This document shows, piece after piece, positions 1 to 64,000 of a stretch of 64,000 nucleotides of DNA; positions within the stretch are counted from its first letter, which is position 1; each line of letters begins with the position of its first letter. The position numbers were made by a program, and so were the translations under genes. Source of the stretch: Escherichia coli (GTDB lineage: Bacteria; Pseudomonadota; Gammaproteobacteria; Enterobacterales; Enterobacteriaceae). The notes under the pieces are model-generated. The model was not told the DNA's origin. It searched no databases and worked only from the letters and a program-made list of their open reading frames with translations. Location of the stretch: NCBI RefSeq assembly GCF_003790525.1, contig NZ_CP033635.1. The stretch is one strand, 5' to 3'.

Positions 1-109
1 AGCGGCGAAAGTTTACGGACATGAATATATAACGCGCAGGATTAAAGGGGTTACGCAAACCAACGTGACAACAACAGACGACTGCGACGCGTTTTTATAG
101 TTTTAGACA

Positions 110-340
110 AAAGCCCTCTACCCCTTCTACCTTAAGAAAATAATTACATATATTTCATGTTGATAGATTGGGTAGATGGCAGGTAGAAGGTACTTAAAAG
201 CCCTCTACACCCTCTACCATAATTCAGGGCATTTGTGAGGGGGTGGTAGATGGCAGGTAGAGGGCCAAAAAAGCCCTCTACCCCGCTGAAATCCGCGCCA
301 TTACTGACCTGAAAGATGATTGTGTAGAGAGGTAGAGGAG
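110..340. repeat. Array of about 10 copies of a 9-bp motif CCCTCTACC / GGTAGAGGG in both orientations; candidate iteron-type origin or regulator-binding array of the upstream island
   Basis: Motif copies read at about 113, 123, 172, 182, 201, 210, 245, 256, 274 and 331. Confidence 0.5.
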
Positions 341-386
341 GTGCACCACAACACAAAACTTTTTAAACACGAGGGTAAAAATAAAA

Positions 387-644
387 ATGCACACATCAGA
401 AAAATTTAACAATCAGAAGAAATCACATAACCGCGCCATTGACCTTACAGAGCACTGGCTGAGGGTGGCGATAAAAATCATCGACCGCAACGCGGGAGAA
501 GGATACGCGAAAGCGCATCCCGAACTGATTAGCGCATTCATGACCACAGCGGCGGCAAACTTTGCCACGCTGACACAACGGGAGATTGCCGAAGCGGAAC
601 AGGTAACAACCATCAACGTTAAAACCAGTGAGGTGGAATCATGA
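387..644 (+). CDS. Hypothetical protein (island)
   Basis: 85-aa ORF; stop overlaps start of the next ORF (ATGA). Confidence 0.4.
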   Translation: MHTSEKFNNQKKSHNRAIDLTEHWLRVAIKIIDRNAGEGYAKAHPELISAFMTTAAANFATLTQREIAEAEQVTTINVKTSEVES

Positions 645-1051
645 CAGCACAGATAGCGGCTTACGGGCGGCTGGTGGCTGACCCGCAGTTAAAGACCACC
701 AGCAAGGGGACACAAATGGCGATGGCGAGTATGGCGGTCCCCCTTCCGTGCAGCCAGGCAGATGACGGAACGGCGACGATGTGGTTATCTGTGCTGGCGT
801 TTGGCAGACAGGCCGAAGCACTGGCAAAGCACCGCAAGGGTGAACTCCTGAGCGTGGCGGGTAACATGCAGGTCAGCCAGTGGACCGGACAGAACGGGGA
901 AACGCGGCAGGGCTGGCAGGTTATCGCAGACAGCGTAATCAGTGCGCGGACAGTGCGACCGGGCGGAAAAACACGCAAAACCACAGGCGCACAGGGGAAT
1001 AAGCCACCAGCGGGAGGCGATGGCCCCTACGGAGATGATATACCCTTCTGA
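641..1051 (+). CDS. SSB-like single-stranded DNA-binding protein
   Basis: OB-fold-like N-terminus, Gly/Pro-rich linker and C-terminal DDIPF tail as in bacterial SSB. Confidence 0.6.
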   Translation: MTAQIAAYGRLVADPQLKTTSKGTQMAMASMAVPLPCSQADDGTATMWLSVLAFGRQAEALAKHRKGELLSVAGNMQVSQWTGQNGETRQGWQVIADSVISARTVRPGGKTRKTTGAQGNKPPAGGDGPYGDDIPF

Positions 1052-1068
1052 ATCAGGCGGGGAGCAAC

Positions 1069-1389
1069 ATGAACAACAGCACACCGAAGAACCGGACAAT
1101 AAGCGACGCGACAGCAGAAGAACTCGAGAGCAGGGGACTGTGGCGACGGGCTGCCAGAAGGTGGCAGGATGTGATGATTACTCTTCAGGAAGACAGGCAC
1201 AGAGAACTTGCGGCAATGAGAGCAAGGGAATGTATCAGGAAGGCAAAGCGCCCGATACCTGAAAACCGTTATGATGTTCACGCAGTCAGAAGGGCCGCAG
1301 ACAGGACAATACAACAGATGGGGCTACCGTCGCTTACTGATGAAATATGGCGTGATTACCCTGATAACGTAAATGATGACGGTTATTAA
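1069..1389 (+). CDS. Small regulator, possibly PerC-family
   Basis: 106 aa with AEELESRGLWRRAARRW motif recalled from the PerC/Pch family; memory-based. Confidence 0.3.
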   Translation: MNNSTPKNRTISDATAEELESRGLWRRAARRWQDVMITLQEDRHRELAAMRARECIRKAKRPIPENRYDVHAVRRAADRTIQQMGLPSLTDEIWRDYPDNVNDDGY

Positions 1390-1468
1390 CAGGCGGGGAA
1401 ACACGACACCAGCGGGAGCGACACGGGGTAGCAGATGCCGCTGGTGGAACAGCACAAAGGGGGAGAAC

Positions 1469-2053
1469 ATGACAAAGCTGACCATTAACCGAAAACCAAA
1501 AGGCATATACGGCACACCGCAGAAAAAGACGCAGGAGGCTGAACAGCCGGATAAAACCACACCAGCGCAAAAGCAGAGCCGCGAGCAGAAAACACAACAG
1601 AAGACGGCAGCAAAACGCAAATCAGAAAAGAGCCGGAAAAAAAATATCAGACGCGTTGAACGCCTTGCCGCGCTCTGGCCTGAACTTTTCAGCCAGGAAT
1701 CGCCCAGACCGCTTAAGGTTGGCATATTTGATGACCTGATGGAGGATATTACTGCGAGAGGTATTTCATTAGGTCAGGGAGCGCTTCGCGCAACGCTGGC
1801 GTATTATGTCAGTTCAGTGCGATATTACCGTTCCCTGATGGCTGGTGGCGTGCGTTACGACCTGAAAGGCCATCCGTGCGGGGAGGTGACACAGGAGCAC
1901 CAGTTGAACGCGGGGAAGCGACTGGATGAGATGAAGAAAAAACAGCAGGAGCGCAGAAACATGAAGGCAGAAAATAAGCATAACGGTAAGCCACCAGCAG
2001 GGCATAATATTATTCTGAAAAATGCCAGTTCCTCGGGCGTACGGAAAGCATAA
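1469..2053 (+). CDS. ProQ/FinO-domain RNA-binding protein
   Basis: RPLKVGIFDDL and YYVSSVRYYRSL...GGVRYDLKGHPCGEV closely resemble the E. coli ProQ N-terminal domain; start at ATG 1469 after a GGGGGAG SD (ORF track starts at 1373). Confidence 0.7.
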   Translation: MTKLTINRKPKGIYGTPQKKTQEAEQPDKTTPAQKQSREQKTQQKTAAKRKSEKSRKKNIRRVERLAALWPELFSQESPRPLKVGIFDDLMEDITARGISLGQGALRATLAYYVSSVRYYRSLMAGGVRYDLKGHPCGEVTQEHQLNAGKRLDEMKKKQQERRNMKAENKHNGKPPAGHNIILKNASSSGVRKA

Positions 2054-2077
2054 AACCCTGACCACATGAAGAGACGA

Positions 2078-2105
2078 AGCCGGAGTAGTCCGGCTTTATT
2101 TTTTA
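2078..2105 (+). terminator. Intrinsic terminator after the ProQ/FinO-like gene
   Basis: agccggagtagtccggct hairpin followed by a T-run. Confidence 0.6.
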
Positions 2106-2110
2106 TGGGT

Positions 2111-2225
2111 CCTTTCCGGCATGTGGACCCGTTACGGGGCGGCGACCTCGCGCAAAACAACTCCTTATGAAATTTTTACGGGAAATTCAGATCCGTTCTT
2201 CTTTTTTGTAAGTCATTGTGTATAT
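2111..2225 (+). other. Lambda-type cos site (cosQ-cosN-cosB); cosN GGGCGGCGACCT at 2137-2148
   Basis: gggtcctttccgg...gttacggggcggcgacctcgcg...tatgaaatttt...ccgttcttctt matches the phage lambda cos junction as recalled. Confidence 0.65.
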
Positions 2226-2340
2226 TGAATTTTATTTGTTCTGAGAAAGGATCTGATAAGGCTTCGTTTCGCCTGAAAAGGCAGTTTTAAGATCCTTTCT
2301 TAAAAAAACGGGTCATTTTCTTGCTGGAGGGGATGCTGGT

Positions 2341-2925
2341 GTGAGGGTTAACAAGAAAAAGCTGGCTGAGATTTTTGATGTTGATGTGCGGACTATATCC
2401 ACCTGGCAAAATCAGGGGCTGCCGCTGATATCAGGCGGCGGGAAAGGGAATGAAGCGATTTTTGATACGGGAAAAGCGATTGAGTGGTTCGCTCAGCGTG
2501 AGGCCGACATTGAAAATGAAAAACTTCGTAAGGAAGTCGACGATATGCGCGTGGCTGCTGAGTCGGATCTGCAGCCCGGTACGATTGATTACGAACGCTA
2601 CCGTCTCACAAAAGCACAGGCAGATGCGCAGGAACTTAAAAACGAGCGCGATCGCGGTGACGTGATTGATACAGAGTTTTGCATGTACGCGCTTTCAAAA
2701 CTGGCGAGACAGATTTCATCAATCATGGACAGCCTCCCGCTTACTATGCAAAGGAGCTTCCCACAGATGACCCCCGCCATGCTGGATGGCCTGAAAAAAG
2801 AAGTTGTCAGAGCCTGTAACGCATGCACAAAACTTGATGAAAACATCCCGCGAATGCTGTCCGATTATCTGATGGAAACTACCGGAAATGTGCCTGATAA
2901 GTTTCAGCCGGATAAAGACAAGTAA
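2341..2925 (+). CDS. Nu1-like small terminase subunit homolog; no large subunit follows
   Basis: MRVNKKKLAEIF...GGGKGNE...ENEKLRKEV...LQPGTIDYERYRLTKAQADAQELKN tracks lambda Nu1 along its length; GTG start. Confidence 0.75.
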   Translation: MRVNKKKLAEIFDVDVRTISTWQNQGLPLISGGGKGNEAIFDTGKAIEWFAQREADIENEKLRKEVDDMRVAAESDLQPGTIDYERYRLTKAQADAQELKNERDRGDVIDTEFCMYALSKLARQISSIMDSLPLTMQRSFPQMTPAMLDGLKKEVVRACNACTKLDENIPRMLSDYLMETTGNVPDKFQPDKDK

Positions 2926-3086
2926 CGTAGTGCACAATGACCGAAGCCAGTTTACTGACTGGCTTTCAGCGTTGCGCTGGTGGGCGTTATGCGTCAGTGA
3001 TGAACAAAAAACAATCGAAATCGACACCGAAAAATAAAACATCAAGTCATATCAATATATTGCATTGGTGGTGATAACGAATAAAA

Positions 3087-3467
3087 ATGCAAAAACTAGC
3101 CTTTTTCCGCGATGCTCCCGCCCCGTGGCAGGGCACCCCACAAGGAGGACCCGCCATCACTATGGAGGACATGACCATGACCATGACCGAGACCGAAGCG
3201 ATCGGGATAATCCGCAGTATTACCGGAATCAGCCAGCAGGCTGGCGAACAGGAGGCCACGCAGCCGGACAGCGTGATAGCCGAAAATTACGCGTGTGTTG
3301 TTGCTGAGGTGATGCGCCGTGATGGTATTGAGCTTAACGGCGTGGATATGCGCAACATACGAACCAGAGTCCTTGAGTTGCTGGCATACCGTCGCCGTTC
3401 TCAACAACGGAGGGAGAGCGCGAAAAACACTTATCAGTGGAAGAAGCCGGAACGGTTGCGGCGGTAG
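3087..3467 (+). CDS. Hypothetical protein; start uncertain (possibly near 3162)
   Basis: ORF track; several in-frame ATGs with SD-like sequences. Confidence 0.3.
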   Translation: MQKLAFFRDAPAPWQGTPQGGPAITMEDMTMTMTETEAIGIIRSITGISQQAGEQEATQPDSVIAENYACVVAEVMRRDGIELNGVDMRNIRTRVLELLAYRRRSQQRRESAKNTYQWKKPERLRR

Positions 3468-4488
3468 ATTCCTGATATTCAGGAAAACCACGAATCCGGG
3501 GGTTTTACTGGCGCGGTGTACACGGTGGAACGCATAGCGTTACCTGACTTATTGCATTGTAAAAAGTTAGAAAGGCACGGCCTGTAAGATGGGATGTTGT
3601 GAGTAGTTTAAAGCTACCCGCAAATTCTTTCGTTGTGCTGGCACAGGCGGTTAAACCGTCGGTAACTGGATAATCCCCACTGGGGGAAAAGCTGGCTACA
3701 TCCCTCACATCTGAGGACTGATAATGCGACATTGCGCTGGCTGGTGGGTGAGTTGCAGATTTGCAACTCGACCATGAAACTACGGAAACTACCCGTAGTT
3801 TGGGTAGTAAGAGTAACACCCAGATTTTGGGGCTTACTCGCGATACCCAAATAAAGGGTATCGGTGGAAGAAATATCGTTTCTCATATGTAAGTACCGAG
3901 GGCGGAATTCCGCCTTCGGTTACTTATTGTGCTCATTCACAGGGAGGGGCGGGTCAAATCTCTGTACCCTGACGTCTTCAGGACTGCCCGCCCCATCGAT
4001 TTTTTATACCCGCGAAAAATGAAAAACGCTTCACGCTGGTGGGCCTGATGCCGATATGGGGAGCCGCATACCGGAGAATATCCACCAGCACGGCAACAGC
4101 AGAATAGCCCCGACACAGAAAAACCACGAATATGGGGTTTTTGTTATGGCATGGTCATGATGACCGCCCCTGCTCTGAATGGTGGAAATCACCACGCAGA
4201 TCATCCACCAGCTTCATGACGGATAGCCGGAAAATGATAATGATTAAAGCGTGTTGATCTTTGTTCGCGGTTGTTCGATATTGTTCGTGAAGCGGTGTAG
4301 TTAATGGTGTAGTTAATATCACTGTTTTTGACGGGCTTGTTATTTGCAACATAATGAAAAATAAAGACTAATTAACTAAATGATATAAGATAGTTATCTA
4401 TCATGTGGAGTAGATTGGTCAGGCAAATAAGCTCTTGTCAGCGGCAGGGCGTTCTGCCGATAACCGTAACCGAAGATGATAACTGACA

Positions 4489-4809
4489 ATGGGTAAAACG
4501 AACGACTGGCTGGACTTTGATCAACTGGCGGAAGAAAAAGTTCGCGACGCGCTAAAACCGCCATCTATGTATAAAGTGATATTAGTCAATGATGATTACA
4601 CTCCGATGGAGTTTGTTATTGACGTGTTACAAAAATTCTTTTCTTATGATGTAGAACGTGCAACGCAATTGATGCTCGCTGTTCACTACCAGGGGAAGGC
4701 CATTTGCGGAGTCTTTACCGCCGAGGTTGCAGAAACCAAAGTGGCGATGGTGAACAAGTACGCGAGGGAGAATGAGCATCCATTGCTGTGTACGCTAGAA
4801 AAAGCCTGA
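4489..4809 (+). CDS. clpS: ATP-dependent Clp protease adaptor ClpS
   Basis: 106-aa translation matches ClpS. Confidence 0.95.
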
Positions 4810-4839
4810 ATGCAGGCATAAAAATTGGGGGAGGTGCCT

Positions 4840-7116
4840 ATGCTCAATCAAGAACTGGAACTCAGTTTAAATATGGCTTTCGCCAGAGCGCGCGAGCACC
4901 GTCATGAGTTTATGACCGTCGAGCACTTGTTACTGGCGCTGCTCAGTAACCCATCTGCCCGGGAGGCGCTGGAAGCGTGTTCTGTGGATTTGGTTGCGCT
5001 CCGTCAGGAACTGGAAGCCTTTATTGAACAAACCACACCCGTTCTGCCTGCCAGTGAAGAGGAGCGCGACACACAGCCGACGCTGAGTTTTCAGCGTGTA
5101 CTGCAACGTGCGGTCTTCCATGTCCAGTCCTCCGGTCGCAATGAGGTTACCGGTGCAAACGTTCTGGTCGCTATTTTTAGCGAACAGGAGTCGCAGGCGG
5201 CATATCTGTTGCGTAAACATGAAGTCAGCCGTCTCGATGTGGTGAACTTTATCTCTCATGGCACGCGTAAAGACGAGCCGACACAGTCTTCTGATCCTGG
5301 CAGCCAGCCAAACAGCGAAGAACAAGCTGGTGGGGAGGAACGTATGGAGAATTTCACGACGAACCTGAATCAGCTTGCGCGAGTGGGCGGAATCGACCCA
5401 CTGATTGGTCGTGAGAAGGAGCTGGAGCGTGCTATTCAGGTTCTCTGCCGTCGCCGTAAAAACAACCCGCTGCTGGTGGGGGAATCTGGTGTCGGTAAAA
5501 CCGCGATTGCGGAAGGTCTTGCCTGGCGAATTGTTCAGGGCGATGTGCCGGAAGTGATGGCTGACTGTACGATTTACTCTCTCGATATCGGTTCTCTGTT
5601 AGCGGGCACTAAATATCGCGGCGACTTTGAAAAACGTTTTAAAGCGTTGCTCAAGCAGCTGGAGCAGGACACTAACAGCATCCTGTTTATTGATGAGATC
5701 CACACCATTATCGGTGCGGGTGCAGCGTCTGGTGGTCAGGTCGATGCGGCTAACCTGATCAAACCGTTGCTCTCCAGCGGTAAAATTCGCGTAATTGGTT
5801 CGACAACCTATCAGGAGTTCAGCAACATTTTCGAGAAAGACCGTGCTCTGGCGCGTCGCTTCCAGAAAATTGATATTACTGAACCGTCGATCGAAGAAAC
5901 TGTTCAAATCATCAATGGCCTGAAACCGAAGTACGAAGCGCACCATGACGTGCGTTATACCGCAAAAGCGGTGCGTGCAGCGGTAGAGCTGGCGGTGAAA
6001 TACATTAACGATCGTCATCTGCCGGATAAAGCCATTGACGTTATCGACGAAGCGGGCGCTCGCGCACGCCTGATGCCGGTAAGCAAACGCAAGAAAACCG
6101 TTAATGTGGCGGATATTGAGTCTGTGGTGGCCCGTATTGCGCGCATTCCAGAGAAGAGTGTTTCGCAGAGTGACCGCGATACCCTGAAAAACCTCGGCGA
6201 TCGCCTGAAAATGCTGGTCTTCGGTCAGGATAAAGCCATTGAGGCGCTGACTGAAGCCATTAAGATGGCGCGTGCAGGTTTAGGTCACGAACATAAACCG
6301 GTCGGTTCGTTCCTGTTTGCCGGTCCTACCGGGGTCGGGAAAACAGAGGTGACGGTACAGCTTTCGAAAGCTTTGGGCATTGAGCTTCTGCGCTTTGATA
6401 TGTCCGAGTATATGGAACGCCATACCGTCAGCCGTCTGATTGGTGCGCCTCCGGGATACGTTGGTTTTGATCAGGGGGGGCTGCTGACCGATGCGGTCAT
6501 CAAGCATCCGCACGCGGTACTGCTGCTGGACGAAATCGAGAAAGCGCATCCGGACGTGTTCAATATTCTGTTGCAGGTGATGGACAACGGTACGCTGACC
6601 GATAACAACGGACGCAAAGCGGACTTCCGTAACGTGGTATTGGTGATGACCACCAACGCTGGGGTACGAGAAACTGAGCGTAAATCGATTGGTCTTATCC
6701 ATCAGGACAACAGCACCGATGCGATGGAAGAGATCAAGAAGATCTTTACGCCGGAGTTTCGTAACCGTCTCGACAACATTATCTGGTTCGATCATCTCTC
6801 CACCGACGTGATCCATCAGGTAGTGGATAAATTCATCGTCGAGTTGCAGGTTCAGCTGGATCAGAAAGGTGTTTCTCTGGAAGTGAGCCAGGAAGCGCGT
6901 AACTGGCTGGCCGAGAAAGGTTACGACCGGGCAATGGGCGCACGTCCGATGGCGCGTGTCATCCAGGACAACCTGAAAAAACCGCTCGCCAACGAACTGT
7001 TGTTTGGTTCGCTGGTGGACGGCGGTCAGGTGACGGTTGCGCTGGATAAAGAGAAAAATGAGCTGACTTACGGATTCCAGAGTGCACAAAAGCACAAGGC
7101 GGAAGCAGCGCATTAA
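4840..7116 (+). CDS. clpA: ATP-dependent Clp protease ATP-binding subunit ClpA
   Basis: Two AAA+ modules with Walker A GESGVGKT and GPTGVGKT; start [10 protein letters not shown] inside the track ORF. Confidence 0.95.
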
Positions 7117-7140
7117 TCTGATTGTCTGGTAGGTTGGTGA

Positions 7141-7179
7141 AGTCCGTAATCTCGAAAGAGGTTACGGACTTTTTGTTTG
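7141..7179 (+). terminator. clpA intrinsic terminator
   Basis: agtccgtaatctcgaaagaggttacggact hairpin plus T-run. Confidence 0.7.
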
Positions 7180-7399
7180 TAGGGTGGAGGAGGTTCAGAC
7201 CCTTTTTTTGATGATGATGGTAAGTTGTTGATAATTAGTGCTGCGGGAAGGTAAGGATAAAAAAGGGTGGTAGCAGGAAAATGAGATGGTTTTGCTTTAT
7301 TAATAACGGACTAAACGTGTAGTATTTGAGCTCACTGCCGTACAGGCAGATAAAATGCGAAAAAAAGCCCGTACTTTCGTACGAGCTCTTCTTTAAATA

Positions 7400-7487
7400 T
7401 GGCGGTGAGGGGGGGATTCGAACCCCCGATACGTTGCCGTATACACACTTTCCAGGCGTGCTCCTTCAGCCACTCGGACACCTCACC
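7400..7487 (-). tRNA. serW: tRNA-Ser (GGA anticodon)
   Basis: Reverse complement gives GGTGAGGTGTCCGAGTGGCTGAAGGAGCACGCCTGGAAAGTGTG...GGTTCGAATCCCCCCCTCACCGCCA with long variable arm. Confidence 0.9.
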
Positions 7488-7676
7488 AAATTGTTTTGCT
7501 GCCAAACCTCATGGGTGGCAACGGGGCGCTACTATAGGGAGTTGGAGTAAAACGGTCAAGAAGAATTTTAATGATAATTATTGTTTGCTCATACTGTAAA
7601 CAAGTTGTGCAGTATATCTACATCGAGACAAGTTATGGACTTATACTTCCAAAGTACTTCATACATATCACAAAAT

Positions 7677-7704
7677 AAAAAGGTCGGTTAAACCGACCTT
7701 TTAC
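7677..7704 (-). terminator. infA terminator (bidirectional hairpin)
   Basis: aaaaggtcggtttaaccgacctttt. Confidence 0.6.
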
Positions 7705-7740
7705 TCGTTCTTTCTCTTCGCCCATCAGGCGGTAAAACAA

Positions 7741-7962
<222 letters not shown>

Positions 7963-8243
7963 ATCCTCTGGGGTATCACTACCGTAATTTGAACCGGCAA
8001 GATAATGCCGAAGTTCTGTAAATAAGTAAAGATTTGCGCGCTAAATCGCAACAAACAGGTTCGGCACATTACTCCGAAAACACACGGCTAAGCCGCACCA
8101 AAAGCGCAACGTATAAGGGAGCGGTGAGATAAACGATGGGCGTTACCTGACGCGAAAAATTCCTTATCGGCAGCGGGGTAATGAGCGTAACCAACTCTGC
8201 GACCGCAATTATAACACTCTGGGGAGAAATGTGCCGAAAACAT

Positions 8244-8948
8244 TCATTCTTGTGGTGAAAACAAGCACCGTGGTACCCAGAAATTATTCGGCAATCGTCC
8301 GAGGCGCATTTGATTGAGATAATTTAGATAATCCCGGCGGGGAATTTCGCAGGCACCAAGCGAAGCTGTGTGATCGTTAAGGACCTGGCAGTCGATAAGC
8401 TTACCGCCATGACCAATAAATTCCTCACAGAATACCAGAAGCGCCGTTTTAGACGCATTTTCCATCCGGCTGAACATGGACTCGCCACAAAATAGCGTTC
8501 CCTGGGCCACGCCGTACATACCGCCGACAAGCTCATCTTCACGCCAGACTTCAATAGAGTGGGCATGACCGAGTTCGTGAAGGCGATGGTAGGCTTCGAC
8601 CACGCCACGCGTGATCCAGGTTCCTTCTTCGCGATCGCTGGCACAGCCTTCAATGACCTGACCAAAAGCGTAATTCATCGTGACTCGATAGGGCGAGCGT
8701 TTATGAAATCGCTTCATACTACGGCTGATATGCAGTGATTCTGGCCATAGCACCGCGCGGGGATCGGGCGACCACCAGAGGATGGGGTCGCCTGGAGAAA
8801 ACCACGGAAAAATACCACGCTGGTAAGCCATTAACAGGCGCGCAGGGCTAAGATCGCCCCCCAGTGCCAGCAGGCCGTTAGGCTCACGTAATGCGCCTTC
8901 CGGGGAAGGGAAGGCTATTGAATGGCGAGAAAGCTGAACCAGGCGCAT
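8244..8948 (-). CDS. aat: Leucyl/phenylalanyl-tRNA-protein transferase
   Basis: 234-aa translation; conserved position between infA and cydC. Confidence 0.9.
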
Positions 8949-8989
8949 GACCGCAAAACTCCACGCAAGTCGGATCGTTCAATAATAGC

Positions 8990-10711
8990 TTACAAACCCT
9001 GCTTAAACTGGTAATAACGCCCCTGTCGGGCAAGCAGTTCTGCGTGAGTACCTTGCTCAATAATTTGCCCGTTGTCCATCACTATTATTTGCTGGAAACG
9101 AGAGAGCCCGCGAAGTCGATGGGTGACCATTAACACCGTTTTCTCACGCATCATTTCTGCAAGTAATTCAAGGATCTGACTTTCAGTTGTGGCATCTAAG
9201 CCTTCGGTAGGTTCATCCAGCAATACCAGTGGCGCATCATGTAACAGCGCACGGGCGATAGCCAGACGGCGCAGTTCACCACCGGAGAGCTGGCGTCCGC
9301 CTTCACCCAACCAACTGTTGAGACCTGCATCCTCGAGCAGCTTCTCCAGACCAACGCGACGCAAGATCTCCGCCAGAGCCTCATCACTACTATCAGGCGA
9401 GGCGAGTAACAGATTATCACGCAGCGTGGCGCTAAACAGATGCACTCGCTGTGGCACAACGCTGATGGTCTGTCGTAGAGTCGCTTCATTCAGGCTGGCT
9501 ATGGGGCTATCGTTAAGCAAAATCTCGCCCTGTTGCGGGTCCCATGCGCGGGTCAGCAGTTGTAACAATGTTGATTTGCCGCATCCGGTTCGCCCGAGAA
9601 TCGCTATATGTTCTCCGGCGTTTACCTGAAGAGAAATCCCTTTAAGTGCCTGTTGGGATTGCTCTGGATAAGTGAACTGAACATCCCGTAATGTCAGCGA
9701 AACACGATCGGCAACACGAGTTTGGGTATCAGGGAAGGTGACTTCCGGTTTTTGATCCGTTAAGTCAGTGATCCGTACGGCAGAGGCAATGACTTGCCCC
9801 AGATGCTGAAATGCACCCGTTACTGGTGCCAGTGCTTCAAACGCGGCTAACGCGCAGAAGACAAACAGGGCAATTAACGCGCCGGGTTGAGCATTGCCGC
9901 CAACGCCGCCAGACGCCATCCACAGCATCAGGATCACCGCTAACGCGCCAATGAGCAGCATTATCGCTTGCGACAATGCGGTGAGTTCAGATTGACGACG
10001 TTGCGATTCCAGCCACTGAATTTCGGTATTCTCTAACTGCGTGCGATAACGATCGCTGGCACCAAAAATGGTCAGCTCAGCTTGCCCTTGCAGCCAGGCC
10101 GTCAGTTGTTGGCGATACTGCCCGCGAAGATGAGTCAGATTTTGCCCGGTGCTTTTTCCCGCACGATAAAACAGTGGTGGCATAAGGAAAAGCGTCAGTA
10201 ACATAATGCCGCCCAGCGTAAAGGCGAGGGTGAAATCAAGGAAACTTAACCCGATTGTCACCACCATAATCACCACAAAAGCGCCCACCAGCGGCGAGAT
10301 AACGCGCAGGTAAAGATGATCGAGCGTATCAACATCCGCCACCACGCGGTTGAGCAATTCGCCCTGACGATAGCGCGCCAGTCCGGCAGGGGAGAGGGGC
10401 AGCAATTTGCTGAAGGTATAAATGCGCAGATGCTGCAACACGCGGAAAGTCGCGTCGTGACTTACCAGGCGTTCAAAATAGCGCCCGGCAGTACGGGTGA
10501 TTGCTGCGCCACGCACGCCCGCAGCGGGTAGCATATAGTTGAAGCTGTACAGTCCGGCAACCCCCGCAACCGCTGAGGCGGAGAGGAACCAGCCCGAAAG
10601 TGTCAACAGACCGATGCTGGCGAGCAGCGTGACAATTGCCAGCACAATACCAAGACTTAACATCCATTTATGACGTTTATACAGTGCCAGATAGGGTAGC
10701 AAAGCGCGCAT
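8990..10711 (-). CDS. cydC: Cysteine/glutathione ABC exporter subunit CydC
   Basis: N-terminal 6-TM domain plus C-terminal ABC ATPase (GRTGCGKST, LSGGE). Confidence 0.9.
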   Translation of the reverse strand: MRALLPYLALYKRHKWMLSLGIVLAIVTLLASIGLLTLSGWFLSASAVAGVAGLYSFNYMLPAAGVRGAAITRTAGRYFERLVSHDATFRVLQHLRIYTFSKLLPLSPAGLARYRQGELLNRVVADVDTLDHLYLRVISPLVGAFVVIMVVTIGLSFLDFTLAFTLGGIMLLTLFLMPPLFYRAGKSTGQNLTHLRGQYRQQLTAWLQGQAELTIFGASDRYRTQLENTEIQWLESQRRQSELTALSQAIMLLIGALAVILMLWMASGGVGGNAQPGALIALFVFCALAAFEALAPVTGAFQHLGQVIASAVRITDLTDQKPEVTFPDTQTRVADRVSLTLRDVQFTYPEQSQQALKGISLQVNAGEHIAILGRTGCGKSTLLQLLTRAWDPQQGEILLNDSPIASLNEATLRQTISVVPQRVHLFSATLRDNLLLASPDSSDEALAEILRRVGLEKLLEDAGLNSWLGEGGRQLSGGELRRLAIARALLHDAPLVLLDEPTEGLDATTESQILELLAEMMREKTVLMVTHRLRGLSRFQQIIVMDNGQIIEQGTHAELLARQGRYYQFKQGL

Positions 10712-12478
10712 TTAAATCTCCTCCTGACGATGGGCCAGCAATGTGGCGAAAGGACCACCAGCCACGCTTAATTCCGCGTAACGTCCTTGCTCAATAATCT
10801 GACCATCCTGCATTACCCAAATGACATCCCAGTCAGCAAGATCTTCTAACTGGTGGGTGACCATTAACGTTGTCTGGCGCAGAGAGGCGGCATTAAGCGC
10901 CTCCATTACGCGCTGTTCACTGTGAGCATCAAGGCTGGCAGCGGGTTCATCCAACAGTAATAGCGAACAGGGATTCAGTAATGCTCGGGCCACCGCCACG
11001 CGCTGCGCCTGCCCCACGGAAAGGCGGGCAGCCTGGTCACCAACAGGCGTATCAACGCCTTGTGGCAGGAGCGGTAGAAACTCACTGACCCAGGCGTTAT
11101 CCAGTGCTGCTTGTAACTCGTGTTCGTTGGCATCAGGTCGCGCCAGTAGTACGTTATCCCGTAGTGTTGCTGCCGGTAATTGTGGGTTTTGCCCAACCCA
11201 GGAGAGATGTTTACGCCATGATTCTGGTGATAAATCGCGTAATTCTATCCCGTTGATTCGTAGCGATCCCTGATATGAGAGAAAACCAGAAAGCGCGTTC
11301 AGCAGTGAGCTTTTACCTGAACCGCTGCGACCAACCAACACTGCACGTTGGCCTGCTGGCAAAGTAAAGTTCAGCGGTCCGGCCAGCGTTTTACCTTCTG
11401 GTGATGTAATAAACAGCTCCTCGGCTTCAATGGTCACCGGATCGGTCGATGCTAATTCCGCCTCACCACGCTGCGGATGGGCAAGCGGGGTTTCCATAAA
11501 CGTTTTCAAACTGTCAGCTGCACCAACAGCCTGGGCTTTAGCATGATAAAACGTACCGAGATCGCGTAATGGCTGGAAAAACTCCGGCGCAAGGATCAGG
11601 GCCAGAAAACCCGCAGCCAGCGTCACGCCAGTATCATAGTGACCAAAATCCAGCTCGCCGAGATAGGAAAAACCAAAGTAGACCGCCACCAGAGCAATTG
11701 ACAGCGAGGTAAAAAATTCGAGAATGCCGGAGGATAAAAACGCCAGCCGTAGCACTTCCATTGTCCGTTGGCGGAAATCTTCCGAAGCAGAACGAATACT
11801 TTCAATTTCAGCTTCACCACGACCAAAAATACGCAATGTTTCCATGCCGCGCAGGCGATCGAGAAAATGCCCACTTAAGCGAGCAAGAGCGAGAAAGTTA
11901 CGTCGGTTAGCATCGGCAGCCCCCATTCCAACCAGCGCCATAAACAACGGAATTAACGGAGCAGTGCCCAGCAGAATGAGCGCCGCAGCCCAGTTAGAGG
12001 GGAAGATAGCCACCACAATCAGCAACGGCACCGACACTGCCAGCGCCATTTGCGGCAGGTAGCGTGCATAGTAATCATGCATATCGTCAATTTGCTCGAG
12101 TACCAGCGTCGCCCAGCTCCCCGCCGGTTTACCCTGAATCCACGCTGGCCCTGCTTGTTGCAGACGGTCGAGAACCTGACGGCGGATGGCAAAGCGGATA
12201 TGCTGCCCGGCGTGATAACCCACCCGTTCGCGTAACCAGACCACCCATGCGCGCAGTACAAAGGTCAGAACCAGTAACGTAAAGGGAAGCAGCAGGGCTT
12301 CACGGGGAATATTCTCCATAATCATATGTTGCAGAATTCGCGCCATGAACCAGGCCTGGGCAATGATCAATATGCCGCTCACAAAGCCCAGCAGACGAGA
12401 AATATTCAGCCAACGTTGGGAGATGACGCTTTGCTGTTTTAACCAGCGGGTTAACTCTTTTTGACGGGATTTATTCAT
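10712..12478 (-). CDS. cydD: Cysteine/glutathione ABC exporter subunit CydD
   Basis: TM domain plus ABC ATPase (GRSGSGKSS, LSVGQ); abuts cydC. Confidence 0.9.
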   Translation of the reverse strand: MNKSRQKELTRWLKQQSVISQRWLNISRLLGFVSGILIIAQAWFMARILQHMIMENIPREALLLPFTLLVLTFVLRAWVVWLRERVGYHAGQHIRFAIRRQVLDRLQQAGPAWIQGKPAGSWATLVLEQIDDMHDYYARYLPQMALAVSVPLLIVVAIFPSNWAAALILLGTAPLIPLFMALVGMGAADANRRNFLALARLSGHFLDRLRGMETLRIFGRGEAEIESIRSASEDFRQRTMEVLRLAFLSSGILEFFTSLSIALVAVYFGFSYLGELDFGHYDTGVTLAAGFLALILAPEFFQPLRDLGTFYHAKAQAVGAADSLKTFMETPLAHPQRGEAELASTDPVTIEAEELFITSPEGKTLAGPLNFTLPAGQRAVLVGRSGSGKSSLLNALSGFLSYQGSLRINGIELRDLSPESWRKHLSWVGQNPQLPAATLRDNVLLARPDANEHELQAALDNAWVSEFLPLLPQGVDTPVGDQAARLSVGQAQRVAVARALLNPCSLLLLDEPAASLDAHSEQRVMEALNAASLRQTTLMVTHQLEDLADWDVIWVMQDGQIIEQGRYAELSVAGGPFATLLAHRQEEI

Positions 12479-12600
12479 TGCACGCTTAGCAGGTGAGTTA
12501 TCAGAATTATTTGCAGAGCAATGTTACAACGAGGAAAAAATAAAGGCGACCCATAGTCGCATGGTGTCGCCTTCTTTACTTTTGTTACTGATTTGTAAAA

Positions 12601-13683
<1,083 letters not shown>

Positions 13684-14110
13684 TCAAATTCTCCCGTCAT
13701 TATCACCTCTGCTACTTAAATTTCCCGCTTTATAAGCCGATTAAATGATGAATAAACGCCCCTGTTAATGAATATCTGGCATGTTGTACTAAAAATCGAT
13801 GTTTTGCTTTGACAATCCCCTGGTGTTTTGCGAAAACATTCTAGGAAGAAAAAAAACAGTATTCTTATATGCGCATAATCATGCATGTAAATACCATGTT
13901 TACCGTGCTAGTGAAATCTACGTATGGCGTGGACAGACGCCATTCGTGATGTCGATAGCTGCCACAAGGCAACGGTCTTCTCACCGTAGACCCAGGCATT
14001 GCGCGCCGTGAATCTTCATGATTTCGGTCTATCGTGACGGGTAGCGACTCTGAACAGTGATGTTTCAGGGTCAGACAGGAGTAGGGAAGGAATACAGAGA
14101 GACAATAATA

Positions 14111-14605
14111 ATGGTAGATAGCAAGAAGCGCCCTGGCAAAGATCTCGACCGTATCGATCGTAACATTCTTAATGAGTTGCAAAAGGATGGGCGTATTTCT
14201 AACGTCGAGCTTTCTAAACGTGTGGGACTTTCCCCAACGCCGTGCCTTGAGCGTGTGCGTCGGCTGGAAAGACAAGGGTTTATTCAGGGCTATACGGCGC
14301 TGCTGAACCCCCATTATCTGGATGCATCACTTCTGGTATTCGTTGAGATTACTCTGAATCGTGGCGCACCGGATGTGTTTGAACAATTCAATACCGCTGT
14401 ACAAAAACTTGAAGAAATTCAGGAGTGTCATTTAGTGTCCGGTGATTTCGACTACCTGTTGAAAACACGCGTGCCGGATATGTCAGCTTACCGTAAGTTG
14501 CTGGGGGAAACCCTGCTGCGTCTGCCTGGCGTCAATGACACACGGACATACGTTGTTATGGAAGAAGTCAAGCAGAGTAATCGTCTGGTTATTAAGACGC
14601 GCTAA
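14111..14605 (+). CDS. lrp: Leucine-responsive regulatory protein
   Basis: MVDSKKRPGKDLDRIDRNILNELQKDGRISNVELSKRVGLSPTPC...; internal start of the track ORF. Confidence 0.95.
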   Translation: MVDSKKRPGKDLDRIDRNILNELQKDGRISNVELSKRVGLSPTPCLERVRRLERQGFIQGYTALLNPHYLDASLLVFVEITLNRGAPDVFEQFNTAVQKLEEIQECHLVSGDFDYLLKTRVPDMSAYRKLLGETLLRLPGVNDTRTYVVMEEVKQSNRLVIKTR

Positions 14606-14645
14606 CACGGAACAGGTGCAAAATCGGCGTATTTTGATTACACTC

Positions 14646-14661
14646 CTGTTAATCCATACAG
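14646..14661. promoter_or_regulatory. LexA-box-like CTGT-N8-ACAG upstream of ftsK
   Basis: CTGTTAATCCATACAG about 80 bp upstream of the ftsK start. Confidence 0.45.
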
Positions 14662-14739
14662 CAACAGTACTGGGGTAACCTGGTACTGTTGTCCGTTTTA
14701 GCATCGGGCAGGAAAAGCCTGTAACCTGGAGAGCCTTTC

Positions 14740-17700
14740 TTGAGCCAGGAATACACTGAAGACAAAGAAGTCACATTGACAAAGTTAAGTAGCGGCCGCC
14801 GCCTTCTGGAGGCGTTGCTGATCCTTATTGTCCTGTTTGCCGTCTGGTTGATGGCTGCCTTACTAAGCTTTAACCCTTCGGACCCCAGCTGGTCGCAAAC
14901 GGCCTGGCATGAACCTATCCATAATTTAGGTGGGATGCCCGGTGCATGGCTGGCAGATACGCTGTTCTTTATTTTTGGAGTGATGGCTTACACCATTCCC
15001 GTCATTATTGTCGGCGGTTGTTGGTTTGCCTGGCGTCATCAGTCCAGCGACGAATACATTGATTATTTTGCCGTTTCGCTACGCATCATTGGCGTTTTGG
15101 CGCTCATCCTTACCTCCTGTGGTCTGGCGGCAATCAACGCTGACGATATCTGGTATTTTGCCTCCGGTGGCGTCATTGGCAGCTTACTGAGCACTACGCT
15201 ACAACCACTGCTACACAGTAGCGGGGGAACTATTGCACTGCTCTGCGTTTGGGCAGCGGGCCTGACGCTGTTCACCGGTTGGTCATGGGTGACCATTGCT
15301 GAAAAACTCGGCGGCTGGATTTTAAATATTCTTACCTTCGCCAGTAATCGTACCCGTCGCGATGATACCTGGGTCGATGAAGATGAGTATGAAGACGACG
15401 AAGAATATGAAGAAGATGAAAGTCACGGCAAACAGCATGAATCACGCCGTGCCCGTATTCTTCGCGGCGCGCTAGCGCGTCGTAAACGGTTGGCGGAAAA
15501 ATTCATTAATCCGATGGGGCGGCAAACAGACGCTGCGTTGTTCTCCGGTAAGCGGATGGATGATGACGAAGAGATTACCTACACTGCACGCGGTGTGGCT
15601 GCCGACCCTGACGACGTCCTCTTTTCGGGCAATCGTGCAACGCAGCCAGAATATGACGAGTACGATCCATTATTAAACGGTGCGCCAATTACCGAACCTG
15701 TTGCTGTAGCAGCTGCTGCTACCACGGCGACACAAAGCTGGGCTGCGCCGGTTGAACCTGTGACTCAGACGCCGCCTGTTGCCTCTGTTGATGTTCCACC
15801 TGCACAACCTACAGTAGCCTGGCAGCCTGTACCGGGGCCACAAACGGGAGAGCCGGTTATTGCTCCTGCACCGGAAGGTTACCCACAGCAGCCACAATAT
15901 GCGCAGCCTGCAGTGCAATATAATGAGCCGCTGCAACAACCAGTACAGCCACAGCAGCCGTATTATGCACCTGCAGCTGAACAATCTGCGCAACAACCTT
16001 ACTACGCTCCTGCGCCGGAACAGTCTGCGCAACAGCCGTATTACGCCCCTGCGCCAGAACAATCGGTGGCAGGTAACGCCTGGCAAGCCGAAGAGCAGCA
16101 ATCCACTTTTGCTCCACAGTCTACATACCAGACGGAGCAAACTTATCAGCAGCCAGCCGCTCAGGAGCCGTTGTACCAACAGCCGCAACCCGTTGAACAG
16201 CAGCCTGTTGTGGAGCCTGAACCCGTTGTAGAAGAGACAAAACCCGCGCGTCCGCCGCTTTACTATTTTGAAGAAGTGGAAGAGAAGCGTGCCCGTGAAC
16301 GTGAACAACTTGCGGCCTGGTATCAACCGATTCCAGAACCTGTTAAAGAACCAGAACCGATCAAATCTTCGCTAAAAGCACCTTCTGTTGCAGCAGTACC
16401 TCCAGTGGAAGCCGCTGCCGCCGTTTCTCCGCTGGCATCTGGCGTGAAAAAAGCGACACTGGCGACGGGGGCTGCCGCAACCGTTGCCGCGCCAGTCTTC
16501 AGTCTGGCAAATAGCGGTGGACCGCGTCCACAGGTCAAAGAGGGGATTGGCCCCCAGTTGCCACGACCGAAACGCATCCGCGTGCCAACTCGTCGTGAAC
16601 TGGCGTCTTACGGTATTAAGCTGCCCTCACAGCGTGCGGCAGAAGAAAAAGCCCGTGAAGCCCAGCGCAATCAGTATGATTCTGGCGATCAGTATAACGA
16701 TGATGAAATCGATGCGATGCAGCAGGATGAACTGGCGCGTCAATTCGCCCAGACACAGCAGCAACGCTACGGCGAACAGTATCAACATGATGTGCCCGTG
16801 AACGCAGAAGATGCAGATGCTGCGGCAGAGGCTGAACTGGCTCGTCAGTTTGCTCAAACTCAACAACAACGTTATTCCGGCGAACAACCGGCTGGGGCGA
16901 ATCCGTTCACTCTGGATGATTTTGAATTTTCGCCAATGAAAGCGTTGCTGGATGATGGTCCACACGAACCGCTGTTTACGCCAATTGTTGAACCTGTACA
17001 GCAGCCGCAACAACCGATTGCACCGCAGCAACAGTATCAGCAGCCGCAGCAACCAGTTGCGCCGCAGCCGCAGTATCAGCAGCCGCAACAGCCGGTTGCA
17101 CCGCAGCAGCAATATCAGCAGCCGCAACAGCCGGTTGCACCACAGCCGCAATATCAGCAGCCGCAACAGCCAGTTGCGCCGCAGCCGCAGTATCAGCAGC
17201 CACAACAACCGGTTGCGCCGCAGCAGCAATATCAGCAGCCACAACAGCCAGTTGCGCCGCAGCCGCAGTATCAGCAGCCACAACAGCCAGTTGCGCCACA
17301 GCCGCAGGATACCCTGCTTCATCCGCTGTTGATGCGTAATGGCGACAGCCGTCCGTTGCATAAACCGACGACGCCGCTGCCTTCTCTGGATTTGTTGACG
17401 CCGCCGCCGAGCGAAGTGGAGCCGGTAGATACCTTTGCGCTTGAACAAATGGCGCGTCTGGTGGAAGCGCGTCTGGCTGATTTCCGTATTAAAGCCGATG
17501 TCGTCAATTACTCTCCGGGGCCAGTTATCACTCGCTTTGAACTTAACCTGGCACCTGGCGTAAAAGCGGCGCGCATTTCTAACTTGTCACGGGACCTTGC
17601 CCGTTCACTTTCGACGGTGGCGGTGCGTGTCGTTGAAGTTATTCCTGGCAAACCCTATGTAGGTCTGGAGTTACCGAATAAAAAACGACAAACCGTTTAT

Positions 17701-18849
17701 CTGCGCGAAGTTTTGGATAACGCCAAATTCCGCGATAATCCGTCGCCATTAACCGTGGTGCTGGGTAAAGATATCGCCGGTGAGCCGGTGGTTGCCGATC
17801 TGGCAAAAATGCCGCACTTGTTGGTTGCGGGGACTACCGGTTCCGGTAAGTCTGTCGGGGTGAACGCGATGATCCTGAGCATGCTTTATAAAGCACAGCC
17901 AGAAGATGTGCGTTTCATCATGATCGACCCGAAAATGCTGGAGCTTTCGGTTTATGAAGGCATTCCGCATCTGTTAACGGAAGTTGTTACTGATATGAAA
18001 GATGCCGCCAACGCGCTGCGCTGGTGTGTTAACGAGATGGAGCGTCGTTATAAACTGATGTCTGCGCTGGGTGTGCGTAATCTGGCGGGTTATAACGAAA
18101 AAATTGCTGAAGCCGATCGCATGATGCGTCCGATTCCAGACCCGTACTGGAAGCCGGGTGACAGTATGGATGCCCAGCATCCGGTGCTGAAAAAAGAACC
18201 GTACATTGTGGTGTTGGTGGACGAATTTGCCGACCTGATGATGACGGTAGGTAAAAAAGTGGAAGAGCTTATAGCACGTCTGGCGCAAAAAGCCCGTGCC
18301 GCGGGTATCCACCTCGTACTGGCAACGCAGCGTCCATCGGTTGATGTTATTACTGGTCTGATTAAAGCGAATATTCCGACCCGTATCGCCTTTACCGTAT
18401 CCAGTAAGATTGACTCACGTACCATTCTTGATCAGGCTGGCGCGGAATCACTGCTGGGTATGGGGGATATGCTTTACTCTGGGCCGAACTCCACGTTGCC
18501 GGTACGTGTTCATGGTGCTTTTGTTCGCGATCAGGAAGTTCATGCCGTGGTGCAGGACTGGAAAGCGCGTGGTCGCCCACAGTATGTTGATGGCATCACC
18601 TCCGACAGTGAAAGCGAAGGTGGCGCGGGCGGTTTCGATGGCGCTGAAGAACTGGATCCGTTGTTCGATCAGGCGGTGCAGTTTGTCACTGAAAAACGCA
18701 AAGCATCAATTTCTGGCGTACAGCGTCAGTTCCGCATTGGTTATAACCGTGCAGCGCGTATTATCGAACAGATGGAAGCGCAGGGGATTGTCAGCGAACA
18801 GGGGCACAACGGTAATCGTGAAGTGCTGGCCCCACCGCCGTTTGACTAA
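14740..18849 (+). CDS. ftsK: DNA translocase FtsK
   Basis: N-terminal membrane domain, Pro/Gln-rich linker, C-terminal motor (GTTGSGKS) and gamma domain; 1369 aa. Confidence 0.95.
16990..17310 (+). repeat. In-frame tandem repeats (about 42 bp) encoding [10 protein letters not shown](P/Q)QYQ in the FtsK linker
   Basis: About eight consecutive near-identical units. Confidence 0.8.
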
Positions 18850-18863
18850 TTAATGCATCGTAT

Positions 18864-18895
18864 GCCGGAAAAGGCGCGGTAGCGTCGCATCCGGC
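18864..18895. repeat. REP-like palindromic element between ftsK and lolA
   Basis: gccggaaaaggcgcggtagcgtcgcatccggc resembles the REP consensus. Confidence 0.5.
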
Positions 18896-19004
18896 ACTCT
18901 ATCAACTGAAAATTCAGTATTTTCTTCTTTCCTCAAGCTGATTATTAGCCTGGAATAGAGAGTAGAGGGAGCTCCCGGTCGGGAGTGACGTAATTTGAGG
19001 AATA

Positions 19005-19619
19005 ATGATGAAAAAAATTGCTATCACCTGTGCATTACTCTCAAGCTTAGTAGCAAGCAGCGTTTGGGCTGATGCCGCAAGCGATCTGAAAAGCCGCCTG
19101 GATAAAGTCAGCAGCTTCCACGCCAGCTTCACACAAAAAGTGACTGACGGTAGCGGCGCGGCGGTGCAGGAAGGTCAGGGCGATCTGTGGGTGAAACGTC
19201 CAAACTTATTCAACTGGCATATGACTCAACCTGACGAAAGCATTCTGGTTTCTGACGGTAAAACACTGTGGTTCTATAACCCGTTCGTTGAGCAAGCTAC
19301 GGCAACCTGGCTGAAAGATGCCACCGGTAATACGCCGTTTATGCTGATTGCCCGCAACCAGTCCAGCGACTGGCAGCAGTACAATATCAAACAGAATGGC
19401 GATGACTTTGTCCTGACGCCGAAAGCCAGCAATGGCAATCTGAAGCAGTTCACCATTAACGTGGGACGTGATGGCACAATCCATCAGTTTAGCGCGGTGG
19501 AGCAGGACGATCAGCGCAGCAGTTATCAGCTGAAATCCCAGCAAAATGGGGCTGTGGATGCAGCGAAATTTACCTTCACCCCGCCGCAAGGCGTCACGGT
19601 AGATGATCAACGTAAGTAG
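19005..19619 (+). CDS. lolA: Outer-membrane lipoprotein carrier LolA
   Basis: [34 protein letters not shown]...; signal peptide. Confidence 0.9.
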
Positions 19620-19629
19620 AGGCACCTGA

Positions 19630-20973
19630 GTGAGCAATCTGTCGCTCGATTTTTCGGATAATACTTTTCAACCTCTGGCCGCGCGTATGCGGCCAGAAAA
19701 TTTAGCACAGTATATCGGCCAGCAACATTTGCTGGCTGCGGGGAAGCCGTTGCCGCGCGCTATCGAAGCCGGGCATTTGCATTCTATGATCCTCTGGGGG
19801 CCGCCGGGTACCGGCAAAACAACCCTCGCTGAAGTGATTGCCCGCTATGCGAACGCTGATGTGGAACGTATTTCTGCCGTCACCTCTGGTGTGAAAGAGA
19901 TTCGCGAGGCGATCGAGCGCGCTCGGCAAAACCGCAATGCAGGTCGCCGCACTATTCTTTTTGTTGACGAAGTTCACCGTTTCAACAAAAGCCAGCAGGA
20001 TGCATTTCTGCCACATATTGAAGACGGCACCATCACTTTTATTGGCGCAACCACTGAAAACCCGTCGTTTGAGCTTAATTCGGCACTGCTTTCCCGTGCC
20101 CGTGTCTATCTGTTGAAATCCCTGAGTACAGAGGATATTGAGCAAGTACTGACTCAGGCGATGGAAGACAAAACCCGTGGCTATGGTGGTCAGGATATTG
20201 TTCTGCCAGATGAAACACGACGCGCCATTGCTGAACTGGTGAATGGCGACGCGCGCCGGGCGTTAAATACGCTGGAAATGATGGCGGATATGGCCGAAGT
20301 CGATGATAGCGGTAAGCGGGTCCTGAAACCTGAATTACTGACCGAAATCGCCGGTGAACGTAGCGCCCGCTTTGATAACAAAGGCGATCGCTTTTACGAT
20401 CTGATTTCCGCATTGCATAAGTCGGTACGTGGTAGCGCACCCGATGCGGCGCTGTACTGGTATGCGCGAATTATTACCGCCGGTGGCGATCCGTTATATG
20501 TTGCGCGTCGTTGCCTGGCAATTGCTTCCGAAGATGTCGGCAATGCCGACCCACGGGCGATGCAGGTGGCAATTGCGGCCTGGGATTGCTTTACTCGCGT
20601 TGGCCCGGCGGAAGGTGAACGCGCCATTGCTCAGGCGATTGTTTACCTGGCCTGCGCGCCAAAAAGCAACGCTGTCTACACCGCGTTTAAAGCCGCGCTG
20701 GCCGATGCTCGCGAACGTCCCGATTATGACGTGCCGGTTCATTTGCGTAATGCGCCGACGAAATTAATGAAGGAAATGGGCTACGGGCAGGAATATCGTT
20801 ACGCTCATGATGAAGCAAACGCTTATGCTGCCGGTGAGGTTTATTTCCCGCCGGAAATAGCACAAACACGCTATTATTTCCCGACAAACAGGGGCCTTGA
20901 AGGCAAGATTGGCGAAAAGCTCGCCTGGCTGGCTGAACAGGATCAAAATAGCCCCATAAAACGCTACCGTTAA
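19630..20973 (+). CDS. rarA: Replication-associated recombination protein RarA (MgsA)
   Basis: AAA+ Walker [10 protein letters not shown], 447 aa; GTG start. Confidence 0.9.
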
Positions 20974-21042
20974 TGTTATCGTTGCGGTAATGTTGTTACT
21001 GTATCCCTGTGGTCGCAGGCTGTGGCCACATCTCCCATTTAA

Positions 21043-22356
<1,314 letters not shown>

Positions 22357-22374
22357 TACCCAATTTTTCTGAAT

Positions 22375-22405
22375 CTAAAAAGCGCCTGCGGGCGCTTTTG
22401 CATGG
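22375..22405 (+). terminator. serS terminator hairpin containing the prophage attL core (22385-22399)
   Basis: aaaaagcgcctgcgggcgctttt; CCTGCGGGCGCTTTT repeated at 59774-59788. Confidence 0.7.
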
Positions 22406-22554
22406 TACTTAACTATATGAAAATAAATGGATTTTATTTTCATGTGTCCAGATAATGTCCATCTTTGAAGAAAAAAGTCCACAATACTGACGTTGTGGGC
22501 TTTTCTTTTTCCTGATGGTGTCGTGCCGTCAGTGCAACGAACCAAAGGGAGGGG

Positions 22555-22782
22555 ATGTTGATGTTGTTTTCCCTTCGCACCAGCTTTAAAGCCACTCTTG
22601 TTAACGATGATGGTACGCCACGGATCACGGCCGAGGTGAGGAATGTGACACCTGATGATATCGGGAAGGTGGCGGAACTTGTCAGGGATGTTTTTGGTAC
22701 TCCTTCCGGTACCTGCCGTTCAGACTCTGCGGCCAGGGTTGACAGGCAGGATGTTAACGCCGGGTGGCTTACGCGCCTCTGA
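22555..22782 (+). CDS. Hypothetical 75-aa protein at the attL end
   Basis: Strong SD GGGAGGGG before the ATG; preceded by a terminator hairpin. Confidence 0.35.
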   Translation: MLMLFSLRTSFKATLVNDDGTPRITAEVRNVTPDDIGKVAELVRDVFGTPSGTCRSDSAARVDRQDVNAGWLTRL

Positions 22783-22932
22783 ATGATGATGCCCTCACTG
22801 GTGAGGGTGACAAAAAAGCCCTCTCAATGGCGGGCAAATCTGGTTTTTTGTTTTGTCTCTACAGGGAAAGGGCGCCATATCGGCCCACCCCAACAACCGG
22901 ATAGCGGGGAATTTCTCCCCCGCTGCGGTTTC

Positions 22933-23073
22933 TTACGGTTTACACTGCAAGAACGCCGCAAAACGCGCTCCCCAGATATCAAAGCTGAATTCACATAACG
23001 AATCGTGGACCATCCAGATGACCAGGGTTATTGTCAGGCATAAAATGCCAACAATAATCGTTTTTTGCGGTAT
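22933..23073 (-). pseudogene. Hok/Gef-family toxin paralog with ATA in the start position
   Basis: Frame gives IPQKTIIVGILCLTITLVIWMVHDSLCEFSFDIWGARFAAFLQCKP; same length and context as the intact copy at 24938-25078. Confidence 0.45.
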
Positions 23074-23173
23074 AGCGCTTGCTCCTTTTACAAAGAGGCG
23101 CTAACCTTCCACTTGTCACGGTAGGAAGGGTCAGGCCTCGGTTAAACACAGATGTTTTCCGGGGCCTTTCCAC
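22991..23173 (-). CDS. Mok-like reading frame overlapping the hok-like ORF
   Basis: ORF overlaps the hok paralog in another frame; paralog of 24945-25178. Confidence 0.3.
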   Translation of the reverse strand: MERPRKTSVFNRGLTLPTVTSGRLAPLCKRSKRYTAKNDYCWHFMPDNNPGHLDGPRFVM

Positions 23174-23283
23174 ATCCGGCCTTCAGGTTTTCCCTCCGGC
23201 CATCAGCCGAAAGGCACCCGTTTCTTTTTGTTGCGGCAATATTTCAGGTGTCAGTTGGGGTGGGCTGTATCTTGTCTGATGCA

Positions 23284-23382
23284 TAAAAAAATGCCCGCGC
23301 TTTGGCGGGCAAAAGACAAGACTTTTCGTTTGTATATCATGGATAATGGACACCCCTTCCTGTTGTCAGGTGGCAGGCACCC
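23284..23382 (-). ncRNA. Candidate small RNA or leader unit X1
   Basis: Minus-strand -35 TTGAGA (23412-23417), 17-bp spacer, -10 TAGATT (23389-23394); ends at hairpin plus U-run. Confidence 0.3.
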
Positions 23383-23486
23383 GTGGTTAATCTACTGTTT
23401 TTGTGCTTTTGTCTCAACCCTGAAGTTTTCATGGAAAATCAGGGTTGCTTCATATGTGCCAGGAAGGTGCGGCTATGATAACTGCC

Positions 23487-23578
23487 AAAAAAAGCCCGCT
23501 TTCCGGCGGGCAAAACAGCAATGTGAGTTGTCTGTCATTGATACTGGACAGCCTTCCTGTTGTCAGGTGGAAGGTACC
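23487..23578 (-). ncRNA. Candidate small RNA or leader unit X2
   Basis: TTGAGA-N17-TAGATT on the minus strand, then terminator. Confidence 0.3.
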
Positions 23579-23930
23579 CGTGGTTAATCTACTGTCTTTG
23601 TGCTTTTGTCTCAACCCTGAAGTTTTCATGGAAAATCAGGGTTGCTTCATGTGAACCAGGAAGGTGAGGCGATGGTAACCGCCAAAAAAATGCCCGCTTT
23701 CCGGCGGGCAAAACAAGGAAGTACGGATCATGTATTATTGATTACGAGGCATTCCACCATGCCCACGTTTAATTTAGCTAGTTTTCATTTTATTCACAAT
23801 ATAGTTACTTATCATATTTATGAACAAAACTGTAATTTCATCTATAGGTATAAGTGATTTGCATTAACATGTTTCTTCTGTATTGCTGTTGGTTTTCCGA
23901 TGCTGATATTTATGATACATTCAGGGGCAA

Positions 23931-24002
23931 ATGAGGTTGTTCCACAGAAACGATGTTGAGATATTTCTGCTCCAGAAAGGACAAGCTAAAAAAATAAAGT
24001 GA
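23931..24002 (+). pseudogene. Disrupted paralog (Y1) of the small protein at 25756-25971
   Basis: MRLFHRNDVEIF... then premature stop; conserved AT-rich upstream region. Confidence 0.3.
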
Positions 24003-24135
24003 AATTATGATATGTCAGGGATGTTCAGGCATGTCAGTGTCTTATTAATAAACTCGTTGCTGCTGTAATAACACCAAAAAAATCAAAGCATAATCTGCAT
24101 GTTGTTCCTGATGACCCAATAACCACAAAAGAATA

Positions 24136-24228
24136 AAAAAATGCCCGCTTTCCGGCGGGCAAAACAGCAATGTGAGTTGTCTGTCATTGATACTGGACAC
24201 CCTTCCTGTTGTCAGGTGGAAGGCACCC
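24136..24228 (-). ncRNA. Candidate small RNA or leader unit X3
   Basis: TTGAGC-N17-TAGATT on the minus strand, then terminator. Confidence 0.3.
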
Positions 24229-24586
24229 GTGGTTAATCTACTGTCTTTGTGCTTTTGGCTCAACCCTGAAGTTTTCATGGAAAATCAGGGCTGCTTTGTG
24301 TGCGCCAGGGAAGGCGCCTCGATGGCAGGCGCAAAAAAAATGCCCGTGCTTCGGCGGGCAAAATAAGGAAGTACAGGTTACATGTTATTGATAAAGTAGC
24401 ATTGCTCTGTCCGTCTTTAATCTAACGAGTTTTGAGTTTTTTCACAATATTGTTACCTGTCATGTTATAGATGAAACTGCAATTTCATCTATAGGTATAA
24501 ATGATTTGTATTAATGTGTGTCCACTGTTTGTCTGCTTTCTGGTTTTCAGTTGACTGTGTTTCTGATGAATTCAGGAGGTTGTCTT

Positions 24587-24685
24587 ATGAGGCTGTTCCA
24601 CAGAAACGATATTGAGATTGAACTGCATTTCTCCTCCGGTGAGGATAAGGTTAAATCATTGTTGATGAAAAAAACAAAGATTTAA
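24587..24685 (+). pseudogene. Truncated paralog (Y2) of the small protein at 25756-25971
   Basis: MRLFHRNDIEIELHFSSGEDKVKS then divergence and stop; SD AGGAGG. Confidence 0.3.
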
Positions 24686-24815
24686 TTTATTGATATAAAG
24701 GATTTGTATCAGCGTATGTCCACGCAGTGACCACATTTTCGAGAGGTAGAGTAAGCCCGCAACATTGCGGGCTTTGTCTTATAGTCTGATCACTGTTTCA
24801 AGTCGGTGAGGACAC

Positions 24816-24852
24816 CAAAAAGAAAACCCGCAGTTTTTATGCTGCGGGTTTG
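24816..24852 (-). terminator. Intrinsic terminator downstream of the hok-like gene
   Basis: Minus strand aaacccgcagcataaaaactgcgggttt plus T-run. Confidence 0.6.
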
Positions 24853-24937
24853 TTGTTCATGTCTGTGAGATAGGGTGCCTTATCGACCTTACCCTGGCAA
24901 CCGATTGACGGGGGATTGCTCCCCCGTCGCGGTTTCC

Positions 24938-25078
24938 TTACTTCTTACATTGTAAGAACGCCGCAAACTCCGCTCCCCAGAAGCTCATCCGTATTTCGCA
25001 CAGCGAACCGTGCAATATCCAGATGATGAGGATTGCCGTCACGCAGAACGTGATGGCCGTAAGCGATTTTTGCGACAT
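24938..25078 (-). CDS. Hok/Gef-family type I toxin homolog (46 aa)
   Basis: MSQKSLTAITFCVTAILIIWILHGSLCEIRMSFWGAEFAAFLQCKK; TM helix plus SLCEIR...AAF as in Hok; SD AAGGAG. Confidence 0.65.
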   Translation of the reverse strand: MSQKSLTAITFCVTAILIIWILHGSLCEIRMSFWGAEFAAFLQCKK

Positions 25079-25178
25079 AGCACTTGCTCCTTTTCCGGAG
25101 AGGCGCTAACCTTTCACTTGTCAAGGTAATGCGGTTAGGGCCTCGGTTAAACAGAAATGTTTTCCGGGGCCTTTCCAC
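24945..25178 (-). CDS. Mok-like reading frame overlapping the hok-like ORF
   Basis: ORF track; overlaps the hok homolog in another frame. Confidence 0.3.
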   Translation of the reverse strand: MERPRKTFLFNRGPNRITLTSERLAPLRKRSKCYVAKIAYGHHVLRDGNPHHLDIARFAVRNTDELLGSGVCGVLTM

Positions 25179-25314
25179 ATCCGGCCTTCAGGTTTTCCCT
25201 CCGGCCATCAGCCGAAAGGCACCCGCGCGTAATTTAACTGTTTCTTTTTGTTGCGGCAATATTTCAGGTGTCAGTTGGGGTGGGCTGTATCTTGTCTGAT
25301 GCATAAAAAAATGC

Positions 25315-25400
25315 CCGCGCTTCGGCGGGCAAAAAACAAGACTTTTCGTTTGTATATCATGGATAATGGACACCCTTCCTGTTGTCAGGGGGAGGTACCC
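25315..25400 (-). ncRNA. Candidate small RNA or leader unit X4
   Basis: -35 and -10 hexamers kept (TTGAGC, TAGATT) while the 17-bp spacer differs from X1-X3. Confidence 0.3.
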
Positions 25401-25755
25401 GTAGCTAATCTACTCACTTTGTGCCCGCAGCTCAACCCTGAAGTTTTCATGGAAAATCAGGGCTGCTTTGTGTGCGCCAGGGAAGGCGCCTCGATGGCAG
25501 GCGCAAAAAAAATGCCCGCTCTCCGGCGGGCAAAACAATGATCTACGTCACATTATATTGATAACCGGGCATTCCTCCATGCCCATTTTTAATTTAGCCA
25601 TTTTTCATTTTGTTCACAATATAGTTATCTATCATATTCATGAATGAAATTATAATTTCATCTATAGGTATAAATGATTTGTGTTAATATGTTTCTCCTG
25701 TCTAACTGTTTTCTCATTTTTCGATACTAGTATTTCTGATATATTCAGGGGGCGT

Positions 25756-25971
25756 ATGAGATTGTTCCGAAGAAACGATATTGAGATTGAACTGCATTTC
25801 TCCTCCGGTGAGGATAAGGTTAAATCAATAAAGGTGAAACTAAGACATGCCCGGGATGTTCAGGCGTGTCAGTGTCTTATTGATGAACTCGTTGCTGCCG
25901 GAGGAACGCCAAAAAAACAAAAATATAATCTGCACGTGGTTCCTGATGACCCCATAACCACAAAAGAATAA
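25756..25971 (+). CDS. Hypothetical small protein (72 aa), intact member of the three-copy 'Y' family
   Basis: MRLFRRNDIEIELHFSSGEDKVKS...; SD AGGGGG; AT-rich upstream region. Confidence 0.45.
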   Translation: MRLFRRNDIEIELHFSSGEDKVKSIKVKLRHARDVQACQCLIDELVAAGGTPKKQKYNLHVVPDDPITTKE

Positions 25972-26113
25972 AAAAATGCCCGCTTTCCGGCGGGCAAAAA
26001 ACAATTTAGGTCATATTTCATCATGGATAATTAAATACTTGCCCGTGGTTGCGGGAAAGTATCTGCCGTTAATCTACTTGCCTTATGATGTCCTCTCAAC
26101 CTGATTATTGTTC

Positions 26114-26365
26114 TTAAATATCAAGATTAATCTGAGTATTCCCCCTGTGAGATCCCGGAAAATCTTCCCACGGTATCCGCTCTGTACCCTGCGGCGACGG
26201 GGCGCGTTTTGATGTGAATTTGTTAAAACCCTCCAGTGTGGTAAAGCCGATCCCGCATTCGAGGTTATTGCACTGGTAGTACTTCAGGCGAACTGTGCCT
26301 GAATCATTTTCATTGCGACTGGTGCGGATACGTGCGGATGCACCGCATAGGGGACAACGGAACAT
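26114..26365 (-). CDS. ogr: Ogr/Delta-type zinc-finger late-gene activator
   Basis: MFRCPLCGASARIRTSR...YYQCNNLEC resembles P2 Ogr C2C2 finger. Confidence 0.85.
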   Translation of the reverse strand: MFRCPLCGASARIRTSRNENDSGTVRLKYYQCNNLECGIGFTTLEGFNKFTSKRAPSPQGTERIPWEDFPGSHRGNTQINLDI

Positions 26366-26408
26366 GGCTTCTCCTTATCTGGCTGAGTGGAGATGGCTCA
26401 TTTTAATT

Positions 26409-27500
26409 TTATCCGCCTGAATCTGCTATCCATTCGGGGATTTTCGCTTCCAGCTCCAGTTGTGTGGTGAAGCCGCTTTCATCTATGATGTGCTCCACCC
26501 TGGCAATAATCCAGTCCTGATTGTCCACCTCGCTTTTAAAACCTGTTACCCTGCCGTGCATTTCGGGATACAGGTCGGCACGACCCCGTGCCAGAGTGAT
26601 GGAGAATGCCGCTGCTCCCCGCTGTAACTCCTGCCACTTTGCCGCAGCTGCACGTCGTGCGGTTTCTTCATTCTGGTAAGTCCTGCGCAGAACGTAGACG
26701 TTCCCTTCCGCGCCTTCCATGTAATCACCCTCCCGGCTGCTGCTCTTCTCCTGTTTCTGTTTCCCGGCTTCCCTGCGTCGCTTCACGTTCACTTTTTTCT
26801 TGTGCCCGAACTTCAGATCGAGCCAGTGCGCCCGGACCCCCGTATACGCATCACGGTCAGCAATGCGAAAGCGGTGACTGTCGCCGCTGCTGCGGGTAAT
26901 GGCGAACGAAGGCAGGGCTCTTCCGTCCGGCCCGGTTCCGCCACCCGGCAGAATGAATAACAGGCTGCCGTTTTTTACGGTGGCAATCGCACCCAGCATT
27001 TCAGCCATGCGGGTCAGGAAGGATATATCGCTCTCTTCGGTCTGGTCAGCGTGGTCAATTTCGATATCCATGAGGATTTCGCTTATCTGTGTCTTCAGGC
27101 CGTAGCGGTGAGCGATGGCTGACACAACCTGTTTTACGGTCACGTCGTGCCAGGATACCTCCCGCCTCACGTTGAACTCTTCCCGAAAATCTGCGCTGCT
27201 GGCGGTGATGATCAGTTTATCTGGAGGTCCTTCCCACGCAACCTCATCAACGACGTAGGTGCCCTTGTTAACCAGTGATTCTCCTCGCCAGCCAATCATC
27301 ACTCTCAGGCGTGCGCCACGTGGTGGCAACTGTAACTGCCCGTCCGTATCGTCAAGGGTGAGGGTGACGCGGTCTGCCTCAAAGGCCCGGTTATCCGTCA
27401 GGGTCAGCGTCATGAGTCGCTCTGTGAGGTTTGCCAGTGTGTTGTTGTTGATGGTGATGTCGATATCCGGTGACGGAACGGTAACTGACAGCTCTTTCAT
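26409..27500 (-). CDS. D: P2 gpD-like tail protein
   Basis: TLTDNRAFEADRVTLTLDDTDGQ...SWHDVT...REGDYMEGAEGNV resemble P2 D; start at MKELSVT with SD AGGAGA. Confidence 0.85.
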   Translation of the reverse strand: MKELSVTVPSPDIDITINNNTLANLTERLMTLTLTDNRAFEADRVTLTLDDTDGQLQLPPRGARLRVMIGWRGESLVNKGTYVVDEVAWEGPPDKLIITASSADFREEFNVRREVSWHDVTVKQVVSAIAHRYGLKTQISEILMDIEIDHADQTEESDISFLTRMAEMLGAIATVKNGSLLFILPGGGTGPDGRALPSFAITRSSGDSHRFRIADRDAYTGVRAHWLDLKFGHKKKVNVKRRREAGKQKQEKSSSREGDYMEGAEGNVYVLRRTYQNEETARRAAAAKWQELQRGAAAFSITLARGRADLYPEMHGRVTGFKSEVDNQDWIIARVEHIIDESGFTTQLELEAKIPEWIADSGG

Positions 27501-27567
27501 GGTGTTCTCTCCTGGTGCGTTCTGTAATGGTTTCATGCACCGCAGCGGCGTTGAATGGCTGTTTTGT

Positions 27568-27585
27568 TGTCGCTGTCAGGAGACA
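27568..27585. promoter_or_regulatory. Ogr-type late-promoter dyad TGT-N12-ACA between divergent D and FI
   Basis: TGTTGTcgctgtcaggagACAACA, about 76 bp from the D ATG and 85 bp from the FI ATG. Confidence 0.5.
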
Positions 27586-27661
27586 ACATCAAAGGGGTGA
27601 GATTACCGCGTGTGTGGGTAATGATTACGCAAAATCAACCAGCCAGACAAGGGTGAAACAT

Positions 27662-28945
27662 ATGAGTGAAACACGCTTTCATGGTGCGCGCGTAAGGGAA
27701 AGTACCGGCCTTGCCACCGCCATTAATGATGTGGATTCCAGTGTTATTGGTATTGTGGCTACGGCAGATGACGCGGATGAAACTCTGTTCCCGCTGAACA
27801 AACCCACACTGCTGACCCGCGTCAGTGATGTGCTGGGTAAGGCCGGCACAAAGGGGACGCTTTACAAATCGCTTAAGGCTGTCGCCGACCAGGTGAGCAC
27901 GAAGGTGATTGTGGTGCGCGTTCCTGATGCCAGTTCTCAGGGCGCCCCGGATACAGGAGTTACATCATTCGGTCATCTGGATCCTGAAGACAGGGCATTT
28001 TTTGGTATTGATGAGTCTGAAGATGCACATCCTGTATACCCACACAAAACGCAGGACCAGTATGTCATTGGTGGCACGGATGGCGACGGTAATTATACCG
28101 GTATGTATGCACTTCTGATAGCTGAACAGGATGATGCCATCGGTTACCGTCCGCGCATCATCGCAGCTCCCGGACTGGATACTGAAGCTGTCACAAAATC
28201 CCTGTGTGTAATTGCAGAAAAACTTCGCGCATTTGTCTACGCGGGCTGTCACAACTGCAAGAAGCCCGCCGATGCAATCAGCTACCGCGCCAGATTTAAC
28301 GAGCGCGAACTTATGCTGGTCTGGCCGGACTTCATCGCCCATAACCCGAAATCCGGCGCTAATGAGGTCTTCCCGGCTGTGGCGTACGCCTGCGGTTTAC
28401 GTGCACGTATTGACCACGAACAGGGCTGGCATAAATCGCTGTCCAACGTGCCGGTAAGAAATGTGCTGGGTATTTCCAGCCCGGTGTTCTGGTCCCTTCA
28501 GTCCGAAGACAGCGATGCCAACAATCTCAACAACAAGGAAATCACTACCATCATTTGCCGTAACGGTTTCCGCTTCTGGGGCAACCGTACGCCGGAAACG
28601 AAGGCGTATATCTTTGAGGTGTACACGCGAACCGCTCAGGTGCTGGCTGATTCCATTGCGGAAGCGCAGTTTGAAACGATTGATGCCCCGCTGACCCCTG
28701 CTAATGTGAAAGACGTGTTAAGCGCAATTCGCGCAAAACTGGATGCGCTGGTTACGTCAGGACGTCTCATTGGTGCGGAGTGCTGGTATGACGTGGTGGA
28801 TAACAGCACCACGGAACTTCGTCAGGGACGCGTGCGTATCCGCTACAAGTACACGCCCGTTCCGCCGCTTGAGGATATGGAACTTTACCAGGCGTTTACT
28901 GATGAATTCTTTGGTCCTGCATTTGCGACGCTTGGAGGTGCTTAA
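27662..28945 (+). CDS. FI: Tail sheath protein (P2 FI-like)
   Basis: MSETRFHGARVRE...DETLFPLNKPTLL...KGTLYKSLKAVADQ resembles P2 FI. Confidence 0.85.
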   Translation: MSETRFHGARVRESTGLATAINDVDSSVIGIVATADDADETLFPLNKPTLLTRVSDVLGKAGTKGTLYKSLKAVADQVSTKVIVVRVPDASSQGAPDTGVTSFGHLDPEDRAFFGIDESEDAHPVYPHKTQDQYVIGGTDGDGNYTGMYALLIAEQDDAIGYRPRIIAAPGLDTEAVTKSLCVIAEKLRAFVYAGCHNCKKPADAISYRARFNERELMLVWPDFIAHNPKSGANEVFPAVAYACGLRARIDHEQGWHKSLSNVPVRNVLGISSPVFWSLQSEDSDANNLNNKEITTIICRNGFRFWGNRTPETKAYIFEVYTRTAQVLADSIAEAQFETIDAPLTPANVKDVLSAIRAKLDALVTSGRLIGAECWYDVVDNSTTELRQGRVRIRYKYTPVPPLEDMELYQAFTDEFFGPAFATLGGA

Positions 28946-29463
28946 TGGCCGTACCAAAAAATCTCAGGGTGTTCACGCTGTTTACTGACGGGGTGAACCA
29001 GATTGGCAGGGTGACCGGCTTCACGCCCCCCAAACTGACCCGTAAAACGGAAGCCTATCGCGGTGGTGGTATGGCCGGCGCGGTGAATATCGACCTTGGT
29101 CTGGATGACGGCGCGCTGGATGCGAGTTTCACCATGGGCGGGCCGACCCGCGAACTGTTCCTTAAGTACGGCGGCACGATCGACGGTACGCTGCTGCGCT
29201 TTGTCGGTGAGTACTACAACGATGAAGAGCAGAGCGACCTGTATGAAATTGAGCTTCGCGGCCGCGTGACGGAAATTGATACGGGGGAGGCAAAACAGGG
29301 TGAGGTCACGTCTCACACCTATGCGGTCAGGAGTACCTACTACAAACTCAGCATTAACGACCGTCCGGTGCTGGAGATTGATTTACTGAACCACATCGAA
29401 CGCAAGGACGGCAAAAACGTCTTCCCGGACCGCGTGCGCTCGGCGATTGGTCTTGGTGGTTAA
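28945..29463 (+). CDS. FII: Tail tube protein (P2 FII-like)
   Basis: 172 aa directly after the sheath gene. Confidence 0.8.
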   Translation: MAVPKNLRVFTLFTDGVNQIGRVTGFTPPKLTRKTEAYRGGGMAGAVNIDLGLDDGALDASFTMGGPTRELFLKYGGTIDGTLLRFVGEYYNDEEQSDLYEIELRGRVTEIDTGEAKQGEVTSHTYAVRSTYYKLSINDRPVLEIDLLNHIERKDGKNVFPDRVRSAIGLGG

Positions 29464-29513
29464 TGTTTCCCACGGCGGCGCGCGGCGTCGCCCCCTGATT
29501 TGAGGTTTTATGC

Positions 29514-29876
29514 ATGAAAGAAAATCCGGTTGTTGCCCCTGTTACTGACGGTGCTGATGCGGCGGACGTGACCAGTGAGCGCGGCGTGACGCTGAAAACG
29601 CCCCTTGTGCTCGGTAACAAAAAAATCACGTATGTGGAAATCACGCCTGCTGTACAGCAGGCCGGTTCACTGCGCGGGCTGTCACTGCTTGACGTGCTGA
29701 ACATGAAAACGGACGCGATGTTTGAGTTACTCCCGCGCGTCACTTCGCCGCGACTGGACGAGGTTCTGCTTAAGCGCATGGGGTCCGCTGATTTTATTCA
29801 GCTGTGCGGGGTGGCGGTTAATTTTTTGGCCGGTCAGGACTCTGGCGGGAAGAGCGGGGCGGCGACGGCAGGCTGA
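29514..29876 (+). CDS. E: Tail assembly chaperone (P2 E-like); E+E' product by -1 frameshift would extend to about 30040
   Basis: Position between tube and tape measure; slippery heptamer near the 3' end. Confidence 0.7.
   Translation: MKENPVVAPVTDGADAADVTSERGVTLKTPLVLGNKKITYVEITPAVQQAGSLRGLSLLDVLNMKTDAMFELLPRVTSPRLDEVLLKRMGSADFIQLCGVAVNFLAGQDSGGKSGAATAG
29822..29828 (+). promoter_or_regulatory. Candidate -1 programmed frameshift heptamer T_TTT_TTG (E/E')
   Basis: In-frame AAT TTT TTG; -1 frame continues about 70 codons to TGA at 30038-30040. Confidence 0.55.
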
Positions 29877-30026
29877 TAACCGTCGTGCCCTTTGAGCACA
29901 TTGAAGACTTTGTGGCGGATATCGCCGTTATTTTCAACTGGTCTCCCGCTGAAATCTTCCTGATGGATCCCGGCGAGGTGGTCGCCTGGCGTGAGCGGGC
30001 GGCCCTTCGCAGCGGGAACGCAGAGC

Positions 30027-33000
30027 ATGAAAACGCTTGATATACGGGTCGCCTTCAGCGCTGTTGACAGGCTGACCCGTCCCACCGAAAACGCCCGTCG
30101 CATGATGGGCCAGCTTGGCGACTCCATACAGAGAACGCAGGGTGCGATCAAAAACCTGGAACGCTACGCCCGTTCATTTGATCGCGCCCGCGAGGCTGCA
30201 AACAAGGCCGGAAACGGCATTGTCAGGGCGCAACGCCAGTTAAGCGCACTTCAGCAAATTCAGCGCGCCGGAACCGTGCTGTCTGACAAACAGAAAAAGC
30301 TGATGAACGATTTGAGCCTCAAACTTGAGCGTCTCAATGAGGTCCGTGCGCGTGAAGTTCAGCGAATGCGCGAACTGGGTGGTGAGCTGCGGCGCCACGG
30401 TATTGCGCTTTCCGGCAGTGACAACACCATTCAACAGGCCATACGGCGAACACAGCAATACAACGACCAGCTGGAACGCGAACGGCAGGCGCTGGCACGT
30501 GTCACGCAGGCACGCCAGCAATATTCCCGTGCTCAGGAGACGGCGGGAAAACTTAAAACGGTCGGACTTACGGCGGTTGGTACGGCGGCGGCAGGCGGCT
30601 ATGCGGCCGGACGTTTCCTGCAACCGGCGGTCAGTTTTGGTAAGGAGATGTCACGCGTCCAGGCGCTGACCCGTATTGACAAAAACAGTCCGCAGTTTAA
30701 GGCGCTGCGCGAACAGGCCATTAAGCTGGGCTCTGAAACGCAGTTTACCGCCGGTGATGCTGCCAGCGGTCAGGCGTTCCTTGCCATGGCCGGCTTCACA
30801 CCACAGGCCATACAGGCGGCGCTACCCGGCGTGCTTGATCTGGCAATGGCTGCAGGGATGGACCTGGGACAGACTGCCGATATCAGTTCGAATATCCTCA
30901 CACAGTTTGGTCTGTCCGCTGACCAGATGGATCGCGTGGGTGACACGCTGGCCGCCACCTTCACACGAACCAATACGGATCTCCGTTCACTGGGTGAAAC
31001 CATGAAGTACACGGGTCCGGTTGCAGCTTCACTTGGCCTGTCCCTTGAACAGGCGGCAGCCATGACGGGTGTCCTTGGCAGTGTGGGGATCCGTGGAAGT
31101 GATGCAGGTACGGCGCTGCGTGCCAGTCTGTCACGTCTGGTTGATCCGCCGAAGGCCGCTGCAATGGCACTGAAAGAGCTTGGCGTGGAGACGCAGAATG
31201 CTTACGGGAACATGCGCCGGATGGAAAATATCCTGAATGAGCTGTACCAGGCCACCCGAAAATACGGTAATGCCGCGCAGGTCTCCTTTTTCAGGGCTAT
31301 TGCCGGGCAGGAGTCCTATGTTTCCCTGATGAATCTTGTCACTGCGGCGGGGGAAAATAATCTTCCCCGTCTTACGCAGGAGATTGAACTGGCCACCGGG
31401 GAACTTAATCACACTGCCCGTGTTATGGCTGATAACCTGGACGGTGACCTGAAATCACTGAACAGCGCATGGGAAGGACTGCGTATCCGTGTCGCTGACC
31501 TCGTTGACGGGCCGCTGCGTTCTGTCACGCAGTCGTTCACCCGGGTTATTGCGAAAGTCACCGCGCTGGCTCAGGCGCACCCTGAACTGACAAAACAACT
31601 GCTGATTGCCGGTGGTGTACTGCTGGCTGCGGTTGCGGCCATGGGGGCGCTGTCACTTGCCACTGGTGTGTTGATGGGGCCGCTGGCAAAACTGCGTCTT
31701 GGGTTTGCCCTGCTGACCGGCACATCCGGCCTCGGTCGTGCGCTGCCGTTACTGACGCAGCTGCGCGGCGTACTCGGTGGTCCGCTGGGCGGTATCGGTG
31801 GCTGGCGCGTGCTGTTTGTCGGTATCACCTCCGGTGCCGGACGGTTTGCTGCACTGCTGGGCGTAGTTGCGGGGCGGCTTCGTGGTGTGCAGGCGGGACT
31901 TGGCGCGCTGCGTGGTGGTCTGCTGGCTGCGTTCACTTCACCTGGCGGCGCACTGATTTCACTGGGGCGCGGTATCGGAATACTGGCGCTCAGACTGTCA
32001 GGTCTGCCCGCACTGTGGGGGATGGTGAGTGGTGCGGTGGGCGCACTTGGCGGGGCGCTGGGTTTTCTGTTAAGTCCGGTGGGCCTTGTGGTGGCGACAC
32101 TGGTCGGTGCGGCAGTGCTTATCTGGCGGCACTGGGACCAGCTGAAGGCTGTCGTGGGCGGGTTCTTGTCCGGCCTGTGGCAGGGGCTTACGCCACTGCG
32201 CGAGGCTGTGGCACCACTGGGACCGCTGTTTGAGTATGTCGGGCAGACAATCGGGCGTGTGTGGCAGTGGTTCGTGGATTTGTTCGCGCCGGTAAGCACA
32301 ACAAAGGATGAGCTGGACAAGTGCACGGAAGCCGGGCGTACGTTCGGGCAGAAGGTAGGGGAGTTTATCAGCAATCTGGTGACCGGTCCGGTTACGCTGC
32401 TGATTGACTCATTAACCCGGGTGCTGGAAAAACTCGGGCTGATTCCGTCGGCGGTTGAGCGCGCCCGGAAAAAGGCGGAAGAACTAAAACAGAAGGAGTT
32501 GCTGAACGAGAAAGCTGCCATGCTTCTGGCGGATGTTAACGTCATTAATCCGCCGAAAAAGGACGAGGATAAAAAAGACGGCGAAAAACCCAAAGGGGGG
32601 CAACCACCCCTGACGGGGGAGAATACCGGCACTATGCGCCGCCTGAACAAAATCGTCGATAACACCGGTGGTCTGCTGGATGAGGCGAAACAGGCGAAAA
32701 AACGCGCTGGTCCCGGCGATATTATCTTTAAAAACCTGCCGGAAGCGCTGGCCGTTCGTGGTGAGTGGAAGGAGGAACGCTTTAACCGAGCAGCTTCCCT
32801 GTTACCGGGTAGTGTCAGTGAGCCACCTGTCAGACTGCCGCAGGTGCCGTCGGTCAGTGTGCCTTCGTTGCCACCGCTGCCAGCGCCACCGCCTGTCAGT
32901 GTTTCGCCGCTGATATCCACCACGGCGAACGTGTCGCCGGTCGTGAAGCCGGTGGTGTCCGTGAATAATGTGCCGGTTATTCCTCCGGTCGTCCGTCCGG

Positions 33001-33338
33001 TACTGTCCGGTAATATTACGCCAGTGGTTCCGCCGGTGATCAAACCGGTTATGACTCACGATGTCATGCCGACGTTCTCCCCGCTAATGACACCAGTGAT
33101 GGCGGCAACATCCCGTCCGGTGGTTGAGGCTGTGCGCCAGCCCATATCCCCCGCATCGCCCCGACCGCGCCAGAGTGAGCCGGCACCATGGGGATTAACT
33201 GGCGAACTGCATATTCACCTGCATGATGTTCACACGCAAAACCCGCGCGAACTGGCAAAAATGGTGGGTGATGCCGTCCGTGCGGAAATGGAACGCCGTA
33301 TCCGCCAGACAGTCGGTAGTTTCCGTGACAGAGATTAG
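30027..33338 (+). CDS. T: Tail tape measure protein (P2 T-like)
   Basis: About 1103 aa, coiled-coil N-terminus, Gly/Ala-rich hydrophobic middle; start MKTLDIRV. Confidence 0.85.
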   Translation: MKTLDIRVAFSAVDRLTRPTENARRMMGQLGDSIQRTQGAIKNLERYARSFDRAREAANKAGNGIVRAQRQLSALQQIQRAGTVLSDKQKKLMNDLSLKLERLNEVRAREVQRMRELGGELRRHGIALSGSDNTIQQAIRRTQQYNDQLERERQALARVTQARQQYSRAQETAGKLKTVGLTAVGTAAAGGYAAGRFLQPAVSFGKEMSRVQALTRIDKNSPQFKALREQAIKLGSETQFTAGDAASGQAFLAMAGFTPQAIQAALPGVLDLAMAAGMDLGQTADISSNILTQFGLSADQMDRVGDTLAATFTRTNTDLRSLGETMKYTGPVAASLGLSLEQAAAMTGVLGSVGIRGSDAGTALRASLSRLVDPPKAAAMALKELGVETQNAYGNMRRMENILNELYQATRKYGNAAQVSFFRAIAGQESYVSLMNLVTAAGENNLPRLTQEIELATGELNHTARVMADNLDGDLKSLNSAWEGLRIRVADLVDGPLRSVTQSFTRVIAKVTALAQAHPELTKQLLIAGGVLLAAVAAMGALSLATGVLMGPLAKLRLGFALLTGTSGLGRALPLLTQLRGVLGGPLGGIGGWRVLFVGITSGAGRFAALLGVVAGRLRGVQAGLGALRGGLLAAFTSPGGALISLGRGIGILALRLSGLPALWGMVSGAVGALGGALGFLLSPVGLVVATLVGAAVLIWRHWDQLKAVVGGFLSGLWQGLTPLREAVAPLGPLFEYVGQTIGRVWQWFVDLFAPVSTTKDELDKCTEAGRTFGQKVGEFISNLVTGPVTLLIDSLTRVLEKLGLIPSAVERARKKAEELKQKELLNEKAAMLLADVNVINPPKKDEDKKDGEKPKGGQPPLTGENTGTMRRLNKIVDNTGGLLDEAKQAKKRAGPGDIIFKNLPEALAVRGEWKEERFNRAASLLPGSVSEPPVRLPQVPSVSVPSLPPLPAPPPVSVSPLISTTANVSPVVKPVVSVNNVPVIPPVVRPVLSGNITPVVPPVIKPVMTHDVMPTFSPLMTPVMAATSRPVVEAVRQPISPASPRPRQSEPAPWGLTGELHIHLHDVHTQNPRELAKMVGDAVRAEMERRIRQTVGSFRDRD

Positions 33339-33349
33339 GAGTACCTCTC

Positions 33350-33838
33350 ATGATGATGATTTACGGCATGTTTGTTTTTGAGTTGCGTACGCTGCCTCAT
33401 CAACAACTGCAACATAATAAAACCTGGCGCCACGTTAAAAATGAACGCATCAATCGTTCGGCCAGCTGGCAGTATATCGGGGCGGGTGACGACCAGATCA
33501 CGTTGTCCGGTGTGCTTTATCCCGAAATTACCGGCGGTGAGGTTTCCCTCAGCCTTTTAACGACGCAGGCTTACACTGGTCGCCCATGGCCGCTGATTGA
33601 CGGTGTGGGGCAGATATACGGCATGTATGTGATAACGGCTGTCCGCACAACGCGAAGCGAACTTGACCGCCACGGTAAGGCCAAAAAAATTGAGTTCACT
33701 GTCAGTCTGGAACGCTGTGATGAGGATTTGCGGGAGAGTATGGCCTCGTCGCCGGTGTCTGATATGCTTTCGGGAATGAAAGGGAAGTTAAGTTCGGTCT
33801 GGAATACCACAGTAAGCGGCGTAAATGATCTGATGTGA
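33350..33838 (+). CDS. U: Tail protein (P2 U-like)
   Basis: MMMIYGMFVFELRTLPHQQLQ...ITLSGVLYPEITGG resembles P2 U. Confidence 0.75.
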   Translation: MMMIYGMFVFELRTLPHQQLQHNKTWRHVKNERINRSASWQYIGAGDDQITLSGVLYPEITGGEVSLSLLTTQAYTGRPWPLIDGVGQIYGMYVITAVRTTRSELDRHGKAKKIEFTVSLERCDEDLRESMASSPVSDMLSGMKGKLSSVWNTTVSGVNDLM

Positions 33839-33845
33839 AGGTAAT

Positions 33846-33865
33846 GTGCCGCATTCTTGCGGCAC
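33846..33865. terminator. Bidirectional hairpin between convergent U (+) and G (-)
   Basis: gtgccgcattcttgcggcac. Confidence 0.5.
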
Positions 33866-33908
33866 CTGCATGATGAATTATTTATGAATGCCCGTTCCTT
33901 TTCCCCGC

Positions 33909-34520
33909 TCATTCCATTTCTGGTGGTGTTTCCGGCCAGCTTATTTCAGGCTCCGTGCTGATATCCAGTGCGTTCAGCTCGTCGATATAATCCAGCACGG
34001 CATTCAGTTTTGCCGTTTCTTCTGGTGTCAGACTGCGACCTGCCCGCAACTTAAGGTTGATGAGGTCGATGGACTTCATCGCCTGATCCACCCGTTCCTT
34101 GCGTTGCTGTCTGGCAACCTCCAGCTCTTCGGCTTGCTGCCGTTCTGTATCGGTTACCCACGCCTCACCGTTCCAGGTATCCCATGGTGTGGCAGGCTGT
34201 TTTGTCGTTGTCCCTTCCGGGTAGTCACCTGGTTGGGTAATCTGGACCGGATTACCGTTCTCTGTGCTGTATACCGTCTCTCCACGATGATCGGGGACAT
34301 ACTCCCACCCGTCCAGCGTGGACGTCCGGCAAATCACGTAACCCGGCATTGCCTCTGGCGGGGCATCGGCGCATGAATGTGCCGGGGTACCCACCCCCAG
34401 GGCGAGATACTCCACAGAGGATGAGGTGTATTCCCGGGTTTCCTCATCATAGTGATATACAGTGATATCGCCTGCGAAAGTGGCGATACCGTTTTCATCC
34501 AGAACTGCAGTGTTACTCAT
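33909..34520 (-). CDS. G: Tail fiber assembly protein (P2 G-like)
   Basis: 203 aa downstream of the tail fiber gene. Confidence 0.7.
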   Translation of the reverse strand: MSNTAVLDENGIATFAGDITVYHYDEETREYTSSSVEYLALGVGTPAHSCADAPPEAMPGYVICRTSTLDGWEYVPDHRGETVYSTENGNPVQITQPGDYPEGTTTKQPATPWDTWNGEAWVTDTERQQAEELEVARQQRKERVDQAMKSIDLINLKLRAGRSLTPEETAKLNAVLDYIDELNALDISTEPEISWPETPPEME

Positions 34521-36754
34521 TAAACTGCCCTCACAATATAATTAAAAGCGATATTGCGCGGTCTGATCGCTATCCATCTGTCTTTTTCATTACTCACCAG
34601 CTTACCGGCTCTGGCTATTGCCCATCTGTCAACTGGTTTTGTGCCGTACAGGATGCCGTTACCGGTTCTGGGTTGATCAGGGGTTATGTTTATGATGTCG
34701 TTATCATGTGATGCAAATGAAATCCCTGCCTGAATATCTGCACCTCCCGCTACGCCGTGGTACGCCTGTATGGCGGTACAAATATATGTTGCTTCCTGTG
34801 TGGATAACAATAAGCGTCCCCTGTCAATCATTCGCAGGTCATCCCATCCACGAATAAATTCCCCGCGCAAATCTGGTAGCCTGAGGTCAGGGTAGGCCAC
34901 CGCCAGTTTTGGGTATTTTGTACGCGTGAATGCGGCACCGTTGCACTGTAACCACCCCTCAGGTGGTCTTGACGAAGGCCACGGAACGGGTACGCCAACT
35001 GGCAGCGTCGAGCCTTCTCCTAAACCAAAGTAATCAAGAATATCTTTTATGCTTTGTTTACCCATGATGACGCGGGCAACAGACGAAAAAACAGGGGCGT
35101 CTGTGATCTGAGCCCAGCGATGAGTGTGGGCTGCCGAGGCTTTGCTGTTGGCAAGGTCATACGCAGCTTTAACAGCTTTTGGTGTGGCCGCCAGCGTTTC
35201 GGAATTGCTGTTTGTGGCGCTGCTTAGCTGTACGATGCCTTTGCGTCCGGTGGTTGCATCCTGTCCTGTATACTTGCTCGTCAGCATATCGTGTAAGGCT
35301 TTAACCGCTTTGGGGGTGGCGGCCTCAGTCTCTGACTCACTGTTTGTGGCACTGCTCAGCTGTACGGTGCCTTTTGCCGTCAGCGAGGCTGATGGCACAC
35401 CTGTTATCTGATTCCACGGGTGGGTGTGGCTGGCGGGTGCTTTACCGGCTGCAAGGTCATATGCAGCCTTGACGGCTCTTGGTGTGGCCGCCAGCGTTTC
35501 GGAATTGCTGTTTGTATCGCTGCTCAGCTGTACGATGCCTTTGCGTCCAGTTGTTGCATCTGTGTTTGTCACCTCCACCCACTCTGACCATGGGCCGTTA
35601 CCGTTAAAGTTTCCGGTAACTGTCCTGATAAATTTTCGTGGCGGATCCCAGCTCGTGTATTCATGCTGGCAGAATCCCCATGCACCAACACGGATGCGTA
35701 ACTCTCCTGCCTTCTCTACAGGATAGTTTCTGTCTGTTCTCGCACCTGAGTCACTCTGCTGGTAATAATCTCCCGCGTCTTCCTTACGCCCCAGAGTGTT
35801 CAGGTCTGTTTCCCCCAGGGATGTTGTTGGCTTCACGAACGCCATGCTCAGTGCATCACTTACTGCCTTCGGTGTGGCCGCCAGTGTTTCGGAATTGCTG
35901 TTTGTGGCGCTGCTCAGCTGTACGATGCCTTTGCGTCCGGTGGTTGCATCCTGTCCTGTATACTTGCTCGTCACCATATCGTGTAAGGCTTTAACCGCTT
36001 TGGGGGTGGCCGCCTCAGTCTCTGACTCACTGTTTGTGGCACTGCTCAGCTGTACGGTGCCTTTTGCCGTCAGCGAGGCTGATGGCACACCAGTTATCTG
36101 ATTCCACGGGTGGGTGTGGCTGGCGGCTGCTTTACCGGCTGCAAGGTCATATGCAGCCTTGACGGCCTTCGGTGTGGCGGCCAGTGTTTCAGAGGTGCTG
36201 TTTGTGGCGCTGCTCAGTTGGGTGAATCCTTTTTCTGTCAGTGTCGCGTCAGGGTGGTTACGGGAACGTGCGTGTTCCGCCATTTTCTCATCAATGTAGT
36301 CCGTGGTCGGCAGAATTGTTGTTGTGTCCATGACCAGTTCCACCACGGCGTCGGAGGTGACGGTGATTACTGCACGGAATATCTGCGCCCGCCCTGAACC
36401 TTCCTCTCTGGTGGGCTTGTAACTTTCAGCGGTATTTCCTACTGCAATCATTGTACCTGTATCATCAAACACACCAATTTCACGCACCCAGAATCCGCCG
36501 GTTTCAGGAGGAATGACCAGTTCGGCGATGAGGCGGTTCGGGTTCTCCGGGTCGGTGAAGACGCGGTTGACAGACTGGCGCCAAACCTCATTGTAAAGCG
36601 ATGTCTGGTTTTTCTGCGGCTGACGAAGCTCTCCATTGCCGTCCCCTACAGCCATGTGCGTAAGGCGTACAGGTCTACCGCCAGGCGCCGTTGTTGCGGC
36701 CAGCTTTGCCAGCCCGATGTCGGTGATAAGGGTTCTGAATTTTCTCGTGCTCAT
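34520..36754 (-). CDS. H: Tail fiber protein (P2 H-like) with internal repeated modules
   Basis: 744 aa; repeated TGRKGIVQLSSATNSNSETLAATPKAVKAAYDLA and TAKGTVQLSSATNSESETEAATPKAVKALHDM blocks. Confidence 0.8.
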   Translation of the reverse strand: MSTRKFRTLITDIGLAKLAATTAPGGRPVRLTHMAVGDGNGELRQPQKNQTSLYNEVWRQSVNRVFTDPENPNRLIAELVIPPETGGFWVREIGVFDDTGTMIAVGNTAESYKPTREEGSGRAQIFRAVITVTSDAVVELVMDTTTILPTTDYIDEKMAEHARSRNHPDATLTEKGFTQLSSATNSTSETLAATPKAVKAAYDLAAGKAAASHTHPWNQITGVPSASLTAKGTVQLSSATNSESETEAATPKAVKALHDMVTSKYTGQDATTGRKGIVQLSSATNSNSETLAATPKAVSDALSMAFVKPTTSLGETDLNTLGRKEDAGDYYQQSDSGARTDRNYPVEKAGELRIRVGAWGFCQHEYTSWDPPRKFIRTVTGNFNGNGPWSEWVEVTNTDATTGRKGIVQLSSDTNSNSETLAATPRAVKAAYDLAAGKAPASHTHPWNQITGVPSASLTAKGTVQLSSATNSESETEAATPKAVKALHDMLTSKYTGQDATTGRKGIVQLSSATNSNSETLAATPKAVKAAYDLANSKASAAHTHRWAQITDAPVFSSVARVIMGKQSIKDILDYFGLGEGSTLPVGVPVPWPSSRPPEGWLQCNGAAFTRTKYPKLAVAYPDLRLPDLRGEFIRGWDDLRMIDRGRLLLSTQEATYICTAIQAYHGVAGGADIQAGISFASHDNDIINITPDQPRTGNGILYGTKPVDRWAIARAGKLVSNEKDRWIAIRPRNIAFNYIVRAV

Positions 36755-36757
36755 GGT

Positions 36758-37324
36758 TCAGTCTTCCGGGTAAATGGTGATGATGTCGCCGTCGTAACCT
36801 GCGGCAGCGGCGTAAATGGCACCGTGTATTTCCTGGATGATACTAAGCCCCACGAGGTGGCGGCTGACGGGGCGCGCATCGGCAATCAGACGCTCCATTT
36901 CTTCATGCAGCTCTTCACTTACTCCGGTTTCAAGTGTGCCAATCTCAATGGTGAAGGTCCCGGGCGAGCCGTCAAACTCCCACCATTCTGATACACGGAT
37001 GAGGTAGCCCAGTGGTTCAACGATGCGGCGGAGTGCACTGATGGTCCCTTTGTGGCGATGTATCATCCATGCGTCCCGAATCACCTGTCGCCTGGTCTCT
37101 TCCGGCCAGTTGCGGTCCCAGCTGTCAACGGAACATGCCCATGCAAGGTAGGGCAGGAGGTGAGCAGGGCAGCGGTCCGGCGACCACAGGGTGTCGGCGT
37201 CCACCGGTATGGTACTGATGCGTACTCCTGTCGCCTCTGTGGCGCGCATGAATGGCCCTGCGGACGGTGGAAGCAGTGATGTACTGTGCTGTGCGCTGTC
37301 TGTTTTTTTCCTGTCACTCATTGC
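36758..37324 (-). CDS. I: Baseplate protein (P2 I-like)
   Basis: Position and size; start chosen at MSDRKK. Confidence 0.7.
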   Translation of the reverse strand, partial: AMSDRKKTDSAQHSTSLLPPSAGPFMRATEATGVRISTIPVDADTLWSPDRCPAHLLPYLAWACSVDSWDRNWPEETRRQVIRDAWMIHRHKGTISALRRIVEPLGYLIRVSEWWEFDGSPGTFTIEIGTLETGVSEELHEEMERLIADARPVSRHLVGLSIIQEIHGAIYAAAAGYDGDIITIYPED

Positions 37325-38210
37325 GTCCTCCTTCGCTGATGCTGAATGTGGTACATCTGGCTGCCTGAGTGTCACTGATGGTGATGTTCTGCGTGGGTTT
37401 TATGACCTCAACGCGCTGGACACCGTGAACATGCAGCGCTGCAGTGATGGCTGACAGGGCCACGTCCTGACCGATACGGCCCTGGTCTGCCAGCCATGCA
37501 CGGAAAGCGGCGTCAGCGGCCGCAAGCATGGGTTCAGACTCCGGCCCTGGATAAAAATACAGCTTCGCTTCCATTACCCAGTTCACGATGGTAGCACTCT
37601 GCACAGTCAGGCGGTCGGCAACCGGGCGCACGTTCTCGGCATTCAGGGCGGTGCGCACCGTGTTCAGTAACGCCTCACCGGCGGTGCCGTCACCGTCTGC
37701 TGACAGGATGGAGACGGTGACTGTGGCCGGTGACGGGCTGATGGCGCGCGCATCACGGACAAGACCGCTTGCGCTCCGGGCAAAATACTCATACGCGCCG
37801 GACGGTCCGGCCACACTCAGGCCGTCCCAGGCTGACTGGGCACGCAGACGCAGCGATGTGTCGCTTTCCATCACTGCTTCCGTGGTATCAGTGGCCGGAT
37901 GAATGACCAGGCGGCGGGTGTTGTTGTTGGCGGCCAGATTGTCCAGGTCACTGCCCCGGCTGTGGCTGAGCATGCAGGCGCGGGCGGCTTCATTGATGCG
38001 CTGGCGAAGCAGCATTTCACGAAAGGCCATGGCCTGGGAAATGATGTTCAATGGCTCGGATTCCAGAGTAAGGGCACGGGTGACGGCGGCGCGGTATTCT
38101 TCCGGGAAGGAGCTCACCATCATGGTTTTAATGTCTGCCAGGATGGACTCAAAATCCGGCTGCGCGATGATGGCCGGTTCCGGTAACTGTGACAGGTCAA
38201 CGGAAGGCAT
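37314..38210 (-). CDS. J: Baseplate protein (P2 J-like)
   Basis: 298 aa in the V-W-J-I-H-G block. Confidence 0.75.
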   Translation of the reverse strand: MPSVDLSQLPEPAIIAQPDFESILADIKTMMVSSFPEEYRAAVTRALTLESEPLNIISQAMAFREMLLRQRINEAARACMLSHSRGSDLDNLAANNNTRRLVIHPATDTTEAVMESDTSLRLRAQSAWDGLSVAGPSGAYEYFARSASGLVRDARAISPSPATVTVSILSADGDGTAGEALLNTVRTALNAENVRPVADRLTVQSATIVNWVMEAKLYFYPGPESEPMLAAADAAFRAWLADQGRIGQDVALSAITAALHVHGVQRVEVIKPTQNITISDTQAARCTTFSISEGGRNE

Positions 38211-38213
38211 GAT

Positions 38214-38564
38214 TTACTCCCTCAGGGTGATACTGAATGTGATGTTCTGCATGGTTTCGGTGATGATGCCGGATAACGTCACCACGGCGCGTCCGCCAGC
38301 CCGCCAGTTCACATCGACGTTCTGCAGTGCTATACGGGGTTCATGGCGCGCCAGCGCAGTCACCGTGGCGCTCATGCACTGTAAACGCGTGGTGTCGTTC
38401 ATGGGCTCGTCGATGAGGTCCGGTAACAGGCTGCCGTATTCGCGGCGCATCACCCGGCTGCCTGGCGGTGTGGTCAGGATATCCCGCACGCTGTTTTTCA
38501 GGTGTTCGCTGTCGCTCAGCGTGCCGGTTCCCTGCGGGTTCATCCCCCTGTAAACAGCGGTCAT
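38214..38564 (-). CDS. W: Baseplate protein (P2 W-like)
   Basis: About 116 aa from MTAVYRGMNP; the track ORF extends upstream. Confidence 0.7.
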   Translation of the reverse strand: MTAVYRGMNPQGTGTLSDSEHLKNSVRDILTTPPGSRVMRREYGSLLPDLIDEPMNDTTRLQCMSATVTALARHEPRIALQNVDVNWRAGGRAVVTLSGIITETMQNITFSITLRE

Positions 38565-39142
38565 TGCGGGCCTCCCGTGGTGCCCGGGCCCGTCCTGACG
38601 CCACCGTGGGTGTGCGTATGAACGGTGATACCGTTGGATGTCAGGCTGCCGCCGCTGTGGGATATGCTGCCGCGCATCTCGCCGCCGTTCTGCACCTCCA
38701 GGGTGGCGGTGATAAGTTTGCGGGTACACACCACCTCCGACGTGTCCAGGGTGATGCGCGTGTCGGCCTGAATGCTGGCTGTTTTAATCCCCTTAACCTC
38801 CAGTGCACCGGCGTCTGCATCGTAGCGGAATACCGCACCGTCCGGTGCTGTCATGATGATTTCCTTCAGTGTGCTGCCCGGTGCCGGGATATCATCGCTC
38901 CAGAGGCTGCCGATGATTATCGCGGTTTCGGGATTACCACCGATACAGACGAACGCCACCTGTTCACCGGTGGCTGGCGGCACCCAGACACTGAACGCGC
39001 CCGCCCGCGCGGTGCTCCAGCGAAGCCAGCCTGTCTCCAGTCCGCCACTGCGCACCCGGACCTCCCAGGTCTGCGGGTTCACGTCGAAAATCACGCCGGT
39101 TCTGATGATGTTGCTGATAAGGCGCATTAATTCCGCGTTCAT
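38561..39142 (-). CDS. V: Baseplate spike/hub protein (P2 V-like)
   Basis: 193 aa; position. Confidence 0.75.
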   Translation of the reverse strand: MNAELMRLISNIIRTGVIFDVNPQTWEVRVRSGGLETGWLRWSTARAGAFSVWVPPATGEQVAFVCIGGNPETAIIIGSLWSDDIPAPGSTLKEIIMTAPDGAVFRYDADAGALEVKGIKTASIQADTRITLDTSEVVCTRKLITATLEVQNGGEMRGSISHSGGSLTSNGITVHTHTHGGVRTGPGTTGGPQ

Positions 39143-39795
39143 GCCACAGCCCTCGCGATATTGTCCATAATGATACGCTGAATAAGTCGTTCATCTGCCG
39201 GTGTTATTCCAAGAAGTTCACGGGCCGGATAATCCGTATACATCCCTGCGGCCACCCGGTCGCGCTCCCCGAACTGGTGAACGCGGGCAATGCGTGCCGC
39301 CACGCCGCTGTAGCCCACCGTCACGCCTGATGCGTCCGCCTTCACTTTCAGATAACGGGCCGTGCGCAGCTTCGCAAACATCGGCACCGTTTTTGTGGTG
39401 TCACGGTTGATGCGGCGTGTCCTGATTTCAAGGAAACGGAGGATATCACTCCGGTAAAAGGTACGTATGCCGCTCCGGTCTTCATCCCAGCCGGTGATGG
39501 TCTGGCCGTATTTTCCTGAACCGTGATGCCAGTTTTTCAGGGTGCGGTTCTGGTTTTGCCAGATAAAGCTGATGCGCTCCTGAAGGCGTGATATACGGCG
39601 TTTACGGCGTGTCCACACCGAACCGTCCGGCGCTTTCTGGGCGCGCATCCGGCTCTGGTTCACGCGCCGCAGCTCCTTACCCACATGCGCGGCAATGCGC
39701 TTCACTGCCTGCGGGCTGGTTGCCAGCCGGATATTGACAAACATGTTACTCATTCCTTCAGCGGGAACGAGGTTACGGTATCTCAGTTTCCCCAT
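39139..39795 (-). CDS. S: Tail completion protein (P2 S-like); start uncertain
   Basis: Position after R; ORF longer than P2 S. Confidence 0.55.
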   Translation of the reverse strand: MGKLRYRNLVPAEGMSNMFVNIRLATSPQAVKRIAAHVGKELRRVNQSRMRAQKAPDGSVWTRRKRRISRLQERISFIWQNQNRTLKNWHHGSGKYGQTITGWDEDRSGIRTFYRSDILRFLEIRTRRINRDTTKTVPMFAKLRTARYLKVKADASGVTVGYSGVAARIARVHQFGERDRVAAGMYTDYPARELLGITPADERLIQRIIMDNIARAVA

Positions 39796-39810
39796 AACAT
39801 TCTCCGCGTG

Positions 39811-40275
39811 TTATCCGGTGACAATGTTCCACGTCACATCCTCCAGAATGTGTGACCAGTCGCCGTCCTGCGGGATGCGTGATTTCGGCTCCGGTAGATG
39901 TTCTGTCATGAGGGTGCCGTCATCCCTGCGGGTGACGCGCACGCGTTCACGTAACGGCAGCTCAAACAGCACGTCCGCGCTGTCGTCGTCGTTAATGGCC
40001 GCCGTGAACTGAATATCGTTGTTGCGCTCAGGATTAAGCAGCAACTGCGGCTGGTTCTCTGCCAGCCAGACAATCAGTGGAAGCGTCAGGTTGTCCAGAT
40101 CGCCCGTGTAGTCCATCACGAACATCACCAGCCGGTAGTTGTACACGAACGTCGGCGTCTCGCCGGTGGTCTCTATCCCGCCACGTTCAATGAACACGGT
40201 GAACTTTTCCGGGTTGGCCCTGCACCACCGGCACGCTGTACTCATGTGTGTGCTCAGGGATTTACTTTTCAGCAT
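39811..40275 (-). CDS. R: Tail completion protein (P2 R-like)
   Basis: 154 aa from MLKSKSLSTH. Confidence 0.65.
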   Translation of the reverse strand: MLKSKSLSTHMSTACRWCRANPEKFTVFIERGGIETTGETPTFVYNYRLVMFVMDYTGDLDNLTLPLIVWLAENQPQLLLNPERNNDIQFTAAINDDDSADVLFELPLRERVRVTRRDDGTLMTEHLPEPKSRIPQDGDWSHILEDVTWNIVTG

Positions 40276-40546
40276 GCGCCTCTCCGTTCTGTCGGTTGAG
40301 TCTCCGGCGCTCCATCGCCTCAATGGCCCGTTTGTCTGCGTTGCAGGTTTCCAGTGCATCCAGGAGGCTGTCGCTCCATATCCCGATATTTCCCCAGGTG
40401 GGGTGTTCAGGGAAGGGCGGGGGCCGTGTTCCCGTCGTCAGTCCCGCCGGAATGAACCGGAAGGAGGGCGCGGGCAGTGGCGCGTTCCGTGTGTTCGCGC
40501 AGCCGGTCAGTAAAACGGTGGTCAGGAAGAGTGCCGGCGCACTCAT
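40262..40546 (-). CDS. lysC: o-spanin lipoprotein (LysC/Rz1-like)
   Basis: Lipobox LLTGC, proline-rich; overlaps the 3' end of the lysB-like gene. Confidence 0.6.
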   Translation of the reverse strand: MSAPALFLTTVLLTGCANTRNAPLPAPSFRFIPAGLTTGTRPPPFPEHPTWGNIGIWSDSLLDALETCNADKRAIEAMERRRLNRQNGEAHAEK

Positions 40547-40814
40547 CCGTCGCAGCAATTTCGCGAAGCTGTTCACGTCTGACTTCTCCTTCCTGTGCCC
40601 TTTTCTGTCGCTGCGTCATCACCTCATGCAGTACGGCGGAGGCATCGCTGATAACGGCGGAGGACTCACGCAGCGCCCGGCTGTATTCGCCCAGCTGCTG
40701 CTCTGCGGCGTCACGTGCCTCACCGGCACGCCCCAGCCGGTATGACTGCCACATGGCCGCCGCCGTCAGGGTGGTCACCATGAGGGCAACAATCACGGCG
40801 TAAACCGGTCTCAT
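40407..40814 (-). CDS. lysB: i-spanin (LysB/Rz-like)
   Basis: N-terminal TM helix then charged coiled coil. Confidence 0.55.
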   Translation of the reverse strand: MRPVYAVIVALMVTTLTAAAMWQSYRLGRAGEARDAAEQQLGEYSRALRESSAVISDASAVLHEVMTQRQKRAQEGEVRREQLREIAATDECAGTLPDHRFTDRLREHTERATARALLPVHSGGTDDGNTAPALP

Positions 40815-41356
40815 GTGCTGCCTCCCGTGTCGCGAAGACACCACTGTCTGAACTCCTCCCGGCGGTTAACCAGCCCCTGTGAGCGGCGTCCGCCACTGTT
40901 GACAAAATCGGTCAGTCTCCCGCACATCGCCACCCAGCGGTGCGCCTGTGCGTGCTTCCAGATGGTGGTGCGCTGCCGGTTGCCGCTCCTGTCCCGGTAC
41001 CACATCAGGCCGGTACAGCCGACGTTGAACGCCGCGTCGGTCATCGCCTCAAAGGCGGACTGGGGCATGGCGGCACCGCTGAAGTTCTGGTTGATACAGT
41101 TTTCCGCGTGCCGCAGGTCATTCACCCAGCGGCGGGCCACCTCCTTTTCTCCGTAAACCCGGTTCTCCACGCCCCCTGTTGAACCACATCCCACGGTCAT
41201 TACTCCTGCAATATCACGGTACGGTGTCGCCCGGCACTCTTCCCGGGTGGCGATTTTTATCTGTGCTTCCCGTGAGGTTCTCAGTTCACCGGGTGCCATG
41301 GAGACGCCCAGCGCCACAATGGCCGCCACCGCATAACGTTTTACCGGCAGTTTCAC
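40811..41356 (-). CDS. Endolysin (lysozyme family) with N-terminal SAR-like hydrophobic segment
   Basis: YAVAAIVALGVSMAPG then lysozyme-like motifs; C-terminus resembles phage 21 R-type SAR endolysins. Confidence 0.7.
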   Translation of the reverse strand: MKLPVKRYAVAAIVALGVSMAPGELRTSREAQIKIATREECRATPYRDIAGVMTVGCGSTGGVENRVYGEKEVARRWVNDLRHAENCINQNFSGAAMPQSAFEAMTDAAFNVGCTGLMWYRDRSGNRQRTTIWKHAQAHRWVAMCGRLTDFVNSGGRRSQGLVNRREEFRQWCLRDTGGST

Positions 41357-41643
41357 CGCTCTTCTCCGTCCTGTCTCACGCTGTCCAGTGCCCGTCTCTC
41401 ACCGTCGTGAAGCTCGCGGTTTTCTGAACGTGCCAGGATGCGGGCGATAAGGTCATTGCGGCGCTTCATTGCCTGCTCCGTACGCCTGCGGTGGCACCAG
41501 GCATGGATGGCGGAAAGTGACCCCAGAAGCAGCCCGGCCAGCGCAATTTTTTCGCTGATGGTCATAACACCAATGGTTGTTGCCGTCACTGACGCCCAGA
41601 AGGTGATCCAGTCACTGACGCGCTGAAAAAATCCCGTCACCAT
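41353..41643 (-). CDS. Holin
   Basis: 96 aa with two TM segments and charged C-terminus, directly upstream of the endolysin. Confidence 0.6.
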   Translation of the reverse strand: MVTGFFQRVSDWITFWASVTATTIGVMTISEKIALAGLLLGSLSAIHAWCHRRRTEQAMKRRNDLIARILARSENRELHDGERRALDSVRQDGEER

Positions 41644-41834
41644 AGCTTTACCTTTTCGCGTTGCTGTTTCCTTTCCGGCTCCGGCATCTCCACCTCCTGT
41701 CCCGCTTCCAGAATTACCTGGCGGCAGAGCCCTGGATTGGCATCAAGTACCTGTGCGGTCACCCCCTGCGTGGTGCCGTAGTGCCGGAAACAGAGTAAAT
41801 CGACGGTATCCCCCTGGAGTGCCCTCACTTTCAT
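41637..41834 (-). CDS. X: Tail protein X (P2 X-like)
   Basis: About 65 aa from MKVRALQGDTVD. Confidence 0.6.
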   Translation of the reverse strand: MKVRALQGDTVDLLCFRHYGTTQGVTAQVLDANPGLCRQVILEAGQEVEMPEPERKQQREKVKLW

Positions 41835-42328
41835 CACACCAGCTCCGCAAAAAGACGGGGGCGACCCAGAATATCTGCCACGGACCAGCGCACATCGCGC
41901 CATAAGTCTTCCATCTGCTCATCCAGTGCGTCAGCCCGGCGGTCCCCCTTGTCGGTGGTGTCCACATCCCGCCAGCGTTCCAGAATCAGGGCGCGGGTGG
42001 CGCTGTAGACGGCGTTGCGGTAATGCCATACGTTGACGCTCTCACCGTTGATGGTGGCGGCAGGCACTTCTGCGAGGATGCTGAACCCTGCGGCAGACTG
42101 CGCCTTCTGCCACTCTTCCAGCTCCCGCGTGACGTGAGCCACGGCTCCCGTGGCAACGTGCGCCAGACGTGTGGAGGTGATGCGGCCCGGCAGGCGTACT
42201 GCAAGGCGCAGCTCCCGCAGCACAATCTCCGGCCAGAATGCCCCGGCGGTGATGGTGGCGTCGCCGTCGTCGGTGTCGGGGATATCGTCCCGTGCAGGGG
42301 CGGCTTCCGGTCTTGCGACCATGCTCAT
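41834..42328 (-). CDS. L: Head completion protein (P2 L-like)
   Basis: About 164 aa from MSMVARPEA with SD AAGGAG. Confidence 0.65.
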   Translation of the reverse strand: MSMVARPEAAPARDDIPDTDDGDATITAGAFWPEIVLRELRLAVRLPGRITSTRLAHVATGAVAHVTRELEEWQKAQSAAGFSILAEVPAATINGESVNVWHYRNAVYSATRALILERWRDVDTTDKGDRRADALDEQMEDLWRDVRWSVADILGRPRLFAELV

Positions 42329-42430
42329 AAATCGCTCCTTCAGAAAAAAAGGCGGTGGGTGCCGGGTGTAAGGGGAACGGAAAACCGTAACCGGAACGCC
42401 CGGCACGCCGCCTTCTGACGGGGTCAGCCG

Positions 42431-43207
42431 TTAACCACGTTTCGCCTTCGCTTTCGCCTTCGGCGTCGTGGTCTGTTCTCTGGTTGTATCTTTCTGTGCC
42501 GCAGGCTCCTGTGCGGCAGCGGCTTCATCCTGTCCGGCCTTTTTCAGGGCCCGTGAAAGCGTGGCAATCTCACGTTTTACCCCCGCATTCGGGTTAAGGT
42601 GCATTGCCTCACGGAACAGCTTCAGACTCACCGCCATGCTGTCGGCATCGGTCAGGCCACGACGGGCAAAGGCGCATGCCTTGCACAGCTTGGCGCGGAC
42701 CTCATCGGGCATGTCCCGGTTCGCGACAATTTGCCAGAGGGTGTCCAGCGGTTCGATGTAGCCGGACAAATCGGCGTGTGCATCCGTTCCGGCCTGTGTC
42801 AGAACAGGGTTGCAGATTTCCTCGGTCAGTACCGTGGCTGCCGTACGCCCGAAGTTGTCAGGCATCGTGAGGTTGTGGCGAACCACATAATCCCCGATGC
42901 GCAGTGCAAGCGCCAGGTCGCCACAGTCCACGGCCCACACCATGAGTGTGGCTATCACCTCATCCTGCTGTCCGCCGTCGGCTTCCAGCGTGCCGTCTAT
43001 CCAGCCTGCAAAACCCGGCAGCATTTCACGCTTGAGCGCGGCCTTTGCCGCTTTTGCCTGGACGCCCTTTATGCGTTGCTGTGCCAGGCGCAGACGGTGA
43101 AGGACCTGCTCATGAGCCGTGCGGGCCACGATATCCTCGTTTTCTGCTGCCGTTCCTGCCCGTAAAGCCATCACGTGCTGGAAATGAGCCTGTGCCGGTG
43201 TCAGCAT
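42431..43207 (-). CDS. M: Terminase small/endonuclease subunit (P2 M-like)
   Basis: 258 aa; position between capsid gene and L. Confidence 0.75.
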   Translation of the reverse strand: MLTPAQAHFQHVMALRAGTAAENEDIVARTAHEQVLHRLRLAQQRIKGVQAKAAKAALKREMLPGFAGWIDGTLEADGGQQDEVIATLMVWAVDCGDLALALRIGDYVVRHNLTMPDNFGRTAATVLTEEICNPVLTQAGTDAHADLSGYIEPLDTLWQIVANRDMPDEVRAKLCKACAFARRGLTDADSMAVSLKLFREAMHLNPNAGVKREIATLSRALKKAGQDEAAAAQEPAAQKDTTREQTTTPKAKAKAKRG

Positions 43208-43209
43208 GG

Positions 43210-44349
43210 TTAATCCTCCTCTTCCCCTGCATCCTTGTCTTCAGCCTGCGCTGACAGTGCTTTTATGCCCTCCCGGTACCAGTCCGGCGCGTCATGGTCA
43301 TATTCGGCAAAGCTGATATTCTCAATCAGTGCGCACTTACCATGGTCCTCAACCACATAGCAGTCGTTAACGGACTGATAGATGGCGATACGGTTGTATT
43401 CGGGCTCATCCTTCATGAGACGACGCATGGACCCCTTCTGCCAGTAAACCGACAGGTTGCTGAATGAGGTGATGAGCATTGACTGAGCCGGGAAAAATGG
43501 CGCAAGGTACACATCAAGGTCGCCAATGGTCCGCGTTGACACAATGAGCTGTCCGGCAAGCAGTTCGGCATTCGCATTCTGCATGCTGATACTGTTCAGG
43601 ACCGGCAGGCGCAGGGAGTTAAAGAGGTTTCGCCCCATGATGACAACGAGGTCGTCTGCGTCCTTGTGCCATTCGTCAAGCAGGGATGAGCGTGCATCCT
43701 GGACCAGTGCATCGGGATTGGCGTATCTGCCTGTGTATGCCACCGAATTGTCCATATTGCGCGCAGTCAGCATCACGTCTTTCATGACGCGTTGCGGGGC
43801 CTGGTCCCTGATATCCTGCAGCCACCCCTTATTGACGTCCTCAAGTCGCGGGTGTTTTTTTATATCCGAGACTTCCGCATGGTGCGTACCGTTAAAACCT
43901 GTCATGATGCGATCAAGTGCCACCTGTCTGGCAATCTGGCGACTCACACGCAGCTGGAAGTCAGGGTGTCCGGCCCACATGTCAAGCTGAGGGTAGGAGA
44001 TGAAGGTGTCGTAGTTCACCTGCTCGCACTCATAGCGTCGCGCTTTCATGTCCACCACATTCAGCGGGTTACGACGATTTGTACCGTCATAACTGCTGTT
44101 CGTGCGCGCAACCGGCCCGGTGGTGTCCAGGAGTACCTTTTCACCTTTCTGCTCTGTCACACCAATGCTGTTGGCTTTCTGAAGAAAATCATGGCTTTCC
44201 TTTGATGCGTTTTCAAATCTCTGCTGCACTGCCGGCTGTACCGAAAAGCGGGAGGAGAGCGCAGATATCGTGATGTTATTCATCTCCGCCTGTTGTGCCT
44301 GGTAAGCAAAAAGCTCGGCCCGCGCGGCATCGCTCATGATCAGATTCAT
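43210..44349 (-). CDS. N: Major capsid protein (P2 N-like)
   Basis: 379 aa; position. Confidence 0.85.
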   Translation of the reverse strand: MNLIMSDAARAELFAYQAQQAEMNNITISALSSRFSVQPAVQQRFENASKESHDFLQKANSIGVTEQKGEKVLLDTTGPVARTNSSYDGTNRRNPLNVVDMKARRYECEQVNYDTFISYPQLDMWAGHPDFQLRVSRQIARQVALDRIMTGFNGTHHAEVSDIKKHPRLEDVNKGWLQDIRDQAPQRVMKDVMLTARNMDNSVAYTGRYANPDALVQDARSSLLDEWHKDADDLVVIMGRNLFNSLRLPVLNSISMQNANAELLAGQLIVSTRTIGDLDVYLAPFFPAQSMLITSFSNLSVYWQKGSMRRLMKDEPEYNRIAIYQSVNDCYVVEDHGKCALIENISFAEYDHDAPDWYREGIKALSAQAEDKDAGEEED

Positions 44350-44377
44350 CGGTTATCACCTCTTGTGGTTATTTCTG

Positions 44378-45214
44378 TCAGTAGTCAGCCAGTTGTCTGG
44401 ACTGCCCGCCGGTTGCCGTAAAACGACTTTCCTGATCAGCGTCCAGTCCGCGCAGTCTGTTTTTCAGCTCTGCCAGCTCAGTGGACAGGGTGGCGATTTT
44501 CTGTCTGTCTGCCTGATGGCGCGATTCCAGTGCACTGAAGCGGTCGAGAAGGTCGGCATGCGATGAGGCTATCCCCTCAACGGCGTCATGAATGCGGGAG
44601 AACCGGGTGTCGTCAGCCCTGCGTCCTCGCCCAATCATGTTCATCACGCGGTTAAGCCACTGCGCACCTTCCTCGCTGCGGCGCTCCGTCAGTTCGATCA
44701 CTTCAGCCTCAATGGCGTCAGAGAACATCGGTGCTTCCGTCTGCTGATTATTGAAGGTCATGACCGAACGGCGCTGCTGCAGGGCGAACTGAAGACGCTC
44801 CGTGCCGATGCTTGCCGGGGTGTCTGTCATGGCAAGGCCAATAAGATACGGGGTGCCCGTAGGGGTGAAATTTCGTGCCAGCTCAATACTGGAGTAAATT
44901 TTCTTACCCCGGGAGACCAGATTTTTCATGCGGTCGGTGGGTTCGATTTCCGCATACAGCGCAGTACGACCGACCAGCGGACCTTCGGTGATTTCTTCTG
45001 TGCTCAGTGCCGTCACATCACCCATGGCGGAAAATTCACTGGACGGAACCGGTGAAAGCCAGTGCTCCACGTTCACGCGTGCGCCGTAAATCTCAGGGTT
45101 GAAGTTACTGGCCGCCGCGCGCAAATCTGCGGCACTGATTTCGCGACCGTCTGCGGTGGGACCGGAAACGGCCACGCGGAATGTTTTACGGGATGTTTTT
45201 TTCTGTTCAGGCAT
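44378..45214 (-). CDS. O: Capsid scaffold protein (P2 O-like)
   Basis: About 278 aa from MPEQKKTSRK with SD GAGGG; the track ORF extends to 45355. Confidence 0.75.
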   Translation of the reverse strand: MPEQKKTSRKTFRVAVSGPTADGREISAADLRAAASNFNPEIYGARVNVEHWLSPVPSSEFSAMGDVTALSTEEITEGPLVGRTALYAEIEPTDRMKNLVSRGKKIYSSIELARNFTPTGTPYLIGLAMTDTPASIGTERLQFALQQRRSVMTFNNQQTEAPMFSDAIEAEVIELTERRSEEGAQWLNRVMNMIGRGRRADDTRFSRIHDAVEGIASSHADLLDRFSALESRHQADRQKIATLSTELAELKNRLRGLDADQESRFTATGGQSRQLADY

Positions 45215-45284
45215 TGTCGGGCCCTCGTGATGATCGTTTGTCTCATGATGGCAAAACGGGGCAGGGACAGACAAAGTGCGTTTG

Positions 45285-45302
45285 TTGTAAGCGAATGCCG
45301 AC
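45285..45302. promoter_or_regulatory. Ogr-type late-promoter dyad TGT-N12-ACA between divergent O and P
   Basis: TGTTGTaagcgaatgccgACAACA, about 79 bp from the O ATG and 76 bp from the P ATG. Confidence 0.5.
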
Positions 45303-45368
45303 AACACCGGGCATGGCAGGAGGCCTGTAAGGGGTGAGTAAACTGCCTGAATCACATGAGGGGGAGAA

Positions 45369-47120
45369 ATGATTCAGGATACATTTGTTCGCCAGCGGGC
45401 ACGCCAGCTGTACTGGCAGGGTTACCCTGTTGCGGAAATTTCCCGCCTTATGGGTATCAACCAGAACACGATCCATTCGTGGAAAAAACGCGACCAGTGG
45501 GATGAGACGCCCCCGGTTCAGCGTGTCACGCAGTCCATGGATGCGCGACTCATTCAGCTCACGGAAAAACAGAATAAAACAGGCGGGGACTTTAAGGAAA
45601 TTGATTTGCTGACCCGTCAGCTTAAAAAGCTGCATGACGGTCTGCCGGATGAGACGGCAACAGGAAAGAAAGGCCGGGCGAAAAAACACAAAAATCATTT
45701 CACGCCGGAACAGATCGCGGCGCTGCGGGAAAAAATTACCGACAGGCTGGCCGGACACCAGCGCAAATGGCTTGATGCTATCGGTGCCTGTGAGCGTGCC
45801 GGAATTACTGACAGGATGATCCTGAAATCCCGCCAGATTGGGGCGACCTGGTATTTTGCGCAGGAAGCGCTGCTGATGGCGCTGCGTGACGATGTGGCAC
45901 AACCTTACCAGCGTAACCAGATTTTTTTGTCTGCGTCTCGTCGTCAGGCGCTCCAGTTTAAAAGCATTATTCAGAAGGCTGCATCTGAAGTTGATGTGGA
46001 ACTGAAAGGGGGCGATAAAGTCATCCTCTCCAACGGTGCAGAGCTGCATTTTCTCGGCACTTCTGCGGCCACCGCGCAAGCGTACACAGGGAATCTGTAT
46101 TTTGATGAGTTTTTCTGGACGGGGCGTTTCGCAGAGCTGCGCAAGGTGGCTGCTGCTATGGCAACGCTGGATGGTTTGCGGTGTACCTATTTTTCCACGC
46201 CATCAAGTGAAACACATGAGGCGTATGCATACTGGAACGGCGATCACTGGAATGAAGGGCTTCGTACTCATAAACGTCAGCATTTTGATGTGAGCTGGAA
46301 TGCGCTTCATAACGGCCTTATCTGTCCTGACTATATCTGGCGGCAAATTGTGACGCTGGAAGATGTGGTCAGTCAGGGATGGACGTTAACCAACATTGAC
46401 AAAATCCGGCGCAATAACACTGAAGACGAGTTCCGCAATCTCTACATGTGTGAATTTGCTCGCGAAGGGGAATCGGCATTTAACCTGAATATCCTGATTG
46501 GCTGCGGTGTTGACGGATACGACGAGTGGCCGGACTGGAAGCCGTTTGCACCGCGTCCGATGGGGAACCGCCCTGTGTGGATTGGGTACGACGCCAACGG
46601 CAGTAGCGGGAACGGTGACAGCGGGGCGGTTGTCGTGGTGGTGCCGCCAGCCGTACCGGGCGGGCGTTTTCGCACCGTGGAGACGCGGCGGGTGCAGGGG
46701 CTGGAGTTTGAGGCGCAGGCGAAGGTGATTGAAGAGTTCACCTTTCGCTATAACGTTGAGCATATCGGTATTGACGTAACCGGCGGTCACGGGGATGCGG
46801 TGTATCAGATTGTGAAGCGCTTTTTTCCGGCAGCCATTCCCTACACCTTCACCCTGTCATCAAAGCGCACGCTGGTTCTGAAGATGCTGCAGCTCATGCG
46901 CGCCGGGCGGTGGGAGTACGACCGCAGCGAGCGCGAACTGGTGAGCGCCTTTAACGCGGTACGCAAAACAAAAACGCAGGCCGGATTTATCACCTACGAA
47001 ACAGATCGCGCAAGAGGCGTAAGCCATGGCGATCTTGCATGGGCCACCATGCTGGCCGTTATCAACGAACCTGTCGGCGGTGAACATGATGCCGCCCCCT
47101 TCAGTGTTACGGAGTTCTGA
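45369..47120 (+). CDS. P: Terminase large (ATPase) subunit (P2 P-like)
   Basis: 583 aa; position. Confidence 0.9.
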   Translation: MIQDTFVRQRARQLYWQGYPVAEISRLMGINQNTIHSWKKRDQWDETPPVQRVTQSMDARLIQLTEKQNKTGGDFKEIDLLTRQLKKLHDGLPDETATGKKGRAKKHKNHFTPEQIAALREKITDRLAGHQRKWLDAIGACERAGITDRMILKSRQIGATWYFAQEALLMALRDDVAQPYQRNQIFLSASRRQALQFKSIIQKAASEVDVELKGGDKVILSNGAELHFLGTSAATAQAYTGNLYFDEFFWTGRFAELRKVAAAMATLDGLRCTYFSTPSSETHEAYAYWNGDHWNEGLRTHKRQHFDVSWNALHNGLICPDYIWRQIVTLEDVVSQGWTLTNIDKIRRNNTEDEFRNLYMCEFAREGESAFNLNILIGCGVDGYDEWPDWKPFAPRPMGNRPVWIGYDANGSSGNGDSGAVVVVVPPAVPGGRFRTVETRRVQGLEFEAQAKVIEEFTFRYNVEHIGIDVTGGHGDAVYQIVKRFFPAAIPYTFTLSSKRTLVLKMLQLMRAGRWEYDRSERELVSAFNAVRKTKTQAGFITYETDRARGVSHGDLAWATMLAVINEPVGGEHDAAPFSVTEF

Positions 47121-48175
47121 TGAGCAGAAAAAATAAACAACGACGTACGAACGCCCGCGCAGCGCAGGGCAGCCTTGCGGATTCCCTGCGAAGCGACCCG
47201 ACACTGAGTGCCTTCACGTTTGAAGGACCTTACCGGCTGTCAGGGGCCGACCTGCTGGACAGCATGTACTGCGCCGACAACGGGCGGTGGTTTGAAACGC
47301 CCGTTGACTGGTACGGACTGGCACGGGCTGCCCGCCAGACGTCCTGGCACCAGTCGGCGCTCAGCTTCAAACGTAATGTGCTGCTGGGCTGCTATATTCC
47401 ACATCCTCTGCTGTCCCGCCAGGAGTTCGCCGGGGTGGCGATGGACTGGTTTGTGTTCGGTAATGCCTGTCTTGAGCTGCGGCGCAACATGCTTGGCGAA
47501 CCGCTGGCCCTGCGCCGGGCGCTGGCGAAATACATGCGACGTGGCAGCGATATGAAATCATGGTGGTATATACAGGAAGGACAGGAAGAGTACCGCTTTC
47601 GTGAGGGGACGATATGCCACCTGATGAATCCTGATATCAACCAGGAGATTTACGGGATGCCGGATTACCTGGGCGGCCTGCTGTCTGCCAGCCTGTCACA
47701 TTCCGCCGATATCTTCCGCAAGCTCTACTACGATAACGGCTCACACGCGGGCTGTATTGTCTACATCGGTGCGGCGCAGGTTGACCGTGAAAGCATGGAA
47801 AAACTGCGGGAAACACTGCAAAGCGCGCGTGGTGGCGGGGCGTTTAAAAATCTGCTCATCCACGCGGCGGGAGGTGGTAAGGATGGCGTACAGATTTTGC
47901 CGTTTCAGCAAATCACCGCAAAGGATGAGTTCATGAACGTCAAGGCTGCATCGCGTGATGATGTGCTGTCCGTGCACCGTGTACCGCCGCAGCTGATGGG
48001 GGCCATGCCGGGTGAGAAGGGGTCATTCGGGGATGTGGAGAAGGCAGCCCGTGTGTTTGCCATTAACGAACTGATGCCCGTCATGGAAGCAATGAAACAC
48101 GTCAACGACTGGCTGGGCGAAGAGGTGATCCGTTTTAACCCTTACGCACTGTTAGACACCCAGCCCATATCCTGA
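47120..48175 (+). CDS. Q: Portal protein (P2 Q-like)
   Basis: 351 aa; position after P. Confidence 0.9.
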   Translation: MSRKNKQRRTNARAAQGSLADSLRSDPTLSAFTFEGPYRLSGADLLDSMYCADNGRWFETPVDWYGLARAARQTSWHQSALSFKRNVLLGCYIPHPLLSRQEFAGVAMDWFVFGNACLELRRNMLGEPLALRRALAKYMRRGSDMKSWWYIQEGQEEYRFREGTICHLMNPDINQEIYGMPDYLGGLLSASLSHSADIFRKLYYDNGSHAGCIVYIGAAQVDRESMEKLRETLQSARGGGAFKNLLIHAAGGGKDGVQILPFQQITAKDEFMNVKAASRDDVLSVHRVPPQLMGAMPGEKGSFGDVEKAARVFAINELMPVMEAMKHVNDWLGEEVIRFNPYALLDTQPIS

Positions 48176-48202
48176 CGCGCTTCGCTTGTCTGCTGCTTCG
48201 CC

Positions 48203-48225
48203 GGGGCATAAAAAATTTATGCCCC
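48203..48225. terminator. Hairpin between the portal gene and the cargo gene
   Basis: ggggcataaaaaatttatgcccc. Confidence 0.5.
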
Positions 48226-48241
48226 GACTCTCCAGCTCTGC

Positions 48242-48955
48242 TTAACGAAGTGCTGATGGCGCTCGCTTTTTCAGGTGATTAGCGATGTGCTTTTTCATGT
48301 GCATAACAACATCGCCCCAGGCTTCTTCGCTGGGTTTATTGATAAATACGCGAACAGAAATATCGTCTTCCACCCGGACTCTCAGAGACACCCGTTCCGC
48401 ATCTACTGAATATAATTCAAGTGCAATAACCACGCTTACCGGGTAGCTGCTGTCAGATGACTTAACCCAGGTTCGCACGGCCATGCGGAAAATATTGTCT
48501 GGTGCAGATGCGATATTGTGGACTGAAAGAGGACTAAAATCCGCCGCTGTCTTACATGGCAAGCCTGTCTCCACGTAGCGGTGCAGGTCGCCATCATCGT
48601 CTTCCCAGTACATGGATGGAAGCCCCAGCCATTCTTCATAGAAATCAATCAGCCTTGCCGCTTCATCCCGCAAAATTTGAGCTGCCTCAGCGCGTTTTTC
48701 TTCAGCTTCACGATTGATCTGGCATAAATCATTAAAGTGGCTCATGACATTATCCTCTTTTGAGTTGATGCCTGCCGCTATTCTGACTTTGCCCGGGTTC
48801 TCCTGCAAGCTGGTTATTCCTTCAGATAATTTCACAACATCTCCAACCTTGTAGCCATCATCGCCGGGCGGATGCTTACGCAACCCCGCAACTCTGACGA
48901 CATATTCTCGCTGCCTCAGTGCGATTTTGACGGCCTTATCTTTCACCCCCATCAA
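48242..48955 (-). CDS. Uncharacterised cargo protein at the P2 tin/old position (237 aa, or 167 aa from an internal start at about 48745)
   Basis: Own transcription unit; internal ATG has SD AAGAGGATAA; no motif recognised. Confidence 0.5.
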   Translation of the reverse strand: MMGVKDKAVKIALRQREYVVRVAGLRKHPPGDDGYKVGDVVKLSEGITSLQENPGKVRIAAGINSKEDNVMSHFNDLCQINREAEEKRAEAAQILRDEAARLIDFYEEWLGLPSMYWEDDDGDLHRYVETGLPCKTAADFSPLSVHNIASAPDNIFRMAVRTWVKSSDSSYPVSVVIALELYSVDAERVSLRVRVEDDISVRVFINKPSEEAWGDVVMHMKKHIANHLKKRAPSALR

Positions 48956-49235
48956 ATCAAGCTTTTACGTCTTTTTTACGCTCAGCGTGAGAAATACAGC
49001 CATTCTGTTGTGTCGCTGCAACATCGTTCAGGGAATGCTATTTACCCCCTGAAACGCGGGCTGTTCCCCCGTCACCTGCGCGCAGAAAAAGGCCTTTTTT
49101 CGTGCACGCACGGATCCCCGACGGATCCAGACGCCACACGGGCCGGAAGGGCAAAAAGTCGTTCAAAAAAATTGTGCAAATTTGTGCACTATTGTGCATT
49201 GAAATAAACGCCCTGGAGGAGGGCGTTTTGCTCAT

Positions 49236-49637
49236 CTATTTATAGCCTTGCCCCTTACTGGCCAGCGCCCTGATGGCAGGGCGTGCCAACACCATATTTT
49301 GGCAATGATGAATTGCCCGGCAAAATTCATCTCTACCCATTGGATGCTCAACTGGCAATGTAAAATACAGGTTCCATGCATCGCCTAAAAGTTGGGCTAT
49401 CTTTTGTTCTTCAGATGTCAGCAAGCGGTACTCCCCATCCTTGATGTAGTCACTTGTGCCATCGACCTGCTGTTCTGCAATGTGGAAAGCACCTATTGGT
49501 TTTGCTTCCAGCGATGCCAAAGCAATCCGTGCCAGTTTTTCCGCTTCTTCGGCTGGCAGTACAACGTTGCTACCAGGTCCGTATGTTTCGCGCCACTGCC
49601 TGATTGTCAGTAGTCGCTCTTTGGTTATAGTGGTCAT
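49236..49637 (-). CDS. Hypothetical protein (133 aa), last gene of the operon downstream of A
   Basis: ORF track; start overlaps upstream ORF; followed by a terminator at about 49210-49232. Confidence 0.45.
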   Translation of the reverse strand: MTTITKERLLTIRQWRETYGPGSNVVLPAEEAEKLARIALASLEAKPIGAFHIAEQQVDGTSDYIKDGEYRLLTSEEQKIAQLLGDAWNLYFTLPVEHPMGRDEFCRAIHHCQNMVLARPAIRALASKGQGYK

Positions 49638-49843
49638 TTGTTAATCCTCAAAACTTTATGCCCGGGCGCAAAAGCACGAGTTTTGTCTTTGCTTATTCGC
49701 CAGCCATCCTTACGCGCCTCTTTTGCACAGCCAGTCCATGACGTACCGATATATTCACCGAAGTCTGGCGTTTGATATTTACCATTTGTACACTGGCGAC
49801 AATCACAATAGAGATGCATGGTGTAACTTGCGGCAATAGCCAT
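49634..49843 (-). CDS. Hypothetical Cys-rich small protein (69 aa), possible zinc ribbon
   Basis: CDCRQC...C pattern; translationally coupled to neighbours. Confidence 0.4.
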   Translation of the reverse strand: MAIAASYTMHLYCDCRQCTNGKYQTPDFGEYIGTSWTGCAKEARKDGWRISKDKTRAFAPGHKVLRINK

Positions 49844-49844
49844 A

Positions 49845-50174
49845 TCAGTCTCCTTTGATGCCAGTGTTTACAACCTGACAAGCCTCTTTGAGCACCCAGT
49901 CAACAGCGTCTTGCCATGCTCCGGTTTCGACTGGCGGATTCTCACGCTTTACCAGTTCATAGAAACGTACTGCTCTAACCAGTCCATCTGACGGTTTTGC
50001 CTGTAGTGCAGCCTGAGCTATGCGGTATACCTGGAGCATACAGGCGTCGTTGATATCCATTCCGAATGGAATATCTGATGACTGAGATTCCACATCTTCC
50101 AGCCTGGCAATTTCTTTACGTAAGAAGCCTTTCAGTTCCTGCTTCTGTTTCCTGTTCATATATTTTTCCTTCAA
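49845..50174 (-). CDS. Hypothetical protein (109 aa)
   Basis: ORF track; coupled within the operon. Confidence 0.45.
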   Translation of the reverse strand: MKEKYMNRKQKQELKGFLRKEIARLEDVESQSSDIPFGMDINDACMLQVYRIAQAALQAKPSDGLVRAVRFYELVKRENPPVETGAWQDAVDWVLKEACQVVNTGIKGD

Positions 50175-50365
50175 AGTTCGGTTCGCTGACAGGGTTTCTC
50201 TTTACGGCAGACAATGACGCTTCCTTTGCTCGAGTCGGTGATTGTTACCGTGCCGTCATCACACTGGACAATGACAACGGTGTTGCTCTTTTTCGCTACG
50301 CAGTTCGGCGTGGCTGATTGTGCGAATGGCGCGAAAAACAGCAGAAAAAGTAATATTCTGCTCAC
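50171..50365 (-). CDS. Candidate small secreted Cys-containing peptide (about 63 aa, GTG start)
   Basis: SD GGGAGGAAA before GTG; hydrophobic signal-like N-terminus and four Cys. Confidence 0.3.
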   Translation of the reverse strand: MSRILLFLLFFAPFAQSATPNCVAKKSNTVVIVQCDDGTVTITDSSKGSVIVCRKEKPCQRTEL

Positions 50366-50793
50366 TGTTGTTTCCTCCCGTTCTGTGCTGGTCTGGCGAA
50401 TGAATTGCGTTGTGGTGAAAAGACCATTCGCGCCAGCGCGGCCTTGTGATTGACTGTGTTCAGTGTTCTGGCCAGTCCGCCGTTGTGCCTGCGTGTCCGC
50501 TCTTCGTGATATCTCTGCATGATTTTCCCGGCAGGCGTGCACGGCTCCGGTTCCTCCGGCGAACGGCGCGGACGAATGACGACAGTCCAGCTATGGCTCT
50601 CGCTGCCCGGCCGCCTGTTGAGTATGTCGGCGATGGTGGTCTCCGTGGTGCGATCGGGGCTGACTATCGTGATTTCCAGCTCGTCGCCCGGTTGTGGCCT
50701 TGTGGCAGGCCTGAACAGTGTCAGCACCGGCATACGCTGGCGCATGATGGCCTCAAACTGTGGGCGCTGCATGGTGCAGCAAAATCGCGTCAT
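50362..50793 (-). CDS. Hypothetical protein (143 aa), translationally coupled to A
   Basis: Start overlaps the A stop. Confidence 0.45.
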   Translation of the reverse strand: MTRFCCTMQRPQFEAIMRQRMPVLTLFRPATRPQPGDELEITIVSPDRTTETTIADILNRRPGSESHSWTVVIRPRRSPEEPEPCTPAGKIMQRYHEERTRRHNGGLARTLNTVNHKAALARMVFSPQRNSFARPAQNGRKQQ

Positions 50794-53300
50794 GCTCCCG
50801 CCTCCACTGGCTGCTCTGTGATGATGTGACGGGCTGACTCATCCCAGTACGCTGTTCCCCCGTTATCCAGACGCACACGGGCACCGTTACGCACGGAGAT
50901 GATGGCCGCGTCAGGCAACTGCACACCCAGCGCATCAAGTTCGCGGGCGATTTGCGTGTCCGTCGCGGTATCCGCAGGCACGACAATCCCCACCCTTACA
51001 GGGGTGTCAGATGCCGGTGTGGTGTCGTTTTGTCCGGTTTTTGCGCCCGACGGCTGATTTTTAATCTGATTACGCAGTTTTCTCCGATCGCCCCTGCTTA
51101 ACGTATTCAGCCAGCTTTCCAGGTTCTCTTCGGGAAGCGTCAGTCGTCCGGGGTCCTGCCTGTTTTCTGGTCCGTGATTGTCTGTTTTTTCATCCCGGGG
51201 ACAGTTATTGCCACGAGTCCAAGGGGCGACGGGGTCGCCCTGAAGGTCAAAACCCTCGCCCGTGCGGTTGTCTGGTATTGTTTCTTTTTTAACCAGTTTC
51301 CACTCGTCCGGATGGGTGCATATGGTGTACCGCTCTCCGAGCGACGGGGCGCAGATTCCGTAGATACGTTGAGGGAATTCACCGTAGTCGTTGGCTTCGT
51401 CTGCGGTTTCGTATGCGGTGCGGACCAGATACTGGTTGCGCGGAATGAGCACACCACCCTGTTTCATGATGTAGGTGGCAAAACATCCCACATCTGCGGC
51501 AGCCATAATGGCGTCAATATCGTCATGATCGAGGTGCTTCGGTGATGCCGGGTTGCGCTCCATCTGGCTTGCAAGGCGGCGGAGTTCACGCCATACCTGG
51601 CGGGGCGGAATGCCGAAAAACTGGAACTGACGGATGCGGTGAAGGCTTGCCCAGGCAATGGCGTTCTCCACGGTTTCCGCCATGGTTTTCCCGGATTCCT
51701 CATCAACGTAAGGTTTTCCGGTTTTCGGATCATTGTTGTGGAAAGCGCTGGCGTCCAGGTTCTTACCGATATAGGTTGCGATATAGCTTGCCGGTGTGCC
51801 TTTTTCCGGGTCTATCTTCTCGCATTTAAAGCGCGGTGAAATATCGTCCCCCAGTTCGTGGCGATCTGATTTAATTGCTGCTTCGCGCATAATTTCGATG
51901 ATGCGCTCTGCGTTCTCCGGGGAAGTGAATACCAGCATATGCCAGTGTGGCGTGCCGTCATGGTGTGGCTCAGCGGTTCGCACGCCGTACCAGCCCAGCC
52001 CCTCTTTTTTTATTTTTTTTCTTACGGCTGCGAAGAAGTCGTAAACCAGATAATCACTGGCATCTCGTACTGTGGCACCGTTGTATTTCGGGTTCAGGCT
52101 GCCGTTCTCGTTCACGCTGTGAAAGCGGGAAGGGGTGGTTACTGTGATGAAGAATGCGACGTCAGCCCGTAATTCGGCCACCATCTCCATCCCTCTGACG
52201 CAGACCATCATTTCATTGCGGCGGTTGCGTGGATTACCCAGGCCAGCCCAGTACACGTCCTCCAGACTCAGGCGCTCGCCGTCTTCGTTTTCAATATCCC
52301 AGCTTTTGAGAAAGTCACAGGTGCGCTGGCGCTTCTCGCGGAACTCCAGTAGTGACTCATGGCTGATATAGGGGGATTGTTTACGTGACACTCTGCCGGC
52401 GGCGCGCAGTAACTCCTCCCGCCAGAGATCGGCGACGTGGCGTAACTGGTTGTTCCACCAGGTCGCGCAGGTGATGCGCAGTACCGCACCCGGAACCCGT
52501 TCAGGGTCCGGCGGTGTGCGTCGGTTGTGCCTGATTTCGAGTTCCGGCCAGTATGGCGGGACCATGCCCAGAATTAAGGCTGTGCGTGCCACCTTCTGGT
52601 AGGCCAGCAGCCAGATAACCGGGCTGTCATTATCCTTGCCTGTCCGTTCAAGAACTTCATCACATATGCGTTCAAATTCTGCGGCGAATGCCTGGGCTGT
52701 CAGTGTGGCGATGCGCTGGATTTCGTCACGGGTGAGTTGCGGCAGTGTGAGCAGTTCTTCAAGGCGATGGCGCACGACGGTGGTTTTGAATGCCGGCGTT
52801 GCAAAGCGGTCGTTAACCCTTTCAATACGTTTCAGGCGCGCACGCAGTCCACGGCGAACGAAATTATCGGCCACGTATGCGCTGTTGTTTTTTACACCTT
52901 CACTGCGGGCACTTTGCTGTTTCCGGTTCAGTCGTGCCAGATCACGGATCAACACACTGGCAAGAAACGAGGGCAGGGTGCGAAGTTCGGCTATCGCCTC
53001 CGATACCGCCGTTGGCGGATTTTCGCGTCTGTGTCGTGCCAGCTTATCCAGCCTTATCTGCCGCTCTTCGTCCCGGTGAAGGTGTGAATTAATTTGCTTA
53101 CCTTTGTCCGTGGTTGTCAGGAAGGCCACGGTTTCTTCATCCAGCCGGGCCTCAGTGCGAATGTCTTCGGTGAGGTAGTCACGGATTGCCCGTTGTAATG
53201 CGGTTGGCTTCTGCGGTAATGCTCTGCCGAATGTCTCAGGATCAATAACCGGCAGCGGGGCGTTCCACGGGTACGCCAGGTGCGTGTGGTGATGGCTCAT
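50790..53300 (-). CDS. A: Replication initiation protein (P2 A-like)
   Basis: 836 aa; position downstream of the regulatory genes. Confidence 0.85.
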   Translation of the reverse strand: MSHHHTHLAYPWNAPLPVIDPETFGRALPQKPTALQRAIRDYLTEDIRTEARLDEETVAFLTTTDKGKQINSHLHRDEERQIRLDKLARHRRENPPTAVSEAIAELRTLPSFLASVLIRDLARLNRKQQSARSEGVKNNSAYVADNFVRRGLRARLKRIERVNDRFATPAFKTTVVRHRLEELLTLPQLTRDEIQRIATLTAQAFAAEFERICDEVLERTGKDNDSPVIWLLAYQKVARTALILGMVPPYWPELEIRHNRRTPPDPERVPGAVLRITCATWWNNQLRHVADLWREELLRAAGRVSRKQSPYISHESLLEFREKRQRTCDFLKSWDIENEDGERLSLEDVYWAGLGNPRNRRNEMMVCVRGMEMVAELRADVAFFITVTTPSRFHSVNENGSLNPKYNGATVRDASDYLVYDFFAAVRKKIKKEGLGWYGVRTAEPHHDGTPHWHMLVFTSPENAERIIEIMREAAIKSDRHELGDDISPRFKCEKIDPEKGTPASYIATYIGKNLDASAFHNNDPKTGKPYVDEESGKTMAETVENAIAWASLHRIRQFQFFGIPPRQVWRELRRLASQMERNPASPKHLDHDDIDAIMAAADVGCFATYIMKQGGVLIPRNQYLVRTAYETADEANDYGEFPQRIYGICAPSLGERYTICTHPDEWKLVKKETIPDNRTGEGFDLQGDPVAPWTRGNNCPRDEKTDNHGPENRQDPGRLTLPEENLESWLNTLSRGDRRKLRNQIKNQPSGAKTGQNDTTPASDTPVRVGIVVPADTATDTQIARELDALGVQLPDAAIISVRNGARVRLDNGGTAYWDESARHIITEQPVEAGA

Positions 53301-53305
53301 TCCGC

Positions 53306-53719
53306 TTACTCCCCTGCTGTTGCCTTCTGAAATGCAGCCCGGTACAGCACAAGAAGGCGCTGGTATTCAGCGATAAAGTCTTCTGCTGTTTTAATCCCTT
53401 TCACGACCACGCTGTGGGTGGTCATTTCCAGAACGAGCACCATTTCTGACGATGACCAGCTGATAACGCTGCTGTCGCACCCGTTGATGTGGAACAGGCC
53501 CAGCTCCAGGCTGTGGTTCTGGTCTCTGACATCCACGCGGTAACGGTCGTCAACGGTGAAGGAAAAATCCCCGTATGTGGCAGCGCTGCGGGCTGCCTGT
53601 TTACAGGCGCGGCGGTAATAGTCGTGCAGGTCATTGAGACGGGAAGCGAGGCGTGGATCCACCGCCCACATCCAGTTAAAAAAATCCTGAATATCTGAAA
53701 GTCCCTTAACGCTCTTCAT
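53306..53719 (-). CDS. Hypothetical early-region protein (137 aa)
   Basis: ORF track; immediately upstream of A. Confidence 0.5.
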   Translation of the reverse strand: MKSVKGLSDIQDFFNWMWAVDPRLASRLNDLHDYYRRACKQAARSAATYGDFSFTVDDRYRVDVRDQNHSLELGLFHINGCDSSVISWSSSEMVLVLEMTTHSVVVKGIKTAEDFIAEYQRLLVLYRAAFQKATAGE

Positions 53720-53787
53720 GAGAACCTCCGGAAACGGACGTGCGGAAGCCTCCCGCGTACGGGGGCGGGATGGCTCCGGGATGTTGA

Positions 53788-54012
53788 TTAGTGGTGGTGC
53801 TGGTTAATGAGGTCCTGCAGCTCGCGCAGGTCATCCACCAGGTAGCTGAATACAGCGGCGGAATACATGTTTGACAGTGCGTGGCTGCGCTCATGCAGCA
53901 TATTGATGTGCATGATATGCGCGACGCGGAATGCGCGGAAAAGTCTGCGGTTGATTTCAGTCTGGATGTGACGACGCGCAGCGTATGCGCGCTGTTGTTT
54001 GCGGTTTGCCAT
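53788..54012 (-). CDS. Hypothetical early-region protein (74 aa)
   Basis: ORF track. Confidence 0.45.
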   Translation of the reverse strand: MANRKQQRAYAARRHIQTEINRRLFRAFRVAHIMHINMLHERSHALSNMYSAAVFSYLVDDLRELQDLINQHHH

Positions 54013-54020
54013 GGTGTGGC

Positions 54021-54245
54021 CTCTGTAGTTGCAAGTTTTGAAAACTCACCATCCAGAGGTTGCAATTCTGGGTGGCGAGACGTACAGGGTTGCAACCACC
54101 GGCAACTACAGAAACCGGCCCGACCGAAGTCGGCCCCATACGCCCCGCCATAATTCTGGCGCGAAAAAGACGTGGCGATACGGTACGCACAAAAAAACCG
54201 CTGGCGCGGTTGTGCGCTGTAGTTGTCAGCGGGGGTTGCAATCCC
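54021..54245. repeat. Cluster of GTTGCAA(C)/TAGTTGCAA motifs in a 320-bp intergenic region
   Basis: Six copies in both orientations at about 54026, 54057, 54087, 54101, 54219 and 54233. Confidence 0.45.
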
Positions 54246-54332
54246 GGCACCCGTTTTATGAGGTGCAGCGGAAATGTAACCTGACTGATTGCGGCATGGC
54301 AAGCGGTTTTTTTGTGTGTGCATAGTGGTTAC

Positions 54333-54971
54333 TCAGTCCGGTAGCAGTTCGCAAAGCACGGTGTCAGCGGCGGTATATCGTGCGTAAAGCCGGGCGAGGA
54401 CCCATCTTTTAAGGGATATCCCGGCCGTGTCCCGGATGTACTTTCTGATTTCGCTGAATGTCATCCCCTGTTCATCGCGCAGTTCAGTTACCAACTCCAC
54501 CAGGTGATCGCTGTATCTGGCTCTGTGGTGGAGTTCCCCGTATTTCCTGAACCGGTACCCTCTTTTTCTCAGGTTCAGTCCCACCGTGGATGTCGAGCGC
54601 CCCAGTTCATTCGCGAGTTCCCGGATGGTTTTTGTGTGGCGATTCCTGATGAGCGTGTTGAGTTCTTTTGTATTCAGGGGGGGTTGTTTGGTGTGGATAA
54701 CCCCCTGAGAGAGCAAAAGACGGATGCGGCTTCGTATTGCTGGCCCGGTTCTCTGAAAGTGTTTTGTCAGTTCTGGTACGGTGTGGGAGGGGTATAAACC
54801 GACCAGTAGAGCATCTTCCTGTTGTGTCCAGGCTCTGACATGCTTCGGTGGTACACCTGATACACCCATAGGTTTAAGTGCGGGCATAGTTGTTCTCCGT
54901 TGTTCTGTTTTGTGTCGGGGTAATGGTCCGGTTTTTTCGCCTTCAACCGGAAAAGAAGGGCGTGTTAGCAT
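54333..54971 (-). CDS. Early-region protein with repeated helix-turn-helix-like segments; start possibly internal (MPALKPMG)
   Basis: Basic, HTH-like stretches. Confidence 0.45.
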   Translation of the reverse strand: MLTRPSFPVEGEKTGPLPRHKTEQRRTTMPALKPMGVSGVPPKHVRAWTQQEDALLVGLYPSHTVPELTKHFQRTGPAIRSRIRLLLSQGVIHTKQPPLNTKELNTLIRNRHTKTIRELANELGRSTSTVGLNLRKRGYRFRKYGELHHRARYSDHLVELVTELRDEQGMTFSEIRKYIRDTAGISLKRWVLARLYARYTAADTVLCELLPD

Positions 54972-55121
54972 TGATGAATCCGCCGTTCAGTGGATCTGGC
55001 GGACACTTTGTTCAACACGCCCGGGGGTAAAGATGTCTGGCTGCAAAAATTCCACGAGCCAGGTTACCCTGCACTCTGCGCTGATTAGGGGCAGAGCGAT
55101 GACGATGAGGGATAAAACACC

Positions 55122-55604
55122 ATGCAAAACAACCAACGTAAAAAATCGAGAGAACGGGATGAGGTCATGTTCCGTCTCTGGTACAGCTACTGGCTGGAGC
55201 GCATCGCGGCGGTATTCAATCGTCGCCTTGATGCGATCATCAACATTTTGATCCTTGCGGCGGGTGCGTTCATCGTAGCCGGCTGGCATTTCGGCTGGGT
55301 GCTTGGGGCAGTGGTGGTGGTTCTCGGAGCCTGTAATTTCATATGTCGTTTCGGGCAACGTGCGCAGGCGGCGAGTGAGCATGCCCATCGCTACAATGAG
55401 TTGATTACCAAAAGCGCCCTCCTCAGTACGGAAGCTCTGCTGGCACGCCTTCCAGAGCTTGAGATGCATGACTCTCCTGTCCTGGAATGCATGGAAAATG
55501 TGGCGTACAACAAAGCCTGTATGTCTCTGAATATCAGTCATCGTGAATCTCTCTCTTTCGCTGAAAAGATGATGGCTGCCATTACGATCGGTTTTTCCCG
55601 ATAA
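55122..55604 (+). CDS. Small membrane protein (160 aa, two adjacent TM helices), opposite strand to all neighbours
   Basis: SD GAGGG; INILILAAGAFIVAGW and GWVLGAVVVVLGACNFI hydrophobic segments. Confidence 0.55.
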   Translation: MQNNQRKKSRERDEVMFRLWYSYWLERIAAVFNRRLDAIINILILAAGAFIVAGWHFGWVLGAVVVVLGACNFICRFGQRAQAASEHAHRYNELITKSALLSTEALLARLPELEMHDSPVLECMENVAYNKACMSLNISHRESLSFAEKMMAAITIGFSR

Positions 55605-55643
55605 GTGCCCTGCGTGTGTCATCTGACGCTCGCCATGTTCCCG

Positions 55644-55856
55644 TCAGTCGTTCGGGTTTATGACGTAATCCACGACGTTTTCCACGCGGCGGCGTAATTC
55701 CCTGTGTATCTGGCCTGGTGTTGCTGGTTCGCCCGGTTGCCCCAGGCCTGCCACAAAATCGTCGATTTCACTCATAAGCAGGTTGCGCATTACGGCGATA
55801 TGGTGACGCGCCTCTTTGCCTGGTCTGCGTGCGTTGGTATCGTGTTTGCTGCTCAT
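55644..55856 (-). CDS. Hypothetical small protein; start chosen at MSSKHDTN
   Basis: ORF track with internal start to avoid overlap. Confidence 0.4.
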   Translation of the reverse strand: MSSKHDTNARRPGKEARHHIAVMRNLLMSEIDDFVAGLGQPGEPATPGQIHRELRRRVENVVDYVINPND

Positions 55857-56062
55857 GTTCTTACCTCGCTTATTATCTCGAGTTCGCGCCATGACTCTGT
55901 CAGGACGGTTATCTGTGACCCGTCCGTCAGGTGGACGTAAATCAGTTCGTCACCTGCCGGGCATCGGGTGGTGGTGGCGATGACACTGCTTTCCACTTCG
56001 TATTCCATCCCGGATGTATCGGTAAAAAGCGTTTTATTGCGTCTTCTCAGAATTGCAGTCAT
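55853..56062 (-). CDS. Hypothetical small protein (69 aa)
   Basis: ORF track. Confidence 0.4.
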   Translation of the reverse strand: MTAILRRRNKTLFTDTSGMEYEVESSVIATTTRCPAGDELIYVHLTDGSQITVLTESWRELEIISEVRT

Positions 56063-56072
56063 GGTGTGGCCC

Positions 56073-56366
56073 TCAGTGTATTCGTGATGACGTGCCAGCC
56101 TCAGTGCTCTGAAGCTGACGTCTGAGGTTTTTCAGCTCCTGAGCCAGCCTGATGTTTTCTTCCCGGAACTCAGAAAGCGCCTGCACGGCAAGGGCGATGG
56201 CTATCGCTTCTGTCTGGTGCATCATGGCTAATAATATTTCTTCCGGATGTTCCATTAATTCACGGCTTAGTTTGTTTTTTTTCTTAATTAATTTGTTTGT
56301 GCCTTCGATTATTTTGTTGACCTGTTCACTGTTATCAATGATTCGGTTTTTTTTATTATTAAGCAT
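56073..56366 (-). CDS. Hypothetical coiled-coil protein (97 aa) in an AT-rich segment
   Basis: Lys/Asn-rich, A/T-rich codons unlike flanking genes. Confidence 0.45.
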   Translation of the reverse strand: MLNNKKNRIIDNSEQVNKIIEGTNKLIKKKNKLSRELMEHPEEILLAMMHQTEAIAIALAVQALSEFREENIRLAQELKNLRRQLQSTEAGTSSRIH

Positions 56367-56568
56367 TCCTGATTTCTCCTTTTTGAGCGGGTCAACCCCT
56401 CCGCGTGAGCGGATGTTTCTGGTTGTTTCTGGTGTTAAACGCCTGTTTATTTACGGCGCTTATCGCCAGTAAATAACGATTCAATGGTGTTAATGCTGTT
56501 AATTACCCGCATAATCCCCACAGCGCAAATAATGGCAAGGATAAGAATTAACCATGACATAAATACGC

Positions 56569-56811
56569 TCATGCTTCCTCCTGAATTACAAAGGGGGTTA
56601 TTACGTTTCCTTCAGACAGGTCTTTATTAATGGCCTGTAATTCCGTCAGAGCTTCATTATCTCCGGAACCAAAGGCGCAACAGGTCAGGCCCTTGATTGC
56701 TGTAGTCAGTGCTGCAAGTGAAACAGCGTCACCGTTAGTGCCACGGCTTGTAAGTCCGTAATGGTAATTCTGAAGCGCGTCGTTAATGAGTTCTTTATAG
56801 GCTCTTTTCAT
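56569..56811 (-). CDS. Hypothetical small protein (80 aa)
   Basis: ORF track. Confidence 0.45.
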   Translation of the reverse strand: MKRAYKELINDALQNYHYGLTSRGTNGDAVSLAALTTAIKGLTCCAFGSGDNEALTELQAINKDLSEGNVITPFVIQEEA

Positions 56812-56849
56812 CTTGCTGCCTCTTCTGTCTTATTAAGACTCCTTTTGCC

Positions 56850-57158
56850 TTAGTAGTCGGTATGCTGAAAGCTGCGCCCCTCGATTAAGCGGTCGGCAGT
56901 TCGCAAGGCTTCGTGCAGTGTGAAATCCTGTCCGAACTGATTGTCGCCGCTGCTCAGTGCAAAAATGCGGTTTCCGGTAAACGGATTGCGGTGGCATCTG
57001 TGGATCACGAGTCCGGCCTGCTCAATCAGCCAGGTGTGTTGACCAGTCTGTTTTACAGCATGACCGCCCGGCGTTGCGTGTGTTTCGCGCAGGCTCCAGC
57101 GGTTATTGCTGCGTGGTGCACTGTTGCGGAAATGTGGCTGTGAATAATGTTTTCGCAT
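56850..57158 (-). CDS. Hypothetical protein (102 aa)
   Basis: ORF track. Confidence 0.45.
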   Translation of the reverse strand: MRKHYSQPHFRNSAPRSNNRWSLRETHATPGGHAVKQTGQHTWLIEQAGLVIHRCHRNPFTGNRIFALSSGDNQFGQDFTLHEALRTADRLIEGRSFQHTDY

Positions 57159-57440
57159 TATTTATCTCCTGCGCTTATTTTTCCTTCTATGCAATCTTTC
57201 ATGAATAACAAATACTCATTGGCTTCCTCTTCCGTTTTTAATATTCTCTCCAGATAGAAATTCTGAAAGTGTATATAGACTTATGCTCCTACCTTTGTTG
57301 TGGCTATTATGTCTTTTGCTTTAAAGTGCAATGCGTCACTACTTCTGGAGGTTAATCTTTGTCTTGGTTTCATGTTGTTGTCTTCCTTTACTTGAATACT
57401 ATTGCGGAAATATAGCTACGAATGATTACGTTGTGTGCCT

Positions 57441-57647
57441 CTACCTGATGAGCCAGATGACAAACGCTGTAAGTCCCGCGCCAACAACTATTGGAAAAAG
57501 CCCTTTAGAATAAGCTGCGACGTAATGAACGTTGAGGACAATAAAACGTTCTTTTTGTCCTGTTAGCTTGCCAAGCAGATAAATCACTACTACGCCTAAT
57601 TCCAGGAATATAATGTTCAAAACGGCATTGATGATATTGCTGGTCAT
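57441..57647 (-). CDS. Small hydrophobic membrane protein (68 aa)
   Basis: Two predicted TM helices; follows the cox-like gene. Confidence 0.35.
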   Translation of the reverse strand: MTSNIINAVLNIIFLELGVVVIYLLGKLTGQKERFIVLNVHYVAAYSKGLFPIVVGAGLTAFVIWLIR

Positions 57648-57655
57648 TTTCGTGT

Positions 57656-58177
57656 TTAGCCGGGCTGGTTGTTTTTGAGTTGCTCCAGTTTTGAAACTCT
57701 GGGGGAGTAAACCTGCTTACCTTTAACGGTCTGGCAGTCCTCCTTGTTTGCCGGTGAAAACTTTCTTTTCTTGCGGTCGTACGTCCAGTAGCTTTTCCAG
57801 TTGTGCCACTCTGGCGGTTCGCACTCCAGTAGTTCGTCGGCTAGTTCGTCCCAGGCTTTGGCGTTAAACCACCATGTACCGTCTGACTTTTCATCTTCGG
57901 GATTTGAGCGCGTTTTGTGACCCGGCATCTGCCCGCGCTGAATGGCGGCGCGTAGCGCAGATTTTGTTACCCCCAGATAGGCAGCCCCTTTTTCCAGTGA
58001 CACAAGTCCTGCGACTGGGCCGTCCAGTCGTAGGGTTGCGCCCTTTTTGTAGGACGGTCTGGTTTTGGTTTCCAGGTGTTCGTTGTCGTTGGCAGCTTCA
58101 ATGAATTCATTGTCCGCGCCATCATCCTGAACCGGTTGAGCGCCAGATAACTCTTTGTCGGCAATAATCTCCCGCAT
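57656..58177 (-). CDS. Cox/Apl-like HTH excisionase-regulator candidate (173 aa)
   Basis: Divergent from the C repressor gene; HTH-like AYLGVTKSALRAAIQRGQMPGHK. Confidence 0.45.
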   Translation of the reverse strand: MREIIADKELSGAQPVQDDGADNEFIEAANDNEHLETKTRPSYKKGATLRLDGPVAGLVSLEKGAAYLGVTKSALRAAIQRGQMPGHKTRSNPEDEKSDGTWWFNAKAWDELADELLECEPPEWHNWKSYWTYDRKKRKFSPANKEDCQTVKGKQVYSPRVSKLEQLKNNQPG

Positions 58178-58280
58178 TTGTTATCCTCTTGCATTGGTGC
58201 GCTTGTTGCGCCTTTTGATGATTTTTGATGACTTGTAAAGATAATCGTACGGTTATCTTTTGTAGGAGATTAATCCCCAA
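58178..58280. promoter_or_regulatory. Divergent early promoter/operator (lysis-lysogeny switch) region
   Basis: Between cox-like and C genes; palindrome AGATAATCGTACGGTTATCT and direct repeats TGATGA. Confidence 0.45.
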
Positions 58281-58622
58281 ATGAGTATCTTGTCAATAGA
58301 CTATGCGAAAAAGTTGCGTTTGATACGCAAGACGGAAGGGCTAACTCAAAAGCAATTTGCTGATATTACAGGGTTATCTCTGGCAACTGTCAGGAATTAT
58401 GAGTCAGGGCAAAAGATCGCCAGAGCAAAGATTGTTGAGGCCGTCCTTCAAGTGGATCGGTTTGAAAAATATATGTTCTGGCTAATCAAAGATAAGACGC
58501 TACCTGTTGCCGGTCAGATCGCCCCGGCTCTCTCTCTTGATGGCTCCACGCAGTCGGAGGACGATCAGGTTTCAACCCGCAATACCCAAAAATCACCCCA
58601 ATCAGGCCGCAATGCTGGCTGA
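58281..58622 (+). CDS. C: Immunity repressor (P2 C-like)
   Basis: HTH LTQKQFADITGLSLATVRNYESGQ and GQIAPAL as in P2 C. Confidence 0.8.
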   Translation: MSILSIDYAKKLRLIRKTEGLTQKQFADITGLSLATVRNYESGQKIARAKIVEAVLQVDRFEKYMFWLIKDKTLPVAGQIAPALSLDGSTQSEDDQVSTRNTQKSPQSGRNAG

Positions 58623-58682
58623 CGCTGTATATTGAACGGGCGGCGTTCAGTAAGCAGGGGTTAACAGGTTTATCCGTCGGAG

Positions 58683-59687
58683 GTGCTGATCATGTCGATT
58701 AAGCAACTCAAAGACGGACGTTATCAGGTTGATGTAAGGCCTCAGGGGGCGGGAGGAAGGCGGATTCGTAAGATTTTCACCCTGAAATCAAAGGCGCAGG
58801 AATTCGAAAGATACGTTCTTCAGAATTTCCACAATAACCCGTGGCAGGCAAGGCCCGCCGATCAACGGCGGTTATCAGAACTGATTGAGGTGTGGTGGAT
58901 GCTTGATGGTCGTAATCAGGCATATGGTGATACCTACAGAACCAGACTGGAGAAGGTGATACGTGAAATGGGGGACCCGCGCGCCAGCCAGATGACACGA
59001 AAATTCGTGATTGAGTATCGCTCGGATAAGTTGCAGGCGGGACTGATGCCGTCCAGTATCAATCGCGACCTGTGCGCCTTATCTGCGATGTTTTCGTTGT
59101 TAATTGACGCGGAGGTTTATCATAACGAAAACCCTGTGCGCGGAATACGTAAACTCAAGGTTCAGAATACAGAAATGGCCTTTCTTTCAGATGACGAGAT
59201 TGATCGCCTTCTGAAACGGCTTGAGGGTGATGCACGACGCATTGCCATTCTGTGCCTTTCGACCGGGGCCAGATGGAAAGAGGCGTCAACGCTTCGCGGG
59301 GAACACATCGTGGGTAACAGGGTGACGTTCTTTAACACAAAGAACGGGAAATCGCGCTCGGTTCCTGTAGCTGATTCCGTTGTGCCGTTAATTAAAACCC
59401 GCCGGACCGGCCTGTTATATCAGGTTGATTATCTCAGTTTCAGGGAGATCCTTCAGGAGGTGAAGCCCGACTTACCCAAAGGGCAGGCCACGCATGTCAT
59501 GCGGCACACGTTCGCCACGCATTTCATGATGAACGGCGGGAACATCGTCACGTTGCAGAGGATCCTGGGTCACGCCACGATTCAGCAAACGATGACGTAT
59601 GCGCATTTTTCACCGGACTTTTTACAGGATGCGATCAGCTTTAATCCGCTGGCTGAAAGTGTCCATAAACTGTCCATCGACCAGTAA
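58683..59687 (+). CDS. int: Tyrosine integrase (P2 Int-like)
   Basis: KQLKDGRYQVDVRP...AILCLSTGARW...HVMRHTFATHF...LGHATIQQTMTYAHF close to P2 Int. Confidence 0.9.
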   Translation: MLIMSIKQLKDGRYQVDVRPQGAGGRRIRKIFTLKSKAQEFERYVLQNFHNNPWQARPADQRRLSELIEVWWMLDGRNQAYGDTYRTRLEKVIREMGDPRASQMTRKFVIEYRSDKLQAGLMPSSINRDLCALSAMFSLLIDAEVYHNENPVRGIRKLKVQNTEMAFLSDDEIDRLLKRLEGDARRIAILCLSTGARWKEASTLRGEHIVGNRVTFFNTKNGKSRSVPVADSVVPLIKTRRTGLLYQVDYLSFREILQEVKPDLPKGQATHVMRHTFATHFMMNGGNIVTLQRILGHATIQQTMTYAHFSPDFLQDAISFNPLAESVHKLSIDQ

Positions 59688-59773
59688 TTATTTGTGATAA
59701 TTTGCTCCCCTTGTTTTTGTTTACTTATTGAAAAATAAGGAAATCAGCAAGAGGAGTAAGTACCGTTAAATCT

Positions 59774-59788
59774 CCTGCGGGCGCTTTT
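59774..59788. other. attR core CCTGCGGGCGCTTTT
   Basis: Identical 15-mer at 22385-22399. Confidence 0.7.
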
Positions 59789-59983
59789 TTTGTCTCCCTT
59801 TGATACCGAACAATAATTACTCCTCACTTACACGTAATACTACTTTCGAGTGAAAATCTACCTATCTCTTTGATTTTCAAATTATTCGATATATACAAGC
59901 CTATATAGCGACCTGCTATAGAAATAATTACACAATACGGTTTGTTACTGGAATCAATCGTGAGCAAGCTTGAGTGAGCCATT

Positions 59984-62428
59984 ATGAAAACGAAAATCCC
60001 TGATGCGGTATTGGCTGCTGAGGTGAGTCGCCGTGGTTTGGTAAAAACGACAGCGATCGGCGGCCTGGCAATGGCCAGCAGCGCATTAACATTACCTTTT
60101 AGTCGGATTGCGCACGCTGTTGATAGTGCCCTTCCGGCAAAGTCAGACGAAAAGGTAATCTGGAGCGCCTGTACAGTTAACTGTGGTAGCCGCTGCCCGC
60201 TACGTATGCACGTTGTGGACGGTGAAATTAAATATGTTGAAACGGATAATACCGGCGATGACAACTATGACGGCCTGCACCAGGTGCGCGCCTGTCTGCG
60301 TGGGCGTTCCATGCGTCGCCGTGTCTACAATCCGGACCGCCTGAAATATCCGATGAAACGAGTCGGGGCGCGCGGTGAAGGCAAATTCGAGCGCATTAGC
60401 TGGGAAGAAGCCTACGACATCATCGCGACCAATATGCAGCGCCTGATCAAAGAGTACGGCAACGAGTCTATCTATCTGAACTATGGTACCGGTACGCTGG
60501 GCGGCACCATGACCCGCTCCTGGCCGCCGGGAAATACCCTGGTCGCTCGCCTGATGAACTGCTGCGGCGGTTATCTGAACCATTACGGTGACTACTCTTC
60601 CGCGCAAATTGCGGAAGGTTTGAACTATACCTACGGCGGCTGGGCAGATGGTAACAGCCCGTCGGATATCGAAAACAGTAAACTGGTAGTGCTGTTTGGT
60701 AATAACCCTGGCGAAACGCGAATGAGTGGCGGTGGGGTGACTTACTATCTTGAACAGGCGCGCCAGAAATCTAATGCTCGCATGATCATCATCGATCCGC
60801 GCTATACCGACACCGGTGCCGGGCGCGAAGATGAGTGGATCCCTATTCGTCCGGGAACAGATGCCGCACTGGTTAACGGTCTGGCGTATGTCATGATCAC
60901 CGAAAACCTGGTGGATCAGGCATTCCTCGATAAATATTGCGTTGGCTACGACGAGAAAACACTGCCAGCCAGTGCGCCGAAAAATGGTCACTATAAAGCT
61001 TATATTCTGGGTGAAGGGCCAGATGGCGTGGCTAAAACGCCGGAATGGGCCTCGCAAATCACTGGTGTTCCGGCAGACAAAATCATCAAATTGGCTCGTG
61101 AAATCGGTAGTACCAAACCGGCGTTTATCAGCCAGGGATGGGGCCCGCAGCGTCACGCTAACGGTGAAATCGCAACCCGTGCTATCTCGATGCTGGCGAT
61201 TCTGACCGGTAACGTTGGTATTAACGGAGGCAACAGCGGCGCGCGTGAAGGTTCATACAGCTTACCGTTTGTCCGTATGCCGACCCTCGAAAACCCGATC
61301 CAGACCAGCATTTCGATGTTTATGTGGACCGATGCCATTGAACGTGGCCCGGAAATGACAGCGCTGCGTGATGGTGTGCGCGGGAAAGATAAGCTGGATG
61401 TGCCGATCAAAATGATCTGGAACTATGCCGGTAACTGCCTGATTAATCAGCATTCTGAAATCAACCGTACCCATGAAATCCTTCAGGATGATAAGAAGTG
61501 CGAGCTGATTGTGGTTATCGACTGCCACATGACCTCATCGGCGAAATATGCTGACATCCTGCTGCCTGACTGCACCGCTTCAGAACAGATGGACTTTGCA
61601 CTGGATGCATCCTGCGGGAATATGTCTTACGTGATTTTCAACGATCAGGTGATTAAACCGCGCTTTGAATGTAAGACCATCTATGAAATGACCAGCGAAC
61701 TGGCAAAACGTCTTGGCGTTGAGCAACAATTTACTGAGGGCCGTACCCAGGAAGAGTGGATGCGGCATCTGTATGCCCAGTCGCGGGAAGCGATTCCTGA
61801 ACTGCCAACGTTTGAAGAGTTCCGTAAGCAGGGGATCTTTAAAAAGCGCGACCCACAAGGGCATCACGTTGCTTATAAAGCTTTCCGTGAAGATCCGCAG
61901 GCAAATCCACTGACCACGCCATCGGGGAAAATTGAGATTTATTCGCAGGCGCTGGCTGACATTGCCGCGACCTGGGAATTGCCAGAAGGTGATGTGATCG
62001 ATCCACTGCCGATCTACACGCCGGGCTTTGAAAGTTATCAGGATCCGCTGAACAAACAGTATCCGCTGCAGCTTACGGGTTTCCACTATAAATCTCGCGT
62101 TCACTCAACTTACGGCAACGTTGATGTGCTGAAAGCAGCTTGCCGTCAGGAAATGTGGATCAACCCGCTTGATGCGCAAAAACGCGGTATCAACAACGGC
62201 GATAAAGTCAGGATCTTTAACGATCGTGGTGAGGTTCATATTGAGGCGAAAGTGACGCCACGAATGATGCCGGGTGTGGTCGCACTGGGTGAAGGTGCCT
62301 GGTATGACCCGGATACAAAACGTGTCGATAAGGGCGGTTGTATCAACGTACTGACCACTCAACGTCCGTCTCCTCTCGCTAAGGGGAATCCGTCACATAC
62401 AAACCTTGTTCAGGTTGAAAAGGTGTAA
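59984..62428 (+). CDS. dmsA: DMSO reductase catalytic subunit
   Basis: Tat signal, Cys cluster, 814 aa. Confidence 0.95.
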   Translation: MKTKIPDAVLAAEVSRRGLVKTTAIGGLAMASSALTLPFSRIAHAVDSALPAKSDEKVIWSACTVNCGSRCPLRMHVVDGEIKYVETDNTGDDNYDGLHQVRACLRGRSMRRRVYNPDRLKYPMKRVGARGEGKFERISWEEAYDIIATNMQRLIKEYGNESIYLNYGTGTLGGTMTRSWPPGNTLVARLMNCCGGYLNHYGDYSSAQIAEGLNYTYGGWADGNSPSDIENSKLVVLFGNNPGETRMSGGGVTYYLEQARQKSNARMIIIDPRYTDTGAGREDEWIPIRPGTDAALVNGLAYVMITENLVDQAFLDKYCVGYDEKTLPASAPKNGHYKAYILGEGPDGVAKTPEWASQITGVPADKIIKLAREIGSTKPAFISQGWGPQRHANGEIATRAISMLAILTGNVGINGGNSGAREGSYSLPFVRMPTLENPIQTSISMFMWTDAIERGPEMTALRDGVRGKDKLDVPIKMIWNYAGNCLINQHSEINRTHEILQDDKKCELIVVIDCHMTSSAKYADILLPDCTASEQMDFALDASCGNMSYVIFNDQVIKPRFECKTIYEMTSELAKRLGVEQQFTEGRTQEEWMRHLYAQSREAIPELPTFEEFRKQGIFKKRDPQGHHVAYKAFREDPQANPLTTPSGKIEIYSQALADIAATWELPEGDVIDPLPIYTPGFESYQDPLNKQYPLQLTGFHYKSRVHSTYGNVDVLKAACRQEMWINPLDAQKRGINNGDKVRIFNDRGEVHIEAKVTPRMMPGVVALGEGAWYDPDTKRVDKGGCINVLTTQRPSPLAKGNPSHTNLVQVEKV

Positions 62429-62438
62429 GGAGTAACCG

Positions 62439-63056
62439 ATGACAACCCAGTATGGATTTTTTATTGATTCCAGCCGTTGCACCGGTTGCAAAACCTGCGA
62501 GCTGGCCTGTAAAGACTACAAAGATTTGACGCCAGAAGTCAGTTTCCGCCGCATTTATGAATATGCTGGCGGCGACTGGCAGGAAGATAACGGTGTCTGG
62601 CACCAGAACGTGTTTGCCTACTATCTGTCGATTTCATGTAACCACTGCGAAGATCCGGCTTGTACTAAAGTCTGCCCGAGCGGTGCGATGCATAAACGTG
62701 AAGATGGTTTTGTTGTGGTCGATGAAGATGTGTGCATTGGCTGCCGCTACTGCCATATGGCTTGCCCGTATGGCGCACCGCAATATAACGAAACGAAAGG
62801 CCGTATGACCAAATGCGATGGTTGTTATGACCGTGTTGCGGAGGGGAAAAAGCCGATCTGTGTTGAATCTTGCCCGCTGCGGGCGCTGGATTTCGGCCCT
62901 ATCGACGAGCTGCGTAAAAAACATGGCGATCTGGCGGCCGTTGCGCCGTTGCCGCGAGCTCACTTTACCAAACCGAATATTGTGATCAAACCCAATGCCA
63001 ACAGCCGCCCGACCGGGGATACCACTGGCTATCTGGCAAACCCGAAGGAGGTGTGA
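62439..63056 (+). CDS. dmsB: DMSO reductase iron-sulfur subunit
   Basis: Four ferredoxin-type Cys clusters. Confidence 0.95.
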   Translation: MTTQYGFFIDSSRCTGCKTCELACKDYKDLTPEVSFRRIYEYAGGDWQEDNGVWHQNVFAYYLSISCNHCEDPACTKVCPSGAMHKREDGFVVVDEDVCIGCRYCHMACPYGAPQYNETKGRMTKCDGCYDRVAEGKKPICVESCPLRALDFGPIDELRKKHGDLAAVAPLPRAHFTKPNIVIKPNANSRPTGDTTGYLANPKEV

Positions 63057-63057
63057 G

Positions 63058-63921
63058 ATGGGAAGTGGATGGCATGAATGGCCGCTGATGATCTTCACGG
63101 TCTTCGGGCAATGTGTAGCGGGTGGTTTTATCGTTCTGGCTTTGGCGCTGCTCAAAGGCGACCTGCGAGCAGAAGCCCAGCAGCGTGTTATTGCCTGCAT
63201 GTTTGGTTTATGGGTGCTGATGGGCATTGGCTTTATCGCCTCTATGCTTCATCTTGGTTCACCGATGCGCGCCTTTAACTCGCTCAACCGGGTAGGGGCT
63301 TCAGCACTCAGTAACGAAATCGCCAGCGGTTCGATCTTTTTTGCTGTTGGTGGCATCGGCTGGTTACTGGCAATGCTGAAAAAGCTGTCACCGGCATTGC
63401 GTACGCTGTGGCTGGTGGTGACGATGGTTCTTGGCGTCATCTTTGTCTGGATGATGGTGCGTGTCTATAACAGCATCGATACCGTACCTACCTGGTACAG
63501 CATCTGGACGCCGATGGGCTTCTTCCTGACGATGTTTATGGGCGGCCCGTTACTGGGTTACCTGTTGTTGAGTCTGGCTGGCGTCGATGGCTGGGCGATG
63601 CGTCTGCTGCCAGCAATTTCTGTACTGGCACTGGTAGTGAGTGGCGTGATGTCAGTGATGCAGGGCGCAGAGCTGGCGACTATTCATAGTTCTGTGCAGC
63701 AGGCCGCAGCGCTGGTGCCGGACTATGGTGCGCTGATGTCCTGGCGGATCGTGCTTTTGGCCGTTGCCCTGTGCTTGTGGATTGCACCACAGCTAAAAGG
63801 TTATCAGCCTGCGGTTCCGCTACTTTCTGTATCATTCATTCTGCTTCTGGCAGGGGAATTAATCGGTCGCGGCGTATTCTATGGTTTGCATATGACCGTG
63901 GGGATGACCGTCGCAAGCTAA
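63058..63921 (+). CDS. dmsC: DMSO reductase membrane anchor subunit
   Basis: Polytopic membrane protein; start MGSGWHEWPLMIF inside the track ORF. Confidence 0.9.
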   Translation: MGSGWHEWPLMIFTVFGQCVAGGFIVLALALLKGDLRAEAQQRVIACMFGLWVLMGIGFIASMLHLGSPMRAFNSLNRVGASALSNEIASGSIFFAVGGIGWLLAMLKKLSPALRTLWLVVTMVLGVIFVWMMVRVYNSIDTVPTWYSIWTPMGFFLTMFMGGPLLGYLLLSLAGVDGWAMRLLPAISVLALVVSGVMSVMQGAELATIHSSVQQAAALVPDYGALMSWRIVLLAVALCLWIAPQLKGYQPAVPLLSVSFILLLAGELIGRGVFYGLHMTVGMTVAS

Positions 63922-64000
63922 TCAGTAACAACCGGGGTTTCGGCCCCGGTTCTCTTTTATTTCTGCTTCGTTAACGTGTCATAACTGGTCATCAAATTAC

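Follow-up and report, generated by a model that had tools for sequence, protein, structure and literature searches.

What the six small genes between the portal gene and the replication gene of a P2-family prophage do for the phage, or for the cell that carries it, is the question posed by positions 48176-50793 of the window, the 64,000-nt stretch of Escherichia coli DNA (contig NZ_CP033635.1) analysed here. Within the window lies an E. coli prophage of the P88-like kind (Xuanwuvirus, P2-family), with head, tail, int and cox genes in P2-type synteny; the phage closest to it is P88. We consider it somewhat better than an even bet, at roughly 55%, that this accessory region comprises two unrelated units split by cos, one a set of early genes serving the phage itself and the other a moron, ORF167. 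The finding supplies corrected gene models, a placement for cos and a priority list, and no new mechanism.

The portal-gpA interval and its division at cos

The interval is bounded on the left by the portal gene, a gpQ homologue (47120-48175, plus strand; PF04860, Phage_portal; annotated as phage portal protein), and on the right by the gpA replication endonuclease gene (50790-53300, minus strand; PF05840, Phage_GPA; annotated as replication endonuclease). This portal-to-gpA interval is the published cos-proximal hotspot of P2-family prophages, a gpA-gpQ position rich in defence systems (Rousset et al. 2022, PMC9122126), in agreement with the preliminary description, which had taken it for a P2-like accessory hotspot. 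Other cargo occupies the position in relatives (ParM/StbB in P88, RelE/HTH with DUF6516 in strain CM2, Gp49/HTH_37 in Edwardsiella relatives and HicAB in another relative), and the gene content of the interval thus differs among otherwise syntenic relatives. The interval itself is 100% identical to E. coli chromosomes. Its six-gene arrangement is already catalogued, as 'hypothetical x6' in Table S5 of Rousset et al. (2022, PMC9122126), where a look-up by accession found it in the locus list of that table only and absent from the tested systems; the corrected gene models and the cos placement are additions to that record. New immune systems have been shown to come from the cos-proximal slot of P88-like prophages.

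The interval is halved by a conserved cos block at 49055-49214, with unit 1 on the gpA side and unit 2 on the portal side. This block is the sole intergenic sequence kept in E. coli, Salmonella and Edwardsiella relatives, and it was called as the cos region because of that cross-genus conservation and not because of similarity to the P2 cos 19-mer. Within it lie a stretch of 28 bp conserved between genera (49058-49085), ACGGATCC direct repeats at 49110-49128 and three ATTGTGCA-type repeats at 49168-49198. MAFFT aligned the P2 19-mer onto 49058-49076, but the 13/19 match there is at chance level, 17 sites in the window matching at 13/19 or better, and blastn-short returned no significant match for the 19-mer; likeness to it was therefore rejected as a basis for the call. 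The ends of the linear P88_4B11 record, which begins at window position 49153/49154 and lacks terminal redundancy, were likewise not decisive, and the P88 literature yielded mitomycin C inducibility but no cos data. A 65-aa ORF spanning cos (49038-49235) had no PHROG match and was judged spurious. Whereas cos had earlier been left anywhere within 48176-49235, it can now be narrowed to 49055-49214, with the 167-aa gene on one side, the five-gene run on the other and no direct contact with the portal gene. No known RNA family was found in the interval.

The two halves differ in distribution from the block that separates them. The cos block occurs in 1102 of 5426 complete E. coli genomes, P88-like prophages being present in about 1 in 5 of such genomes, while the ORF167 segment was found in 30 of the 5426 and the pair ORF143 and ORF64 in 23. 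IS21 interrupts ORF167 or the five-gene run in some strains.

The layout resembles the P2 orf91-tin-old hotspot in that the gpA-portal interval holds cos and its contents vary among relatives, yet it departs from P2 on both sides of cos. In P2, old and tin have their own promoter and lie opposite to gpA, whereas the five genes here share the orientation of gpA, to which they are coupled; and the portal side of cos, which in P2 consists of only 187 bp and a terminator, is occupied in this prophage by ORF167, across cos from the side on which P2 carries old and tin. None of the six proteins is similar to Old, Tin or Orf91 of P2, with no Pfam or PADLOC match to Old or Tin, nor does any resemble a P2 core orf, which bears out the earlier view of these genes as cargo and not as part of the P2 core.

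The five-gene run behind gpA

Unit 1 (49236-50793) consists of five translationally coupled genes, co-oriented with gpA, that encode proteins of 143, 64, 104, 69 and 133 aa. The junctions, beginning with that to gpA, are ATGA, GTGA, 11 nt, 1 nt and ATGA, so that the coupled run of five small ORFs seen downstream of A in the preliminary description holds good; its ORFs were found where it had placed them, all with Shine-Dalgarno-like sequences. These overlaps and ribosome-binding sites are the grounds for treating unit 1 as a coupled operon, and a simple scan found no minus-strand promoter-like site inside the run. Eight nucleotides past the ORF133 stop codon begins an inverted repeat, AAACGCCCT/AGGGCGTTT, followed by TTTATTTC (49206-49228, minus strand), a hairpin that is the probable terminator of the early operon. 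Together the five genes make up the coupled tail of the early operon that gpA heads.

The first gene, ORF143 (50362-50793, minus strand), shares an ATGA overlap with the gpA stop codon and encodes a very basic (+11), lineage-specific protein with a full-length match to phrog_14984. Homologues with 45-47% identity lie directly after gpA in relatives, and dN/dS is 0.38. The AF2 model, of low confidence (pLDDT 64), has a beta-alpha-beta-alpha-beta arrangement and a long helix. A relationship to P2 Orf91 as an ASCH/DUF3850 homologue was considered and rejected, since BLASTP between ORF143 and Orf91 gave no alignment, Pfam gave no match on 17 members of the ORF143 family, and the model was too poor for a fold search. 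ORF143 is probably a basic protein that binds nucleic acid.

ORF64 (50171-50365, minus strand; GTG start) encodes a predicted exported peptide with a hydrophobic N-terminus (Kyte-Doolittle 2.03), a signal sequence cleaved between AQS and A, and a mature part of 47 aa with 4 Cys; no lipobox was found. The possible secreted peptide of the preliminary description is upheld as regards export, but the true gene is this 64-aa frame and not the 123-aa ORF. The product is, as predicted from its sequence, probably periplasmic and disulphide-bonded. It has weak matches to phrog_20764, phrog_11462 and Erwinia jumbo phages, no match in Pfam and no sequence similarity to any named protein. Being small, predicted to be exported and located among early genes, it may be comparable to early exclusion proteins of the T4 Sp/Imm type and to small phage proteins of the periplasm.

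ORF104, whose coordinates were corrected to 49845-50159 (minus strand), and ORF133 (49236-49637, minus strand) have the organisation of lambdoid modular Ea/EaA/DUF551-type early proteins. In ORF104 a RIAQAALQAKP hinge joins an N-terminal coil to a small C-terminal domain (matches to phrog_26213 and phrog_660, and alignment); ORF104 is also present in P88 at 92% nucleotide identity, and its dN/dS is 0.14. ORF133 is a three-part mosaic, by module comparison, in which a RIALASLEAKP hinge separates an N-module from a 62-aa C-terminal module. Its N-module is common to EaA, DUF551 and 'Ea22'-annotated lambdoid proteins, its C-module stands alone in Yersinia and Pseudomonas phages, and in an O26 prophage that C-module is joined to an ORF104-type N-module. 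Alignment of ORF104/ORF133-type proteins showed an invariant R-I-A-x-A-x-L-x-x-x-P hinge with exchanged C-terminal domains; proteins annotated 'Ea22', EaA or DUF551 share the RIAxAxLxAKP hinge and N-module, with a BLASTP match to an 'Ea22' (DUF551) protein at E=2e-5 and tblastn matches to the Ea-type modules falling under EaA and DUF551 annotations. Both proteins thus share with Ea22/EaA/DUF551 proteins a three-part layout, in which a short N-module is followed by a coil or hinge and then by a C-terminal domain that can be swapped, and they may act as modular, oligomerising adaptors. Lambda Ea22 itself, an early, pro-lysogenic, three-domain tetramer (PMC10834534; PMC7093339), has no detectable sequence similarity to either (no BLASTP alignment), and its solved C-terminal domain gave no PDB match. 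Lambdoid ea genes belong to the pL operon, whereas ORF104 and ORF133 lie in a P2-family early operon and carry C-terminal domains of other, uncharacterised kinds.

The mosaic structure of ORF133 bears on whether the interval is anything more than functionless recombination debris. Depending on the pipeline, this gene is given 133 aa, 62 aa or the status of a pseudogene fragment, the last being the PGAP call, and the chimeric ORF133, an over-extended 237-aa ORF on the portal side of cos and the IS21 insertions would all suit decay. Against this, none of the six genes lacks a ribosome-binding site or an intact frame, dN/dS is 0.14-0.38 for ORF167, ORF104 and ORF143, the proteins are seen unchanged on hundreds to >1000 contigs, and swapping of modules is how Ea-type proteins normally evolve. 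We regard decay as very improbable.

ORF69 (49634-49843, minus strand) encodes a small basic protein with a full-length match to phrog_926, a GW motif and a Cys3-His pattern (Cys13, Cys15, Cys18 and His62) read from conserved alignment columns; it is predicted from these residues that it probably binds zinc. Phage records with this protein number 433; Ackermannviridae, Drexlerviridae and Agrobacterium phage 7-7-1 are represented, and virulent phages are among them. Together with the ORF133 N-module, ORF69 is ~94% identical in DNA to a region of Stx phages downstream of exo-bet-gam. Early-operon position, a family present in many virulent and temperate phages and small size without an enzymatic domain are also what would be expected if these proteins, ORF69 especially and perhaps the acidic ORF167, inhibited host or rival immune systems and so allowed the phage to replicate; but structural matches fell far below a meaningful level, no similarity to described anti-defence proteins was found in PDB or Pfam, and ORF167 lies outside the early operon. 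Such counter-defence is accordingly an unlikely role.

For unit 1 we favour early functions belonging to the phage itself, which fit better than lysogenic conversion of the old/tin type because its parts are common to lambdoid early-left 'ea' regions and, for ORF69, to virulent phages. As judged from operon anatomy and by analogy with P2 for early-only expression, its genes would be expressed only once the early promoter is active, upon infection or induction, and would serve the phage's own programme in the manner of the lambda exo-xis/ea genes. Their roles might lie in modulating the host, in the balance between lysis and lysogeny and perhaps in exclusion while the phage grows lytically. If the run does act like lambda exo-xis, a single pool of early developmental modulators would supply both P2-family and lambdoid phages, and a simpler genetic background would be at hand for tests of the Ea-type modules and of the widespread ORF69 Cys3-His family.

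ORF167 on the portal side of cos

The stand-alone gene of unit 2 had been given as 48242-48955 (237 aa) without a recognisable motif. It does stand alone and has no domain, but the 237-aa frame is over-extended: the homologues are all 167 aa, the PHROG 5091 match begins at residue 70 of the longer ORF, and Met71 is preceded by an AAGAGGA ribosome-binding site, which together place the true CDS, ORF167, at 48242-48745 (minus strand). The 70 additional codons of the long frame are put down to a remnant (48822-48955, minus strand) of a 42-aa ORF of P88 (63% identity) fused in frame to ORF167; this remnant has no good ribosome-binding site, lacks a conserved counterpart in the Salmonella or Edwardsiella relatives and is probably untranslated.

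ORF167 lies within a 583-bp segment (48239-48821), holding also its promoter-like footprint and ribosome-binding site, that is absent from phage P88 (blastn; flanks colinear). The footprint (48780-48808, minus strand) consists of TTGCAG (48808-48803), a 17-nt spacer and CAGAAT (48785-48780), and both hexamers are kept in five divergent relatives while the spacer varies; as it matches just 7/12 consensus positions, a simple scan missed it. Downstream, in P88 backbone conserved up to 48238, a perfect 11-bp inverted repeat, CGGGGCATAAA/TTTATGCCCCG (48202-48226), is probably a bidirectional terminator common to the portal gene and ORF167. With its self-contained promoter footprint, ribosome-binding site, gene and terminator, inserted between two backbone features in a minority of syntenic prophages, ORF167 resembles morons such as P2 old and tin. 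Unit 2 (48242-48808) would accordingly be an autonomous moron with a sigma-70-like promoter, a strong ribosome-binding site and the shared terminator, placed between the portal terminator and cos; of the six genes, only ORF167 is likely to be expressed while the prophage is repressed. That makes it the sole plausible candidate for exclusion expressed in the lysogen.

The protein belongs to a rare family and is acidic, cytoplasmic and of alpha+beta type (AF2 model pLDDT 85.8). No match was found in Pfam, PADLOC, NCBIfam or PDB, and a BFVD fold search gave nothing at E<=0.001. It may be a non-enzymatic protein, most probably one that binds another protein. A dN/dS of 0.15 against the Salmonella homologue indicates purifying selection, and the G+C content, 0.48, is below that of its neighbours. 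A Tum-like SOS antirepressor, as in 186, was ruled out for ORF167: no LexA box (CTGT-N8-ACAG with <=1 mismatch) occurs in 48100-50900, and no DinI match was obtained with Pfam for any of the six proteins.

ORF167 occurs in ~3% of P88-like prophages, in every case between cos and the portal gene. The order gpA, cos-like motif, ORF167 and convergent portal gene is kept in 5/7 divergent loci, those in which a cos-like motif was found; in the other 2/7, ORF167 is still located between gpA and the portal gene. ORF167 and the portal gene diverge in step from genus to genus, at 75/75, 68/73 and 53/68% identity, and in this the family differs from cargo that is rapidly swapped.

Defence searches and the exclusion alternative

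No Pfam, NCBIfam, PADLOC or PDB sequence match was obtained for the six proteins, and the absence of a recognisable motif noted earlier for the stand-alone gene extends to all of them. Pfam detected no enzymatic or sensor domain, and Pfam, NCBIfam and PADLOC no toxin or antitoxin domain, so that a type II toxin-antitoxin pair was not indicated. Sequence and profile searches of PDB with all families returned only designed coiled coils, which were spurious. The check for defence genes proposed at the outset (DefenseFinder or PADLOC) was made with PADLOC and found no known defence match for any of the six; with PADLOC-DB v2 no family was obtained at E<=0.1 except a marginal PDC-M28C match on ORF104 (E=0.01, 12.7 bits). 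No test that was run pointed to an anti-phage function. On balance, the observations of the preliminary description were confirmed in part and its interpretation was supported in part.

These results weigh on the alternative that the genes are cargo for anti-phage defence or superinfection exclusion, protecting the lysogen as P2 old and tin do, for which the most plausible candidates would be ORF167, as a gene with a promoter to itself, and ORF64, whose exported product could block entry. [quoted passage not shown] Set against this are the lack of any PADLOC match and of enzymatic or sensor domains, the position of five of the six genes in the early operon, the occurrence of ORF69 and the Ea-type modules in virulent phages and lambdoid early-left regions, and the co-divergence of ORF167 and the portal gene, which looks like long-term association with the backbone and not like rapid swapping. 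We therefore hold defence to be possible but doubtful, clearly behind the division into early phage genes and a moron. If it were true that ORF167 or the exported ORF64 excludes other phages, each would constitute a compact new single-gene system.

The interval between the portal and gpA genes

The interval 48176-50793 coincides exactly with the space between the portal gene (47120-48175, + strand) and the gpA replication endonuclease gene (50790-53300, - strand) of a prophage inserted between rraA and zapB. Several E. coli chromosomes are 100% identical to the window across the 3-kb stretch 48000-51000, and in the RefSeq annotation of one such strain the P2-type gene order is complete around the interval, with int, a C-like repressor, cox, early genes and the replication endonuclease on one flank and portal, terminase, scaffold, capsid and tail genes on the other. 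Among named phages, P88 (Peduoviridae, Xuanwuvirus) is the nearest; it is a P2-like coliphage that mitomycin induces (PMC5285337). The prophage in the window looks complete. Its tape-measure ORF (29991-33338, + strand) is intact at 1115 aa; in strain SCU-115, a 100% match over the studied interval, the annotation makes this gene a truncated pseudogene, so the window derives from another strain or variant.

The preliminary description rightly placed the interval at a P2-like hotspot (PMC9122126). This cos-proximal site carries 1,650 gene arrangements among 18,150 E. coli loci, and the exact six-gene arrangement already appears in Table S5 of that survey as 'hypothetical x6' (Rousset et al. 2022, PMC9122126); the interval is thus uncharacterised cargo of a known hotspot in an arrangement already catalogued. 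All of the named ORFs were present, each preceded by a Shine-Dalgarno-like sequence, and the earlier observation was largely right overall, with three gene models corrected. None of the six proteins matched PADLOC, NCBIfam, Pfam, PDB sequences or PDB profiles, and no Rfam families were found within the interval. We favor, at a probability of roughly 55%, a composite reading in which five coupled genes next to gpA are the phage's own early genes and the sixth, ORF167, is an autonomous moron. The alternative that at least one of the six is an anti-phage factor draws on a 2026 preprint, in which identifiable defence genes were missing at this locus in 19% of P2-like elements and 15-32% of the unknown proteins of those elements were predicted to be antiviral; given the lack of PADLOC matches, we regard it as unlikely.

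The five-gene run behind gpA

The run (49236-50793, - strand) has the orientation of gpA, and its coupling to that gene is real: the junctions from gpA onward are ATGA, GTGA, 11 nt, 1 nt and ATGA. A scan found no promoter-like site on this strand, and 8 nt beyond the end of the run comes a G+C-rich hairpin of 9 bp with a T-rich tract behind it (49206-49228). The first gene, ORF143 (50362-50793), encodes a very basic protein (charge +11) confined to E. coli P88-like prophages, with a poor AF2 model (pLDDT 64) and no similarity found to P2 Orf91. Homologues of 45-47% identity occupy the same post-gpA place in relatives (dN/dS 0.38); at two loci with different other cargo (L019, 9980-10390; L044, 1162-1587) such a homologue directly follows gpA, and ORF143 therefore behaves like a semi-conserved gpA companion, not like swappable cargo. 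The adjacent 'secreted peptide' does carry a classical signal sequence, but it is the 64-aa product of 50171-50365 (ORF64) rather than of a 123-aa ORF. Its 47-aa mature part contains four Cys, and its only relatives are weak PHROG matches and matches in Erwinia jumbo phages.

ORF104 (49845-50159, its start corrected to 50159) and ORF133 (49236-49637) are two versions of one design, in which the invariant hinge RIAxAxLxAKP links an N-module to a small C-terminal domain that can be exchanged. An O26 prophage joins the ORF133-type C-terminal domain to an ORF104-type N-module, and a lambdoid phage joins the ORF133-type N-module to DUF551 under the annotation 'Ea22'. By tblastn, matches to the N-module in P22-like and Stx phages carry the annotations EaA and DUF551, and matches to the C-module lie in phages of Yersinia and Pseudomonas. 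Both proteins are unlike lambda Ea22 itself, which has been described as a pro-lysogenic early protein that forms a tetramer and has three domains (PMC10834534). ORF133 is annotated inconsistently (133 aa, 62 aa or pseudogene fragment), as might be expected if the genes of the interval were debris; its frame is intact, it has its own ribosome-binding site and it overlaps ORF69 by ATGA, and we consider debris very improbable.

ORF69 (49634-49843) and the 5' end of ORF133 share ~94% DNA identity with the Stx-phage region downstream of exo-bet-gam and are missing from P88. Members of the ORF69 family (phrog_926) were found in 433 phage records, among them virulent Ackermannviridae, Drexlerviridae and an Agrobacterium phage. 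Tyr12, Cys13, Cys18, Gly47 and Trp48 are invariant and Cys15, Pro60 and His62 nearly so; the conserved Cys13, Cys15, Cys18 and His62 point to a predicted C-x-C-x2-C...H metal site.

By its anatomy, the run is the tail of the early operon, put together from modules exchanged with lambdoid 'ea' regions. Because of this position, this exchange and the retention of one protein by virulent phages, phage-own early functions fit better than lysogenic conversion of the old/tin type (named for P2 cargo genes); the defence interpretation is unproven, and in the old/tin sense it is unlikely for five of the six genes. The run could serve to modulate the host, to set the balance between lysis and lysogeny, to exclude other phages during lytic growth or to provide counter-defence. 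The last of these, taken as the account of the interval's genes, seems improbable to us.

ORF167 and the cos region

The stand-alone gene described at 48242-48955 is present, but its 237-aa product was an over-extension of a 167-aa protein (ORF167, 48242-48745, - strand). Every homologue found is 167 aa long, the PHROG 5091 alignment begins at residue 70 of the longer ORF, AAGAGGA lies directly ahead of Met71, and codons 1-45 are the remnant of a 42-aa P88 ORF; Salmonella and Edwardsiella relatives keep the 167-aa part, and the stretch upstream is not conserved. ORF167, first described as lacking a recognisable motif, has no match in PADLOC, NCBIfam, Pfam or PDB. Its family is tiny (1.84 billion proteins yield 7 representatives at 50% identity) and under purifying selection (dN/dS 0.15 versus the Salmonella homologue).

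Colinearity of the window with P88 extends from the portal gene as far as 48238 and resumes at 48822-49250, leaving 48239-48821 as an extra segment. Among 5426 complete E. coli genomes, 30 contain this 583-bp ORF167-bearing segment and 1102 contain the cos block beside it. Conservation is limited to 49055-49214 in the Salmonella relative and to 49065-49114 in the Edwardsiella relative. A 28-bp block, GGGCTGTTCCCCCGTCACCTGCGCGCAG (49058-49085), is present once per locus in every P88-like relative of an initial comparison set; it is identical in E. coli and Salmonella loci and has 3-4 substitutions in Edwardsiella loci and P88_4B11, a linear record, and its 20-bp core is also present in more distant viral contigs. 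In a MAFFT alignment, the P2 cohesive end (as its reverse complement) falls on 49058-49076 with 13/19 matches, which is chance level in this window, whereas the P88_4B11 record opens at 49153/49154. From these comparisons cos probably lies within 49055-49214, which puts ORF167 on the portal side and the five-gene run on the gpA side. Only the latter is the counterpart of the orf91-tin-old position of P2. The cos block also contains short repeats (49110-49198): ACGGATCC occurs twice at a spacing of 11 bp, and three ATTGTGCA-type motifs are spaced 10 and 20 bp. Salmonella keeps these repeats, Edwardsiella and P2 keep them in part, and terminase or a host factor may bind them.

The order gpA, cos-like motif, ORF167, convergent portal gene was found in five of seven divergent loci, those in which the motif was found; the remaining two loci likewise have ORF167 between gpA and the portal gene. 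ORF167 and portal gene diverge in step (75/75, 68/73 and 53/68% identity). Swapped defence cargo would not usually keep so constant a tie to the cos-portal junction across genera. Upstream, five relatives conserve TTGCAG-17 nt-CAGAAT (48808-48780) with a variable spacer, as expected of a predicted sigma-70 promoter; with 7/12 consensus positions, it was overlooked by a simple promoter scan. Downstream, ORF167 and the portal gene have a perfect 11-bp hairpin in common, a probable terminator. Tum-type regulation was excluded, as a LexA box is absent. In the confident AF2 model (pLDDT 85.8, pTM 0.81), a long helix at the N-terminus is followed by an antiparallel sheet and a C-terminal helix; BFVD fold searches returned nothing, and AFDB50 returned a wider set of uncharacterised ~160-aa proteins from Enterobacterales and Pseudomonas. 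The absence of catalytic features, together with weak likeness to adaptor and chaperone folds, suggests that ORF167 may act by partner binding. As an autonomous moron, it would be the sole plausible lysogen-expressed gene of the interval, and it is the one worthwhile experimental target here. An IS21-family element lies inside the ORF167 homologue in some strains and between ORF104 and ORF64 in another (loci with such elements include L007, 8344-10646, and L020, 8320-10627), so neither unit is needed for prophage maintenance.

Other features of the window

Two gathering-level Rfam matches, to C4 antisense RNA (54068-54155, - strand, 80 bits) and isrK (54191-54266, - strand, 60 bits), are neighbours in the early region; they are flanked by a DNA-binding protein gene and by a 'derepression protein' gene upstream of gpA. 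This suggests that the P2-family prophage may have a P1/P7-style switch, for immunity or antirepression, based on C4 RNA. Just outside the integrase gene, and probably at or beside the attachment site, is a full-length match to the STnc130 sRNA (59759-59893, - strand, 127 bits); a tRNA occupies 7403-7487 (- strand). A 160-aa ORF with hydrophobic segments (55122-55604, + strand) lies opposite to the surrounding early genes; it has no PADLOC match and matches phrog_6315 (unknown function). It is a possible second moron slot, and its seat, the int-gpA region, is a minor P2 hotspot according to the 2026 preprint.

Follow-up and report, generated by a model that had tools for sequence, protein, structure and literature searches.

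Phased TTGTGCA repeats at the edge of a conserved non-coding block as the probable distal part of a P88-like cos site

A phased heptamer array in a P88-type prophage

The window analysed here is a 64,000-nucleotide stretch of the Escherichia coli contig NZ_CP033635.1 (assembly GCF_003790525.1). It contains a prophage of the P2 family, P88 type (Peduoviridae, Xuanwuvirus-like), in which the layout of the large terminase, portal and replication endonuclease genes is common to P88 and P2, and in which capsid and scaffold genes are also found. The non-coding interval 48960–49240 is 87–94% identical to P88 and its relatives and 75% identical to an Enterobacter phage of a different genus. Within it lies a non-coding block of approximately 165 bp (49034–49198), flanked by the portal gene on one side and by replication-side accessory genes on the other. 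The final conserved bases of this block are an array of three TTGTGCA heptamers. The genes of the locus and the elements of the block, together with the evidence on which each was assigned, are as follows.

45369–47120, plus strand: large terminase, gpP-like (PF06056 at 1.3e-26; Terminase_6N and Terminase_6C)
47120–48175, plus strand: portal protein, gpQ-like, marking the left side of the cos region
48242–48955, minus strand: cargo ORF in the portal-to-cos hotspot, matching phrog_5091 (unknown function) over residues 70–236
49034–49057: left edge of the conserved, predicted cos block (ATTTACCCCCTGAAACGC); homology to the satellite L014 starts at 49034 and a CCCCC island is conserved
49058–49076: predicted cosN, with the 19-nt cohesive-end sequence GGGCTGTTCCCCCGTCACC (reverse complement GGTGACGGGGGAACAGCCC), placed by homology with boundaries good to about ± 2 nt
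49077–49098: TGCGCGC box and, after it, a short dyad (AAAAAGG/CCTTTTT) that runs into a T-run, assigned from the inverted repeat and its conservation
49099–49107, plus strand: proximal site TTCGTGCAC, preceded by the T-run at 49095–49100; GTGCA is invariant in 51–52 of 52 representatives
49108–49164: proximal-to-distal spacer of low information content, weakly conserved in sequence and near-constant in length
49165–49171, plus strand: A7 tract just before the first heptamer, with A at each position in 43–51 of 52 representatives
49172–49198, plus strand: distal array of three TTGTGCA copies, the last conserved element of the block and near-invariant in 52 representatives
49206–49228, minus strand: Rho-independent terminator of the leftward accessory/early genes (9-bp perfect stem, assigned by fold), the first element of the variable region
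50790–53300, minus strand: replication endonuclease of 836 aa, gpA-type, on the replication side of the prophage

The initial annotation had described three TTGTGCA direct repeats at 10-bp spacing, and this description was confirmed. The copies occupy 49172–49178, 49182–49188 and 49192–49198 on the plus strand, a spacing of one helical turn. Counting both strands, TTGTGCA occurs nine times in the window, compared with the 15.8 occurrences expected from shuffled sequences, and three of the nine copies reside in the array. Only two heptamers in the whole window occur three times at exact 10-bp spacing, and no phased heptamer triple arose in 300 simulated 64-kb sequences generated with a first-order Markov model. 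A fourth, imperfect copy of the motif had been overlooked. This copy, TTCGTGCAC at 49099–49107, is situated 72–73 bp to the left of the triple, with its TGCA core 72 bp before the first distal TGCA core, and it is present as a perfect TTGTGCAC in most relatives. The spacer between the proximal and distal sites holds ACGGATCC twice, at 49110–49117 and 49121–49128. The terminator reported beside the repeats also proved to be real: a perfect 9-bp inverted repeat (49206–49214 and 49220–49228) directly follows the stop codon of a minus-strand ORF (49236–49637) and dominates the RNA fold of that strand.

The other phased triple in the window consists of TTGTTCG at 4261, 4271 and 4281, again at 10-bp spacing, in an array region spanning 4261–4319 in which GGTGTAGTTAAT occurs twice after the triple. 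It is located between a lambda-Nu1-like ORF (2341–2925) and ClpS/ClpA-like ORFs (4489–4809 and 4825–7116), and could comprise binding sites, of the arm type or another, that border a different mobile element.

Correspondence with the cos regions of P2, 186 and P4

The block occupies the location at which cos is found in P2: it is non-coding, follows the portal gene (Q), and separates the packaging genes from the accessory region on the replication side. We compared its sequence with the annotated cohesive ends of the P2 group. In the same orientation, GGTGACGGGGGAACAGCCC is identical to the P2 cohesive end GGCGAGGCGGGGAAAGCAC at 13 of 19 positions, and intermediate forms of cosN, for example CTTGCTCCCCCGCCTCGCC, were observed in the related loci L023, L039 and L042. 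The predicted cosN (49058–49076) is also the highest island of conservation among relatives.

The order of elements flanking this sequence is likewise that of the known sites. When P2 and 186 are read in the orientation of the window, GCGCGCA is followed by the 19-nt cos, a GC dyad, a T-run and ATGCA, the left side of P4 being GCGCGCG. In the window, GGGCTGTTCCCCCGTCACC is followed by TGCGCGC, the short dyad, the T-run and CGTGCAC. The interval 49077–49098 corresponds to the GC-rich dyad and T-run on the right of cosN in P2, 186 and P4, and the TGCA beyond it stands at +27 in the window and at +26 in the other three.

We then counted the offset of every TGCA from the right cos boundary. The cos annotations were taken from the P2 and 186 records, whilst the cosN of the window was placed by homology, with cut positions predicted to within about ± 2 nt. 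The TGCA offsets obtained, with the basis on which the cos boundary was set, were:

P2: 26, 98, 108, 120 (annotated cos ends)
186: 26, 32, 98, 108, 117/121 (annotated cos ends)
P4: 26, 32, 72, 98, 108, 121 (annotated cos ends)
Window: 27, 99, 109, 119 (cosN predicted by 13/19 identity to P2)
Klebsiella Gegavirus phage ST15-OXA48phi14.1: 26, 32, 98, 108, 121 (cos taken as the best 19-mer match, 15/19)
Yersinia phage: 28, 34, 100, 110, 119/123 (cos taken as the best 19-mer match, 12/19)
L042, a locus whose portal is 44% identical: 26, 98, 108, 118 (counted by hand)

The distance from the proximal TGCA to the distal TGCA is a constant 72 bp in P2, 186, P4 and the window; the sequence lying between these sites is unalignable between P2 and P4. 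These matching offsets identify the triple of the window as the positional counterpart of the ATGCA triple in the P2, 186 and P4 cos regions. The shared architecture covers enterobacterial lineages and, in part, one Aeromonas lineage. In the GC-rich P2-like phages of Burkholderia, Ralstonia and Stenotrophomonas, cos was not located by simple 19-mer scoring.

Two further records bear features of note in this region. The Aeromonas phage vB_AsaM_LPM4 (L214) possesses a cos-like site, ATCGTTACCCCGCCACGCC, at positions of approximately 3160–3200, downstream of its portal gene, with a proximal TGCA at +26; at the distal position, GATCC(TT) occurs three times, at +92, +104 and +123, in place of the TGCA repeats. 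In the virion-derived assembly of P88_4B11 (L002, 1588–1605), five nucleotides are deleted and a T is replaced by C exactly at the left boundary of the predicted cosN (AAAC-CTGTCCCCCCGTCACC compared with AAACGCGGGCTGTTCCCCCGTCACC); this could reflect either faulty assembly at the true DNA ends or genuine variation in cos. The ends of the linear P88_4B11 record, which correspond to 49153/49154 of the window, were considered as physical cos ends and dropped, the first base having been chosen by the authors: nucleotide 1 was set relative to reference genomes after SPAdes assembly (PMC6969025).

Conservation in related prophages and satellites

A pattern scan of IMG/VR retrieved at least 120 stretches with the triple, a set that was mostly selected for the motif itself. 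To obtain an unbiased sample, 80 loci were anchored only on the portal protein (57–100% identity), of which 79 were usable. A triple was present downstream of the portal gene in all 79 (score of at least 15 out of 21) and scored at least 18 in 70 of them. The best control triple, drawn from both strands of the approximately 6 kb upstream of each locus, scored 14. The initial annotation had proposed a search of related prophages and had held that loss of the motif there would speak against its proposal; what we observed is the opposite, with the motif strongly kept. Common variants exchange TGCA for TGCG with the register preserved, as in a middle repeat reading TTGTGCG.

An alignment of 52 non-redundant relatives resolved the limits of this conservation. 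The heptamers are near-invariant, whilst their spacers and flanks vary, and the conserved islands comprise 49058–49084, the T-run with GTGCA at 49096–49106, and the A-run with the heptamers at 49165–49198. Conservation then falls to zero at 49199. The sequence to the left of the triple is conserved and that immediately to its right is unrelated between lineages, a difference also seen in the number of flank clusters among relatives (50 on the right as against 17 on the left). This unrelated right-side sequence marks the known cos-adjacent cargo hotspot. The divergent locus L042 is alignable to the window only over the A-tract and the triple.

Within the species, a 158-bp portion of the block (49041–49198) was recovered from 1101 of the 5426 complete E. 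coli genomes, giving 1246 occurrences and a maximum of four in any one genome; strain SCU-115 matches it at 100%. None of the 12 matches listed had an annotated feature under the block. Taken on sequence comparison, the pattern of motif conservation points to packaging and away from gene regulation.

Satellites provided a separate view of the array. P4 has only cos in common with P2 (PMC9122126), and it keeps a TGCA triple of the P2/186 type. Three elements of approximately 12 kb from IMG/VR (L014, L049 and L116) carry the P88-type cos block, including the triple. L014 (12006 bp), in which the block lies at 8615–8790 on the minus strand, encodes a P4-type integrase, an 897-aa Toprim primase, a second integrase-like gene, a PemK toxin and a P2-family major capsid protein with an N-terminal extension; neither a portal nor a terminase was found on this contig. 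Its alignment to the window is confined to 49034–49198, at 88.8% identity, and ends at the last base of the third heptamer. Sharing of the site with satellites, as is known for cos, is thus seen both in the L014 block and in the equivalent triple of P4.

A second type of satellite is represented by L043 (928–13613), with the triple at 10635–10661 and a proximal site also present. Its genes include a P4-type integrase, a Toprim primase, a truncated GPO scaffold, a P2-family capsid protein, HicB and a ProQ/FinO-like protein, as well as a PF05944 small terminase of its own that is 27% identical to that of the window. Portal and large terminase genes were not found at this locus, and the only piece alignable to the window is the A-tract with the triple. 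Beside the triple, L043 bears proximal motifs of both the P2 type (AAATGCACC) and the P88 type (TTTTTTGTGCAC).

In carrying a cos block of the helper type inclusive of the triple, L014, L049, L116 and L043 resemble known cos mimics (P4; cos-type SaPIs and PICIs). They depart from the classical P4 gene set by joining a P4-type integrase and primase to P2-family capsid genes, and L043 departs further in having a scaffold gene and a small terminase of its own. Elements that must rely on a helper for packaging have thus retained the array, and among comparative arguments for its membership of the packaging signal this is the strongest.

Candidate reader, alternative explanations and known systems

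We consider it likely that the three TTGTGCA repeats constitute the distal part of the cos (packaging) site of this P88-like, P2-family prophage. The best reading, by analogy, is that they would act as distal terminase-assembly sites comparable to cosB. In the working model, the three phased sites and the proximal site, 72 bp apart and all on one helical face, would allow several terminase protomers to dock on the same face of the DNA and would nucleate a terminase oligomer over cosN. The spacer of approximately 72 bp would be bent or looped and the nuclease of the large subunit would be assembled over cosN, where a staggered cut would generate the cohesive ends and start or finish packaging. 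Satellites that parasitise P88-type phages would have to copy the array in order to be packaged. As packaging would constrain the block as far as 49198, cargo genes could be swapped freely only beyond that position.

Two candidate DNA-binding components of the terminase are encoded in the window:

45384–45557, plus strand: N-terminal helix-turn-helix domain of the large terminase (PF06056, residues 6–63), with HTH_23, HTH_28 and Sigma70_r4_2 matches
42431–43207, minus strand: small terminase, gpM-like (PF05944 at 4.4e-37), 36% identical to P2 gpM

Judging from these domain assignments, the probable reader of the heptamers is one of the two terminase subunits, either the large one through its helix-turn-helix domain (PF06056) or the small one (PF05944), and we slightly favour the large subunit. 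The structural model of the small terminase (pLDDT 85) is a TPR-like, all-alpha helical solenoid with a basic, Lys/Arg-rich disordered tail, in which no helix-turn-helix and no recognisable DNA-binding fold was seen. Comparison with the solved small terminases in the PDB yielded no informative match (best E 0.02). A reader supplied by the helper, the large subunit, is mildly favoured because L043 keeps the array despite the very different small terminase that it encodes. The window, P2, the Klebsiella phage and most of the TGCA-bearing relatives compared share the SWK(K/Q)RD core of the helix-turn-helix domain; two outlying relatives have SWRRRD and AWKQRD. The residues preceding this core are NT(I/L)(Y/H) in phages of the TTGTGCA type and (P/A)TV(Q/H) in P2 and the Klebsiella phage. 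This variation of helix-turn-helix residues with motif type is suggestive, with phylogeny confounding the covariation. Divergence of the small terminase was tried as a correlate of motif type and rejected, identity being 36% to P2 gpM (different motif) and 27% to the L043 protein (same motif).

More tentatively, the same arrangement may extend across the P2 family, from P2, 186 and P4 to the P88-like phages and the new satellites, with a proximal site at about +26 and three phased distal sites at about +98, +108 and +120 read by the helix-turn-helix of the large terminase. The TGCA core would then be ancient, and its flanks (TTGTGCA, CATGCA, or the GATCCTT that replaces them in the Aeromonas phage) could form a packaging-specificity code that decides the matching of satellite to helper. 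This wider scheme is possible, and we advance it with reserve.

The repeats had initially been placed upstream of the ORF at 48242–48955 and interpreted as a binding-site array for a regulator. The geometry stands, since the repeats lie on the 5' side of this minus-strand cargo gene, and a phased array of protein-binding sites does fit the data; direct repeats phased by one helical turn are moreover found in many operator arrays. It is as an operator through which a transcription regulator controls the cargo gene that the proposal fails. The triple is 217 bp from the TTG start codon and 424 bp from an ATG at 48748, close to where the PHROG match begins (residue 70), and the conserved cosN block with its predicted cleavage site intervenes. 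The cargo ORF is absent from P88 and from most of the relatives that keep an identical triple, the distance from portal to triple being approximately 430 bp in most loci compared with approximately 1000 bp in the window. Furthermore, the triple recurs in satellites with unrelated neighbours, and almost every lineage has different sequence on its other side. No regulator gene is conserved in linkage with it, and sigma-70-like promoters were not found in or around the repeats. With the triple invariant whether or not the cargo ORF is present, we give the operator almost no credence, and on these comparisons the ORF does not appear to be functionally tied to the repeats. Function as iterons is similarly not borne out, the same heptamers accompanying both the gpA-type replication endonuclease and the unrelated Toprim primases of the satellites.

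Other explanations leave the array within or beside cos and assign it a different role. In lambda cosB, the IHF site I1 aids terminase indirectly, and the present repeats might similarly be read by a host nucleoid protein or act mainly as intrinsically bent DNA. The A7, AAATTT and TATT tracts do recur every 10 bp, the motif stays constant in relatives whose small terminase and portal have fallen to 27% and 44% identity, respectively, and all hosts examined are Enterobacteriaceae save for the Aeromonas lineage with its different distal motif. However, the invariant bases are those of GTGCA and not the A/T tracts, and by eye the IHF consensus WATCAANNNNTTR is not matched at the right spacing, TTCAAAAAAATTG being one base out of register with it. 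The use of CATGCA by P2, 186 and P4 in the same host also argues for a phage-encoded reader, and we regard indirect action of this kind as unlikely. As identities for the motif, an Ogr/Delta-type TGT-N12-ACA, a DnaA box and the IHF consensus were each tried by eye and rejected for want of fit.

A back-up terminator or insulator that stops leftward read-through of the accessory operon across cos is very improbable in our view. On the minus strand GUGCA and UGCAC can pair ahead of AAUUUUUUUG, many relatives have a terminator adjoining the triple, and in P4, on our reading of the sequence, two of the three TGCA cores form the arms of a hairpin that precedes a T-run, immediately beyond the end of psu; the positional TGCA pattern of P4 could in part serve transcription termination. 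Nevertheless, the array does not have the properties of a Rho-independent terminator. Its stem measures just 5 bp, and pairing is lost in common variants (for example TTGTGCG in the middle repeat) that retain the heptamer register. The fold energy is indistinguishable from that of shuffled sequence (z -1.2 and -1.0), and no Rfam family is matched. The strong terminator at 49228–49206 already precedes the array on the minus strand, and P2 has three direct ATGCA repeats that lack hairpin potential. We find equally improbable a role for the array in promoting cargo-cassette exchange, whether as a recombination site or as a boundary element. The homology does break exactly after the third repeat (49198/49199), with 50 right-flank clusters following, and a cos-adjacent hotspot is documented (PMC9122126). 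Yet no recombinase accompanies the array, any essential cis element would be expected to end in an equally sharp break, and nothing requires such a role. Nor would it account for the proximal copy or for the constant interval to cosN, and satellites retain the array together with cosN.

Considered as terminase-recognition repeats of a cos site, the array is of modest novelty, being an undescribed sub-structure of a known type of site. For P2 and P4, 19-nt cohesive ends and a 55-bp conserved cos core have been described (Ziermann & Calendar 1990, as cited in PMC5694545 and PMC9122126). In the literature searched, in which the 1990 core paper is represented through its citations, the 55-bp core is mentioned at most, and we found neither the P88-type cos nor the distal phased triple described, nor any mention that the triple keeps a fixed position in P2, 186, P4 and the P88-like phages. 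The site in the window is like cos of P2, 186 and P4 in being downstream of portal gene Q and beside a variable cargo region, in sharing its block with satellites, and in its sequence of a homologous cosN (13/19), dyad, T-run, TGCA at +26/+27 and further sites at approximately +98, +108 and +120. It differs in the heptamer (TTGTGCA as opposed to (C/A)ATGCA), in the spacing of the repeats (10/10 bp as opposed to 10/12–13 bp), in 6 of the 19 cosN bases of P2, and in that the distal triple lies outside the 55-bp core described for P2 and P4.

A further comparison is offered by lambda cosB, where the gpNu1-binding sites R3, R2 and R1 and the IHF site I1 lie next to cosN, and where a winged helix-turn-helix is carried by the small subunit. 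In both systems a short site is repeated on a single side of the position that is nicked, here as one proximal and three distal copies. By analogy, these sites may assemble terminase and confer packaging specificity, with bending of the DNA between them probably needed. The two have no sequence similarity, however; approximately 72 bp separate the proximal and distal sites in the phage of the window, its recognisable helix-turn-helix is on the large subunit, and its small subunit models as TPR-like.

The region adjacent to cos is a cargo and defence hotspot (PMC9122126), and in a 186-like prophage retrons have been reported to be inserted between cos and a terminator (Dodd & Egan 1996, as cited in PMC5694545). 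The window shows the same locus, with a variable region that starts at 49199 with the terminator, and with a second slot between portal and cos. Studies of the hotspot have described its variable genes, whereas the repeats are its constant edge and give the cos-side boundary to the base. Annotation of the block as a cos site ending at the third heptamer would supply a base-precise marker of that edge, and the hotspot beside it is mined for new anti-phage systems. Should the array be needed for packaging, P88-helper cosmids and P2/P4-based transducing particles would require approximately 125 bp on this side of cosN, beyond the 55-bp core. The motif type (TTGTGCA or CATGCA) could additionally predict which satellites are mobilised by a given P2-like helper. 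A testable idea that follows is that, in the P2-like family, the packaging site is read by the large terminase's own helix-turn-helix domain and not by the small subunit.

The cargo gene in the second slot shows a composite organisation. The N-terminal 60–70 codons of the ORF at 48242–48955 resemble a small P88 ORF, gp22 (L001, 2851–2979), and the rest gives the phrog_5091 match. The long ORF may therefore be a fusion, or else a 168-aa gene with its start at ATG 48748 that was called too long.

What the first reader, a model, noticed from the sequence alone, without database searches (positions are those of the whole stretch)
54013..54332. GTTGCAA motif cluster in a 320-bp intergenic region of the early operon
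Six copies of GTTGCAA(C) or TAGTTGCAA in both orientations sit between the HTH-like gene and the downstream small genes leading to A. This could be an operator array, an internal promoter with regulator sites, or an origin-like element.
Basis: seen in the sequence. Interest (0 to 1): 0.45.

Follow-up and report, generated by a model that had tools for sequence, protein, structure and literature searches.

The report
P4-type antisense RNA immunity module
The repeated GTTGCAA-type motifs are the complementary pairing boxes of two known small phage RNAs (IsrK/seqA and C4/CI), which form a P4/P1-type antisense "immunity" switch upstream of an anti-repressor-like gene and the replication gene of a P2-family prophage; this is a known, curated kind of element that is simply not annotated here.

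Summary
There are four exact GTTGCAA sites (five strand hits) in 320 bp against about 0.08 expected. The linked 9-mer CAACTACAG occurs three times in the 64-kb window, all in this region.

The interpretation as operators or an origin is not supported. On the minus strand the region encodes an IsrK-like RNA (54266..54191, Rfam RF01394) with an intrinsic terminator. It is followed by a C4/CI-like antisense RNA (54155..54068, RF01695).

- b1 and a1 lie inside IsrK.
- a' and b' lie inside C4.
- b2 and a2 lie downstream, and a2 covers the Shine-Dalgarno of a 74-aa gene related to the P4 epsilon "derepression" protein.

Among 17 near-identical cassettes from P88-like phages, variation is concentrated in these boxes and is compensatory (about 92-94% paired against about 70% in shuffles). 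Across 66 allele types, each locus matches its own boxes.

P4 carries the same order of elements. P2 and 186 lack it.

Most likely function: RNA-based immunity that blocks translation of the epsilon-like gene and, by polarity, lowers expression of replication gene A.

Verdict: a known kind, and a new unannotated member. Interest is low.

The parts
54273..54302 (-). Predicted sigma-70 promoter of the RNA module: -35 TTGCCA (54302..54297), 18-nt spacer, -10 TACATT (54278..54273). It ends 6 nt before the first base of the IsrK match.
   Evidence: The scan found this single hit; the region-wide expectation is 0.9, so the hit is not significant alone. Both hexamers are invariant in 17 P88-like cassettes, while the spacer differs in two of them. 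The geometry matches P4 (TTGCCT-18-TATAGT, 6 nt, then the IsrK match). Homology to P88-like phages begins about 54323-54316, just upstream of the -35.
54191..54266 (-). IsrK-like / seqA-like small RNA and leader. It has a 5' hairpin, then box b1 (UUGCAACC, 54241..54234), box a1 (CAACUACAG, 54225..54217), and an intrinsic terminator (stem 54211..54196 followed by U7).
   Evidence: Rfam RF01394 isrK scores 60.1 bits (gathering 50), full length 1-77. The terminator was found by the scan. The fold is -27.0 kcal/mol, z -2.7.
54068..54155 (-). C4/CI-like antisense RNA (seqB). A 17-bp closing stem encloses two hairpins. Box a' is in the 12-nt loop of hairpin 2 (UUUCUGUAGUUG, 54114..54103). Box b' is in the single-stranded junction (GGUUGCAACC, 54097..54088).
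   Evidence: Rfam RF01695 C4 scores 80.1 bits (gathering 45), full length 1-87. The MFE structure equals the Rfam consensus structure: -45.8 kcal/mol, z -3.8, 0 of 200 shuffles fold as well.
54020..54066 (-). seqC-like target region on the mRNA leader. It holds box b2 (UUGCAACC, 54065..54058), a conserved spacer hairpin, and box a2 (GCAACUACAGA, 54032..54022). Box a2 overlaps the Shine-Dalgarno AGAGG (54024..54020), which lies 7 nt before the AUG at 54012.
   Evidence: Read directly from the sequence. The seqB:seqC duplex is -38.2 kcal/mol, and 0 of 1000 shuffled targets are as stable. Covariation was shown. The same b2/a2 positions and SD overlap occur in nearly all of 66 allele types.
53788..54012 (-). 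74-aa gene for a 'derepression protein' related to P4 epsilon. It is the first gene controlled by the module.
   Evidence: Pfam PF25738 Derepression, E 9.8e-6. phrog_3688, E 4e-41. 29% identity to P4 epsilon, pairwise E 2e-7. The homologue in P88 and in RefSeq genomes is annotated 'derepression protein'.
50790..53719 (-). Downstream genes of the same transcription unit: a 137-aa ORF (53719..53306, phrog_3237, unknown function) and the 836-aa replication endonuclease gpA (53300..50790). Both are presumed subject to polarity from the module.
   Evidence: phrog_91 'nicking at origin of replication', E 2.5e-241. RefSeq annotates it as 'replication endonuclease'. Only 5 nt separate the stop of the 137-aa ORF from the start of A.

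Best explanation
The intergenic region is a P4/P1-type antisense-RNA immunity cassette carried by a P88-like (Xuanwuvirus, P2-family) prophage of E. coli.

Anatomy:
- An internal promoter transcribes the minus strand.
- Most transcripts stop at the intrinsic terminator and give a roughly 76-nt IsrK/seqA-like RNA.
- Read-through transcripts contain the C4/CI-like RNA, which by analogy with P1 and P4 is cut out as a stable RNA of about 80-88 nt.

Proposed action:
- The two exposed segments of C4, loop a' and junction b', pair with b2 and a2 on any transcript that enters the downstream genes, whether it starts at this promoter or at the early promoter Pe.
- Because a2 overlaps the Shine-Dalgarno sequence, translation of the epsilon-like derepression gene is blocked.
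- The untranslated RNA is then prone to Rho-dependent termination, which also keeps the 137-aa ORF and replication gene A low in the lysogen.
- The same C4 segments pair with b1 and a1 in the IsrK/seqA part. Within a read-through transcript this gives a long seqA:seqB helix. Between molecules, free IsrK can titrate C4, or C4 can act on nascent leaders.
- The a/b box sequences are the specificity (heteroimmunity) determinants. GTTGCAA is the b allele of this prophage.

Shown here: the RNA family matches, the structures, the box complementarity and its covariation, the SD overlap, the gene context, and the homology to the P4 arrangement.

Inferred from P1, P4 and Gifsy-1 work: processing of C4, the translational block, Rho polarity onto A, and the anti-repressor role of the epsilon-like protein.
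For: - Rfam C4 (80.1 bits) and isrK (60.1 bits) are found full-length above gathering score, in tandem on the minus strand.
- The C4 MFE fold equals the family consensus, z -3.8.
- The six motif copies map one-to-one to b1, a1, a', b', b2 and a2.
- In 17 P88-like cassettes (91% identical) variable columns are enriched in the boxes, odds ratio 11, p 3e-12.
- The seqB:seqC pairs are 91.6% paired against 68.7% in shuffles (0/500) and at most 47% when slid. 10 of 19 pairs show changes on both sides.
- The seqA:seqB pairs are 93.8% paired against 70.8% in shuffles (0/500). 10 of 17 pairs are compensatory.
- Across 66 a'/b' allele types from IMG/VR, a complementary match of at least 7 nt to the locus's own allele is found for a2 in 60, b2 in 64, a1 in 53 and b1 in 66. 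Foreign alleles reach that in 1-4% of cases. Positions are conserved, and a2 abuts or overlaps the SD.
- Duplex energies are -38.2 kcal/mol (seqC) and -37.1 kcal/mol (IsrK). Both beat 1000/1000 shuffles.
- The whole-leader MFE forms the cis seqA:seqB helix, z -4.7.
- P4 has the same order of elements: promoter, isrK hit, C4 hit, b2/a2 on an SD, epsilon, then the replication gene.
- C4 modules elsewhere sit directly upstream of Ant/Rha-type anti-repressors, the P4 ORF or epsilon-like genes.
[quoted passage not shown] It also shows IsrK read-through, processing of a downstream ~80-nt RNA and control of an anti-repressor in Gifsy-1 (PMC4825925).
Against: - There are no expression data for this locus.
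- The promoter hit is not significant on its own: 1 found against 0.9 expected.
- The Rfam model for a1/b1 targets (RF03163) does not match the window even at E <= 1, although it matches some other loci.
- In Gifsy-1 the experimentally shown role of IsrK is activation of translation, and over-expressed STnc1160 (the C4 counterpart) did not repress. The direction and weight of each interaction may therefore differ here.
- The SD is also partly sequestered by a local hairpin, CUCUG:CAGAG. Control may therefore not rest on C4 alone.
- One natural cassette (L034) has IsrK boxes that do not match its own C4, so seqA pairing is not obligatory.
- Polarity onto gene A and the target of the epsilon-like protein are pure inference.
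Confidence: 0.82

Rival explanations
1. Gifsy-1-type activator logic dominates. The read-through transcript folds into a translationally silent form through the cis seqA:seqB helix and the SD hairpin. The short IsrK-like RNA acts in trans to open it and switch on the epsilon-like gene. The C4-like segment would then be mainly a cis structural element rather than a trans repressor.
For: The MFE of the full leader forms the cis seqA:seqB helix, and the SD is partly paired locally. This is the experimentally supported model for the homologous isrK-orf45(STnc1160)-anrP locus.
Against: - b2/a2 complementarity to C4 is conserved and co-varies as strongly as seqA:seqB. The activator-only model does not require that.
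- a2 overlaps the SD in nearly all allele types, as in P1 and P4, where trans repression by C4/CI is established (established knowledge; PMC3632133, PMC12197685).
- The two models are not mutually exclusive.
Confidence: 0.3
2. The motifs are double-stranded DNA operators for a protein: the adjacent 212-aa HTH protein, the prophage C repressor or Cox. This would be an operator array around an internal promoter.
For: There are short repeats in both orientations in non-coding DNA next to a predicted promoter and an HTH-like gene.
Against: - Only the boxes vary among near-identical cassettes, and they vary as antiparallel complements with the order b-a / a'-b' / b-a.
- Five of the six boxes lie downstream of the promoter, inside structured RNAs or on an SD.
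- The HTH gene is replaced by an unrelated gene in P88 while the boxes stay.
- There is no exact GTTGCAA in the C/Cox switch region around 58180-58280. Allowing one mismatch to the 10-nt b box gives only a hit at 58568-58577, inside the C gene.
- P2 and 186 operators are mapped at Pe/pR, not here.
Confidence: 0.03
3. The cluster is an origin-like element (iterons) for gpA-dependent replication.
For: It is a repeated motif close to the replication gene.
Against: In P2 and 186 the origin is a nick site inside gene A. gpA-type rolling-circle initiators do not use iteron arrays (established knowledge). The repeats are fully explained as RNA pairing boxes.
Confidence: 0.01
4. The cassette is an inert relic of recombination with a P4-like satellite and no longer functions in this prophage.
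For: The module is absent from P2 and 186 and resembles the P4 cassette.
Against: - All elements are intact here: promoter hexamers, terminator, full-length RNA models, six matching boxes, the SD and the ORF.
- The compensatory diversification into at least 11 allele combinations within the P88-type group implies continuing selection on pairing.
- The region is present in 1206 of 5426 complete E. coli genomes.
Confidence: 0.05

Closest known systems
Satellite phage P4 immunity region (PLE promoter, seqA, CI RNA with seqB, seqC, then epsilon and alpha)
   Same: - The same two Rfam families occur in the same order and strand relative to the genes.
- The promoter geometry is the same.
- b1/a1 and b2/a2 are complementary to the C4 loop and junction, and a2 lies on an SD.
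- An epsilon-family gene and the element's replication gene lie downstream in the same operon.
   Different: - The host element here is a complete P2-family phage with its own C/Cox switch.
- The ~65-aa ORF that P4 places between seqC and epsilon is absent, so a2 covers the SD of the epsilon-like gene itself.
- The IsrK-to-C4 spacer is 35 nt here against about 107 nt in P4.
- The replication gene is the gpA nickase, not the alpha primase-helicase.
- The 137-aa ORF is unrelated to P4 orf151.
- No a or b allele is shared with P4-type loci.
immI of phages P1 and P7 (c4 RNA, then icd and ant)
   Same: It uses a C4-family antisense RNA made from the same transcript as its target. a'/b' pair with a2/b2 over the RBS of a small first ORF. 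The result is translational block plus polarity on an anti-repressor, and box differences give heteroimmunity (established knowledge; summarised in PMC12197685). Rfam places the a1/b1 target family in the same clan as C4.
   Different: The downstream genes differ: Icd/Ant in P1 against an epsilon-like protein and gpA here.
Gifsy-1 isrK-orf45(STnc1160)-anrP locus of Salmonella
   Same: It has an IsrK-family RNA with a leaky terminator and a read-through transcript that pairs IsrK with the downstream ~80-nt processed RNA. The module controls an anti-repressor. The same cis helix is predicted here.
   Different: That locus is in a lambdoid prophage, and the downstream gene is an AnrP-type anti-repressor reached by translational coupling. 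The demonstrated role of IsrK there is activation.
IsrK-C4 modules of Stx-converting and other lambdoid phages, and of N15
   Same: They share 70-76% nucleotide similarity over IsrK through seqC. One GenBank record (LC710660.1) already annotates 'isrK' and 'C4 antisense RNA' at the homologous place. The downstream genes are annotated antirepressor or Rha.
   Different: The downstream effector family and the phage type differ.

Membership tests
Rfam RF01695 C4 antisense RNA | Covariance-model score at or above the curated gathering threshold, over the full model | tested here: met
   80.1 bits against a threshold of 45, model positions 1-87 of 87, at 54155..54068 on the minus strand.
Rfam RF01695 C4 antisense RNA | Long closing stem enclosing two hairpins, with an exposed loop (a') and an exposed junction (b') | tested here: met
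   The MFE and centroid structures equal the consensus structure: -45.8 kcal/mol, z -3.8.
Rfam RF01695 C4 antisense RNA | a' and b' are complementary to a2/b2 downstream on the same transcript, overlapping the RBS of the first ORF | tested here: met
   b2 lies at 54065..54058. a2 lies at 54032..54022 and overlaps the SD at 54024..54020. The duplex is -38.2 kcal/mol. Covariation gives 91.6% paired against 68.7% in shuffles.
Rfam RF01695 C4 antisense RNA | Excision from the precursor transcript (RNase P at the 5' end) to give a stable trans-acting RNA | not testable with these tools
   This needs Northern blots or 5'-end mapping.
Rfam RF01394 isrK (seqA of P4) | Covariance-model score at or above gathering, including the 3' intrinsic terminator | tested here: met
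   60.1 bits against a threshold of 50, model positions 1-77 of 77, at 54266..54191. The terminator stem at 54211..54196 with its U run was found independently.
Rfam RF01394 isrK (seqA of P4) | Contains sequences complementary to the downstream C4/CI RNA (a1, b1) | tested here: met
   b1 lies at 54241..54234 and a1 at 54225..54217. Covariation gives 93.8% paired against 70.8% in shuffles, and 10 of 17 pairs are compensatory.
Rfam RF01394 isrK (seqA of P4) | Hfq binding and accumulation as a short RNA | not testable with these tools
   No expression or binding data are available.
Rfam RF03163 c4-a1b1 (a1, b1 targets of C4) | Covariance-model match upstream of C4 | tested here: not met
   There is no match in 53700-54500 even at E <= 1, although the model hits 6 of 13 other C4 loci. 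The locus is therefore not filed under this model. The a1 and b1 boxes are nevertheless present inside the isrK match.
P4-type RNA immunity system (IsrK-C4 system) | Own promoter, then seqA, CI(seqB) and seqC, then genes for derepression and replication in one operon | tested here: met
   The order was verified in the window and side by side in P4. The promoter is predicted only.
P4-type RNA immunity system (IsrK-C4 system) | CI-dependent premature (Rho-dependent) termination that prevents expression of the replication gene in the lysogen | not testable with these tools
   Inferred from P1 and P4. It needs transcript mapping with and without C4 and with and without bicyclomycin.
Pfam PF25738 Derepression protein family (P4 epsilon) | Profile match of the 74-aa product | tested here: met
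   E 9.8e-6, residues 9-65. 29% identity to P4 epsilon over 66 aa. The match is modest, and binding to a C repressor was not tested.
   The operators lie at Pe/pR and the ori nick lies inside A. The P2 and 186 early regions have no C4 or isrK element.

The most novel reading that the evidence does not exclude
P88-like P2-family phages may run a two-layer immunity like P1 (immC plus immI). The first layer would be the protein C/Cox switch. The second would be a P4-type RNA switch that gates the phage's own epsilon-type anti-repressor and, by polarity, the gpA replicase.

If so, induction would be decided by an IsrK/C4 RNA titration. The at least 11 a/b allele combinations would define RNA heteroimmunity classes within one phage genus.

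It would also mean that the immunity-plus-epsilon cassette of satellite P4, the tool it uses to derepress its helper, shares a direct ancestor with a cassette native to helper-family phages.
Probability: 0.35. Interest if true: 0.45.

Novelty: new member of a known kind. Interest (0 to 1): 0.2.

Why it matters
- It corrects the annotation. About 260 nt that look like an empty intergenic region hold two RNA genes and a translational operator. In some records this stretch is covered by spurious ORFs, such as P88 gp13 and 'ash family protein'.
- It shows that a widespread P2-family prophage lineage carries the RNA immunity logic known from P4, P1, N15 and lambdoid phages. Related sequence is present in 1206 of 5426 complete E. 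coli genomes.
- In this lineage the module sits directly in front of an epsilon-like derepressor and the replicase.
- This matters for predicting prophage inducibility, superinfection immunity classes and helper-satellite relationships.
- The mechanism itself is textbook.

Tried and rejected
1. Operator array and origin readings were rejected (see rivals).
2. A MAFFT alignment of all 66 allele types gave only a weak formal covariation signal: 58.6% paired against 47.6% in shuffles. Subgroups are out of register by 1-3 nt around a2. It was replaced by a register-free own-versus-foreign allele test and by the in-register P88-type subgroup.
3. I looked for cross-talk between this phage type and P4-type satellites through shared specificity alleles. 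No a or b allele is shared between 23 epsilon-type and 38 P4-type loci. The exact seqB allele of the window occurs in only 3 IMG/VR contigs, all P88-like.
4. The 137-aa ORF was compared with P4 orf151 and is not related. It has no Pfam match.
5. The 212-aa, 160-aa and 137-aa neighbours were tested as defence genes and have no PADLOC hits. NCBIfam gave nothing for six neighbouring ORFs, which did not include the 160-aa one.
6. Literature searches for seqA/seqB/seqC and for Xuanwuvirus found no description of this module in P88-like phages. The original P4 papers are not held.
7. P1 itself was not examined.

Full report
OBSERVATION. The motif cluster is real.
- Exact GTTGCAA occurs at 54028, 54059, 54089 and 54235 on the + strand. 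At 54089/54090 it counts on both strands, because GGTTGCAACC at 54088-54097 is a 10-nt palindrome.
- These are 5 of the 10 hits in the whole 64-kb window.
- Dinucleotide shuffles predict 15.8 hits per 64 kb, or about 0.08 per 320 bp, so four sites give Poisson P of about 1.5e-6.
CAACTACAG occurs three times in the window, all here: 54023-54031 (-), 54103-54111 (+) and 54217-54225 (-). The expected count is 0.36, and 0 of 100 shuffles reach three.
- The 'six copies' are therefore three a-type and three b-type boxes.

WHAT IS THERE. All genes around the region are on the minus strand:
- a 212-aa HTH-like ORF (54971..54333);
- the 320-bp gap;
- a 74-aa ORF (54012..53788);
- a 137-aa ORF (53719..53306);
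- an 836-aa gpA-type replication endonuclease (53300..50790; phrog_91, E 2.5e-241).

A scan of the whole window against Rfam at curated thresholds places two RNA genes in the gap, both on the minus strand:
- isrK (RF01394) at 54266..54191, 60.1 bits against a gathering score of 50;
- C4 antisense RNA (RF01695) at 54155..54068, 80.1 bits against 45.

The other elements of the module are as follows.
- A sigma-70-like promoter, TTGCCA-18 nt-TACATT (54302..54273), ends 6 nt before the isrK match.
- An intrinsic terminator, stem 54211..54196 plus U7, ends the isrK match.
- C4 folds into the family's consensus shape: -45.8 kcal/mol, z -3.8. The loop UUUCUGUAGUUG (a', 54114..54103) and the junction GGUUGCAACC (b', 54097..54088) are unpaired.
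- Read as RNA, IsrK contains UUGCAACC (b1, 54241..54234) and CAACUACAG (a1, 54225..54217).
- The leader downstream of C4 contains UUGCAACC (b2, 54065..54058) and GCAACUACAGA (a2, 54032..54022).
- a2 overlaps the Shine-Dalgarno AGAGG (54024..54020), which lies 7 nt before the AUG of the 74-aa ORF.

IS THE PAIRING REAL? A scan of IMG/VR with the conserved C4 core returned 120 loci, with 66 different a'/b' combinations.
- A register-free test asked whether each locus carries, at the expected places, a perfect complement of at least 7 nt to its own loop and junction. It does for a2 in 60, b2 in 64, a1 in 53 and b1 in 66 of 66 types. Alleles taken from other loci reach this in only 1-4% of cases.
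- b2 lies at +33..37 and a2 at +54..72 (mostly +62..69) from the core in nearly every type. a2 runs into a GGAG/AGAGG a few bases before an ATG.
- The 17 distinct cassettes that share the window's downstream gene are 91% identical and align without register problems. Variable columns there are concentrated in the boxes: odds ratio 11, p 3e-12.
- Counting the proposed pairs on that alignment gives, for seqB:seqC, 91.6% paired cells against 68.7% in shuffles (0/500) and at most 47% with slid partners. 10 of 19 pairs change on both sides.
- For seqA:seqB the figures are 93.8% against 70.8% (0/500), with 10 of 17 compensatory pairs.
- P88 is an example. Its b' is UGUGGAAA and its b1 and b2 are both UUUCCAC, where the window has GGUUGCAA and UUGCAACC.
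- Predicted duplexes of the window's seqB with the seqC region (-38.2 kcal/mol) and with IsrK (-37.1 kcal/mol) are better than all 1000 shuffled targets.
- An all-type MAFFT alignment gave a weaker signal, 58.6% against 47.6%, because subgroups are out of register.

CONTEXT. The window is an E. coli chromosome segment, 99.9% identical to strain 135 (NZ_CP080260).
- It carries a P2-family prophage next to dmsA with the gene order integrase, C-type HTH repressor, Cox, small early genes, this cassette, A, then the portal gene.
- The closest named phage is P88 (Xuanwuvirus, Peduoviridae). It has the same cassette, with the isrK and C4 hits followed by a 'derepression protein', an ORF and A.
- Similarity to P88-like phages starts at about 54323-54316, just upstream of the -35, and runs to the end of the 74-aa gene. 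The gene upstream differs. The unit is therefore promoter + IsrK + C4 + seqC + the 74-aa gene.
- The 74-aa protein matches Pfam PF25738 'Derepression' (E 9.8e-6). It is 29% identical to P4 epsilon, the protein with which P4 derepresses its P2 helper (function from established knowledge).
- P4 itself shows the same layout: TTGCCT-18-TATAGT, isrK hit (8692..8615), C4 hit (8507..8420), b2 GUGAGAA, and a2 UUCACAGGA on the SD of a 65-aa ORF. That ORF is followed directly by epsilon and further on by alpha.
- The early regions of P2 and 186 contain neither RNA. Their operators are mapped at Pe/pR and their origins inside gene A.
- Related modules (70-76% identity) occur in Stx-converting and other lambdoid phages and in N15, upstream of Rha/antirepressor genes. 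One GenBank record already labels them isrK and C4.
- In the IMG/VR sample the first gene after C4 is a P4-type ORF, an epsilon-like gene or an Ant/Rha-type anti-repressor.
- Some 1206 of 5426 complete E. coli genomes have a match to the region.

HOW IT MOST LIKELY WORKS.
Shown here:
- two structured RNAs of known families in tandem behind a conserved promoter;
- a leaky-terminator architecture;
- three sets of mutually complementary, co-varying boxes;
- one box on the ribosome-binding site of an epsilon-like gene;
- the replicase gene downstream in the same orientation.

Inferred from P1 c4/icd/ant and P4 CI/seqA/seqC (established knowledge; PMC3632133; PMC12197685) and from Gifsy-1 (PMC4825925):
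- The C4-like RNA is cut out of read-through transcripts.
- It pairs through a' and b' with a2 and b2, blocks translation of the epsilon-like gene and so exposes the RNA to Rho. This keeps the downstream ORF and gpA low in the lysogen and upon superinfection by a phage of the same allele.
- IsrK/seqA carries decoy copies of the targets. In cis they form a long helix with seqB, which is the MFE of the full leader (z -4.7). In trans they can titrate C4, or be the site where C4 promotes termination.
- The epsilon-like protein would act as an anti-repressor.
- The box sequences are the specificity determinants. GTTGCAA is simply the b allele of this prophage. One of the four exact copies (54028) comes from the flank of the a allele.

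RIVALS.
- Gifsy-1 logic, with IsrK as a trans activator of a self-silenced mRNA, is compatible and may coexist. However, it does not explain the conserved, co-varying b2/a2:C4 complementarity.
- Protein operators are very unlikely. The boxes vary as antiparallel complements, and five of six lie downstream of the promoter, inside RNAs or on an SD. The HTH gene is not linked to the cassette, and the motif is absent from the C/Cox switch.
- An origin is excluded by analogy with the mapped P2 and 186 origins and by the nature of gpA.
- A dead relic is unlikely given the intact parts and the at least 11 compensated allele combinations.

CAVEATS.
- There are no expression data.
- The promoter scan alone is not significant.
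- The Rfam c4-a1b1 model does not match the window.
- The SD is also partly closed by a local hairpin.
- One natural cassette (L034) carries IsrK boxes that mismatch its own C4.
- In this allele the b box is self-complementary, so other pairings (C4:C4, b1:b2) are possible.

COMPARISON AND NOVELTY.
- The element passes the tested membership criteria for Rfam C4 and isrK and for the 'IsrK-C4 immunity system' described for P4 and noted in P1, P7, N15 and lambdoid prophages.
- I found no paper that describes it in P88-like P2-family phages. It is unannotated in the RefSeq and P88 records.
- It is therefore a new, unannotated member of a known kind.
- Its particular points are the P2-family host, the direct coupling of seqC to an epsilon-like gene without the intervening P4 ORF, and gpA as the downstream replicase.
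- No specificity allele is shared with P4-type loci in the sample, so there is no sign of helper-satellite RNA cross-talk.

VERDICT. It is best explained as a P4/P1-type antisense RNA immunity cassette. Interest is low (0.2).

Noticed in passing
window 54088-54097: In this allele the b box GGTTGCAACC is a perfect 10-nt palindrome. As a result b', b1 and b2 are all self- and mutually complementary, so C4:C4 kissing or IsrK-b1:seqC-b2 pairing is possible. The other P88-type b alleles seen in the alignment (e.g. UGUGGAAA, GUUGAGAA, ACUGCGAA) are not palindromic.
   Followed up: partly
L034 10292-10594 (-), row in alignment A2: This is a natural chimeric cassette. Its IsrK boxes (b1 TTTCCAC, a1 CAAACGAAG) do not match its own C4 (a' CTTTGCTCT, b' GTTGAGAA), but they match alleles seen in P88 and L087. 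Its b2 and a2 do match its own C4. This suggests recombination between IsrK and C4, and it shows that seqA matching is dispensable or acts on another element.
   Followed up: no
L002 (phage P88) 5033-5221, minus strand; RefSeq hits H47, H60: The P88 record annotates a 'hypothetical protein' (gp13) on the opposite strand exactly over the IsrK and C4 RNAs. Several RefSeq E. coli genomes annotate an 'ash family protein' under the same region. These are probably spurious ORF calls over RNA genes. In the window, the 205-aa ORF 53706..54323 (-) and the other ORFs that span the gap are likewise unlikely to be genes.
   Followed up: partly
window 54333-54971 (-): This 212-aa ORF matches phrog_323 ('transcriptional regulator, D5-like', E 2.4e-27) and has only weak Pfam HTH hits. 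It is not annotated in the 99.9%-identical RefSeq record. It occupies a variable slot just upstream of the cassette, where P88 has an unrelated 'lipoprotein/serine protease' gene.
   Followed up: partly
window 55122-55604 (+): This 160-aa ORF (phrog_6315, unknown function; annotated as hypothetical in RefSeq) is oriented against the early operon, so Pe transcripts must cross it head-on to reach the cassette and A. It has no PADLOC hit. It may be a moron or cargo gene.
   Followed up: partly
window 59759-59893 (-): There is an Rfam STnc130 sRNA match (126.9 bits) just outside the integrase end of the prophage, toward dmsA.
   Followed up: no
window 7400-7487 (-): This tRNA-Ser (GGA) is the only tRNA gene in the window.
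   Followed up: no
NZ_CP080260.1 (hit H41): The chromosome that matches the window holds a second place similar to the 701-nt query. The same genome probably carries a second related cassette, and its allele was not checked.
   Followed up: no
L012 3532-3594; L056 720-803; L004 1542-1727: Other structured RNAs were seen in viral contigs that carry C4 modules: a type II hammerhead ribozyme (63.7 bits), Proteo-phage-1 RNA (49.1 bits) and STnc100 (72.5 bits).
   Followed up: no
window 54020-54058 (-): The invariant CUCUG just 3' of b2 pairs with the CAGAG of the a2/SD region. A conserved GGUGAGUUUU...AACUUGC hairpin lies between them. This local structure partly sequesters the SD even without C4, and it brings b2 and a2 together.
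   Followed up: partly

Follow-up and report, generated by a model that had tools for sequence, protein, structure and literature searches.

Organization of the locus

The window is the whole 64,000-nt stretch of Escherichia coli DNA that was analysed, and the segment discussed here (56073-57647) lies in it within a P2-family (Peduoviridae), P88-like prophage located between serS and dmsA (26114-59687; 55.2% GC). RefSeq calls at the locus describe a P2-family prophage with an integrase, a helix-turn-helix repressor, a Cox-family protein and small hypothetical genes, along with a replication endonuclease and P2-type head, tail and lysis genes. Among named phages, the closest are P88-like Peduoviridae (genus Xuanwuvirus). 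Judged from the RefSeq annotation, the Pfam Phage_Cox and HTH_3 matches and the best phage matches, the arrangement is that of a P88-like early operon, i.e., int and C divergent from cox, followed by small early genes, gpA and P2-type late genes. Several complete E. coli chromosomes match the 3.1 kb around the segment at 100% identity. The features, beginning at the integrase end and following the direction of early transcription, are:

58692-59687, plus strand: integrase
58281-58622, plus strand: C repressor, divergent from cox
57656-58177, minus strand: Cox-family DNA-binding protein, 173 aa, first gene of the early operon (Pfam Phage_Cox, E 1.5e-8; phrog_23196, E 1.6e-92)
57124-57651: swapped allelic block, comprising orf68, the orf71 pseudogene and the first DUF4761 codons; 37.8% GC
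57441-57647, minus strand: orf68, small membrane protein; 41.5% GC
57159-57440: 282-bp "gap"; 35.1% GC
57158-57373, minus strand: orf71 pseudogene, 71-codon frame; 34.7% GC
56850-57158, minus strand: DUF4761 protein, 102 aa, core early gene; 54.7% GC (Pfam PF15958, 158.9 bits, cutoff 27)
56569-56811, minus strand: DUF4754 protein, 80 aa; 45.7% GC (Pfam PF15946, 41.1 bits, cutoff 27; phrog_2549)
56447-56572, minus strand: orf41, small membrane peptide, single-pass by hydropathy; 38.1% GC
56367-56446: 80-bp spacer between orf41 and orf97
56400-56413, minus strand: hairpin with a 5-bp stem, within the 80-bp spacer
56001-56393: segment without homology to the CS5L-type relative, comprising the putative orf97 insertion and a diverged orf69 start
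56073-56366, minus strand: orf97; 42.2% GC
55853-56062, minus strand: orf69
55644-55856, minus strand: orf70
50790-53300, minus strand: gpA, further along the operon

Along the early operon, the spacing is 8 nt from cox to orf68, then 67 nt, 38 nt, a 4-nt overlap, 80 nt and, from orf97 to orf69, 10 nt. For comparison we used a set of 87 P88-like loci, 80 of them from IMG/VR, with cox identified in 41. The DUF4761 gene was found in all 87 (dN/dS 0.09) and the DUF4754 family in 84; for orf41 dN/dS is 0.12, and no family in Pfam, PHROGs, NCBIfam or PADLOC matches it. Our literature search found no paper that mentions DUF4761.

Several other features of the window were recorded. On the minus strand at 53788-54332, an Rfam isrK-like RNA (54266-54191, 60.1 bits) is directly followed by a C4 antisense-type RNA (54155-54068, 80.1 bits), both within the 320 bp that separate a 184-aa helix-turn-helix protein from a 74-aa ORF. 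This ORF scores 25.8 bits for the Pfam "Derepression protein family", just under the cutoff of 27. With the two RNAs come a promoter-like site at 54302-54273 and, at 54211-54196, a hairpin resembling a terminator. Taken together, these elements resemble an antirepressor module under RNA control, of the P1 immI or P4 type, carried by a P2-family prophage. A 15-bp direct repeat, CCTGCGGGCGCTTTT, occurs at 22385-22399, just past serS, and again at 59774-59788, the second copy lying beside the integrase and inside a full-length match to the STnc130 sRNA (59759-59893, minus strand). This repeat may be the att core, in which case the integrated DNA would span about 22.4-59.8 kb and include 3.7 kb beyond ogr. 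The DNA at 22400-26100 is low in GC (43-45% over 23-26 kb) and holds an annotated Hok/Gef gene (24938-25078), repeated hok-like sequence and similar ORFs at 22991-23173 and 24945-25178; RefSeq annotates no feature over about 2.6 kb (22356-24938). The tape-measure gene is an open frame of 1115 codons in the window (29991-33338, plus strand), and in the matching RefSeq record it is a truncated pseudogene "missing C-terminus" that corresponds to 30027-32222, a comparison made at the level of annotation.

Base composition

An earlier note, made from the letters of the sequence, had described orf97 and the stretch 57159-57440 as much more AT-rich than neighbouring genes, and a sliding-window GC and codon-usage check bears this out. 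At 42.2% and 35.1% GC against 55.2% for the whole prophage (51.8% for the early region alone), both are low, and GC at third codon positions is low too, at 0.48, 0.34 and 0.45 in the AT-rich genes of the segment where the median is 0.61. Of all windows as long as orf97, 2.4% in the prophage and 7.7% in the early region are equally low in GC; the corresponding figures are 2.5% and 7.9% for orf68, and 0.6% and 2.1% for the whole of 56073-57647 (44.1% GC). For 57159-57440 they are 0.11% and 0.35%, and this is the most AT-rich 282 bp in the prophage. Among 46 prophage genes, the four lowest GC values belong to orf97, orf68, the gap and orf41. The profile shows two low-GC troughs with the DUF4761 gene, of normal composition, between them; the first takes in orf41 and DUF4754, and the 37.8%-GC trough coincides with the block 57124-57651.

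GC at second codon positions is only 0.29-0.30 in orf68 and orf97, so that part of their AT-richness comes from their content of Ile, Leu, Phe, Lys and Asn codons. The orf41 family is AT-rich yet core (82 of 87 loci, mean 34.8% GC), and genes like P88 gp05 occur in 69 loci at 42.7% GC. Across the 87 loci, family prevalence and GC do not correlate (rho 0.07, p 0.54), in a test with crude ORF calling that took ATG starts only and included some spurious ORFs. Low GC by itself is thus no mark of acquisition in P88-like phages, and it is the mapping of breakpoints that separates acquired from core genes.

A broken small gene in the 282-bp stretch

The stretch 57159-57440, which the earlier note had taken as noncoding, holds a 71-codon frame on the minus strand (57373-57161) with a lone in-frame TAA at codon 31 (57283-57281). 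The frame has a ribosome-binding site, AAGGAAG, and the TAA that ends it (57160-57158) shares bases with the ATG of the DUF4761 gene, giving TAATG. An intact, unannotated 71-aa allele is present in the prophage of E. coli CS5L, where codon 31 reads TCA (Ser), and further intact alleles lie in the IMG/VR loci L011 and L012. A further protein (P0002) combines the N-terminus of the window-type allele with Ser in place of the stop at codon 31. Between the three allele types, amino-acid identity is 41-63% and there are no indels. The TAA is kept in all 15 complete genomes that have the window allele; three genomes with the CS5L allele differ across the 61-bp probe. The stretch holds a small gene recently inactivated by a nonsense codon, with intact alleles in related prophages, and the term noncoding does not hold for it.

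The family is very rare, with 2 clusters among 5.8 billion proteins in a word-indexed protein search, and when 1.84 billion proteins were searched in full with a HMMER profile, only orf71's own 2 representatives came back. No match was obtained by tblastn against phage records, and no family in Pfam, PHROGs, NCBIfam or PADLOC. Between alleles dN/dS is 0.6-2.3; the evidence for a real gene is therefore limited to the open, indel-free frame, a conserved A-x-T-K-V-G motif with synonymous changes, and a confident structural prediction. The predicted fold may be PH-like, with the small beta-sandwich domains of the PH-like and WGR kinds (a beta-sandwich core plus a C-helix) as the candidates for comparison, and a BFVD fold search gave no match at E <= 0.001.

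orf68 and the cox-proximal block

The small hydrophobic protein reported to follow the cox-like gene was found as described: orf68 begins 8 nt past the cox stop, encodes 68 aa with two hydrophobic segments by hydropathy, and matches phrog_14475 (E 3.7e-25). Its alleles differ with a dN/dS of 0.20-0.40, and orf68 is under purifying selection. Homologues at the DNA level occur in about 320 E. coli genomes and in 5 P88-like (Xuanwuvirus-type) phage records, and many relatives carry orf68 without the 282-bp stretch.

Over 55000-57123 the window is matched at 99% identity by two sister prophages, L008 and L009, which are also near-identical to it across cox, C and int. Identity to L008 is at least 95% down to 57652, 70-78% across orf68, absent over 57442-57124, and 99% again from 57123, which places one breakpoint at 57651, just past the cox stop. 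In place of 57442-57124, both sisters have a hydrophobic ORF of 39 aa and another DUF4761 N-terminus. The block 57124-57651 is thus, by sequence comparison, an allele exchanged between prophages that are otherwise 99% identical.

In the 41 loci with cox identified, the cox-to-DUF4761 interval is anything between 41 and 994 bp long, at 33-46% GC, with at least six kinds of content: empty, orf68, orf68 with orf39, orf68 with orf71, orf36 with orf71, a 140-aa gene with a 63-aa gene on the opposite strand, and others. We also note small ORFs in this slot that RefSeq missed in complete E. coli genomes (L003 2559-2774 and 2805-2915, L005 2352-2471, L008 4304-4423; minus strand). These are intact 71-aa orf71 and related hydrophobic peptides of 36 and 39 aa that share an (I/F)(D/N)FG(F/Y)LLSG motif.

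orf97, a helical ORFan

The orf97 product is rich in Lys, Asn and Glu; an AAGGAG lies 9 nt ahead of its ATG, and its stop lies 10 nt ahead of the orf69 ATG. AlphaFold predicts essentially one long helix (pLDDT 89.7; helices 2-39 and 41-96). No family was found in Pfam, PHROG, NCBIfam or PADLOC, and among 5.8 billion protein clusters only E. coli copies of at least 98% identity were retrieved. The gene was found in 26 of 5426 complete E. coli genomes, always at 98.6% identity or more and in the same context; the plasmid search found none, and no phage record covers it.

Compared by blastn to the CS5L-type prophage, the window shows homology over 55000-56000 and 56394-57383, with 393 bp between the two where that prophage has 93 bp. 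In the CS5L-type and L012 relatives orf97 has no counterpart, and the junction is clean: the conserved spacer with its ribosome-binding site is followed by orf97 here and by the orf69 homologue there. Relative to these prophages, orf97 can be read as a gene-sized insertion of about 300 bp. An IS5-family element splits the gene in strain F11 (NZ_CP184143.1, NZ_CM184318.1), and orf97 is therefore dispensable for prophage maintenance. One variant (P0005) differs by an in-frame 6-nt indel, and strain LH10-b-1 has an in-frame 6-nt expansion at one of two A8 runs. Because there is almost no sequence diversity, the coding status of orf97 rests on the ribosome-binding site, the open frame, the in-frame indel variant and the confident helical prediction.

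Two candidate relationships were tried and rejected. A link to the Ea22-like gp10 of P88 gave E 7.4. A 136-aa family found at this position in 25 loci has a superficially similar helical pattern, but yielded no BLASTP alignment to orf97, a probability of 0.25% in hhalign and 1.1 bits in hmmsearch.

A conserved hairpin in the spacer

The 80-bp spacer after orf41 is kept in all loci whatever gene comes next, and gene content diverges just 3' of the hairpin it contains. Over 28 distinct sequences, 98.6% of cells in the hairpin stem are paired, with compensatory CG-to-UA changes at two pairs and two G-U wobbles that fit the early-operon strand only. None of 500 shuffles reached the observed covariation score, and controls slid along the sequence were only 37-61% paired. 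Candidate roles are mRNA processing, mRNA stability, translational control, or a shared recombination site.

Alternative explanations

The earlier note had suggested separate acquisition on the grounds of composition, and one alternative denies any such event: low GC would follow from amino-acid usage and from small early genes being AT-rich in general. The core yet AT-rich orf41 family, the gp05-like genes, the absent correlation of prevalence with GC and the low position-2 GC of orf68 and orf97 all favour it, as does the rank of these two genes when set against the early region alone (just the 8th percentile), and for orf41 and DUF4754 this reading stands. For orf97 and the cox-proximal block it is largely refuted by the sharp breakpoints, which together with presence and absence among relatives give both a history different from that of their flanks; third-position GC is depressed there too. 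We hold it to be very unlikely as an account of the segment. Separate acquisition is thus upheld by comparison for orf97 (the insertion junction and its rarity among complete genomes) and for 57124-57651 (the breakpoints), whereas composition fails as its proof, since orf41 is core and equally AT-rich. Another alternative, which we regard as highly improbable, makes the 282-bp stretch a functional non-coding element, i.e., a regulatory RNA, an antisense antitoxin to an orf68 toxin, or a promoter region. Its extreme AT-richness, its lack of RefSeq annotation and the small, hydrophobic nature of orf68 would fit such an element, but there is no Rfam match in it at E <= 1, its folding energy matches that of shuffled controls on each strand (z -0.68 and +0.59), no promoter-like site lies inside it, it aligns codon for codon with intact 71-aa ORFs, and orf68 is found without it in many relatives. 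Nor does orf68 have the adjoining structured antisense RNA with a promoter of its own that marks a type I toxin-antitoxin pair: near it we found no plus-strand promoter-like site, no Rfam match and no excess structure in the adjoining stretch.

Classical morons have a promoter and a terminator of their own and are expressed from the prophage. The segment had also been called moron-like, and in the strict sense this would make orf97 and/or orf68 autonomous units, expressed from the repressed prophage to the benefit of the host. Two hallmarks of morons are indeed present, namely extra genes (orf97 is absent in the CS5L and L012 types, and the cox-DUF4761 slot is empty in P88) and deviant composition (35-42% against 55.2% GC, with the core orf41 equally AT-rich), and a weak promoter-like site with 9 of 12 matches lies just upstream of orf68 (57658-57631). 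Against this, all genes of the segment share the early-operon strand, orf68 and orf97 lie only 8 nt and 10 nt from neighbours, and orf97 sits directly behind a ribosome-binding site that serves orf69 in relatives. Our scan, a crude consensus search in which AT-rich DNA can hide weak or non-sigma-70 promoters, returned 5 promoter-like and 5 terminator-like sites where 4.2 and 4.5 are expected from shuffled sequence, none of them brackets orf97 or orf68 on the minus strand, and neither gene is flanked by a terminator-like site on that strand. With no promoter or terminator of their own found, these are therefore better described as co-transcribed early accessory genes than as classical morons, and we consider the strict moron reading unlikely.

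A 160-aa gene with two hydrophobic segments lies opposite the early operon (55122-55604, plus strand) and is conserved in the CS5L-type and sister prophages; its similarity to SLATT_1 (E 0.006) and to Bax-inhibitor-like models is no more than weak. Because of its orientation, it is a better candidate for a moron expressed in the lysogen than anything in 56073-57647.

Proposed explanation

We think it probable that 56073-57647 is a variable accessory part of the P88-like early lytic operon, in which core small genes (DUF4761, DUF4754 and orf41) would be interleaved with cassettes traded between related phages by recombination at conserved gene-boundary sequences. The cox-proximal slot would here be filled by orf68 and the nonsense-inactivated 71-codon gene, and a second junction, past the hairpin-bearing spacer, by the helical ORFan orf97. 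Recombination at such boundary sequences would explain why breakpoints fall past the cox stop and just downstream of the spacer. In P2, the early transcript begins with cox and is silenced in the lysogen by the C repressor. To judge from this precedent and from gene spacing, the cassettes probably lack transcription signals of their own and would be transcribed with cox from the early promoter once repression by C is lifted; their products would therefore act during infection or induction and not in the quiescent lysogen.

What these products do is much less certain than the operon-cassette account itself; we infer that the two small membrane proteins and the long-helix protein might target the host envelope or rival phages, for instance in host takeover or superinfection exclusion. 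A broader proposal, possible but in our estimate doubtful, is that the post-cox position and the post-hairpin junction are previously undescribed cargo slots of P88-like phages. These would shuttle tiny, fast-evolving proteins (membrane peptides of 36-68 aa, the 71-aa PH-like ORFan and the 97-aa long-helix ORFan) for superinfection exclusion, host takeover or counter-defence, with the hairpin marking the exchange point or controlling the downstream cassette.

The AT-richness is genuine but nothing unusual in a temperate phage, and the additions made here are modest: a pseudogene and ORFan family that had gone unannotated, a slot for small cargo defined after cox, and the conserved hairpin. For annotation, the value lies in a seemingly non-coding, RefSeq-unannotated stretch that is a recently inactivated small gene, the intact alleles of which are unannotated too. 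As for the small cargo proteins, they may be factors in phage-host or phage-phage interaction.

Comparison with known systems

The moron concept reportedly goes back to Hendrix and colleagues and the lambdoid phages HK97 and HK022. Like lambdoid morons, the segment contains extra between-gene DNA relative to related phages and deviates in base composition; unlike them, it shows no sign of a promoter or terminator of its own in our crude scan.

The non-essential, horizontally acquired genes of P2, i.e., orf30, fun/Z, tin and old, are AT-rich. As in P2 and its relatives, low-GC genes that are absent from close relatives sit here at a few recurrent junctions between core genes. The cargo differs from that of the P2 hotspots in being tiny (ORFs of 36-140 aa), in lying inside the early operon directly after cox, and in showing neither a PADLOC defence-model match nor any sign of its own transcription signals. 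PADLOC gave nothing below E 0.01 for orf97, orf41, orf68, orf71, DUF4761 or DUF4754, and only the helix-turn-helix region of Cox resembles mad1. The main P2 hotspot, between gpA and the portal gene, carries old and tin (PMC9122126); it corresponds to 48176-50789 in the window, and 56073-57647 lies outside it, between cox and gpA. On a cox-proximal hotspot, our literature search found only a general statement that the integrase-to-primase interval of P2-like phages is a minor accessory and defence hotspot, with 8% of the defence systems found in these phages (bioRxiv 10.64898/2026.02.27.708500).

The closest parallel in layout is Escherichia phage P88 (Xuanwuvirus, NC_026014), with which the prophage shares the order int, C, cox, DUF4761, (gp05), DUF4754, a membrane peptide of about 37-41 aa, and the spacer. 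P88 differs in that its cox-to-DUF4761 slot is empty (43 bp) and in carrying gp05, which the window prophage lacks; after the spacer, P88 has gp08, a winged-helix protein and an Ea22-like protein where the window prophage has orf97.
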